Notes: generated by a model from the sequence alone, not told the origin. Shown: positions 1-36,771, counted from the stretch's first letter. The stretch: DNA of 36,771 bases from an uncultured Acidimicrobiales bacterium (GCA_937942965.1 CALDGN010000315.1:1-36771); one strand, 5' to 3'. Program-made: numbers and translations.

Positions 1-113
1 GAGAGATGAGCTATTGCGGCCATAGCTCACGGTGAATCGCTAGGAAAGCGATGCTTAATAGGTCTGTGAAGCTAGCCGTCGTCTAGTGCACATGGTTCGA
101 CACCTGTCCGATT
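1..113. other. Unassigned lower-GC, hairpin-dense non-coding segment cut by the window edge (possible fragment of a structured RNA or leader)
   Basis: 63/120 G+C (about 52%) in nt 1-120 by my count, against a clearly GC-richer remainder. Perfect hairpins at 7-29 (TGAGCTAT / ATAGCTCA, 7-nt loop) and 36-52 (ATCGCT / AGCGAT, 5-nt loop), and a weaker one at 71-87. No convincing ORF. Confidence 0.2.
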
Positions 114-128
114 GGCCCAACAGGGGCC
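114..128 (-). terminator. Possible stem-loop terminator downstream of pyrE
   Basis: GGCCC-aacag-GGGCC, a 5-bp GC stem lying 26 nt past the pyrE stop on the minus strand. No U-tract follows, so it is weak. Confidence 0.25.
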
Positions 129-153
129 ACCGCATTGCGCAGCAGTCCGGGGA

Positions 154-831
154 CTACGCACCCCACTCGGCGAGATAGCCGCGCATTGCCTCGGCAAGCT
201 GGGGCGTCAACACGACGGTTCCGTCGAGCTCGCGGCCCTCGAGGTGCTCGATCACCTCGTGCACCGACACGATCGCGAAGGTGTCCATCTCGAACTCACG
301 GCCGAGCTGCACGAGCGCCGTCTCGTCCGTCGTGTGGCGTTCGGACCGGTCGACTGAGATCACGAGGCCGTGCAGCTCGACATCGGCAACGGCTCGCAGT
401 AGCGGCTCGGTTTCGCGGATCGAGGTGCCCGCGGTCGTGACATCTTCGACATAGAGAACACGGTCGCCATCGGCAGGTGTGTGGCCGACGAGCATGCCGC
501 CCTCGCCGTGATCTTTGGCTTCTTTGCGATCGAAGGTGAACGCGATGTCACGGCCGCGGCGAGCGAGCGCCACCGCGGTCGTGACCACCAGCGGGATGCC
601 CTTGTAGGCAGGGCCGAAGAGCACGTCGGGCGCTTGGCCTGACGCATCGACTTGCGCTTCGATCGCGTCGGCGTAGAACTCTCCGAGACGGTCCATCTGG
701 GCCCCGGTGCGATACCGGCCCGTGTTCACGAAGTACGGCGTGTTCCGGCCGCTCTTGGTCACGAAGTCGCCGAACGTCAGGACCCCTGACGCGACCATGA
801 ACTCGATGAATTCCTGCTTGTATCGCTCCAC
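154..831 (-). CDS. pyrE: Orotate phosphoribosyltransferase
   Basis: 225-aa ORF with a GTG start. N-terminus MERYKQEFIEFMVASGVLTFGDF..GR.TPYF and PRPP loop VLYVEDVTTAGTS are typical of PyrE. Confidence 0.92.
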   Translation of the reverse strand: MERYKQEFIEFMVASGVLTFGDFVTKSGRNTPYFVNTGRYRTGAQMDRLGEFYADAIEAQVDASGQAPDVLFGPAYKGIPLVVTTAVALARRGRDIAFTFDRKEAKDHGEGGMLVGHTPADGDRVLYVEDVTTAGTSIRETEPLLRAVADVELHGLVISVDRSERHTTDETALVQLGREFEMDTFAIVSVHEVIEHLEGRELDGTVVLTPQLAEAMRGYLAEWGA

Positions 832-888
832 GAAGCGAGTCTTCCAGATGCTCTCGCCCGAGGCACGGACACACGCCGAGTCTGGGAG

Positions 889-1713
889 CTAGCCGGTCTG
901 GGTCAGGGCGTCGGTGTGGTCGGTGATCCAGGCGACGGTCTCACGGTTCGTTGCCTCGTAGCCACTCGCGATCATCTGCTGGAACCCGACGTTGCCGCCA
1001 TCGGCGAGGGCTCGCACATTGGTGCGTGCCTGGTCGAGAAACGCGATGCCTTGTGCGACCACGTAGGCACGGTCGTCCTCGTCGAGCTCGTGCACGTCAC
1101 AGATGATCCGGAAGCGCCGCACTCGATCGAGCTCGACAGCTTCGGCCGCGTTCTCGCCGCCAAACGGCACCCAGTGTCGAGCCAGCACGGCGATGTCGAA
1201 GCGTGGGTCGACCGGAGCGACGTAGTCGAAGTCGACGAAGCCGGTCACGCGGCGCGTGTCAATGTCGACGATGACATTCGAAAGGCAAAGGTCGTTGTGG
1301 CAGAACGAGGCACCTTTGGACCCAGCGGGGAAGTAGTTGCCGCCAGAAACGGCCCACGTCGCGTCGGGCAGGGCGATGTAGTCCCGTGCAGCACGTTGCA
1401 GGTCTCGCTGACGCTCAGCAACGTCGATGAGCAGTCCCTCGTCGAAAGCCCACGACGGGTACGGCGAGGTCGGAGCCTGCCCTGGGATGTAGCTCAGGCG
1501 CTGACGGCCTTGGTCGTCGGAGCCAAGCGGCGTCGGCCCAAGGTCGCAGCCCTGGTTCTGCAGATACTCGAGGAAGTGCGCAACGAAAGGGCTCTGCGGA
1601 TGCGTGGGCCGAGCAACCTCGTCGCCGATGCGCACGACACTGCCGACATTGGCCCGCCCGCCGATGAGCGGGATTTCGGCTGGCTCAGTCACGGTCCCAG
1701 TCTGGCGCCCCAT
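889..1713 (-). CDS. Aminoglycoside/choline-kinase-type phosphotransferase family protein (APH fold)
   Basis: 274-aa ORF. It has the catalytic loop HNDLCLSNVIV (HxDxxxxN) and the metal-binding FVDFDY motif of the protein-kinase-like APH family. Confidence 0.82.
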   Translation of the reverse strand: MGRQTGTVTEPAEIPLIGGRANVGSVVRIGDEVARPTHPQSPFVAHFLEYLQNQGCDLGPTPLGSDDQGRQRLSYIPGQAPTSPYPSWAFDEGLLIDVAERQRDLQRAARDYIALPDATWAVSGGNYFPAGSKGASFCHNDLCLSNVIVDIDTRRVTGFVDFDYVAPVDPRFDIAVLARHWVPFGGENAAEAVELDRVRRFRIICDVHELDEDDRAYVVAQGIAFLDQARTNVRALADGGNVGFQQMIASGYEATNRETVAWITDHTDALTQTG

Positions 1714-1746
1714 CTCGAGGACGCGTGGGTTTCGCGGTACTGGACT

Positions 1747-2598
1747 TCAGCGAGAAGCGGAGTCCGCTGGCGTGAGCGAGAACAGTTCGTCGCGAAGCGG
1801 GGCGAGCGGCCCTTGGGCCACGCGTACGAGGAACCGACGTGCCGTCGTGAACTCGCGTGCCATGTCGCTGAGCGTCTCTCGCATCGTGCGATGCAACAGG
1901 TTCTGGCTGGCCATGCGGTACCAGATCGGACCGAACTCGAGATAGGCATCGAGCTGGGTGTTCATCGACGGGCGAAGTTCGCTAAGGACGCCGCGCACGG
2001 CCTTGGGCAGAACAAGTTCGAGTGTTTCGATCGTCTCGGCTGTCAAGGGCACACTCGCTGCGCCGGCAGGGTCGATGCTGGCCGCAAACAGGGCCTCGTC
2101 GCCGAGGAGCCGCAGGGCACCAGCGCGCTCGGTCTCGGCGACCTCGGCACACAGCGTGAGCAGTTCGTGGAGGCGTTCCGGCGAGCCAGGTCGATGAGGC
2201 GCCAGATCGAACCCATCAAGCCCGGCGAAACTGACGTCAGCCGGAAGGTGGGTTGCGAGGAGATCGACCATAAAGGTCTGGAACGGCCCCTGTCCTGCAA
2301 ATCGCAGCAGCGGGAGGTCGACCGGTGAGTCATCTCGTGCGGTCCAACCCGCCGAACAGATCTGCTCGGCGACACGATGGACCGAGATGGCGATCATGAG
2401 TCGGCGATGGGACAGATCGACGCCGAGCGGGCTGCGGGTGAGCAGACGGGCTGCTTCCGCGGAGCCGAGGGCGACGCGGATGCCGTTAGGACGCTCAGCA
2501 AAGAACCGGCTGGCGTCGGCCCGCGAGGCCATGCCAGTGGTTTCCGCCAAGATACCCAGCGCATTGGGATCGAGAAGCTCGAGATAGTCCGAGGACAC
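1747..2598 (-). CDS. Hypothetical cytoplasmic protein (no family recognised)
   Basis: 283-aa ORF with GC-rich third codon positions. GTG start is preceded by TAGGCT (2610-2605, minus strand) and a 6-nt spacer, a leaderless-type geometry. Confidence 0.7.
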   Translation of the reverse strand: MSSDYLELLDPNALGILAETTGMASRADASRFFAERPNGIRVALGSAEAARLLTRSPLGVDLSHRRLMIAISVHRVAEQICSAGWTARDDSPVDLPLLRFAGQGPFQTFMVDLLATHLPADVSFAGLDGFDLAPHRPGSPERLHELLTLCAEVAETERAGALRLLGDEALFAASIDPAGAASVPLTAETIETLELVLPKAVRGVLSELRPSMNTQLDAYLEFGPIWYRMASQNLLHRTMRETLSDMAREFTTARRFLVRVAQGPLAPLRDELFSLTPADSASR

Positions 2599-2697
2599 GA
2601 CGTAAGCCTACGGGTGAGGTTCCGATCGTTGTAAGGGCCATCCTGCTCATGTTGGGGGACACCAAATGGCTTCCCCAGCCCAGTATCGTCGGGCCCT

Positions 2698-3822
2698 GTG
2701 AGGGCTTGGAGTTTGGTGTGTTTGCGCTGGTTGCGCGCAGGCCAAGATCGCCCCAAAAGCGTTGGAATCTCAGGGATCTCCGTGGCCCTCGGATGTGTTC
2801 TCTTGTTCGCTGCTGGGTGCAGCAGCACACCCCAACGAATACCCGTTCCTGTCACTGAGCCGACAGTGGATCAAAACAGTGCCGAAACGGTTGTGGTCAC
2901 GCCGTCACCTACGGTGACATCTACGCCGGTTCCGACGCTCGATGATGACCCAATCGATTCCGTGACCACCGTCGACGCCGGGTCGGTCGTGACCGATGCA
3001 GCCGGCAACCAGGTTGCGGTTCACGCCGTTCGGGCCCTGCCCGCCGAGCTGCTCGTGCGGCCCGAAGACCAAGTGCGCATCGGCCGAGCCGCAGCGATGG
3101 ACATCAGCATGTGCCGATCCGGCGCGCTCGCGACCGCCGATGCCGCAAGCATCGAGTTCGCCGTCGTCGAGGCCGACAACGCGCCGCTCAGCGGCCTTGA
3201 GCCGCTCCCGGGGACGATCCCGCTCGTTGCGCCAGGCTTCGACCTGCCCGAGGCCGGGGCCTGCTCGCGTGGCTGGATCGCCGTCCATGTCGACAGCCTC
3301 GACGGCGACGTCGGACGCTATGTAATCGTCGTCAGCGGCGACGATGGTATGGAACGCCACGTCTACCAATGGTCCGAGCTCTCCGATGGTGACCTCGATC
3401 CCGCCGAGCAGCTGTTCGAACGCGGCGAGACCGTCACGTTCAACCAGGGGCCACTTGTCGGCACCACGATCGAACTCCAGGGCTGGGCAGAGCTCATCGG
3501 AGCCGAATCGCCAGCTGGGACCCGCCAGGTCGGGGTCTTGCTCGAGGTTTGCACCGCGACCGAAGACTGGCCCGAGTTCGGGCTCGGCGTCGATGGCTGG
3601 AACCTCATCACTGTCTCCGATCCAGCCGACCGGCTCGGAGCCGACCCGCTCGCGCCACTCACGGGCGGTTGCTTCGAGGACTGGGTCGAGTTCGCGGTCC
3701 CGTTCGGTCAGCGACCAACCGGGTTCACCGCCAGCGACGGCATCGACCGGGTCGACGGCGTCGCCGCATGGACGCTTGAGCGAGCGGCCATCGATGCGCC
3801 GGTCCTCGGCGGCGACGGATGA
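2698..3822 (+). CDS. Putative secreted lipoprotein, unknown function
   Basis: Signal peptide with lipobox LLFAAGC-SS, then a Thr/Pro/Val-rich linker and about 300 aa of beta-rich sequence. The start is uncertain: GTG 2698, or TTG/GTG at 2713-2731. Confidence 0.7.
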   Translation: MRAWSLVCLRWLRAGQDRPKSVGISGISVALGCVLLFAAGCSSTPQRIPVPVTEPTVDQNSAETVVVTPSPTVTSTPVPTLDDDPIDSVTTVDAGSVVTDAAGNQVAVHAVRALPAELLVRPEDQVRIGRAAAMDISMCRSGALATADAASIEFAVVEADNAPLSGLEPLPGTIPLVAPGFDLPEAGACSRGWIAVHVDSLDGDVGRYVIVVSGDDGMERHVYQWSELSDGDLDPAEQLFERGETVTFNQGPLVGTTIELQGWAELIGAESPAGTRQVGVLLEVCTATEDWPEFGLGVDGWNLITVSDPADRLGADPLAPLTGGCFEDWVEFAVPFGQRPTGFTASDGIDRVDGVAAWTLERAAIDAPVLGGDG

Positions 3823-5359
3823 CGTAGTGGCGTCGGCGGGCTGGCGGCGGGCGGCTGCCTTCTTGGCGATCGCTGGCGCGGTCGCGAGTTGCAGCGGCGG
3901 AAGCGAATCGAGCACGCCCGTCGATCCCGACGCGCCCGTTGCGCTCGCGACCACCGAGCCGCTTGCTGCGGTTGTGCCCACGGCGACGGTCGTGCCGACG
4001 CCGGCGCCCACACCGACGCCGACGTTCCAGGGGTGGGTCGACCCGGCCACGGTCGGGCAAAACGTGGGCGAGTTCGACGGCCTACTGACCTTCCGGGGCA
4101 ACCCGACCAGAACCTTCTATGGCAAAGGTCCCGTGCCTTCGAACCCGTCGGTGCAATGGCGTTTCGGTGCGCCCGATGAACTCTGCTCGTTCAGCATCGT
4201 CGGTGGTGAGTCGAGCAAGTGGTGCGGCACCGGCTGGACCGGACAACCAGCGATCTTTGACTACGACGAGCGGCGCTGGGTGGTCTTTGGTTCCTACGCA
4301 CCGGCGCTGCACTTCCTCGACGCATCGACGGGGGAGCGGTTGCTGGCCGACCTTGCGGTCGGCGACCTGATCAAGGGCTCGGTGACGATCGATCCCGAGG
4401 GCTTCCCGCTCGTCTACTTCGGGTCACGCGACGGATTCTTCCGAGTCGTGTCGTTCGACGGGCCGTCACCGGTTGAGTTGTGGCGGCTCGGCGCCGACGA
4501 GGTTTCGCCGACCCTTTGGAACGATGACTGGGATGGCGTCGCTGCGGTCGTCGACGACCATCTGTTCGTCGGCGGCGAGAACTCGAACATTCACATCGTT
4601 CGCCTGAACCGTGGCTACGACGCCGATGGGCGCGTGACGGTGGCCCCTGAGCTGATCTTCAATGCGCCCGGGTGGGACGACGAACTGCTCAACGATCTCG
4701 GCGACAGCAACGTGTCGATCGAGACCGCCGTGACAATCGTGGGCGACACCCTCTGGTTCTCGAACAGCGGGGGACTGGTCCAAGCCTGGGATATTGCTGG
4801 TCTGCGCGACGGTATTGCGCCGACTCGAATCTTCAGGTTCTGGACCGGCGACGACACCGACGCGTCGATCGTGATCGACGACGAAGGATTCGCCTATGTC
4901 GGTGTCGAGATTGAGCGGGCATTCTGGCGTGGCGTGCAGCTCGGTCAGCTGATCAAGCTCGATCCTCGTCGCCCCGACGATCCTGTGGTCTGGAGCCGTG
5001 ACCTCAAGGTGCGGGTTCCCGACGGGGTGTGGGCGACACCAGCGCTGCATCGCGATGTGCTCTACGTGCCGACCAACGAGGGCAACCTGCATGCGATCGA
5101 TCGGGCCACCGGCGAGACCCGGTGGCAGACGAAGCTCCAAGGCCCGGTGTGGTCGTCGCCGGTCGTCGTCGACGATGTGCTCCTGCAGGCCGACTGTGCC
5201 GGAATCATCCATGCCTGGGATGTCGCCGACACGACGATCGAACCGCCGAAGTTGTGGACGATCACGCTGCCGTGGTGCGTCGAGTCGACGCCAGCCGTGT
5301 GGGATGGCCAGATCATCGTCGGCCATCGACGGGGCGAGCTCATCGCCCTCAGTGACTAG
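3794..5359 (+). CDS. PQQ-like (BamB-type) beta-propeller repeat lipoprotein
   Basis: Lipobox IAGAVAS-C-SGG after a basic n-region. Repeated propeller motifs (LHFLDASTGERLL, LHAIDRATGETRWQ, IHAWDV, GELIALS). Start is ATG 3794 or GTG 3827. The upstream part of ORF 3344-5359 overlaps the preceding gene out of frame and is not counted as coding. Confidence 0.8.
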   Translation: MRRSSAATDDVVASAGWRRAAAFLAIAGAVASCSGGSESSTPVDPDAPVALATTEPLAAVVPTATVVPTPAPTPTPTFQGWVDPATVGQNVGEFDGLLTFRGNPTRTFYGKGPVPSNPSVQWRFGAPDELCSFSIVGGESSKWCGTGWTGQPAIFDYDERRWVVFGSYAPALHFLDASTGERLLADLAVGDLIKGSVTIDPEGFPLVYFGSRDGFFRVVSFDGPSPVELWRLGADEVSPTLWNDDWDGVAAVVDDHLFVGGENSNIHIVRLNRGYDADGRVTVAPELIFNAPGWDDELLNDLGDSNVSIETAVTIVGDTLWFSNSGGLVQAWDIAGLRDGIAPTRIFRFWTGDDTDASIVIDDEGFAYVGVEIERAFWRGVQLGQLIKLDPRRPDDPVVWSRDLKVRVPDGVWATPALHRDVLYVPTNEGNLHAIDRATGETRWQTKLQGPVWSSPVVVDDVLLQADCAGIIHAWDVADTTIEPPKLWTITLPWCVESTPAVWDGQIIVGHRRGELIALSD

Positions 5360-5387
5360 GCGAGGCAATTGGGCGAAGGACTTGGCC

Positions 5388-5443
5388 AAAAAGGAATTTG
5401 GTTGGAGCGCCTGTGGCACTCCAACCAAACTTCCGCCTTTTCC
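5388..5443. terminator. Bidirectional intrinsic terminator
   Basis: GGAATTTGGTTGGAG (5393-5407) pairs with CTCCAACCAAACTTCC (5419-5434): 15 bp with one bulge and an 11-nt loop. On the minus strand TTTTT follows immediately (5392-5388). On the plus strand GCCTTTTCC follows. It lies 34 nt past the stop of the propeller gene. Confidence 0.6.
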
Positions 5444-5493
5444 GCCTAGCTCCTGCCCTTCGGTCTGTTGAAGGGGAGAGGATTCGCCGCTGT
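5388..5493 (-). ncRNA. Candidate ~105-nt CRP-dependent small RNA (predicted, unverified)
   Basis: Predicted +1 (A) at 5493 from the extended -10 TGCGATGAT (5508-5500, minus strand). An internal hairpin CCCUUC/GAAGGG holds a C/U-rich arm, followed by the terminator hairpin 5434-5393 and UUUUU. No ORF. Confidence 0.35.
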
Positions 5494-5526
5494 GTGTTCA
5501 TCATCGCAGTCGACCACGCCTCCGTC

Positions 5527-5542
5527 TGTGAATCAGTTCACA
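5527..5542. promoter_or_regulatory. CRP/FNR-family (Crp/GlxR-type) operator palindrome
   Basis: TGTGAATCAGTTCACA is a perfect TGTGA-N6-TCACA, extended to 6-bp arms, inside an AT-rich island (21/50 G+C in 5521-5570). It is centred at -41.5 relative to the predicted minus-strand +1 at 5493. Confidence 0.45.
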
Positions 5543-5616
5543 TAGAAGCGGATTTCTGTGATTTTCGTGAACGCAGAGCGTGACGGCGATCACAGGCCCC
5601 GAGGGGCCTCGCCTGT

Positions 5617-6615
5617 TCAGCCGCTCACATCGACAACAACTCGACCACGAACTTGGCCCTCAAGGATCTGGGCCGCGGTCGCCGGAACATCGTCGAGACC
5701 GATGTTGGTGGTCATTTCGTCGAGCAGCGATGCGTCGAGATCGTGGGCGAGTCGACTCCACGCTTCGGTACGATCTTCTTGGGAGCGGTACACGCAGTTG
5801 ATGCCGACGAGGGTGACGCCACGCAGGATGAACGGCAGCACCGTGGTCGGCAGGTCCGGTCCTTGGGCGAGTCCGCAGGCAGTGACGACACCGTCATCGT
5901 TCATGCGGGCGAGCACGTTGGCCAGCGTCGCCGAACCGACCGGGTCGACCGCGGCCGCGTACTCGGACTTTTGCAGCGGACGGCCAGCTTCGCTCAACTC
6001 GGCGCGGTCCATAACGGTCGTCGCTCCGAGTCGGCGCAGATAATCGCCCTCGGCCTCGGCCCGGCCGGTCGAGGCCGTGACCTCGTAGCCCAACTTGGAC
6101 AGCAACGCCACGGCAACGCTGCCGACGCCACCGGCCGCGCCGGTCACGAGCACGGCGCCCGAGTCTGGGGTGATGCCCTGCTTCTCGAGGCCAATCACAC
6201 ACAGCATCGCCGTATAGCCGGCGGTGCCGATCGCAGCAGCTTGGCTTGCGGACATGCCATCGGGGACTGCGGTAAGCCACTCGGACTTCATGCGAGCTCG
6301 CTGTGCGAGGCCGCCCCAGTGCGACTCGCCAACGCCGAAGCCGTTGATCGTCACGAGGGTGCCCGGGGCCCAATCCGAAGAGCCGCCATCAGCGACGGTG
6401 CCGACGACATCGACGCCCGGCACCATCGGGTAGCCGTCCTTGGGGACGATGCCGGGCCGGCCCATGACAGCCATGCCGTCCTTGTAGTTCACGGTCGAAT
6501 GGCTGACATCGATCGTGACGTCGCCTTCGGGAAGCTGGTCGTCGGTGAGGTCAGTGATCGAGGCGTCTACTGCGCCGTCGTCGTCTTTGGTCAGGAGGAG
6601 TCCACGAAACGTCAT
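5617..6615 (-). CDS. YhdH/AcuI-family NADPH-dependent acryloyl-CoA/quinone-type oxidoreductase (MDR superfamily)
   Basis: 332-aa ORF. Contains VSHSTVNYKDGMA, GVDVVGTV and the Rossmann motif VLVTGAAGGVGSVAV, as in YhdH-type MDRs. Confidence 0.88.
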   Translation of the reverse strand: MTFRGLLLTKDDDGAVDASITDLTDDQLPEGDVTIDVSHSTVNYKDGMAVMGRPGIVPKDGYPMVPGVDVVGTVADGGSSDWAPGTLVTINGFGVGESHWGGLAQRARMKSEWLTAVPDGMSASQAAAIGTAGYTAMLCVIGLEKQGITPDSGAVLVTGAAGGVGSVAVALLSKLGYEVTASTGRAEAEGDYLRRLGATTVMDRAELSEAGRPLQKSEYAAAVDPVGSATLANVLARMNDDGVVTACGLAQGPDLPTTVLPFILRGVTLVGINCVYRSQEDRTEAWSRLAHDLDASLLDEMTTNIGLDDVPATAAQILEGQVRGRVVVDVSG

Positions 6616-6621
6616 GCTGTG

Positions 6622-6631
6622 AACCTAGTGT
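6622..6631. promoter_or_regulatory. Two opposed, overlapping -10 boxes for divergent leaderless genes
   Basis: Minus strand: TAGGTT (6627-6622), then 6 nt, then ATG 6615. Plus strand: TAGTGT (6626-6631), then 7 nt, then ATG 6639. Both fit the actinobacterial TAnnnT consensus. The whole spacer is 23 bp. Confidence 0.4.
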
Positions 6632-6638
6632 CTGACCC

Positions 6639-7364
6639 ATGGCTCGCTTGACTGGGATCACGGTGCTCGCCACCGGTGCTGACGCCGACCTCGGCAAGAC
6701 GACGATTCGCCGGCTCGTTGCCGAAGGTGCGTCGGTCGTTGCCGGAGCGGGACCGAGCCTCGATGACGCTGCGCTCGATGCGCTGGACACCGAGCTCGGT
6801 CCTCGGGTCACGATGGTTGGTCTCGACGTGACCGATGCAACGAGCTGGGACGCCGCAACCGCGCTGGCGTTGAATGAGCATGGGGCGCTCCACGGCCTGG
6901 TGAACTCTGCCTCGACGCTCACGACCGGCCTGATCGCCGACATGGACCCGACGGTGCTGCAATCCATGATCGACGTCAACCTGCTTGGTCCGGCGCTCGG
7001 CATTCGCACCGTTGCCCCGCTGATGCGCAGCGCCGGTGGCGGCGCCATCGTGAACATTGCGTCGACCGAAGCGCTTCGGGGCGCCCGAAACGCAGCGATC
7101 TTCGCGGCCACGAACTGGGGCCTTCGCGGGTTGACCCGCTCGGCTGCCCTTGAGCTCGGCGTCGATGGCATTCGAGTCAATACGGTCTGCCCTTCGATCG
7201 GGCTCATGAGCCCCGGCCAGGGCGAAGCACCGCTACTCGACGGCTCCACCCCTCGTTCGGTGACGATGAGCGATGTCGCCGCGATGGTGGCGTTCTTGCT
7301 GAGCGACGACAGCGCCACATGCACCGGCGGCGACTTCCTCGTCGATGCAGGTGCGACGGCCTAA
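6639..7364 (+). CDS. Short-chain dehydrogenase/reductase-fold protein with degenerate catalytic and cofactor motifs
   Basis: 241-aa ORF that aligns to classical SDRs (IVNIAS...RVNTVCP). However TGxxxGxG reads TGADADLG, NNAG reads NSAS, and S-Y-K reads S142-F155-N159. Confidence 0.85.
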   Translation: MARLTGITVLATGADADLGKTTIRRLVAEGASVVAGAGPSLDDAALDALDTELGPRVTMVGLDVTDATSWDAATALALNEHGALHGLVNSASTLTTGLIADMDPTVLQSMIDVNLLGPALGIRTVAPLMRSAGGGAIVNIASTEALRGARNAAIFAATNWGLRGLTRSAALELGVDGIRVNTVCPSIGLMSPGQGEAPLLDGSTPRSVTMSDVAAMVAFLLSDDSATCTGGDFLVDAGATA

Positions 7365-7428
7365 CCCGAGTGCCTTGAGACAGACGGCTCGCTCGGGCTG
7401 ACTCCGGTACAACCGGTAGAGTTGAGCC

Positions 7429-8364
7429 ATGGCGAAACGGAAACGCAAGGGTGGCACGGCGGTCCTCGCCCCTCCATCAGAACCGCCCGTGATGGCTGGC
7501 CTCGTCAGTCCCCGGCGCACCGTGCCGGCCGGCATTAATCGCCCTCCGTACGCGATGACCGGAGAACCTGGCCCGTCGGTCTCTGACGTCGCCCGCACGC
7601 CCGACGAGATCGCGGCCATGCGTCGCGCCGGCGCTGCGGCCGCAGAGGTGCTTCTGATCGCTGGTTCGATGGTCGCTCCGGGCGTCACGACCGACTCGAT
7701 CGACGTGCGGGTGCACGACGAAGCGCTGGCCCGCAACGCCTATCCGAGCCCACTCAACTACCGGGGCTTCCCCAAGTCGGTGTGCACATCGATCAACGAA
7801 GTCATCTGCCACGGCATCCCTGACAGCCGTCAGCTTCGTGACGGCGACATCGTCAACATCGACGTCACCTTGTTCCTCGACGGCGTGCATGGCGATACGA
7901 GCTGCACGTTCCTGGTCGGCGAGGTCGACGACGTCTCCACGATGCTGGTCCGTGAGACCCGAGTGTCGCTCTACGACGCGATCGCCACCGTGCGCCCTGG
8001 CGCTCCGTTCAATGCGATCGGCAAGGCCATCGAGACCCACGCCAAGAAGTTCGGCCTTGGTGTCGTTCGTGACTTCATCGGCCACGGGGTCGGCACCGAG
8101 TTCCACTCGAACCTGCAGATCCCGCACTACTACCACCCTCGCCTGACCCGCAAGATGGAAGAGGCGATGAGCTTCACCATCGAGCCGATGCTCACGCTGG
8201 GTGCCATCGAGTGCGACATCTGGGACGACGACTGGACCGCGGTGACGATCGACGGTCGACGGACCGCACAGTTCGAACACACGATGGTCGTCACCGATGA
8301 CGGCGTCGAGCTGACCACGGTCACCGCGAGCGGCGAGTGCGCCGCCGACATCTACCGAGACTGA
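7429..8364 (+). CDS. map: Methionine aminopeptidase, type I with N-terminal extension (MapB/type Ic-like)
   Basis: Metal ligands are intact: GDIVNIDVT..DGVHGDTS, IGHGVG..FH, FTIEPM, QFEHT. TAGAGT (7417-7422) plus 6 nt supports a leaderless ATG at 7429. An alternative start is ATG 7492. Confidence 0.92.
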   Translation: MAKRKRKGGTAVLAPPSEPPVMAGLVSPRRTVPAGINRPPYAMTGEPGPSVSDVARTPDEIAAMRRAGAAAAEVLLIAGSMVAPGVTTDSIDVRVHDEALARNAYPSPLNYRGFPKSVCTSINEVICHGIPDSRQLRDGDIVNIDVTLFLDGVHGDTSCTFLVGEVDDVSTMLVRETRVSLYDAIATVRPGAPFNAIGKAIETHAKKFGLGVVRDFIGHGVGTEFHSNLQIPHYYHPRLTRKMEEAMSFTIEPMLTLGAIECDIWDDDWTAVTIDGRRTAQFEHTMVVTDDGVELTTVTASGECAADIYRD

Positions 8365-8374
8365 GCAGCGCATC

Positions 8375-9214
8375 TTGACTCGCCGCTTCAAGCAGGTCGA
8401 CGTCTTCACCGACACGCTCGGCCTGGGCAATCCCGTCGCCGTAGTGCTCGACGGTGACGGACTGTCCGACGCCGAGATGGCCCAGTTCGCTCGCTGGACG
8501 AACCTGTCCGAGACGACGTTCGTGTGCACGCCGTCGGACCCCGATGCCGACTATCACGTGCGCATCTTCACGCCGACCGAAGAACTGCCCTTCGCTGGCC
8601 ACCCGACCGTTGGTACCTGTCATGCCTGGCTCGAAGCCGGCGGTGTCCCGAAGCAGCCCGGCGTAATCGTCCAACAGTGCGGAGTAGGCCTCGTCCCGCT
8701 GCGCCGCGACGGCGATCGGCTGGCATTCGCGACGCCACCACTGATCCGCTCCGGTCCGGTCGACGAGGCCGATCTGCGTCGGGCGATCGACGCGCTTGGC
8801 CTGGCCGACGACGAAGTCCTCGACAGCGCGTGGGTTGACAACGGTCCGGGCTGGCTCGGTATTCGAATTGCCGACCCTGAACGACTCGCTCAGCTCACAG
8901 CCAACCTCGACAGCCGATTCAAGGTCGGCGTGGTCGCCGTGTACCCCGGTGGTGAGACCGGCTCGGTCGACCCGGCGATCAAGGTGCGCGCCTTCTTCTG
9001 GGCGGGCAGCACCCGCGAAGATCCCGTCACCGGAAGTCTGAACGGCAGCATCGCTCAATGGCTGCTCGGCAACGGCACGATCCAGTCGCCCTACGTCTCG
9101 TCCCAAGGCCGAGAGATGCAGCGTGATGGGCGAGTCTCGGTGACCGAAGCCGACGGCGAGATCTGGGTCGGTGGCTCGGCCGTGACTGGCGTCGATGGGC
9201 AAGTGCACTTGTGA
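8375..9214 (+). CDS. PhzF-family isomerase-like protein
   Basis: 279-aa ORF with a TTG start 10 nt after the map stop. Contains FKQVDVFT...GNPVAVV...LSETTFV...RIFTP..ELPFAGHPT, typical of the PhzF/DAP-epimerase-like fold. Confidence 0.87.
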   Translation: MTRRFKQVDVFTDTLGLGNPVAVVLDGDGLSDAEMAQFARWTNLSETTFVCTPSDPDADYHVRIFTPTEELPFAGHPTVGTCHAWLEAGGVPKQPGVIVQQCGVGLVPLRRDGDRLAFATPPLIRSGPVDEADLRRAIDALGLADDEVLDSAWVDNGPGWLGIRIADPERLAQLTANLDSRFKVGVVAVYPGGETGSVDPAIKVRAFFWAGSTREDPVTGSLNGSIAQWLLGNGTIQSPYVSSQGREMQRDGRVSVTEADGEIWVGGSAVTGVDGQVHL

Positions 9215-9224
9215 GCCCAGACCG

Positions 9225-9887
9225 ATGAGTGCAGAGCCAGGCCCGACACGGTTCATCGTGGTTCGCCACGGCGAATCCAATGTCACGGTCGAACGACGAC
9301 TCGGCGGCATGGAAGCCTGCACCGGCCTGAGTCCGCTTGGCCGCCAGCAAGCAGAGCGACTTCGTGACCGGTTTGCTTCAGGCCATGAACCTGCGATCGA
9401 CGAGGTCTGGGCGAGCCCGCTGCCTCGGGCGTACGAGACGGCCGAGATCGTGAACGAGGCGATCGGCCTCGATATCCAGGTCGATCCTGAGTTCGAAGAG
9501 TTTCGCCCTGGCGCTGTCGATGGCTGGCTCTTCGAGGACTACATCGCCGAATACGGCCGCCCCGACGAGCTCGCCAACCCGTATCGCTACATCGCTGAAG
9601 GCGGAGATAGCCGAGCGTCGTTCTTTTTGCGTATCGGCGAGGCGACCGAGCGGCTCGTCGCCGCGAGCGAAGGCAAGTCGATCGCCTTGTTCTGCCACGG
9701 CGGCGTGGTCGACGTCATCTTCCGGCGACTTCTCGCGATCCAAAGCGAGACGCCGTTCCAGTTGCACACGATCAACACGTCAGTGAACGAGTTCGTGACG
9801 ACGGCGCACGGGCCGCCTCGCCGCTGGCGTCTCGCTCGCTACAACGACAGTGCGCATCTTGCCGGGTTGCCCGCAGCGACGAACTGA
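9225..9887 (+). CDS. Histidine phosphatase (phosphoglycerate-mutase-like) family protein
   Basis: RHG motif in FIVVRHGESN and a second His in LFCHGGVV. ATG 9225 lies just after the PhzF stop (9214); the ORF-track start 9195 would overlap that gene. Confidence 0.85.
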   Translation: MSAEPGPTRFIVVRHGESNVTVERRLGGMEACTGLSPLGRQQAERLRDRFASGHEPAIDEVWASPLPRAYETAEIVNEAIGLDIQVDPEFEEFRPGAVDGWLFEDYIAEYGRPDELANPYRYIAEGGDSRASFFLRIGEATERLVAASEGKSIALFCHGGVVDVIFRRLLAIQSETPFQLHTINTSVNEFVTTAHGPPRRWRLARYNDSAHLAGLPAATN

Positions 9888-9896
9888 GCGATCTGG

Positions 9897-11324
9897 TTAG
9901 AGGGCTGAGGCGGCGCCGCCAGCTTGTGGCGTGCGGGTGAACGACGCGATCACGCCTTCGGCGATACGAGTCATGTCACCGGTGTCTCGATCAAAGATCC
10001 AGATGCCATCGGTCGCGTCACCGAGCTGGCGGCCGGAGAATACGAATAGGCGGCTGCTCGGTGACCAGAAGTCGTGGCTCTGTTCGTACTGATCGAAGAA
10101 CGGCCAGTACGCGTTCACCGATTCTTCGCTTGGCACGAAGGCCGGCGTGGTGAAGACCTGTCCGCCCGTGTCGACGCGCAGCACGGTCGCACCTCGGTCG
10201 CCCGGTGCGGTTTCGAACCAGGCCACCGACTGGCCGTCGGGGCTGGGGAACAGTGCCTTGGCGGGCAGGCTCGATAGGGCGAACGGTTCGCCACCGAAGG
10301 TGCCCATGACATAGGGGATACCCAACTGGATCGGGTCGATCGCATCGAGCGAGTCGTCGAACTCGGGCGTCGGCTCGGGGTCGGTCTGCATCGCAAACTC
10401 GACTTCGCCCCGTTCGGTCGGATCAGCGGACGCCGTCACCACAGGGTCGTCATCGGGGGCGAGCGTTGCTTGCATAACCACCCGGTTGCCTTCGTTGCTC
10501 ACCGAGAAGCGGAGCTGGCCAGGGAAGGTCACGAGTGGTCGGCGGCCTTCGCCTGAGGAACCAGTCGTGATGAGGAACTGTTGCTCGTCTTGGACATCGG
10601 CGAACACGAGTGAATCATCGGGGAGCCAGGCGGGAGCCCCGAACGCAGCGGGGAACTCGTCGATGATGATCGTGGCGCTGCCCAAGTCGATCTGGTCGAG
10701 TCGGAACCCACTCGCGTGCACGAGCAGCTCATCGCCGTTGGGCCCCCAGGCCATGAAGAACGGTTGGCCGCGGTCGATGCGGCGGTTGGTGGGGCCGTCC
10801 TCGGCGAACGGTTCGGCGATGGAGAGGTCGATACCGCCGGGCGAGTTCGAAAGGTGGGCGATGCGGGCGGCCGACGGGTCCCAGTACAAGTAGTAGGGGG
10901 CGTCGTCGACGGGCACGCTGCTGAAGTCGCTGCGGTCGAACCGGTCGAGCGAGATCGTGGTCTCGCCGGTGGCTTCGTCGACCGCGACCCACGCAATGCG
11001 GGAACCGTCAGGCGCCCATGAAGCTTGTGAGTTGATCGTGCCGGGATCGGTGAGTGGCTCGACTTCGGTGCCATCAGGCAGCATCGTCGAGAGCTGCGAA
11101 GCGGCGTCTTGTACAACGAGGCGGCCGTCGTCGTTGTTCTCTTGCTGTTCGAGTTCGTCGCCTTGGCCTGGCTCTCCGTCGAGAGCATCGGGATCCGCAG
11201 GGGGCAGAATCGAGATGTCGGGAGCGTCTCGTTCTGGCGTTGCCTCGAGGATCTCGGTCGTCGAACCGCTGCAGGCAGAAGCGACGAGACCCACAATCAA
11301 GAGCAGGGTCAGAAATCGCCGCAT
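9897..11324 (-). CDS. TolB-like WD40 beta-propeller lipoprotein
   Basis: Start MRRFLTLLLIVGLVASAC-SG (lipobox). Repeated motifs SWAPDGSRIAWV, WGPNGDELLV, FPSPDGQSVAWF, WSPSSRLFVF. TAGATT (11340-11335, minus strand) lies 10 nt upstream of ATG 11324. Confidence 0.8.
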   Translation of the reverse strand: MRRFLTLLLIVGLVASACSGSTTEILEATPERDAPDISILPPADPDALDGEPGQGDELEQQENNDDGRLVVQDAASQLSTMLPDGTEVEPLTDPGTINSQASWAPDGSRIAWVAVDEATGETTISLDRFDRSDFSSVPVDDAPYYLYWDPSAARIAHLSNSPGGIDLSIAEPFAEDGPTNRRIDRGQPFFMAWGPNGDELLVHASGFRLDQIDLGSATIIIDEFPAAFGAPAWLPDDSLVFADVQDEQQFLITTGSSGEGRRPLVTFPGQLRFSVSNEGNRVVMQATLAPDDDPVVTASADPTERGEVEFAMQTDPEPTPEFDDSLDAIDPIQLGIPYVMGTFGGEPFALSSLPAKALFPSPDGQSVAWFETAPGDRGATVLRVDTGGQVFTTPAFVPSEESVNAYWPFFDQYEQSHDFWSPSSRLFVFSGRQLGDATDGIWIFDRDTGDMTRIAEGVIASFTRTPQAGGAASAL

Positions 11325-11384
11325 CACTGGCTGCAATCTAACGGCCCAGTTCGGGCGTGTGCGGTCGCCTGGCCCGAGCTGGCC

Positions 11385-11421
11385 AAAACGATCATCGGGC
11401 GCAGGATGCACCTGCGCCCGA
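11385..11421 (-). terminator. Intrinsic terminator after mutM
   Basis: Perfect 11-bp stem TCGGGCGCAGG / CCTGCGCCCGA (11395-11405 / 11411-11421) with a 5-nt loop. On the minus strand it is followed by TGATCGTTTTGG. It lies about 125 nt past the mutM stop. Confidence 0.5.
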
Positions 11422-11545
11422 CACGTTCCACGAGGACCTACTCCGCCCGCTGTGGTTGAGGCATCTTGCCACCTCGGGCTCGCGGACACAACAGGATCTT
11501 TTTGGCGTGGCCCATTTCAGGGATGCGGCGGAAGTGCCGCTCGAC

Positions 11546-12346
11546 TCAGCGGCGCTGACAGCTTGGGCACCACGTCGTCGTGCGGGCATCCCAGATCCGT
11601 GACCGCAAGATCTCGCCACACCGCTCGCACGGCTCGCCGCCTCGGCCGTAACACTCCAGATAGAACTGATTCGAGCCCTGGCCGCCTTCGGCATTGCGGT
11701 AGTCCCGCAGCGTCGTGCCACCGTTCTCGATGCCAGCCCGCAGCACATCGACGATTGCCTCGTGCAGCCGCTCGGCCGCCGGTCGGGTCAGCGTGCGAGC
11801 AGCCGGATAGACACGGCTGCGCCAGAGCGCCTCGTCGGCATAGATATTGCCGATCCCGGCGACCGGCCGTTGGCTCAGCAGTTGCGTCTTGATGCGACGA
11901 GAGCTGGCTTTGAGCGCGCGGTGAAGATGTTCCGGAGTGAACTCGGGGTCGAAGGGTTCGGGCCCGAGCTGATGCAGGGTTGCGATCGAGGCGTAGTCGC
12001 CGGCTTCGACGACACGGATCCGGCCGAAACGGCGCACGTCGCGAAACACAAGTGTCGAGTCGTCATCGAGCTTCCACCACGCACGGACGTAGTCGTCGAG
12101 GTCAGGGTCTGCCTGCACTGACAGCTGGCCGGTCATACCCAGGTGCACGATGAGCTCACGATCGTCATCGAGATCGAGGATCAGGTACTTGCCGCGCCGG
12201 CGAACCCCGTCGATACCTGCGCCCGCGGCATGGGTCGCTTCGGCAAATTTCGCAGACGGATGGGCGTCGGCCGAAGCGATCGCTCGCCGTCGCAGCACTG
12301 GGTCGAGCTGGCGGCGGATGGTTTCGACTTCGGGGAGCTCAGGCAT
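11546..12346 (-). CDS. mutM: Formamidopyrimidine-DNA glycosylase (Fpg/Nei family)
   Basis: N-terminal MPELPEVE with the catalytic Pro2/Glu3, an H2TH region, and a C-terminal zinc finger CERCG...CPSCQ. Confidence 0.9.
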   Translation of the reverse strand: MPELPEVETIRRQLDPVLRRRAIASADAHPSAKFAEATHAAGAGIDGVRRRGKYLILDLDDDRELIVHLGMTGQLSVQADPDLDDYVRAWWKLDDDSTLVFRDVRRFGRIRVVEAGDYASIATLHQLGPEPFDPEFTPEHLHRALKASSRRIKTQLLSQRPVAGIGNIYADEALWRSRVYPAARTLTRPAAERLHEAIVDVLRAGIENGGTTLRDYRNAEGGQGSNQFYLECYGRGGEPCERCGEILRSRIWDARTTTWCPSCQRR

Positions 12347-12397
12347 AGGTCAACGCTTCGGGTAGCGGCACGCGCCCGGTGACGGTAGACCAATCGG

Positions 12398-13537
12398 GTG
12401 ACCGACCACGACCCTGGCAACGACGACGAGTTGTACCAAGAGCTTCTGCAGCGGGGCGAGATCGTCGTCGATCTCGATGCCGCACAACTCGAGGCATGGG
12501 CGAGCGGTCTGTTCGCAGCACTCGATGATGATGCAGCGGTGCTCGACTTCGTCTCGTACGCATCGAGCCGCCAGACGCCCGTCTCGGCGGCTGTGCTTGC
12601 GGCAATCGGCTATCTGGCCGACGACGAGGTCGCTCGGGCGGCTCGGCAGTCATCGGATCGGATGGCGTCGCTTGCCCCCGAATCGGTGGCTGGCCTCGGT
12701 CGAGCCCGCTCGGCGCAGGCATGGCGAGTGCAGGCCCGATTCGGCAGCTCGCTCGTCATCGGCTTCCGCCAGGATCCCGATGTTGTGGATCACGCACTGC
12801 TGGTCGAGATCGAAGACGGCGTGCTCACTGATCTGCAGATGTCGGGGCCGCCGAACGAGCTGCTTGACCCGGATGTCGTCGGTGATGGCGTCGAGGTCGT
12901 GACGATCGAGGCGAGCGATGCGCTCCAAGAGGTCGTGGCTGCCTGGGAAAAGGCCGCCCAAGTCGGTGTCGAGGTGACACCCGGCATCGCAGCGAACCAG
13001 CATCTGGTTCGTCGACGCCTTGGCGAAGAGCTCGGCGCCGATCTTGTGCTCTTCGAAGCGCACGAGGCTGCCGTTGATCTCAGTCGGGGAATGTCCGCAG
13101 ACGAAATCGCCCGAGCAAACGAAGCTGCGCTCGGGACACTCCGAGCTGCCGTCGGCGATCCGAACCCGCCGGACCTTGGATCTGGGCCTGAGTCACAGTC
13201 GGGTTGGGTCGAAGTTGTGCGAGGAACCGTGCCCGGGCTTTCGCCCCGCGAGCAAGAAGGCCTGCTCTGGTTGGAGTGGGCGGACTGGCTTGGCGTGGGC
13301 ATCGGTCTGCTTCGGGGCGGAGCCGAACACCCGATTACCGCAGGATCGTTCGTCGACCTGATCAACCGCTGTCCCGAGATCTCATCGACTGTGCATGCCG
13401 ACGATCGCGACTACGCGGAGTGGGCCTTCGATGTCGCCATCGAGCATCTCCAAGACAACGGACTGGTCGATGACGAGTCGCTCACCGAGACCGGGTGGTC
13501 CAGCTTGCATGCCTCGCTTATCGCCGCCTGGAGCTAG
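12398..13537 (+). CDS. Hypothetical acidic cytoplasmic protein (no family recognised)
   Basis: 379-aa ORF with a GTG start and strong G/C bias at third codon positions. No signal peptide or TM segment is visible. Confidence 0.7.
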   Translation: MTDHDPGNDDELYQELLQRGEIVVDLDAAQLEAWASGLFAALDDDAAVLDFVSYASSRQTPVSAAVLAAIGYLADDEVARAARQSSDRMASLAPESVAGLGRARSAQAWRVQARFGSSLVIGFRQDPDVVDHALLVEIEDGVLTDLQMSGPPNELLDPDVVGDGVEVVTIEASDALQEVVAAWEKAAQVGVEVTPGIAANQHLVRRRLGEELGADLVLFEAHEAAVDLSRGMSADEIARANEAALGTLRAAVGDPNPPDLGSGPESQSGWVEVVRGTVPGLSPREQEGLLWLEWADWLGVGIGLLRGGAEHPITAGSFVDLINRCPEISSTVHADDRDYAEWAFDVAIEHLQDNGLVDDESLTETGWSSLHASLIAAWS

Positions 13538-14544
13538 TAGTTCCCGAAGTTTTGGGTGATGAAGACCTGGCCATCGCCACGGATGGCAACACCGATACCG
13601 ACAACGTTGTAGGTGCCGGTCATGTTCACGTAGTGGCTGGGGCTGTCTTCGAGTGCCGATTGGGCCCATTGAATCGTGGGAGCCTCGGCGACGTTCTCGG
13701 CCCATGCTTGCCAACCGGCTGGCATCATCGCACTCAACTGGGCCTGTGGGCGGTGCGAGATGCCGCCCGCGTTGACCATCTGTTGTGACCAGTCGCGGGC
13801 GATTGCGGAGATGTCGGAACGGAGCTGTAGAGCGGGCAGGCCCACCCGTGCCCGGACCGCATTGATCTGATTGAACGCGTAGACCTCCATCTGCCCGGCG
13901 TCGCCTGGAGGCGCAGCAGGAACAGCGGTAGGGATAGGCGTGGCCGTCGGAATCGCAGTCGCGATCGGTGTCGCGGTCGGGATGGGCGTCGGCAGCGGCG
14001 TGGCGGTCGGAATCGGGGTTGGTAGCGGAGTCGCGGTGGGAAGCGGCGTCGGGATTGGCGTCGCCGTGGGCTCGACCGGTGCCGGCGTCGCGGTCGGAGG
14101 CACGGGCGTGGCGGTCGGCGGGACAGCAGTTGCCGTCGCCGGGGGAGTGGTGGGGATCGCGAGCGCGGTCGGGACCGGCTCGGCAGCCTCGTTTGAATCG
14201 GCCTGCTGGGGTACAGCGGGGGCAAGGGTCGGAACCGTCACGGGGCCCGTGGTCGGAAGCGGCGTCGCGGTCGGTTCTGGAGTTGGCGTCTCTGCAGGGG
14301 CTTCGGCCCCGTCTGCTTCGTCGGAGTCACCAGCCGAGGCCGGATCGGCGTCGCCGCCAGTGCCGTCGGCGGTATCCGCGGCGGAGACGCCAGGGACACC
14401 GAGGACACCAGCGCTCAACGTGGTGCGCTCGGCGGGGCGAAGCATGCTCAGCACCAAAACGATGCCCAGCATGGCGACGAGCAGTCCGATGATCGGGACA
14501 GTCGTGACGCGCCCAGCTAGTGACGTGGAACGGGGAGTCGACAT
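13534..14544 (-). CDS. Membrane-anchored CAP/SCP (YkwD-like) domain protein with Pro/Thr-rich linker
   Basis: N-terminal TM helix (VPIIGLLVAMLGIVLVLSML), a roughly 130-aa acidic then PT-rich spacer, and a C-terminal CAP domain (AFNQINAVRA..GLP.L....IA..WSQQM.....SH...GENVA......W..SP.H..NM....VGIGV). Confidence 0.85.
   Translation of the reverse strand: MSTPRSTSLAGRVTTVPIIGLLVAMLGIVLVLSMLRPAERTTLSAGVLGVPGVSAADTADGTGGDADPASAGDSDEADGAEAPAETPTPEPTATPLPTTGPVTVPTLAPAVPQQADSNEAAEPVPTALAIPTTPPATATAVPPTATPVPPTATPAPVEPTATPIPTPLPTATPLPTPIPTATPLPTPIPTATPIATAIPTATPIPTAVPAAPPGDAGQMEVYAFNQINAVRARVGLPALQLRSDISAIARDWSQQMVNAGGISHRPQAQLSAMMPAGWQAWAENVAEAPTIQWAQSALEDSPSHYVNMTGTYNVVGIGVAIRGDGQVFITQNFGNY
13924..14070 (-). 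repeat. Imperfect in-frame tandem repeats encoding PTATP(L/I)PTPI units
   Basis: The translation reads PTATPIPTPLPTATPLPTPIPTATPLPTPIPTATPIATAIPTATPIPTA. This is a coding low-complexity linker, not a CRISPR array. Confidence 0.6.
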
Positions 14545-14711
14545 GAGGCGAAGGGGTCGGGGACGGAGCGGAGTAGGTCCGGTGCGCAGGCACCGTTCGT
14601 AACGGAACGGTAATCCTTTCGTTCGCGGAATGTTACGCGCCCCTGGAGATTTCCTAGGCCGGGTGGCACCGACCCGACATGCCTACCTGAAACAGGGCTA
14701 CGGTTCGGGTC

Positions 14712-14909
14712 GTGGAGCCTGTGGAGCTGACCGGCGCCGGTGATGATCGGCTCAATCCCCCGAGTGTCACGCCTGAGCCCGCGCCCCCAGACGACCAGCT
14801 CGTCAAGCTCGCGGCCGTCGGATCCGTGATCGGAGCCATCTTCGGATTGCTCGTGCTGCAATGGCTTCGACGCAACATCAACGTGAGCGTCAGCCGACGG
14901 ACGAACTAA
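14712..14909 (+). CDS. Possible small single-pass membrane protein (65 aa)
   Basis: One hydrophobic helix (LAAVGSVIGAIFGLLVLQWL) followed by RRN. About three quarters of third codon positions are G/C. TACGGT (14699-14704) plus 7 nt precedes the GTG start, a leaderless geometry. Confidence 0.45.
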   Translation: MEPVELTGAGDDRLNPPSVTPEPAPPDDQLVKLAAVGSVIGAIFGLLVLQWLRRNINVSVSRRTN

Positions 14910-14946
14910 CCCACGATCTAGCCCGTCGGCTTGGGTTGGCTCTTGC

Positions 14947-15840
14947 TCAGCCTGCGGCGGCGTAGATCACGGCCAGCCCCGGCGCATCAGCGCGGACGTT
15001 GCCAGCAGCATCGCGTTCGCGCACCTCAGCTTGGCCCTCGGGGCAGGCCGAGAGGAACGGGCACCACGCGCAGAGCGGGCCGGTCGATGCGTCAAAGGTG
15101 CCGGACTCGCAGTCGGCGTTGAGTGACTGCCATGTGCCGGACAGCTCTTCGGTCGCCGTCGCAATGTTGCGCTCGGTCACCCGAACGCCAAGCGTGCGCT
15201 GACCGAGGTAGAGCAAACGGGCGCCGATAGGCAGCTGACCCGTGTGGGCCTGGAGCGCAGCCGCATACAACAAGACCTGTTTGAGTGGGCGATGTCGGAA
15301 CCGCTCCGCCGGTGCCTTGCCGGACTTGTAGTCGCTGACGACAAGCCCCTCGTCGTGCACATCGACCCGGTCGATGATGCCCCGGAACGGCACACCGCTG
15401 ATGTCGACCTGGACCTCGTGTTCGGTCGCATGGACCTGGGTGCTGTCAGGATCTTCGAGCGCCCACAGCCCGGCGATCGCAATCCACGACTTCCAGCGGA
15501 ACTCCTTGGAACCAGCATCGTTCAGACCGAGCGCCTGATAGTCGGACTCGCGCTCAAACTCGGGCCACAACGTGCGGGCGAGGGTCTTGGCTTGGTCTTG
15601 TGAGCGCTGGCCTTCGGGAAGCTGCAACAGGTGCTCGAGTACGAGGTGGGCGAACGTACCGACGAGTGCAGGGACCCCGGGCGGGTCGGGCAAACGGTCG
15701 ACGTAACGGTGGCGCCACTTGCGGGGGCACTGTTGATACAGGTTGGAGCTCGACGGCGACAGGTGCCGAGGCCGATAGTCGTCGCCCAGTCCGAGGTGCT
15801 CGGGGGCAACCTCGAGATCGGGACCGGGGACGAATTCCAT
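14947..15840 (-). CDS. PD-(D/E)XK nuclease, RecB/Cas4-like with four-Cys cluster
   Basis: Motifs GIIDRVD ... VVSDYKSGK (D...D-x-K) and QVLLY (QxxxY). Cys pattern C(QQCPRKW)...CAWCPFLSAC matches Cas4/AddB-type Fe-S nuclease domains. ATG 15840 is preferred over TTG 15870. Confidence 0.82.
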   Translation of the reverse strand: MEFVPGPDLEVAPEHLGLGDDYRPRHLSPSSSNLYQQCPRKWRHRYVDRLPDPPGVPALVGTFAHLVLEHLLQLPEGQRSQDQAKTLARTLWPEFERESDYQALGLNDAGSKEFRWKSWIAIAGLWALEDPDSTQVHATEHEVQVDISGVPFRGIIDRVDVHDEGLVVSDYKSGKAPAERFRHRPLKQVLLYAAALQAHTGQLPIGARLLYLGQRTLGVRVTERNIATATEELSGTWQSLNADCESGTFDASTGPLCAWCPFLSACPEGQAEVRERDAAGNVRADAPGLAVIYAAAG

Positions 15841-15889
15841 ATATGTAGTTCTACTACGTGGGTGTGACAACCACGACCCTGTTCGGAAC

Positions 15890-15895
15890 TACGCT
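15890..15895 (+). promoter_or_regulatory. Putative -10 box of a leaderless promoter
   Basis: TACGCT followed by 6 nt (CTGCCC), then ATG 15902. Confidence 0.35.
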
Positions 15896-15901
15896 CTGCC
15901 C

Positions 15902-16354
15902 ATGCTTGCCGCCGTAGGGGACACGCCCTACAACATCGTGCGCCTCGTTCACCTCTTCACGGTCATCGTTGGCACCGGGTTGGCGTTTGCAGCGCCGGTC
16001 ATTGCAGTGCGCGCTCGCCGTGGCGGAGGCGGCAAGCCGATGCAAGAACTCGTCGATGAAACGGCGTCGGCACTGATCTTCCCGATGTTGCTCGTCGCCG
16101 GCATGGCGGGCGGAGCGCTCGTCGGCATGAGTGATGACTTCTGGGACTTCAGCCAGACCTGGCTCGCCATTGGCGGCGCGGTCTGGATGCTGATCCTGGT
16201 GCTGGTGCTGGCGGTGTATCCGCCTCGCTGGCTCAGCCTGTTCAACCTGGCCGAGGAACGCAAGCGCATGCTCGGTGGCATGTTGCATCTCGCGCTCGCC
16301 GTGATGCTGGTCCTGATGGTTTGGAAGTTCGGCGCCCTCCCCGGCGCCTACTAA
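15902..16354 (+). CDS. Integral membrane protein (about four TM helices), unknown function
   Basis: 150-aa ORF with hydrophobic segments VRLVHLFTVIVGTGLAFAAPVIAV, ALIFPMLLVAGMAGGALVG, LAIGGAVWMLILVLVLAVY and LHLALAVMLVLMVW. Confidence 0.75.
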   Translation: MLAAVGDTPYNIVRLVHLFTVIVGTGLAFAAPVIAVRARRGGGGKPMQELVDETASALIFPMLLVAGMAGGALVGMSDDFWDFSQTWLAIGGAVWMLILVLVLAVYPPRWLSLFNLAEERKRMLGGMLHLALAVMLVLMVWKFGALPGAY

Positions 16355-16386
16355 TCAAACAGCGAGAAACTCTGTAAGCGAGCGAC

Positions 16387-18432
16387 TTAGACGTCGAGGG
16401 CTTCGCGGTCGAATAGGGTTGAGTTCTTGACCAGGTAGTTGCGGCGGTTTTCGACGTTGGAGCCCATGAGCACGTCGAACATTTCGGCGGCTTGTTTCAT
16501 CTCTTTGGCGTCTTGCATGGTGAGGCGTCGCAGGATCCGGGTCTCGGGATCCAAGGCGGCCGTGGCGAGTTCGTCGACGTTCATTTCGCCGAGGCCCTTG
16601 AATCGCTGCCAGCGGATGTTCTCGGCCTTGCGATTGCCCTTGGTGAGCTCTTTGGTGATCTCTTCTTTTTCGGCGTCGGTGAACGCTCGGTAGGTTTCGC
16701 CGCTGACCTTGGTCGTGAACAGCGGCGGTTGGGCGGCATACACCCGGCCGGCTTCGAGCATTGGGCGCATGTACTCGTGAATCAGCGTCAGTAGCAGACA
16801 GCGGATGTGGCTGCCATCGACGTCGGCGTCGCACAGGATCACGATGCGGCCGTAGCGGGCTTGCTCAATGTCGAATGCTTCGCCGCTGCCAGCACCGACG
16901 GCGGTGAACAGGGCTTGGGCTTCGGTGTTGTCGAGGACCTGCTTGGTGGTGGCCTTGGCGGCATTCACGACCTTGCCCCGTAGCGGCAGGATGGCCATCG
17001 TTTCGCTGTTGCGGCCCGCCTTGGCCGGACCGGCGGCCGAATCGCCCTCGACGATGAGCAGCTCGCTGTCCATGCCGTGCTTGCGACAGTCGGCCAGCTT
17101 GGCGGGCATGCCGCCGGAGCCGAGGCTGGCGGCTTTGCGCTTGTTCTCGAGCACCTGGCGACTGGCGACACGGTTGAGCACTGCAGTGGCCATCTTGTCG
17201 CGCAACGCGTTGACGTGGCTCTTCGGGCCCTCGCCATCGAACCAGGCGGTGAGGCCGGTCTTGACGACTTCGTACACGATGCTCTGAATAGCCGGGGTGC
17301 CGAGTTCACGTTTGGTCTGACCGCGGAACTGAGGTTCGGGGAACGTCACCTTGACCGCAGCAACGAGTCCTTCGTGGACATCGTCTTTGACGGCACGGTC
17401 CTTGTCTTGCTTGGCGAGCTTGGCGAGCTTCTTGGTGCCGGGCAGGAGCTTGTCGTTGATGGCACGAGTGAGCGCACGTTCGAAGCCGGTCAGGTGCGTA
17501 CCGCCATCGGGCGTCGGCACGGTGTTGACGAACGAGGCAACTGATGTCTCGTAGCTGGTGGTCCAGCGCATGGCGACGTCGACCATGCACTCTCGTTCGA
17601 CCGTCGTCATCTTGCCGTTGACGGGCACCTTTTCTTCGAAGGTCTCGATGCCGCTGAGGGTGATGACGCGAGTGACGTGGTCGCCTTGGCTTTCGTATTC
17701 GACGAGATCCTTGAGGCCGCCCCGTGACAGGAACTCTTCTTGGTTCTGGCTGCCGGTTCGCTTGTCGGTCAGGACGATCTTGAGGCCAGGCACCAAGAAG
17801 GTGGCCCGGGCAACCCGGTCGCGCACGGTGTCGTAGTCGATCGTCGCGTCAGGATCGAAGATGTCCCAGTCCGGCCAGAATCGGATCCGAGTTCCGGTCT
17901 TGTTCTTCGAGATCTTCTTGATCTTCTCGAGCTCGTGGGTGGCCTTGAACTTGGAGCCGTCGAACCGGCCAGCGATGCGCTCGTTGAACGACAAGCGCCA
18001 GGTGTAGCCATCGCGGTCGACTTCGGCGACGAGCTTGTTGGCCAGCGCGTTGACGACCGATGCGCCGACGCCGTGGAGGCCGCCAGAAGCGCCGTATGCG
18101 CCGCCGCCGAACTTGCCGCCCGCGTGCAGTTCGGTCAGGACGACTTCGAGGGCCGAGACCTTGCGCTTAGCGTGCTTGCCGATCGGGATACCACGGCCGT
18201 TATCGATGACTTCGATCGACTTGTCTCGGTGGAAAACGACCTCGACCTTGTTGGCGTGGCCCGCGGCGGCTTCGTCGACACCATTGTCGATGAGCTCCCA
18301 GACGAGGTGCACGAGACCCTGCGAGCCGGTGCCGCCGATGTACATGCCCGGGCGCTTGCGGACGGCGTCGAGGCCTTCGAGGGTTTGGATGGCATCAGCG
18401 TCGTAGCCAGTGGACTTCTTCTTGGTCGCCAT
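16387..18432 (-). CDS. parE: Type IIA DNA topoisomerase subunit B, topo IV (ParE)-like
   Basis: GHKL N-box ELIDNGVDEA, GGLHGVGASVVNALA, Toprim EGDSAAG, PLRGKVVN and DADVDGSHI. The subtype is inferred from its partner subunit. Confidence 0.88.
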   Translation of the reverse strand: MATKKKSTGYDADAIQTLEGLDAVRKRPGMYIGGTGSQGLVHLVWELIDNGVDEAAAGHANKVEVVFHRDKSIEVIDNGRGIPIGKHAKRKVSALEVVLTELHAGGKFGGGAYGASGGLHGVGASVVNALANKLVAEVDRDGYTWRLSFNERIAGRFDGSKFKATHELEKIKKISKNKTGTRIRFWPDWDIFDPDATIDYDTVRDRVARATFLVPGLKIVLTDKRTGSQNQEEFLSRGGLKDLVEYESQGDHVTRVITLSGIETFEEKVPVNGKMTTVERECMVDVAMRWTTSYETSVASFVNTVPTPDGGTHLTGFERALTRAINDKLLPGTKKLAKLAKQDKDRAVKDDVHEGLVAAVKVTFPEPQFRGQTKRELGTPAIQSIVYEVVKTGLTAWFDGEGPKSHVNALRDKMATAVLNRVASRQVLENKRKAASLGSGGMPAKLADCRKHGMDSELLIVEGDSAAGPAKAGRNSETMAILPLRGKVVNAAKATTKQVLDNTEAQALFTAVGAGSGEAFDIEQARYGRIVILCDADVDGSHIRCLLLTLIHEYMRPMLEAGRVYAAQPPLFTTKVSGETYRAFTDAEKEEITKELTKGNRKAENIRWQRFKGLGEMNVDELATAALDPETRILRRLTMQDAKEMKQAAEMFDVLMGSNVENRRNYLVKNSTLFDREALDV

Positions 18433-18508
18433 AGCGGTTCCTTGTGGTGGGGCTTCGGCCAGGTACGGGACGACGGTGCGTTACCGCCGGCGGCTTTCCA
18501 GCGGACTG

Positions 18509-20938
18509 TTACCAACGGACTGGGCCGAGGTCGAGGATCTGTCGGTCGGTGGCGGATGCGGAAAGGTCACGCTTGGTTGGCTCCAACGGGAACGCAACCG
18601 GCGTGGGGTCAAGCTTGCTGTGGTCTTCGTCGGTCGACATGAGGACCCAAAGGTTCTCGGCCGAGCCGATGTAGGCGGCGCGGAGCGGCTTGTCGTCACG
18701 CAGCTTGTGTAAGCGCACACCCCCCGTGCCGCGGCCCTTGACCGGGATCTCGTCGAACGGCGTCGCCTTGGCTTCGGCGACAGGGGAGACCGAGATGATC
18801 ACGCCGTCCCAGACCTCGGGGTCGACCGGGCCAGCTGCGGTGATCTTGGCGCCGTCTTTGAGCTTCATGCCGGCTACGCCAGCAGCACCGCGGCCTTGGA
18901 CGCTGATGGCGTCGACGCTGGTGCGCAGTGCGTTGGCGTTGTCGGCGACCATGATGATGTCGGCGCCGTCAGGGCACGCGAACGCAGCGGCCAGGTCGTC
19001 GCCATCTTTGAGACGCATGACGGTGCTGCCGCTACGAGTCCCTTCGAGCTCTTCGATCGTCAGGCGCTTGGCGACACCGTTGCGGGTGACGAGCACCAGG
19101 TGACCGTTGATCGGGCCAGACACGATCGTGAGCGCTCGCTCGCCCTTGTTCATGCCGAAGAGCTGGTCAGCGGGCACGCCCCGGGTGCGTCCGGCGACAT
19201 CGCCCACGTCGTGTACGAGCGCAGAGAGCCCGCGCCCCTCAGAGGTGATGGCCCACACCTGTGCCGTCGTCGAGGTCTCGACCTGGGTCACGACGAGATC
19301 GTGGCGGCCAGGCTTGTTGCGCTTGGCGCCTTCGAGTGCTTCGCGGCCAATCTGGCCCGAGGTCGTGAGCGACACGAGGCAGGCCTCGTCGGTGACTTCG
19401 GCGGGCTGCGAAATATCGCCAGGGGAGAAGGTCTCGAGGTCGCCGACGTTGACGATCTCGCTGCGACGGGGCCGGCCGTATTCTTCGACGAGTTCGTCGA
19501 GTTCGGTCATAACGAGCTTGCGTTGACGGGTCTCGCTGGCCAGCAACTTCTCGTAATCATCGATCGTCGACAGCAGCTGGTCGCGCTCGTCGATGAGCTT
19601 CTGCATCTCGAGGCCAACGAGGCGCCGGAACTGCATGTCGAGAATGTGGGTGGCTTGGATCTCGCTCAGGCTGAGCTCGTCGCACAGCTTCTGGCGAGCT
19701 TCGGGAACCGTCTCGGAGTTCCGGATGATCGAGATGACCTGATCGATGTTGTCGAGGGCAATCAGCAAGCCCTGGACGACGTGCAGCCGTGCCTGAGCCC
19801 GCTCAAGGCGGTACTGGGTACGCCGGATGATGACATCGAGACGGTGGTCGATGTAGTGCTTGCACAGGTCGTACAGCGGCAAGGTGGTCGGCACGCCATT
19901 GACGAGCGCAACGTTGTTCACCGAGAAGGTGTCCTCGAGCGGCGTCATCCGGTACAGCTGGGCCAGCACGGCTTGTGGGTTGACGCCGACCTGGCAATCG
20001 ATCTGCAAGCGCAGGCCGAGGGTGCGGTCGCTCAGGTTGGTGATCGCGGCGACGCCCTCGAGTTTCTCGGCTTCGAGGAGCGCGTTGACCCGGGCGACGA
20101 CCTTTTCGGGGCCGACGAGATAGGGGAGCTCGGTGATGATGATGCCCTGGCGCTTCGGCGTGAGCTGCTCGATGTGAGCACGAGCCCGGACCGTGACCGA
20201 ACCCTTGCCGGTGGCGTACATCTCGGCCAGGCCGTCATCGACGATGATGGCGCCGGTCGGGAAGTCGGGGCCCGGCACTGCAGCGAGCAGTTCGTGCACG
20301 GTCGGCTTGGGCCGACGCTGGGTCAACACGATGCGGATGGCCTCGGCAACCTCGGCGAGATTGTGGGGTGCCATCGAGGTCGCCATGCCGACGGCAATAC
20401 CGCTCGTGCCGTTGACGAGCAGGTTTGGCAACAAGCCAGGAAGGCACTCGGGCTCGGTGCCCTCGCCGTCATAGGTCGGGCGCCACTCGACGGTGTTCTC
20501 GTCGAGCTCGTCGAGCATCGACATCGCGGCCTGCGAGAGTCGACACTCGGTATAACGGTGGGCCGCAGGCGGTTCGTCGAGGCTGCCGAAGTTGCCCTGC
20601 GGGTCGATCAGCGTGACGTTCTTGGCAAAGTCCTGGCCCATGCGCACGAGGGCGTCATAGATCGCCGAGTCGCCGTGCGGATGGAAGTTGCCCATGGTGT
20701 CGCCAACAACACGGGCGCACTTGCGGTGCGGTCCATCAGGGCGAATGCCCATGTTGAGCATGGAGTAGAGAATGCGTCGTTGGACGGGTTTGAGACCGTC
20801 TCGGACGTCGGGAATTGCCCGGCTCGTGATGACCGACAGCGAGTACGCGAGAAACGACTCCGACATCTCGTCGGCGACGGAAACATCAATGACTTCGCGA
20901 GCGAAGTCAGGAGCCAGCGGCAGCTGATCCTGAGGCAT
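18509..20938 (-). CDS. parC: Type IIA DNA topoisomerase subunit A, topo IV (ParC)-like, no canonical GyrA box
   Basis: DGLKPVQRRILY, HPHGD and catalytic Tyr in AAHRYTECRL. The C-terminal beta-pinwheel has GRGxxGV blades. Where GyrA carries QRRGGKG, the sequence reads AKRNKPGRH. TGcCATACT (20953-20945, minus strand) plus 6 nt precedes ATG 20938. Confidence 0.88.
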   Translation of the reverse strand: MPQDQLPLAPDFAREVIDVSVADEMSESFLAYSLSVITSRAIPDVRDGLKPVQRRILYSMLNMGIRPDGPHRKCARVVGDTMGNFHPHGDSAIYDALVRMGQDFAKNVTLIDPQGNFGSLDEPPAAHRYTECRLSQAAMSMLDELDENTVEWRPTYDGEGTEPECLPGLLPNLLVNGTSGIAVGMATSMAPHNLAEVAEAIRIVLTQRRPKPTVHELLAAVPGPDFPTGAIIVDDGLAEMYATGKGSVTVRARAHIEQLTPKRQGIIITELPYLVGPEKVVARVNALLEAEKLEGVAAITNLSDRTLGLRLQIDCQVGVNPQAVLAQLYRMTPLEDTFSVNNVALVNGVPTTLPLYDLCKHYIDHRLDVIIRRTQYRLERAQARLHVVQGLLIALDNIDQVISIIRNSETVPEARQKLCDELSLSEIQATHILDMQFRRLVGLEMQKLIDERDQLLSTIDDYEKLLASETRQRKLVMTELDELVEEYGRPRRSEIVNVGDLETFSPGDISQPAEVTDEACLVSLTTSGQIGREALEGAKRNKPGRHDLVVTQVETSTTAQVWAITSEGRGLSALVHDVGDVAGRTRGVPADQLFGMNKGERALTIVSGPINGHLVLVTRNGVAKRLTIEELEGTRSGSTVMRLKDGDDLAAAFACPDGADIIMVADNANALRTSVDAISVQGRGAAGVAGMKLKDGAKITAAGPVDPEVWDGVIISVSPVAEAKATPFDEIPVKGRGTGGVRLHKLRDDKPLRAAYIGSAENLWVLMSTDEDHSKLDPTPVAFPLEPTKRDLSASATDRQILDLGPVRW

Positions 20939-21052
20939 GTGTCGAGTATGGCATCGGCCTACGACAGCCCCGCGGCACTGCGGCGGGACTCCCCAAATCT
21001 CTCCACGGCCCTGCGTGCAACAAAGCCCCGATCGGGCCTGCTTGGGCGAGGA

Positions 21053-21949
21053 CTAGAAGCCGGTTTGGGCCGGGAAACGGAACCCGAAGCAGGTGCTGTC
21101 GGTTGCGCACAACGCTCCCGAGCCTGAGCCGAGGCTGGTGATGGTCAGCTCGGCATCGATCGTCGACACGTCGTCGGTATCGACCAGGCTGTCGCTCTCG
21201 TAGCTGCCGGCAAGGTCGGCGACGACCTGTGGCGAGTCCGAGGCGGACCACTCGAATGGCCCGCTCATCGACATCGTGACCCGGGTCTCGTCGACCATCG
21301 ACATGTCGAGGGCGCCCGTGAACGAGCCGGTGCCGTCTTCGTTGAAGGTCAGGCTGACCTCGTTGCGAGCCACGGTGGCGCCTTCGTCCTCGAAGACTCG
21401 AGTGAAGAACGAGCCGTTGACCGTGCCAGCGGTGATCCGTGCAGGCACGTCGAGGGCGGCGAGGTCGTCGTCATCACCGGTCGCCGGCGCCGGAGTTGGT
21501 TCGACGGCGGCAACGATCTCGGGTGTCGCCGTGGGATCGGGGATCGGGATCGCCGTCGGTGCTGCCTCGGTGGCGCCGAGCTCCTCTTGGGGGATTGGTT
21601 CGCCGGATTCGTCGGTGAGCACCTGTGCCGGCTGCGCTGCTGTCGATGCGGCATCGCCGGCAATCGCGTCGCTCGTGGCTGTATCGCCAGTCGCTGCTGC
21701 GGCGGGATCCGGCGCAGGCACCGAGAAGGCGGCGTCGAGTTCGTCGTCGCTGTCGTCCGACTCGGTCGCAACTGGGGCGTCTGCGAGCAGCGCCGATGCT
21801 TCTTGAGGCGTGACCGCGATGCCGATCGAGTCGAGCTGCGGCTTGTCGCTGAGTCCGAGGAGCAGCGCGACAATGGTGACGCCAGCGGCCAACAGCAGGA
21901 TCACTGCCATGGACGACCGGGTGTTGTCGGGCGCATAACTCGGCTTCAT
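21053..21949 (-). CDS. Membrane-anchored protein with acidic Ala/Thr/Asp-rich linker and unknown C-terminal domain
   Basis: N-terminal TM helix (MAVILLLAAGVTIVALLLGL), a low-complexity acidic region, then a roughly 130-aa beta-rich domain ending ...CFGFRFPAQTGF. Confidence 0.7.
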   Translation of the reverse strand: MKPSYAPDNTRSSMAVILLLAAGVTIVALLLGLSDKPQLDSIGIAVTPQEASALLADAPVATESDDSDDELDAAFSVPAPDPAAAATGDTATSDAIAGDAASTAAQPAQVLTDESGEPIPQEELGATEAAPTAIPIPDPTATPEIVAAVEPTPAPATGDDDDLAALDVPARITAGTVNGSFFTRVFEDEGATVARNEVSLTFNEDGTGSFTGALDMSMVDETRVTMSMSGPFEWSASDSPQVVADLAGSYESDSLVDTDDVSTIDAELTITSLGSGSGALCATDSTCFGFRFPAQTGF

Positions 21950-22046
21950 CGGGCCACCGTTCTAGCCGCTCAGCGCAGCGGCGCGGCTGCTTATGGCCGA
22001 GCAATCCAGCGAGGCAGAGACGAGGTCGACTGACGCTTCGGTGACG

Positions 22047-23258
22047 CTACGAGGCATGGAGGAGTACCAATTCGGCCTGGTCGCCCGCTTCGACGCCAGA
22101 ACCGTCGGGCAGCAGTGCGAGTCCTGAGGCTGCGGCCATTGCCGAGAGCTGATGCGAGCCTTGCCCGCCAGCGGACCGGAAGAAGGCCTGGCCGTTCTCC
22201 CAGCGCACTTCGACGCGTGCAAAGTGGGTCTTGCCGTCGGGGCCACGACGCATCGCCTCGTCGGCGGTGCCAAGGACCCGAGGGCGGTGGGCATCTTCGA
22301 GAGGGATACCACGCATCAGTCGCAGCCCAGGACGAGCGAACAGCTCGAACGACACCATTGACGACACGGGGTTGCCGGGCAGTCCAAAGATTGGCGTGCC
22401 ATCGAGCGTGCCGAACGCGAGCGGCTTGGCTGGCTTGATCGCAATCTGCATCCAGCGCATGTCGGCGATCCGCTTGAGCACCATCTTCACGAAGTCGAAG
22501 TCGCCCATGCTGACGCCGCCGCTGGTGATCAGCGCGTCGCACGAGGCTGCACCAGATCGCAGCGCTGCTTCGACCGCGTCTTCGTCGTCTCGAATCAGGC
22601 CGAGGTCGACGGTGTCGCAACCGGCTTGGGCCACCAGCGACAGAATCGTGTGACGGTTCGAGTCCCGGATCTGGCCGGGAGCGAGTGCCTGTGGGCCTTC
22701 GACGAGCTCGTCTCCGGTCGACATGACCCCGACGAGCGGACGGCGATGTGCGCTGATCGAGGCGATGCCGAGCGTCGCGAGCACGCCGATGTGGCCGGGC
22801 TGTAGCAGCGTGCCGCTCTCGAACACGGTCTGGTTGGGCTGCATGTCCTCGCCGGCGCGGCGAACCGCGGCTCCGGAGGAGACGCCTTCGAGGATGCGCA
22901 CGGCATCGGCGCCATCAGGGTTCTCGGTGTTTTCGACCATGACGACAGCATCGGCACCTGCCGGCATGGGCGCACCCGTCATGATGCGAACTGCGGTGCC
23001 GGGCGTGACGTCGACCGTGGGCGCTTCGCCCGCAGCGATTGCACCGGCGACCTGCAGGACCGTCGGAGCGTCGGCGGTGTCCGCAGCGATGACGGCGTAC
23101 CCGTCGACGGCCGTGTTGTCGAACGGAGGGACCTGCTCGGTCGACTCGATCGGCTCAGCGGTCACGAGGCCGAGCGCATCGAACGCAGGGAACGACTCAG
23201 CCGGAAGCGGAGCGCATTGGCTGAGCACGTACTGCTGGGCTTCGGAAAGAGGAATCAT
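22047..23258 (-). CDS. moeA: Molybdopterin molybdenumtransferase
   Basis: 403-aa ORF. Contains PPFDNTAVDGYAV, RIMTGAP.P.GADAVV, TGDEL, SGGVSMGDFD and LPGNPVS. An SD-like GGAAGGG lies upstream. Confidence 0.92.
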   Translation of the reverse strand: MIPLSEAQQYVLSQCAPLPAESFPAFDALGLVTAEPIESTEQVPPFDNTAVDGYAVIAADTADAPTVLQVAGAIAAGEAPTVDVTPGTAVRIMTGAPMPAGADAVVMVENTENPDGADAVRILEGVSSGAAVRRAGEDMQPNQTVFESGTLLQPGHIGVLATLGIASISAHRRPLVGVMSTGDELVEGPQALAPGQIRDSNRHTILSLVAQAGCDTVDLGLIRDDEDAVEAALRSGAASCDALITSGGVSMGDFDFVKMVLKRIADMRWMQIAIKPAKPLAFGTLDGTPIFGLPGNPVSSMVSFELFARPGLRLMRGIPLEDAHRPRVLGTADEAMRRGPDGKTHFARVEVRWENGQAFFRSAGGQGSHQLSAMAAASGLALLPDGSGVEAGDQAELVLLHAS

Positions 23259-23315
23259 GCGGCCCTTCCAGGTGTGCGAGTTGTTGTCGAGTGGCGGAGT
23301 GCGTGAGCGAAACGC

Positions 23316-24200
23316 TCAGGCGATGCCGTGCTCGGCGACGATCGATGCCAGCAGCTTACGGAAATCGGCACCGAGCTCAGGATGTTCGAGGCCGAGTTCG
23401 ACCGTTGCTCGCAGGTAGTCGAGCTTCTGGCCTGCGTCGTAGCGGCGGCCTTCGTTCAGGCAGGCGCGCACACCGGTGCGGTCGATCATGGCTGCGATGG
23501 CGTCGGTGATCTGGATCTCGCCGCCAACGCCGGGAGGCGTCGCCGCAATCGCATCGAAGATCGCGGCCGGGAACACGTAGCGACCAGGCGCGAGCCCGTA
23601 GTTCGAGGTGGCTTCTTCGATTGGCGGCTTCTCGACGATGCTGCCGACGTCGATGATGCCGTCTTCGATACCAAGCGGGTCGATGACGCCGTAGGAGATG
23701 ACTTCTTCGAGCGGGTAGTGGCCGGCAGCGAGCACCACCGCGTCGGTTTCGGCCTGTACCTCGATCATGCGGCGGAGCAAATCGCCGCCGTCGACGAGGA
23801 TGTCGTCAGGCAACAACACGGCGAACGGCTCGTCGCCAACCCAGCTCGCCGCCATGCCAATCGCGTGGCCCAGCCCAAGCGGCTGGCCCTGGCGAGTGAA
23901 GTACATCTTGGCTTTCTTCGGGATCTCGAGCACGGCTTCGAGCAGCTCATGCTTGCCGCGGGACTCGAGCAGCGACTCGAGTTCGAAGTCACGATCGAAG
24001 TGGTCCTCGAGGGACTTCTTCGACGGCGCGGTGATGATCAGCACATCTTCGATACCGGCGCCGACGGCTTCGTCGATCACGTACTGGATCGCCGGCTGGT
24101 CGACGATCGGCAGCATTTCCTTGGGTATCGACTTCGTCGCAGGGAGGAAGCGGGTGCCAAGACCTGCGGCGGGGATTACGGCTTTTCGGACACGTGCCAT
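23316..24200 (-). CDS. galU: UTP--glucose-1-phosphate uridylyltransferase
   Basis: KAVIPAAGLGTRFLPATKSIPKEMLPIVD.P.IQY..EA motif. ATG 24200 is preferred over the longer ORF. TACCCT (24215-24210, minus strand) lies 9 nt upstream. Confidence 0.92.
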   Translation of the reverse strand: MARVRKAVIPAAGLGTRFLPATKSIPKEMLPIVDQPAIQYVIDEAVGAGIEDVLIITAPSKKSLEDHFDRDFELESLLESRGKHELLEAVLEIPKKAKMYFTRQGQPLGLGHAIGMAASWVGDEPFAVLLPDDILVDGGDLLRRMIEVQAETDAVVLAAGHYPLEEVISYGVIDPLGIEDGIIDVGSIVEKPPIEEATSNYGLAPGRYVFPAAIFDAIAATPPGVGGEIQITDAIAAMIDRTGVRACLNEGRRYDAGQKLDYLRATVELGLEHPELGADFRKLLASIVAEHGIA

Positions 24201-24268
24201 ACACCGGCCAGGGTAGGGGTCCGGCGTCAGAGTGGGGTGGCGCAACCTACCGAGATGTCGATACGGCC

Positions 24269-24293
24269 CATCTGGGTACAGATCATCTGGGTA
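24269..24293. promoter_or_regulatory. Direct repeat CATCTGGGTA-N5-CATCTGGGTA with embedded palindrome CAGATcATCTG
   Basis: Two exact 10-mers at 24269-24278 and 24284-24293. They lie about 66-90 nt upstream of the predicted galU transcription start and just downstream of the plsY stop. Confidence 0.3.
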
Positions 24294-24314
24294 GAGCCCA
24301 TGCGGCGGGTGCGG

Positions 24315-24905
24315 TTAGCTCTCGCCGATCGTTGTGCCTGCCGAGCGCTCATCGAGCATGCCGCGAATGTTGGTGCGATGCCGGGCGATGATGATCGCGC
24401 CGACCGCGGCAACGGCGATTGATTCGGTGGCGGGGCGCCCGATGAGGATCGTGCCGATGATGACGGTCGGAACGCCGACCATGGCGCCCAGGAACGAACG
24501 GCCCGACAAGGTGGCGCTGCCGAGCCATGCCGCCAATCCGAATGGGATCAGGATCGGCCACGACGCAATCGTCAGCCCTCCGAAACAGGCGACGCCCTTG
24601 CCGCCTCGGCTCTCACGCAGGATCGGGTACATGTGGCCGAGGACCGCAGCGCAACCGCAAAGCACACCGAAGGTGGTGTCTTCGACGCCGCGTCCGAGCA
24701 GCGTCGGGCCGATGGCTTTGAGCATGTCGAACACGAGCGTGGCGATGCCAGCGCGCTTGCCCGCAATGCGAAACATATTGGTGGCCCCAGGGTTACCGGA
24801 GCCTTCCTCGATGGGATCGTGGCCCACAATGCGGCCGATCAGCAGGGCTGAAGGAAACGTTCCGAGGAGGAAGGACGCCGGCAACAGGAGCCAAACGAAA
24901 TCCAC
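24315..24905 (-). CDS. plsY: Glycerol-3-phosphate acyltransferase (acyl-phosphate dependent)
   Basis: 196-aa multi-pass membrane protein with the GSGNPGATN signature and KGVA motif. GTG start. Confidence 0.92.
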   Translation of the reverse strand: MDFVWLLLPASFLLGTFPSALLIGRIVGHDPIEEGSGNPGATNMFRIAGKRAGIATLVFDMLKAIGPTLLGRGVEDTTFGVLCGCAAVLGHMYPILRESRGGKGVACFGGLTIASWPILIPFGLAAWLGSATLSGRSFLGAMVGVPTVIIGTILIGRPATESIAVAAVGAIIIARHRTNIRGMLDERSAGTTIGES

Positions 24906-24928
24906 GGTCGGTAGTCTGGCAGCTCGCT

Positions 24929-25285
24929 ATGCCGACGTACGACTATCACTGTGACACGTGTGGGCTCGACTTCGAGCTCGAACAAGCTTTTTCCGAAGAC
25001 ACGCTGACGAAATGCCCGACCAAGAAGTCCGGGCGCAGCCCTGAGGGATGCGCCAAGAGCGGCCGGGGTTCGGTCACCAAGGTCTTCTCCGCCCCGGGCA
25101 TCACGTTCAAGGGGACGGGCTTCTACAAAAACGACAGCCGCGGCTCGTCAAGCTCAACGACGAGTTCCAGTTCGAGCTCAACGACGAGCTCGGGCTCGGA
25201 CTCATCGAGCAGCAGCAGCTCGTCTGACTCGTCGAGCAGCTCGGGGTCATCTTCGAGTTCGTCTTCAAGCTCTTCGTCGGACTGA
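24929..25285 (+). CDS. FmdB-family zinc-ribbon protein with poly-Ser C-terminal tail (Ruc/Rv0991c-like)
   Basis: MPTYDYHCDTCG..FE..Q.F.......CP...C...V.KVFS......KG.GFY..D, followed by about 45 residues that are almost all Ser/Thr/Asp/Gly. Confidence 0.88.
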   Translation: MPTYDYHCDTCGLDFELEQAFSEDTLTKCPTKKSGRSPEGCAKSGRGSVTKVFSAPGITFKGTGFYKNDSRGSSSSTTSSSSSSTTSSGSDSSSSSSSSDSSSSSGSSSSSSSSSSSD

Positions 25286-25350
25286 GTCCGACCGCGGGCC
25301 ATGCCCGCATCCAACCAGCTTCCCCCTGATGTTCGATCAAGGAGAAGCTC

Positions 25351-26037
25351 ATGCTCTCGATGCAGACCCGGCCTCGAAGCGACGCGCCTGCGGCGTCGCT
25401 GCCAGTGGAGTCCACGCCGAGACGAAAGCGACGGCGGGCACTGCGGGTCATCTGGACGCCCTCGTTGCTCCGGCGGATTGTGCGCCATCGCGGTGCTCGA
25501 ATCGTGGCCTGTCTCGTCGCTGCGCTGTTATCGCTTTCGGCGGTGGCAGGCGAACGGGCGGCGCTCCAGGCTGAACGCGAGTCCTGGGAAGCAACCGTGG
25601 TGGCTGTCGAGGTTGTCCGGTTCGTTCCGGCCGGTGGCGAGGTTGGTCGGGCGGTTCGCCTGGTCGAGCGGCCCGCTGCCGTCGTGCCTGATGGAGCGCT
25701 CGTGGCAATCCCGCTCGACGGTCTAGCTGCGGTTGATCTCGTGCCAGGCGAGCTGGTGCTCGCTCAACGGGTGCGCGATGCCGGGGAAGGTCAGCTCCCC
25801 GCTGGAACGGTGGCAATCACGATCGAACTCGATGGCGAGGCCGCGCTTGTTGCCCCTGGTGCGCTGGTCGACGTGTGGGCGACCGATGCCGCCAACTTCA
25901 GCTCACGGCGTGTCGTGCAGGCAGCGCTTGTGCTGCAACTCGACGACCGTGATCTGACGATCGCTATTCCTGAGGGCGCTGCCGGCACCGTCGCGGTCGC
26001 GTCGTTGCGTCCGCTGACCGTGACCGTCGTGCGCTGA
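25351..26037 (+). CDS. Membrane-anchored SAF/CpaB-like domain protein (tentative family call)
   Basis: AAGGAG (25339-25344) lies 6 nt before the ATG. Arg-rich N-terminus, one TM helix (IVACLVAALLSLSAVAG), then a beta-rich domain. Its position downstream of the fmdB-like gene matches other actinobacteria. Confidence 0.72.
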   Translation: MLSMQTRPRSDAPAASLPVESTPRRKRRRALRVIWTPSLLRRIVRHRGARIVACLVAALLSLSAVAGERAALQAERESWEATVVAVEVVRFVPAGGEVGRAVRLVERPAAVVPDGALVAIPLDGLAAVDLVPGELVLAQRVRDAGEGQLPAGTVAITIELDGEAALVAPGALVDVWATDAANFSSRRVVQAALVLQLDDRDLTIAIPEGAAGTVAVASLRPLTVTVVR

Positions 26038-26056
26038 ATCGGTTCTGGCAGAACCG

Positions 26057-27400
26057 CTATGCGCCACTCACGGTGACGTCGCCGACGACCAGCGACAGAC
26101 CCGCTGCGCTGCTGGGCAGCCAGTCGAGGTCGCCGCCAACTTCGATGACGTCGAGCAACATGCGCTGCAGTGTCGAACCAATGGTGAACTCACGGAGCGG
26201 TTCGGCAAGTTCGCCGTTGCGGATGCGCAAGCCGTCGGCGCCGGTCGAGAAGTCGCCACTCACCGGGTTCACACCCGAGTGCAGGCCTGACACGCCTTGG
26301 ATCAGCACACCGTCTTCGATGTCGGCGATCAGCTCAGCTTGTTCCCGGGTGCCGGGAGCGAGCGAGAGCGCAATAGTGCCGGCGCCTGGCGTCGACGTGA
26401 AGCCACGCACGGCATTGCCGGTCGACTCGGTGCCCAGGCGCCGGGCCGTGTAGCTGTTGTGCACGAACTTGTTGAGGCGGCCGCCCTCGATGAGGACGTT
26501 TCGGCGGGTCGCAAGACCTTCGCCATCAGCTTCGCCAGCGGTGAAGGCGTTCGGGTTGGTCGGATCGTCGACGAGCGTGAGCAGTTCGGAGCCGACGGTT
26601 TCGCCAAGGCGGTCGGCGAACAGCGAGCGGCCCTTGAGCACAGCCTCGCCGGACAAGGTGGCGCCGATGATGCCGATGAACTGGGCGGTCACCATTGGAT
26701 CGAGCACGACAGTGATGCGGCCGGTTTCGGGCTTGACGGCGCCGAGCAGCCGGGTCGAACGTTCGACGGCCATCTCGGCCGCCTTTTCCAAGTCCAACTC
26801 ACGTGGGTTGCGGCCAACGGCGTAGCCGAAGCCGATCTGGGTTTCTTCGTCGCCGCCGGCAATGACGGTCGAGGTGACGTAGCTGCCGGCGTCGCGTCCG
26901 CCGATACGGATGCCGCTGGTCGTGACGACCGCGGCTTCACTGATCGAGTCGGCGAAGTCAGCTGATTCGACGAGCACGACTCGTGGATCGCCGGCCTTGG
27001 TCATCTTCTCGAGTTTGAGCGCCAGCGCGATCTTGTCGTCGGTCGGAAAGTCAGCGACGGCCTGGTCGTAGAGATCCAGCTCGGCCATTGGCACGCCGTC
27101 AGGCTCAGCGAGCTTGAGGTCGGGGTCGACCGAACCGAAGGTCGCGTTGTCACGAGCTTCGGCGAGGGTCGAGTCGATGACGTCGGGGTCCAACGTGCCA
27201 GCCCAGGCGAATCCCTGGCGCTGGTTGTTGATGACCCGGATGCCGATGCCTTGCGAAGTCGCCGAGGTGAACGACTCGACGTCACCCTCGAAGACACGGA
27301 CCTCGGTCTCGCGTTCGTTGACGACGATGGCTTCGAGTTGTTCGCCGTCCTTGGCGCGGCCGACGATCCGGTCGCCAAGTTCCAGAAGTTCGTCGAGCAT
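26057..27400 (-). CDS. pmbA: PmbA/TldE-family protein (non-catalytic partner of TldD)
   Basis: 447-aa ORF with the family C-terminal GxHSGVNPVSGDFS region. No HExxxH motif. Its start overlaps the tldD stop (TGATG at 27398-27402). Confidence 0.9.
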   Translation of the reverse strand: MLDELLELGDRIVGRAKDGEQLEAIVVNERETEVRVFEGDVESFTSATSQGIGIRVINNQRQGFAWAGTLDPDVIDSTLAEARDNATFGSVDPDLKLAEPDGVPMAELDLYDQAVADFPTDDKIALALKLEKMTKAGDPRVVLVESADFADSISEAAVVTTSGIRIGGRDAGSYVTSTVIAGGDEETQIGFGYAVGRNPRELDLEKAAEMAVERSTRLLGAVKPETGRITVVLDPMVTAQFIGIIGATLSGEAVLKGRSLFADRLGETVGSELLTLVDDPTNPNAFTAGEADGEGLATRRNVLIEGGRLNKFVHNSYTARRLGTESTGNAVRGFTSTPGAGTIALSLAPGTREQAELIADIEDGVLIQGVSGLHSGVNPVSGDFSTGADGLRIRNGELAEPLREFTIGSTLQRMLLDVIEVGGDLDWLPSSAAGLSLVVGDVTVSGA

Positions 27401-28791
27401 CAGGCTGCGGTGCCGCCGACGGTAAGGGCGGGGACTCGAAGGGTGGGCGTACCGTCGCCAACGGGAACGCCTTGGCCATCTTTGCCGCAGGTGCCGGGGG
27501 CGCCCATCTCGAAGTCGTTGCCGAGAGCATCGATGCTGGTGAGGACCTCGGGGCCGTTGCCGATGAGGTTGCCTTCGCGGATCGGTTCGGTGATCTCGCC
27601 GTTCTCGATCAGGTACGCCTCGGTCATGCCGAAGACGAAATCGCCGCTGACGGTGTTGACCTGCCCGCCGCCGAGCTGGGCGACATAGATGCCCGAATCG
27701 GTGTCGGCGATGATGTCTTCGGGATCGGTTTCACCATTGGCGATGTAGGTGTTCGTCATGCGAACCATCGGTAGGTACTTGTAGCTCTGGCGGCGACCAT
27801 TGCCGCTGCTGGGGCGACCCTCGGCACGAGCACGCAGCTCGTCCCACATGAAGTCGAGCAAGATGCCGTCTTCGATGAGCACGTTGCGCTGGGCGGGCTT
27901 GCCTTCGTCGTCGATGGCGTACGCGCCCCACTCGTGCGGCATGGTGCCATCGTCGATGACGGTGACGAGCGGGCTGGCGACGAGTTCGCCGACACGGCCG
28001 GCGAAGACCGTTGCCTGCTTGGCGACGTGGTCGGCTTCGAGACCATGGCCGCAAGCTTCGTGGAACAGCACGCCGCCGCCACCCTTACCGATGACCGTGG
28101 TGACGGCCCCCGATGGTGCAGGACGGGCGCCGAGCTTGGTGATGGCACGATTCGCGGCCTTGACGGCAAGATCGGTCACGTCGTACTGGTCGAAGAGTTC
28201 GAAGCCCATCGTGTGGCCGATCGACTCGCGGCCGGTCTGCATGCCGGTGTCACCGAGGGCAACACACGAAACGGAGAAACGGGTCTTGACCTGGTCGTCG
28301 CCCGTCAGCAGACCATCGCTGTTGGCGATCTGGATGCGACGACGCACGTCGCCGTAGCCGACCGAGACCTGTGCGATCGAGTCGCCGACCTGGCGGGCGG
28401 CGTCGTTCGCGAGTTCGAGCAGTTCGACCTTGCGCTGCTTGGCGACGGTCTCGGGCATGACCTTGACGGGGCTCGGCGAATCGACGTGCTGCGACGACAG
28501 ATCAACGGTGCGAACACCGCCGTTGCCGTCGCGTGCAGCATCAGCAGCAGCGGTCGCAGCCTGGAGCAGGCCGCGCTCGGTGAGGTCTGCGGTGTGGGCG
28601 AATCCGGTTGATTCTCCAACGATGACTCGGATGCCCGCGCCCCGGCTTCGCCCCGAGGACAGTTCCTCGATTCGGTTGTCGTCGAGCAGTGCTCCAGAGG
28701 ACTGTCGGTCCTCGACAAAGATCTCGGCGAATTTGCCGCCGCGGGCAGTTGCCGCAGCCAGCGTGTTTTCGAGGGTGCCCTGATCGATCAT
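27400..28791 (-). CDS. tldD: TldD-family metalloprotease
   Basis: 463-aa ORF with HEACGHGLEADH (HExxxH) and GG.VN..SGDFVF. A strong SD, GAGGAGGA, lies upstream of ATG 28791. Confidence 0.92.
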   Translation of the reverse strand: MIDQGTLENTLAAATARGGKFAEIFVEDRQSSGALLDDNRIEELSSGRSRGAGIRVIVGESTGFAHTADLTERGLLQAATAAADAARDGNGGVRTVDLSSQHVDSPSPVKVMPETVAKQRKVELLELANDAARQVGDSIAQVSVGYGDVRRRIQIANSDGLLTGDDQVKTRFSVSCVALGDTGMQTGRESIGHTMGFELFDQYDVTDLAVKAANRAITKLGARPAPSGAVTTVIGKGGGGVLFHEACGHGLEADHVAKQATVFAGRVGELVASPLVTVIDDGTMPHEWGAYAIDDEGKPAQRNVLIEDGILLDFMWDELRARAEGRPSSGNGRRQSYKYLPMVRMTNTYIANGETDPEDIIADTDSGIYVAQLGGGQVNTVSGDFVFGMTEAYLIENGEITEPIREGNLIGNGPEVLTSIDALGNDFEMGAPGTCGKDGQGVPVGDGTPTLRVPALTVGGTAA

Positions 28792-28860
28792 CGTCCTCCT
28801 CGGCCGTCAATAAGGACGGCGGACGGTTCTGCCGCGACGGTCGTCGTAGCACGGCGAGGT

Positions 28861-29313
28861 GTGCCGTATGGTACCCAGGTGCCGATCGAACCGGGAGTCC
28901 AGGCGCGGACCGTCCATCTTGTGGACGAAGCGGACACCGCCGTCGCAATGGGGACTGGCGAAGTACCCGTCTTGGCTACGTCGCGCCTGGTCGCATGGAG
29001 CGAGCAGACGTCGCTCGAAGCCATGGGAGACCAGGTCCCCGAAGGCTCGACCACGGTCGCAATGCGTGTGCACCTGGATCACCTCAAGGCCGCTTCGGTT
29101 GGCTGTCAGGTCACGACGATCGCCACGTTGGAACGCATCGAAGGACGTCGCTACATCTTTGTCGTCACGAACCTTGACACGGGTAACGAAGTTCTCGCAC
29201 AAGGTCGGATCGTGCGCGTCATTGTTGAGACTGCGCCGTTCTTGGACTCTGCCTGCCAGGGAAGCCCCGCCGGCCTCGCCGATGGCGGGTCCTCCAGTGA
29301 TGTGGGCGCCTGA
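28861..29313 (+). CDS. Hot-dog fold thioesterase, FlK (fluoroacetyl-CoA thioesterase)-like family
   Basis: VLATSRLVAWSEQ...EGSTTVAMRVHLDHLKAA..G..V...A.LERIEGRR parallels FlK VFATGFMVGLMEW...GTAICVTHTAA...VEGRR. The positions equivalent to the Thr, Glu and His are conserved. GTG start. Confidence 0.75.
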   Translation: MPYGTQVPIEPGVQARTVHLVDEADTAVAMGTGEVPVLATSRLVAWSEQTSLEAMGDQVPEGSTTVAMRVHLDHLKAASVGCQVTTIATLERIEGRRYIFVVTNLDTGNEVLAQGRIVRVIVETAPFLDSACQGSPAGLADGGSSSDVGA

Positions 29314-29343
29314 GGTTCGGCGCACCATGACGAGTATCTGGCC

Positions 29344-30339
29344 ATGACGCCGAAATCAGCGCTGATTCTTCTGCTGCGCATCGGCGTCAGCGTCGGTCTC
29401 TTGGTGTTCCTCTTTGTCACCGTCGATATCGATTTCGATGAGCTGTGGCCCGACGACGGGCAAGCAGTGATGTGGCTGGTCATCGCATTCGGCTGCATGG
29501 TCGGTTCGCTCGTGCTGGCGTCCTTCCGCTGGCAACAGGTCTGTCGGGCGCTGGGTCTTTCGATCCCCACAGTGCGCCTCTTCTGGCACACGATCGCTGG
29601 CCAGTTCCTCTCGAACTTCGTGCCCACGACCGTCGGCGGCGACGTCTTGCGCGTGAGTCGCCTCGGCAAAGAGACCGGCGACCGACCCACCAGCTTCACC
29701 ACGGTGATCCTGGAACGGCTCAGCGGCTGGATGGTGTTGCCCGCCTCGATCTTCGTCGGATTGGCGTCGGACCCTGCATTGCGGGCCCTGGGAGCGGCCA
29801 CTCGCGGTGCCATGGTCGCCGCGATCGTCACCCTTGTGGCGCTGATGCTCATCATCATCGCCGCAGGCAACGACCTGACCGGCCGGCTGCTCGAACGCTA
29901 TGAGGGCCCGCTGGCGTGGCTCCACGCCGTCCACGAGGGCCTCGACGTCTTGCGAGCTCGCCCTCGCCAGATCATCCGCATCCTCGCAACCGGTGCCGCC
30001 TATCAGGGCATGTTGATCATCGCCTTCTGGGCCGCGGCGCAATCGATCGGCATCGAAGGCTTCGGCGTTCGAGCCGCAGCCGCATTCGTGCCCGCCGTCC
30101 TCATCGTGCAGGTGCTTCCGCTCGGCATCGGCGGCCTCGGCGTTCGCGAAGGAGCGCTGGTGCTTTTCCTCGGCAGCCTCGATGTGCCCGACGAACAGGC
30201 CGTGGCGCTCGGGCTCACGATCTATGCGCTGACGATCCTGATGTCACTGCTTGGGCTTCCGTCGCTCGTCTTTGGCGGCGGTTTGGGCGACGACGAAGAC
30301 GACGACTCGCTTCCCGTCGACGCCCCGACCGGGAGTTAA
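29344..30339 (+). CDS. UPF0104 / lysyl-phosphatidylglycerol-synthase-TM (MprF flippase-like) domain membrane protein
   Basis: 331-aa multi-pass membrane protein. Contains R.Q....LG......F......G.F.N...P...GGD..R, typical of the family. No C-terminal synthase domain. Confidence 0.83.
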   Translation: MTPKSALILLLRIGVSVGLLVFLFVTVDIDFDELWPDDGQAVMWLVIAFGCMVGSLVLASFRWQQVCRALGLSIPTVRLFWHTIAGQFLSNFVPTTVGGDVLRVSRLGKETGDRPTSFTTVILERLSGWMVLPASIFVGLASDPALRALGAATRGAMVAAIVTLVALMLIIIAAGNDLTGRLLERYEGPLAWLHAVHEGLDVLRARPRQIIRILATGAAYQGMLIIAFWAAAQSIGIEGFGVRAAAAFVPAVLIVQVLPLGIGGLGVREGALVLFLGSLDVPDEQAVALGLTIYALTILMSLLGLPSLVFGGGLGDDEDDDSLPVDAPTGS

Positions 30340-30343
30340 CCGG

Positions 30344-31198
30344 GTGCCTGTTCGGCTCCCGTTCCAGCTTCCTCCGGTCGTCAAGGAGGCAGTCCTGATC
30401 GGCGGCGTCTATGTGGCGTACTCGTTCGTGCGGAACGAGTTCGGCTCGGCTGCTGTCGAACCAGCGGCCGCGGCCCGTAATGCCGACCGCATCATCGACA
30501 TCGAGCGGGCGATGGGGCTCTACATCGAAGCCGACGTGCAAGAGGCGTTCATCGACTGGACCGCATTCATCCAGTTCTGGAACTTGTTCTACGGGGTCTT
30601 TCACTTCTTGGTGACGTTTGTCTGCCTGATCTGGATGTACCGAAGCCACAACGACCGCTATCGGTTCTGGCGCCGGGCAGGCCTGATCGGCACGTCGACG
30701 GCGCTGCTCGGTTACGCCGTGTTCCCACTCATGCCGCCCCGGTTGCTCGGCGACTGTGGCCTCTACGGCGCCTGCCGCAGCGACAGTCCCTACATCGACA
30801 CCGTCAATGACATCGGCGGCATCTGGTCGTTTGAGCAGTCGGGAATGGAAGCGATCTCGAACCAGTACGCCGCCATGCCGAGCCTGCACATTGGCTGGGC
30901 GCTGTGGTGTGCCCTGCTGCTCGTCCCGAGACTGCGAACACCATGGGCCAAGGGAATCGCGGCTGCGTATCCGCTCCTCACCCTGTTCGCGATCGTGGTG
31001 ACCGCGAACCACTACTGGATCGATGGCCTGGGCGGCGTAGCCGTGATCGCGTTCGGTTGGGCGGTGAGCACCGCATGGGAACGGTGGTGGATTGCACCGA
31101 GACAGGAGCGCCTTGGGGAGAAATCCCCACAGGATTCGGGCCCGCTCGAATCGGGCGGACGAGAAATCGGCAGTAGCGTGTCGGTTGGTGATGCTTAG
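30344..31198 (+). CDS. PAP2-superfamily, Aur1/IPC-synthase-like (PAP2_3-type) membrane phosphotransferase
   Basis: Multi-pass membrane protein with AMPSLHIGW (SxH) and TANHYWIDG (HxxxD) motifs. A GTG start at 30344, 4 nt after the preceding stop, is preferred; the longer ORF from 30251 overlaps the upstream gene. Confidence 0.8.
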   Translation: MPVRLPFQLPPVVKEAVLIGGVYVAYSFVRNEFGSAAVEPAAAARNADRIIDIERAMGLYIEADVQEAFIDWTAFIQFWNLFYGVFHFLVTFVCLIWMYRSHNDRYRFWRRAGLIGTSTALLGYAVFPLMPPRLLGDCGLYGACRSDSPYIDTVNDIGGIWSFEQSGMEAISNQYAAMPSLHIGWALWCALLLVPRLRTPWAKGIAAAYPLLTLFAIVVTANHYWIDGLGGVAVIAFGWAVSTAWERWWIAPRQERLGEKSPQDSGPLESGGREIGSSVSVGDA

Positions 31199-33047
31199 TA
31201 GCGCCATGCAGCCCGCCGACCTTCGTCGGCTCTCCTCGGCTCAGCTCGAAGAGCTGTGCGCAGACCTGCGCGAGGCGATTCTCGACGCGGTCGGGATTCA
31301 GGGCGGGCACCTCGGCTCCAACCTCGGCATCGTTGAGCTCACCGTCGCGCTGCATCGGGTGTTTGATTCGCCCCACGACGTGCTGCTGTTCGACACGGGC
31401 CACCAGGCGTATGCCCACAAGATGCTCACGGGCCGTCTCGACGACTTCGCCACACTGCGTACGACCGACGGCCTGTCTGGCTATCCGTCGCAGGGCGAGA
31501 GCGAACACGACTGGATCGAGAACAGCCACGCCTCGACGGCGCTGAGTTATGCGCACGGTCTCGCCACGGCGTTCAGCAAGAACGCCGGCAACACTCGCAA
31601 GGTCGTCGCCGTTGTCGGCGATGGTTCGATGACCGGTGGCATGGCCTTCGAAGGCCTCAACAACCTCGGACACGCCGACGCCAACGTCACGATCGTGCTG
31701 AACGACAATGGCCGTTCCTACGCCCCAACGGTCTCTCGCTTGGGTGACTCGCTCGCTCGGCTACGGGTGAACCCGACGTTCGTCCGGTCGCAGAGCCGCA
31801 TGGAGAAGCTGATCGGTGACGTGCCGCTCGTTGGCCGCGAGGTCGAGCGTGCGCTCGACGCCGCCAAGGCAGCCGTGCGCGAGATGTGGGAGCCGACCTC
31901 GTTCTTCGAGAACCTCGGCGTTCGCTACACCGGACCGTTCGACGGCCACGACATCGACGGGCTTGAGCACGCACTTCGCAACGCCGCTGAAATCGACGGC
32001 CCGGTCGTCGTGCACGTACGCACCGACAAGGGCCGTGGCTATGCGCCGGCCGAGAACGACCCCGTCAAGAAGATGCACGACACGGGCCCGTTCAAGGTCG
32101 AGCCCAAGCCCGGCGCTGCCGATGATCCTCCTCGCGGCAAGTTCACCGCCGCGTTCGCCGAAGCGATCGTCAAGGTCGGCGAACGTGTGCCCGAAGTCGT
32201 CGCGCTGACTGCCGCAATGCCTGACTCGACCGGACTGCTCCCGTTCGCAAATCGGTTCCCGGATCGTGCCTACGACGTCGGCATCGCCGAACAACATGCC
32301 GTGACGATGGCAGCCGGTATGGCCATGGGTGGCCTGCGCCCGATCGTGGCGATCTACTCCAGCTTCCTGACCCGGGCGATCGACCAAATCAACCTCGACG
32401 TCGGCCTGCACCGGCTACCGGTCATCTTCGCGGTCGACCGTGCCGGTGTGACTGGCCCCGATGGGCCCTCAGCGCACGGCGTGCTCGACATGGTGCTGCT
32501 CTCCAAGGTGCCGGGCATGACCATGCTGGCACCGTCGTCGTACGAAGAAGTCGGCCTCATGCTCGACGAGGCGCTTGAGATCACCGATGGTCCGGTCGCG
32601 ATCCGCTGGCCTCGCACCAGCGCCCGAATGGTGAGCGAAGCCGAAATCGGCACCGGGCTGCGTGCTCGCAAGGTGCAGTCGGGAGAGCGAGTCTGCTTGC
32701 TCGCCGTCGGCAAAATGGTCGAAGCCGCTGAGCTCGCCGCCGCAATCCTGGCTGCGGACGATGTCACTGCGACTGTCTACGACGTGCGCTGCGTCAAGCC
32801 GCTCGATCCCGACATGCTGGCTGACGCTGGATCCCACGACATCGTCGTCACAGTCGAAGACGGCCTTGCTGCTGGCGGCGTCGGCTCGTGGATCGCTCAT
32901 GAGCTCGCCGAGGCCGAGTCGCCGCCCCGAGTGCGAGTCATGGGCTTGCCCGACACCTACATCCGCCACGGCGATCCTGACGAGCTCCTCGCCGAGCTCG
33001 GCCTCGACGCCGCCGGCATCGCCACCGAAGTCCGTCGCTGGCTCTAA
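31191..33047 (+). CDS. dxs: 1-deoxy-D-xylulose-5-phosphate synthase
   Basis: GGHLGSNLG.VELT.ALH, D.GHQ.Y.HK.LTGR, the TPP motif GDGSMTGGMAFEGLNN, and a transketolase-like C-terminal half. Start is ATG 31191 (8-nt overlap with the PAP2 gene) or ATG 31206. Confidence 0.93.
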   Translation: MLSSAMQPADLRRLSSAQLEELCADLREAILDAVGIQGGHLGSNLGIVELTVALHRVFDSPHDVLLFDTGHQAYAHKMLTGRLDDFATLRTTDGLSGYPSQGESEHDWIENSHASTALSYAHGLATAFSKNAGNTRKVVAVVGDGSMTGGMAFEGLNNLGHADANVTIVLNDNGRSYAPTVSRLGDSLARLRVNPTFVRSQSRMEKLIGDVPLVGREVERALDAAKAAVREMWEPTSFFENLGVRYTGPFDGHDIDGLEHALRNAAEIDGPVVVHVRTDKGRGYAPAENDPVKKMHDTGPFKVEPKPGAADDPPRGKFTAAFAEAIVKVGERVPEVVALTAAMPDSTGLLPFANRFPDRAYDVGIAEQHAVTMAAGMAMGGLRPIVAIYSSFLTRAIDQINLDVGLHRLPVIFAVDRAGVTGPDGPSAHGVLDMVLLSKVPGMTMLAPSSYEEVGLMLDEALEITDGPVAIRWPRTSARMVSEAEIGTGLRARKVQSGERVCLLAVGKMVEAAELAAAILAADDVTATVYDVRCVKPLDPDMLADAGSHDIVVTVEDGLAAGGVGSWIAHELAEAESPPRVRVMGLPDTYIRHGDPDELLAELGLDAAGIATEVRRWL

Positions 33048-33814
33048 CGATCGAGCGACGCTCCGTCGGGGTCATTTGGGTCGACGGTTTCGTTCGGAAA
33101 TTCGAAGTCTGGCAGTGACTCGACGGCCGAGGTGAGTGCTTGGCTCCAGCCCCGCGAAATGGACTGGAAGTAGGGGTCGTCCTGTTCGATGCGCATGGAC
33201 CGAGGAGCCTTGAGTGAGTCCTTCTCGTACACGTTGACATCGAGGGGCATACCGACCGACAGGTTTGCTCGCATCGTCGAGTCGAAGGACACGAGTAGAA
33301 GCTTGATCGCTGCCTCGAACGACAGCGATGGGTCGAATGCTCGAACGAGGATCGGTTTGCCGTATTTGGCTTCGCCGATCTGCAAGAACGGTGTGTCAGC
33401 GCCGGCCTCGATGAAGTTGCCTTCGGGATAGATGAGGAACAGCCGAGGCGGCATCTCGCCGATCTGTCCGCCGAGAATGAGCGTGGCCTCGAACGCTGAG
33501 GCTTGTTCCCCGTGGTTGGCCACCGCGCCCTTCAGCGTCTGGCCAACGAGCTGTGCGACCTGAAACATCGTCGGTGCTTCGAGGATCGACGGGCTGCGGT
33601 CAGCAAGGCGTTGGGTGCGATCGTCGAGCAGCCCGACAGCGATCTGCGTGGTTGCGAGGTTGCCAGCGCTCAGCAGCGTGATGCTGCGATCACCCGGCTT
33701 CGTCCAGGTGTGCATCTTGCGGTAGCGAGAAATGTTGTCGATACCTGAATTGGTCCGTGTGTCAGAGATGAAGACAAGGCCACGGTCCATCAGTAAGCCA
33801 ACGCAGTAGGTCAC
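33044..33814 (-). CDS. Anbu (ancestral beta-subunit) proteasome-like Ntn-hydrolase peptidase
   Basis: GTG start, then TYCVGLL..GLVF.SDTRTN.G.D.IS..RKMH. The Thr directly after the initiator and the Asp and Lys at the proteasome-beta-equivalent positions are present. The gene is last in the ATP-grasp / alpha-E / transglutaminase operon. Confidence 0.87.
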   Translation of the reverse strand: MTYCVGLLMDRGLVFISDTRTNSGIDNISRYRKMHTWTKPGDRSITLLSAGNLATTQIAVGLLDDRTQRLADRSPSILEAPTMFQVAQLVGQTLKGAVANHGEQASAFEATLILGGQIGEMPPRLFLIYPEGNFIEAGADTPFLQIGEAKYGKPILVRAFDPSLSFEAAIKLLLVSFDSTMRANLSVGMPLDVNVYEKDSLKAPRSMRIEQDDPYFQSISRGWSQALTSAVESLPDFEFPNETVDPNDPDGASLDR

Positions 33815-33853
33815 GGCAGCGAACGATACTCAGCTCGCTGCACTGCGGTGTGA

Positions 33854-34678
33854 TCACTGCTGGACTTGGAGCGAGACGCTCAGATGCTCGGCTCCGTCAC
33901 CGACACGCACGCCACGGATCGGCGCTGCATCTCGATAGTCAAGACCGGTTGCGATGCGGACATAGCGCTCGTCAGGAGAGATTCCGTTCGAGATGTCGAA
34001 CCCGACCCAGCCCAGGCCTTCGACCCAGGTTTCGGCCCACGCATGGGTTGCGTCCTGTGAAATGCGGTCGTCCATCATCAGGTAGCCGCTGACGTAGCGA
34101 GCGGGTGCGTCGAGGACTCTGCACGCAGTCACGAAGATCTGTGCATGGTCTTGGCAGACGCCTGCGCCACGGGCCAGCGCTTCTTCGACCGCGATGCCCG
34201 ACGTGGTGGCCCCGACCTCGTAGGCGACGACGTCTCGAATCCGGGCTGAGAGGGCATGCAGATTCTCGATCGAGAGTGCTTCGTCGACGAACGGAGCAAC
34301 GAGTGCCTGAACCTGGTCTCCCGGATCGGTGAGTGCGGTCTCGCGTCGGTAGAGCCACAGCGGCGCCAGGCCTTGATGTTGCGCGACCACGCCGATCGTT
34401 CCATGGGTCTCGACTTCGCCAACCGCAGTGACGGCCACATGTGTCGCACCGGGATCGACCCGAAACAGCTCGACATGGTTCTGATGTTCGTCGGTGTAGG
34501 ACAGTTCGGCGGCTCCGCCGCTCATCTCGGTCGTCCAGCCGAACACAGTCTGGCCAGGGGTCGTTGGCGGTGTGAGCCGCACTTGCTGGAGCGCGGACAC
34601 GACAGGCGAGTCGTAGGTGTAGTGGGTCACGTGTTCGATCCTGAGTCTCACGTGCACACCGCTTCGAACCGGGAACAT
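33854..34678 (-). CDS. Transglutaminase-like cysteine protease-fold protein (Bact_transglu_N + transglutaminase core)
   Basis: N-terminal RLRIEHVTHYTY...V..L.L.P. Catalytic triad context GAGVCQDHAQIF, THAWAE, GFDISNG. Alternative GTG starts at 34657 and 34651. Confidence 0.87.
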   Translation of the reverse strand: MFPVRSGVHVRLRIEHVTHYTYDSPVVSALQQVRLTPPTTPGQTVFGWTTEMSGGAAELSYTDEHQNHVELFRVDPGATHVAVTAVGEVETHGTIGVVAQHQGLAPLWLYRRETALTDPGDQVQALVAPFVDEALSIENLHALSARIRDVVAYEVGATTSGIAVEEALARGAGVCQDHAQIFVTACRVLDAPARYVSGYLMMDDRISQDATHAWAETWVEGLGWVGFDISNGISPDERYVRIATGLDYRDAAPIRGVRVGDGAEHLSVSLQVQQ

Positions 34679-34687
34679 TGCGACGAG

Positions 34688-35629
34688 TTAGACATCGAAG
34701 TGGTAGTCCTGCTGGATCTGCGTGGCGATGCCGTTTGCGTCAATGATGGCTTGCTGCAAGAACTCGTGGAGCCCAGCGTCGAAGACATGTTCGATGGTCG
34801 TCGACTCGAAGCGCTCGACCATCTCGTCGGCCAGCTCTGCCGAGCGTGTGGCGAACTGATACTCACGATTGAGATGGTCGACGTTCGCGGCGATCTTGCC
34901 GATGCAGAAGCGCAGCGATCGGGGCATCTGATCGTCGAAGAGCACGAAGTCGGCAATCCCTGCTGGGTTGATCTCACCGTCGGCGTGGGAGCGATAGGCC
35001 CGCCGAGCCGACACGGCTCGCAAGATGGTTTCCCACTGCACCGTGTCGAGGCGAGACCCGACCTGGCTGACGGATGGCAGGAGCAGGTAGTACTTGACGT
35101 CGAGGATCCGGGCCGTGTTATCCGCCCGTTCGATAAGCGTGCCGAGTCGAGCGAAGTTGAAGCTGTCGTTGCGGGTCATCGTGCCGTGCATCGCTCCTCG
35201 GACATAGGCGCTCTCGCGCTTGATTGCCCGAAGCGCATTCGGCAAGTCGGTTGGATCAATGGGCGCCTTGAGCAGATCCGTGAGGGTCATCCAGCACTCG
35301 TTGGTGGCTTCCCACGTCTCTCTTGTCAGAGCAGTGCGAATACCGCGGGCGTTTTCTCTGGCCACGTTGACGCAGGAACGGACACTCAGCGGGTTCGACT
35401 CTTCGCGAAGCAGAAAGTCGATGACAGCTTCGCTAGAGAACTGCTCGTGGAGGCCGAGAAAGTTCTGAGTCGAGCTGGCCGTGCTGACAACGGACTTCCA
35501 CTCTTGAGTCGCGCCCTCGGACCTCGTCAAGGCGATGTGGAGGCCGGCTTCGACGAGTCGGGCAGTGTTTTCGGTGCGTTCGAGGTTCCGAAACATCCAG
35601 AACAGTCGGCGGGCGGTCGTTCCCAGCAT
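34688..35629 (-). CDS. Alpha-E domain protein
   Basis: MLGTTARRLFWMFRNLERTENTARLVE matches the characteristic alpha-E N-terminus. ATG 35629 overlaps the stop of the upstream ATP-grasp gene (TGATG at 35627-35631). Confidence 0.87.
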   Translation of the reverse strand: MLGTTARRLFWMFRNLERTENTARLVEAGLHIALTRSEGATQEWKSVVSTASSTQNFLGLHEQFSSEAVIDFLLREESNPLSVRSCVNVARENARGIRTALTRETWEATNECWMTLTDLLKAPIDPTDLPNALRAIKRESAYVRGAMHGTMTRNDSFNFARLGTLIERADNTARILDVKYYLLLPSVSQVGSRLDTVQWETILRAVSARRAYRSHADGEINPAGIADFVLFDDQMPRSLRFCIGKIAANVDHLNREYQFATRSAELADEMVERFESTTIEHVFDAGLHEFLQQAIIDANGIATQIQQDYHFDV

Positions 35630-36771
35630 CAGGCTTGAAGAACCCATGTGTCTTTGGTGCCGCCGCCCTGGCTCGAGTTCACGACGAGGGATCCTTCTTC
35701 AAGGGCAACTCGAGTGAGGCCACCGGGGGTGATGCGTATGTTGTCGGGCGACACCAGCACGAACGGGCGCAAGTCGACATGGCGAGGAGCGAGACCGGCC
35801 TCGGTCAAGATCGGCACGGTGGAGAGCGCCAGCGTGGGTTGGGCGATGTAGCAGTCGGGGTTGGCCCGAAGCTTGGCCTCGAAATCGGTCAGCTCAGCTT
35901 TGCTGGCTGCGGGCCCGACGAGCATGCCGTAGCCGCCTGACCCGTGCACCTCTTTCACCACGAGCTCACTGAGGTGGTCGAGCACGTAGGCGAGAGCGTC
36001 AGGTTCGACGCAGCGCCAGGTCGGAACGTTCTTCAGGATGGCCGGCTCGCCCATGTAGAAGTCGATGATTTCTGGCATGTATGAGTAGATCGCCTTGTCA
36101 TCGGACACACCAGTGCCAGGCGCATTCGCGATGGTCACGTTGCCAGCCCGGTACACGTCCATGATTCCGGGAACGCCGAGCATTGACGATGGGTCGAACG
36201 TGAGGGGATCCAAGTAGGCGTCGTCGATGCGCCGGTAGAGAACGTCGACGACTTCACGTCCGCGTGTGGTCCGCATCGTGACGTGACCGTCCACCACCTG
36301 GAGATCCTGACCTGACACGAGTTCTACGCCCATCTCATCGGCGAGGAACGAGTGCTCGAAGAACGCAGAGTTGTAGGCGCCGGGAGTCAGCACCGCGATC
36401 GTCGGGTTGCCGTCACAGGAAGCCGGCGTACATGCCGCCAACGATCGTCGAAGGTGGCGGGGATAGTCGTTGATGGTGCGAACCTGTGTCCGCGAGAACA
36501 GCTCGGGGAACATGTGGAGCATCGTCTCGCGGTTCTCAAGCATGTAGCTCACGCCTGACGGTGTGCGAGCGTTGTCCTCGAGCACGTAGAACTCGTCTTC
36601 GCCCGTGCGAACGAGGTCGATGCCCACGATGTGGGTGTAGACGCCACCGGGCGGTTCGACACCGATCATGTGCTGGAGGAACGCCTCGTTGCGCAGGATC
36701 AGCTCGACCGGCAAGCGCCCCGCACGGATGATCTCTTGTCGGTGGTACAGGTCGTGCAGGAACGCGTTGAT
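35629..36771 (-). CDS. Circularly permuted ATP-grasp (type 2) amidoligase, 5'-truncated by the window edge
   Basis: The reading frame stays open to nt 36771 (INAFLHDLYHRQEIIRAGRLPVELILRNEAFL...). The rest (YVLEDNARTPSGVSYMLENR, GSGGYGMLVGP...) fits the family that precedes alpha-E genes. Confidence 0.87.
   Translation of the reverse strand: MNAFLHDLYHRQEIIRAGRLPVELILRNEAFLQHMIGVEPPGGVYTHIVGIDLVRTGEDEFYVLEDNARTPSGVSYMLENRETMLHMFPELFSRTQVRTINDYPRHLRRSLAACTPASCDGNPTIAVLTPGAYNSAFFEHSFLADEMGVELVSGQDLQVVDGHVTMRTTRGREVVDVLYRRIDDAYLDPLTFDPSSMLGVPGIMDVYRAGNVTIANAPGTGVSDDKAIYSYMPEIIDFYMGEPAILKNVPTWRCVEPDALAYVLDHLSELVVKEVHGSGGYGMLVGPAASKAELTDFEAKLRANPDCYIAQPTLALSTVPILTEAGLAPRHVDLRPFVLVSPDNIRITPGGLTRVALEEGSLVVNSSQGGGTKDTWVLQA

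Follow-up and report, generated by a model that had tools for sequence, protein, structure and literature searches.

The proteasome-type protease Anbu is encoded in Pseudomonas aeruginosa, P. putida, Yersinia bercovieri and Hyphomicrobium sp. MC1 at the end of a tightly packed operon, whose preceding genes specify, in this order, a circularly permuted ATP-grasp protein, an alpha-E protein and a transglutaminase-like protein (Valas & Bourne 2008; Fuchs 2017; Piasecka 2018; Vielberg 2018). Descriptions of the operon date from 2008-2009 and Anbu structures from 2017-2018; thousands of proteins belong to the family, and NCBI names homologs of Anbu and alpha-E. The occurrence of Anbu-1 in actinobacteria has already been published, as have genomes that hold both Anbu and a 20S proteasome (PMC5666114, PMC3235984). 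A preliminary description of the locus analyzed here had traced the operon to Valas and Bourne and its contextual analysis to Iyer and colleagues, an attribution that agrees with the literature (Valas & Bourne 2008, PMC3235984; Iyer et al. 2009, as cited in PMC5666114 and PMC6376114).

In P. aeruginosa Anbu the start methionine is removed in vivo, and the exposed Thr1 reacts with epoxomicin and MG132 (PMC5666114); Asp17 and Lys32(33) are candidate catalytic residues (PMC6376114). The S1 pocket of Anbu-1 is amphiphilic (T20-F30-T48-L52-S55 in the P. aeruginosa protein) and that of Anbu-2 is basic (I20-A29-R46-R50-T53; PMC5666114). Assayed on standard substrates, the characterized proteins have displayed no peptidase activity (PMC6376114, PMC5666114).

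Two further systems are relevant to the window, by which we mean the whole stretch of DNA that was analyzed, 36,771 nucleotides in length. HslV, of the HslVU system, is likewise a homo-oligomeric homolog of the proteasome beta subunit with a Thr1 nucleophile, but Anbu possesses an additional C-terminal helix, H5, and is not subject to heat-shock control (PMC3235984, PMC8665760), and the window carries no HslU-type ATPase partner. The Pup-proteasome (PafA/Dop, Pup, Mpa, PrcAB) resembles the cassette in outline only, in that a proteasome-family N-terminal-threonine hydrolase is encoded next to an ATP-dependent carboxylate-amine ligase. However, its ligase PafA is glutamine-synthetase-like whereas that of the window is an ATP-grasp protein, the cassette has no Pup-like small gene, AAA+ unfoldase or alpha subunit, and Anbu forms an open split ring instead of a closed 7-fold barrel (PMC8665760). 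A Pfam scan of the 26 other open reading frames of the window found no PrcA/PrcB, Pup, PafA/Dop or Mpa. Membership of the cassette in the Pup-proteasome system was rejected, since the component genes are absent from the window and the ligase fold is different.

Organization of the locus and its host

The window very probably carries an Anbu-1 operon of canonical form, intact and functional, on the chromosome of an uncultured member of the Acidimicrobiales (Actinomycetota), and the identification of its four genes, judged from their sequences, is far beyond chance. The features are as follows:

33044-36771, minus strand: four tightly packed Anbu-operon genes (ATP-grasp, alpha-E, transglutaminase-like, Anbu)
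35629-36771, minus strand: circularly permuted type-2 ATP-grasp (COG2308, PF14403), 3' part only, the gene being cut by the window end
35627-35631, minus strand: TGATG junction, ATP-grasp stop TGA and alpha-E start ATG with one base in common
34688-35629, minus strand: alpha-E (COG2307, DUF403, PF04168), 313 residues, assigned by Pfam
33854-34651, minus strand: transglutaminase-like Cys-His-Asp protein (COG1305), 265 residues, preferred start GTG 34651
33044-33814, minus strand: Anbu (proteasome-type protease, COG3484), Anbu-1 subtype, 256 residues, GTG start followed by Thr
33047-33100, minus strand: acidic C-terminal tail of Anbu, residues 239-256, FPNETVDPNDPDGASLDR, past the end of the solved chains (PDB alignments stop at 236-238)

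Translation of the open reading frames places all four genes on the minus strand where the preliminary description had put them, and its reading of the surrounding genome as Actinomycetota-like was right: the named relatives of a topoisomerase IV-B-like protein encoded in the window are all Acidimicrobiia/Actinomycetota metagenome-assembled genomes (MAGs), at 72-91% identity. The contigs L081-L088 are syntenic with the window at 91% DNA identity. The cassette is bordered by a convergent dxs gene, joined in the relatives by a DAO-family dehydrogenase; ATPase genes are absent from this neighborhood, and no conserved small open reading frame able to encode a ribosomal tag adjoins the cassette.

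The overlap between the ATP-grasp and alpha-E genes, also claimed earlier, was verified by direct reading of the sequence and recurs in the relatives, in which the 1-nt overlap is called at 2422/2422 (L081) and 10001/10001 (L085-L088); by its form, the junction is of the translational-coupling type. As to the two remaining spacers, the 39 nt given for the last one holds (transglutaminase-like stop at 33856-33854, Anbu GTG at 33814), whereas the 9 nt given after alpha-E does not. The longest transglutaminase-like frame (33854-34678, 274 residues) starts at ATG 34678, but comparison with L081 and L087 shows CCG at this codon in the 91%-identical relatives, whose own ATG aligns with GTG 34651 and whose genes are called at 265 residues. 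GTG 34651 is thus the likely start, making 36 nt the preferred spacing. Because the spacers are short or overlapping, we infer that the four genes are co-transcribed as one unit. No promoter-like or minus-strand terminator-like sites were found in 32800-36771, and no consensus promoter in the 300-nt upstream spacer of the relatives; the promoter of the window copy itself lies beyond the window end.

The order of the genes, which had been presented as that of the conserved Anbu operon, was examined at 80 genome loci fetched from many families and distant taxa. The ATP-grasp gene is followed by alpha-E at all 80, and the transglutaminase-like gene comes next at 79, the remaining contig ending inside alpha-E; Anbu follows directly at 63/80, which completes the four-gene order. 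No other flanking gene is common to more than 8 of the 62 full-length loci, which indicates that the cassette is a self-contained unit. Rhizobium, Agrobacterium and Burkholderia loci carry homologs of the first three genes in identical order (ATP-grasp identity 73-77%), but differ from the window in lacking an adjacent Anbu gene; the job of the three-gene core therefore needs no Anbu. We take Rv2411c-Rv2409c of Mycobacterium tuberculosis to be a module of the same kind, without Anbu, and its Rv2411c to be a homolog of the window ATP-grasp.

That the flanking genes vary between taxa could also be expected if the cassette were a decaying or recently transferred passenger without a role in its host. 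The same may be said of its GC content (0.60-0.62, slightly under a window mean of about 0.65) and of the ATP-grasp protein, whose identity to alphaproteobacterial homologs (up to 79%) exceeds that to the copies of an Acidimicrobiales MAG and a MAG labeled Mycobacteriaceae (75%). However, the four reading frames are intact, GC3 lies within the host range (0.74-0.79 in the three cassette frames that passed the filter), and the synteny of the cassette with dxs, PAP2 and TldD recurs in six or more independent metagenome contigs. Measured against a relative separated by a dS of about 0.3-0.4, dN/dS ranges from 0.017 to 0.114 in the four genes, compared with 0.026 in neighboring dxs. All four are under strong purifying selection, and these low values effectively refute the passenger reading, which is left with only a very slight probability.

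The four proteins

The family assignments of the preliminary description hold for all four proteins (CP_ATPgrasp_2, Alpha-E, Bact_transglu_N/Transglut_core and Anbu), by profile-HMM matches, PDB matches or both. The part of the ATP-grasp gene in the window comprises 380 codons and a stop at 35631-35629; about 85-97 N-terminal residues are missing beyond the window end, the complete gene encoding 465 residues in the 91%-identical relatives L081, L082 and L085-L088. The Pfam profile CP_ATPgrasp_2 matches at 2.8e-152 over positions 23-374 of 374, its remainder falling beyond the window end, and window residues 1-379 align with residues 98-473 of the 474-residue chain of PDB 3n6x (3.3e-157). The shared part is 98.9% identical to L081, with a dN/dS of 0.017, and of 380 positions compared across phyla, 178 reach an invariance of at least 98%.

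Alpha-E matches its Pfam profile at 2.3e-85 over positions 1-293 of 294, and 81/81 homologs retain both its ER motifs, E17-R18 and E167-R168, unchanged (dN/dS 0.056). An AlphaFold2 model is all-helical, with 15 helices and no strands (pLDDT 87, pTM 0.85); no solved relative was found either by sequence in the PDB or by fold with Foldseek (best E 0.11, TM at most 0.26).

The transglutaminase-like protein matches Bact_transglu_N (PF08379, 1e-17) and Transglut_core (PF01841, 4e-20), both above the gathering cutoffs, and PDB 3isr, deposited as 'transglutaminase-like enzymes, putative cysteine protease' (6e-12). The CQDH, THAW and GFD contexts highlighted earlier are all present and house an intact triad, conserved among homologs as C175 (78/80), H212 (80/80) and D228 (80/80) in the numbering of the 274-residue form. 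With a dN/dS of 0.114, this is the gene at the upper end of the range given above. Serine replaces the catalytic cysteine in two Burkholderia copies.

Anbu begins MTYCVG, from a GTG-ACC (Met-Thr) start that its relatives share as GTG-Thr. Upstream of the GTG the frame is closed by a stop 5 codons away, with no start codon in between, so Anbu is made without a propeptide. The earlier proposal of an N-terminal Thr nucleophile, with Asp and Lys at positions equivalent to those of the proteasome beta subunit, is borne out by conservation: Thr2, Asp18 and Lys33 of the precursor (Thr1, Asp17 and Lys32 of the mature protein) are each present in 66/66 homologs, and the latter two align with identical residues in 5loy and 5nyj. 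Five distinct solved Anbu sequences, at about 60% identity, match residues 1-238: 5loy (an Anbu-1 consensus design, 8.3e-83), 5nyj (6.9e-71), 5nyf (2.6e-70), 5lox (P. aeruginosa, 2.2e-64) and 5nyw (1.3e-63). In the same PDB search, matches to 20S beta subunits had E-values of 2e-3 to 9e-3 at best, and no HslV chain matched at E <= 0.01; the Pfam Proteasome profile scored 20.9 bits, just below its 22.4 cutoff. By these sequence matches, the expected placement of 33044-33814 in the proteasome fold takes the form of specific homology to Anbu. The S1 pocket, T20-Y30-S48-L52-T55, has no Arg (Y and S are frequent homolog variants at these sites) and, together with 5loy as best match, identifies the protein as Anbu-1 by sequence.

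The cassette thus shares with the proteobacterial operon its four families, order and tight packing, the Anbu-1 subtype with equivalent Thr1, Asp17, Lys32 and S1 pocket, and the absence of a propeptide and of an adjacent AAA+ ATPase. It differs in its uncultured Acidimicrobiales host, in which regulation cannot run through sigma-54/NtrC as inferred for Pseudomonas, and in the 18-residue acidic tail of Anbu. The sequence alignment reaches the last residues of the solved chains (query 236-238 against chain 236-243 of 240-245), past which the tail extends; in close relatives it bears 3-5 copies of the 5-residue repeat NESG(S/P), with a copy number, and hence a length, that varies between samples. 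The dN/dS of Anbu is 0.077.

Possible amide chemistry and roles of the operon

The chemistry of the families and published work, as distinct from the window locus itself, tentatively suggest a module that makes and breaks amide bonds. The four proteins would be made from one transcript. The ATP-grasp protein, with alpha-E, would convert a carboxylate into an activated acyl-phosphate at the expense of ATP and join it to an amine, so that a peptide or protein would acquire an amide or isopeptide bond; release of phosphate from ATP has been observed for the operon ATP-grasp of Y. bercovieri (PMC6376114). Methionine aminopeptidase would expose Thr1 of Anbu, and the transglutaminase-like thiol enzyme and Anbu would then transfer or hydrolyze amide bonds of the ATP-grasp product. 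Such a module would serve peptide or protein turnover and may be important in nutrient limitation, especially of nitrogen: in P. putida, nitrogen limitation raised the expression of the Anbu operon more than that of any other gene set (note added in proof, PMC3235984). This induction is known only from a proteobacterium with sigma-54/NtrC and may not be transferable to Actinomycetota. The lack of peptidase activity in the Anbu proteins assayed, the failure to detect a stable complex of the four operon proteins (PMC6376114, PMC5666114) and the occurrence of the core without an adjacent Anbu also speak against the module.

Nitrogen induction would also suit a second possibility, itself doubtful, in which no protein is tagged and ATP-grasp and alpha-E build a non-ribosomal peptide or an amide-linked metabolite. 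Such a product could be, among others, a gamma-glutamyl or polyamine conjugate, perhaps a nitrogen store, with the transglutaminase-like protein and Anbu as the amidases that release it. The sole solved ATP-grasp homolog, 3n6x, was deposited as a 'putative glutathionylspermidine synthase'; the extreme conservation of the ATP-grasp protein fits a universal small substrate; and the lack of a conserved tag-sized frame beside the cassette and the many genomes with a three-gene core but no Anbu point in the same direction. Peptide synthesis, with Anbu as peptidase, was proposed by Iyer et al. 2009, as cited in PMC5666114. On the other hand, M. tuberculosis Rv2411c made no GABA-trehalose (bioRxiv 10.64898/2026.04.15.718621), a result that excludes only one product, and Anbu assembles from several subunits into an open ring or helix whose active sites face inward, and it binds proteasome inhibitors, for which reason Fuchs et al. 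favor a role in protein degradation (PMC5666114).

The latter view also bears on a further, rather unlikely alternative, namely that Anbu acts by itself as an ATP-independent compartmentalizing protease for damaged or surplus proteins, like an uncapped 20S particle, the other three genes being biochemically separate. Anbu shows no physical interaction with the other operon proteins and no stimulation of the ATP-grasp protein (PMC6376114). Core and Anbu are separable in evolution, and protein identity to L081 declines from the first gene of the operon, ATP-grasp (98.9%), to the last, Anbu (89.3%), so that constraint differs between its genes. However, proteolysis by Anbu has never been demonstrated (PMC6376114), and the fixed order, with Anbu directly after the core in distant taxa, and the tight spacing kept in the lineage of the window are hard to explain unless Anbu and the core are functionally linked.

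The window copy adds nothing new towards the role of the operon or its testability, and is a routine, textbook instance of a widespread operon.

Anbu operon architecture and protein families

Judged from its sequence, the locus between positions 33044 and 36771 is a routine instance of the already known Anbu operon, which was defined as COG2308, COG2307, COG1305 and Anbu by Valas & Bourne 2008 (PMC3235984) and which, according to later papers, was analysed by Iyer et al. in 2009. The attribution to these two groups made in the preliminary description is sound, and its reading of the locus as an Anbu cassette stands apart from one start codon: the window copy agreed with the operon in every membership test run and displays no architectural departure from it. 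Reading of the window's ORFs places four on the minus strand from 33044 to the window end, facing the dxs gene:

35629-36771, minus strand: ATP-grasp ORF, continuing past the window end
34688-35629, minus strand: alpha-E ORF, 313 aa, second gene
33854-34678, minus strand: transglutaminase-like ORF, 274 aa as the longest ORF, third gene
33044-33814, minus strand: Anbu ORF, 256 aa, GTG start (MTYCVG...), fourth gene
31092-33047, plus strand: dxs (DXP_synthase_N, 7.6e-102), convergent with Anbu

The tight packing first described is borne out at two junctions: the ATP-grasp stop and the alpha-E start overlap in TGATG at 35631-35627, where TGA and ATG have one base in common, and 39 nt separate the TGA of the transglutaminase-like gene (33856-33854) from the Anbu GTG at 33814. 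The 9-nt spacer proposed between the alpha-E and transglutaminase-like genes presumes a start at ATG 34678, a codon that reads CCG in two relatives of 91% DNA identity; the ATG of these relatives aligns with the window GTG at 34651, and the sequence then continues M-R-L-(R/K)-I-E-H. Since the gene is also called at 265 aa in relatives, and position 1 of the Pfam profile corresponds to residue 12 of the long (274-aa) form, the transglutaminase-like gene most likely begins at GTG 34651, with a spacer of 36 nt. GC3 is 0.74-0.79 in three of the four cassette ORFs, within the range of the remaining window, the transglutaminase-like ORF falling below the filter threshold of at least 0.72. A scan of the window detected no sigma-70-like promoter or minus-strand terminator-like site between the cassette genes, and no Rfam match in the cassette or elsewhere in the window; we infer that the four genes are co-transcribed.

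At the downstream end, the stop codons of Anbu (TAG 33046-33044) and dxs overlap by two bases, the two ORFs sharing 33044-33047 (4 nt), an arrangement that leaves no intergenic room for a terminator and that is also called in L081, L082, L086 and L087, the close metagenome contigs with an annotated Anbu. The Anbu and dxs transcripts would each run antisense into the other gene.

The families proposed for the four proteins were corroborated by Pfam for the first three and by PDB sequence matches for Anbu. The ATP-grasp matches CP_ATPgrasp_2 (2.8e-152) over profile positions 23-374 of 374, the absent positions falling past the window end; the single PDB entry it matches is 3n6x (3.3e-157; window residues 1-379 on chain residues 98-473 of 474), a structural-genomics entry titled 'putative glutathionylspermidine synthase'. 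The second protein matches Alpha-E (2.3e-85) over nearly the entire profile, while a PDB sequence search yielded no solved relative; its AlphaFold2 model is all-helical and confident (pLDDT 87, pTM 0.85), and Foldseek found no structural neighbour for it in the PDB (best E 0.11, TM <= 0.26). The transglutaminase-like protein carries Bact_transglu_N (1e-17) and Transglut_core (4e-20), and matches PDB 3isr, 'transglutaminase-like enzymes, putative cysteine protease', at 6e-12. The fourth protein has a below-threshold match to Proteasome in Pfam (20.9 bits vs a cutoff of 22.4) and weak proteasome matches only in NCBIfam; its identification as Anbu comes from the PDB sequence search, in which residues 1-238 match five distinct solved Anbu proteins (5loy 8.3e-83, 5nyj 6.9e-71, 5nyf 2.6e-70, 5lox 2.2e-64, 5nyw 1.3e-63), whereas 20S beta subunits match at just ~2e-3. 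These Anbu structures were solved in 2017-2018, 5loy being a protein designed as the consensus for the Anbu-1 cluster, and 5lox the P. aeruginosa protein (Fuchs et al. 2017, PMC5666114). Homologue searches returned at least 8000 candidates each, and NCBI/JGI names on the homologues of two of the proteins read 'proteasome-type protease' and 'alpha-E domain-containing protein'; exact-sequence look-ups of the window alpha-E and Anbu, the latter beginning with either V or M, gave no match on record.

Catalytic residues, selection and Anbu annotation

Alignment of each window protein with its counterparts from the fetched loci provided the residue counts. In Anbu, a Thr directly after the start Met and an Asp and a Lys at proteasome-beta-equivalent positions had been pointed out, and Thr2, Asp18 and Lys33 (mature Thr1, Asp17 and Lys32, the candidate catalytic residues of Piasecka et al., PMC6376114) are present in 66/66 homologues. 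An in-frame stop lies five codons upstream of the GTG with no start codon in between, and close relatives have the identical GTG-Thr start, so that the protein has no propeptide, as known for Anbu (PMC5666114). Its S1 pocket, in mature numbering, is T20-Y30-S48-L52-T55, to be compared with T20-F30-T48-L52-S55 in P. aeruginosa Anbu and I20-A29-R46-R50-T53 in basic Anbu-2 (PMC5666114); by these residues, window Anbu is of the Anbu-1 subtype, whose hosts include actinobacteria (Fuchs et al., PMC5666114).

The CQDH, THAW and GFD contexts noted in the transglutaminase-like protein are likewise conserved, with C175 in 78, H212 in 80 and D228 in 80 of 80 homologues (274-aa numbering), and alpha-E displays two invariant Glu-Arg pairs, E17-R18 and E167-R168. 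The two homologues without C175 are Burkholderia loci that also do without Anbu: in L071 (Burkholderia lata) and L076 (B. stagnalis), the transglutaminase-like gene that follows alpha-E has Ser for the catalytic Cys and just 36% identity to the window protein, with no adjacent Anbu. These two copies could be versions of the third gene that have diverged or lost activity.

All four genes are kept by selection. With L081 as reference (dS 0.28-0.41), dN/dS is 0.017 for ATP-grasp, 0.056 for alpha-E, 0.114 for the transglutaminase-like gene and 0.077 for Anbu, next to 0.026 for neighbouring dxs, which rules out a reading of the locus as a decaying pseudogene; protein identity to L081 declines along the operon (98.9, 95.8, 90.5 and 89.3%).

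Past the core covered by solved structures, the Anbu tail (window 33047-33100, minus strand; L081 4950-5046, with equivalents in L086 and L087) is variable in length within the lineage. In the relatives it holds 3-5 copies of a 15-nt (5-aa) NESG(S/P) tandem repeat, the copy number varying by sample; in the window it is acidic and non-repetitive (PNETVDPNDPDGASLDR). An apparent loss of Anbu in L085 and L088 was ruled out, being an N-run scaffolding gap within the tail repeat. Moreover, the relatives' Anbu (L081 4237-5049, L086 11816-12628, L087 11816-12613) is called from Met9 by JGI, Logan and ENA, at 262 or 257 aa, skipping the GTG start and dropping the catalytic Thr1; the cluster representative P0001 correspondingly has no Pfam match on record. 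Mis-annotation of this type could conceal Anbu in high-GC genomes, and its recognition is, with the likeliest GTG 34651 start of the transglutaminase-like gene, one of two gains in annotation.

Conservation of the operon, host and neighbourhood

A survey in which one genome per species was scanned with the ATP-grasp fragment yielded 80 loci, mostly from Alphaproteobacteria and at 73-79% identity, in which gene order was scored by tblastn with the four window proteins. The gene order said to be conserved around Anbu is indeed so: ATP-grasp is followed by alpha-E in 80/80 loci, the transglutaminase-like gene comes next in 79/80 (in the exception, L065, the contig ends inside alpha-E), and Anbu stands immediately after it in 63/80. 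Anbu is missing from 17 loci, of which about five are truncated at a contig end and the others come from Rhizobium, Agrobacterium, Shinella, Burkholderia and a small number of other taxa; the existence of loci with the three-gene core and no Anbu indicates that the core is wider spread than Anbu, as already noted by Valas & Bourne (PMC3235984). Among the 62 full-length loci, no flanking family (ORFs of at least 100 aa) is common to more than 8, and no small ORF (25-110 aa) that could represent a Pup-like tag gene is common to more than 6; the four genes are a self-contained cassette with no conserved fifth partner or Pup-like tag gene.

In two other loci, L083 (Acidimicrobiales MAG GCA_033344915.1) and L084, the four-gene cassette has behind it another transglutaminase-like gene, of 274 aa and with Transglut_core as its only domain (L083 10731-11555, L084 2511-3335), that overlaps the Anbu 3' end, the next two large genes having no Pfam match; the window lacks this arrangement.

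The window ATP-grasp is 73-79% identical to alphaproteobacterial copies (comparison of L001-L080, L083 and L059) and 75% identical to those of two MAGs, one from Acidimicrobiales and the other labelled Mycobacteriaceae, slightly below the alphaproteobacterial values, and 178/380 of its positions are at least 98% invariant across phyla. Such conservation may reflect very slow evolution or inter-phylum transfer. Neighbour joining of 121 Anbu sequences places the window's metagenomic clade at the midpoint root, a position that gives no information on horizontal transfer.

The nearest homologues of Anbu (P0001, 89%) and alpha-E (P0241, 96%) sit on metagenome contigs L081, L082 and L085-L088, which share with window 24268-36771 a DNA identity of 90.5-91.7% and the neighbouring genes dxs, PAP2_3, LPG_synthase_TM, a TldD/PmbA pair and PlsY. 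Extension of the contig through these relatives, suggested earlier as a route to the ATP-grasp N-terminus and the promoter, recovered the former (a full protein of 465 aa as called) and not the latter: upstream lies a spacer of ~300 nt, in which neither a consensus promoter nor a terminator or Rfam family was detected, and beyond that a DAO-family dehydrogenase. No AAA+ ATPase or proteasome gene was found within 10 kb in the relatives, nor Pup-proteasome genes in the rest of the window, which also has no tRNAs and is ordinary chromosome. Two further features bear on host and neighbourhood:

16387-21052, minus strand: adjacent GyrB-like and GyrA-like genes, nearest named relatives being DNA topoisomerase IV subunit B of Acidimicrobiia MAGs
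26057-28806, minus strand: tandem pair of TldD/PmbA-family metallopeptidases, ~4 kb from the cassette

The subunit B gene of the former pair, used as taxonomic marker, encodes a topoisomerase IV-B-like protein whose named relatives are only Acidimicrobiaceae, Acidimicrobiales, Acidimicrobiia and Actinomycetota MAGs (72-91% identity); the Actinomycetota-like host proposed is correct. The TldD/PmbA pair retains its position in all close relatives (L081-L088), and no link between it and the Anbu cassette was found in other taxa. Elsewhere, window 2635-5359 contains three long ORFs of high GC3 that overlap one another across the two strands, and only the plus-strand ORF 3326-5359 has a Pfam match (PQQ/beta-propeller); 13200-14900 and 25000-26050 have no ORF above the GC3 filter.

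Candidate functions and significance

ATP-grasp enzymes join a carboxylate to an amine via an acyl-phosphate. The four proteins may constitute a coupled make-and-break module for peptides or proteins, a tentative proposal that draws on the chemistry of the families and on published work and to which the locus itself adds nothing further, in which ATP-grasp with alpha-E would perform the ligation step, and the thiol (transglutaminase-like) enzyme and Anbu a later transfer or hydrolysis. The operon ATP-grasp of Y. bercovieri frees phosphate from ATP (PMC6376114), and Thr1 of P. aeruginosa Anbu functions as an N-terminal nucleophile, reacting with both epoxomicin and MG132 (PMC5666114); no peptidase activity, four-protein complex or substrate has been found for the operon (PMC6376114, PMC5666114). 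In P. putida under nitrogen limitation, no other gene set is induced as strongly as the operon (PMC3235984, note added in proof). About equal weight, and the same tentativeness, attaches to a pathway for a small molecule or storage peptide. In a 2026 preprint, M. tuberculosis Rv2411c served only as a candidate that proved negative for GABA-trehalose synthesis (bioRxiv 10.64898/2026.04.15.718621). That Anbu acts as a functionally independent protease is rather unlikely.

[quoted passage not shown] It is improbable that the cassette provides a second, Pup-independent route of protein marking and degradation in an actinomycete that also has the Pup-proteasome. By such a route, ATP-grasp and alpha-E would put an amino acid or short non-ribosomal peptide on target proteins, the transglutaminase-like enzyme would move or trim the mark and Anbu would break down the marked proteins, its lineage-specific, length-variable C-terminal tail serving as a docking or gating element.

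No recent literature assigning a function to the operon was found, and PMC8665760 states that 'no function is known'. Being from an uncultured organism, cut by the window end, canonical in architecture and flanked by unrelated housekeeping genes, the present locus gives no new handle on operon function. The operon is widespread and strongly conserved, with solved structures for Anbu and for an ATP-grasp homologue; the retention of the whole operon under strong selection by a marine or environmental Acidimicrobiales lineage adds a further point to its distribution in Actinomycetota.
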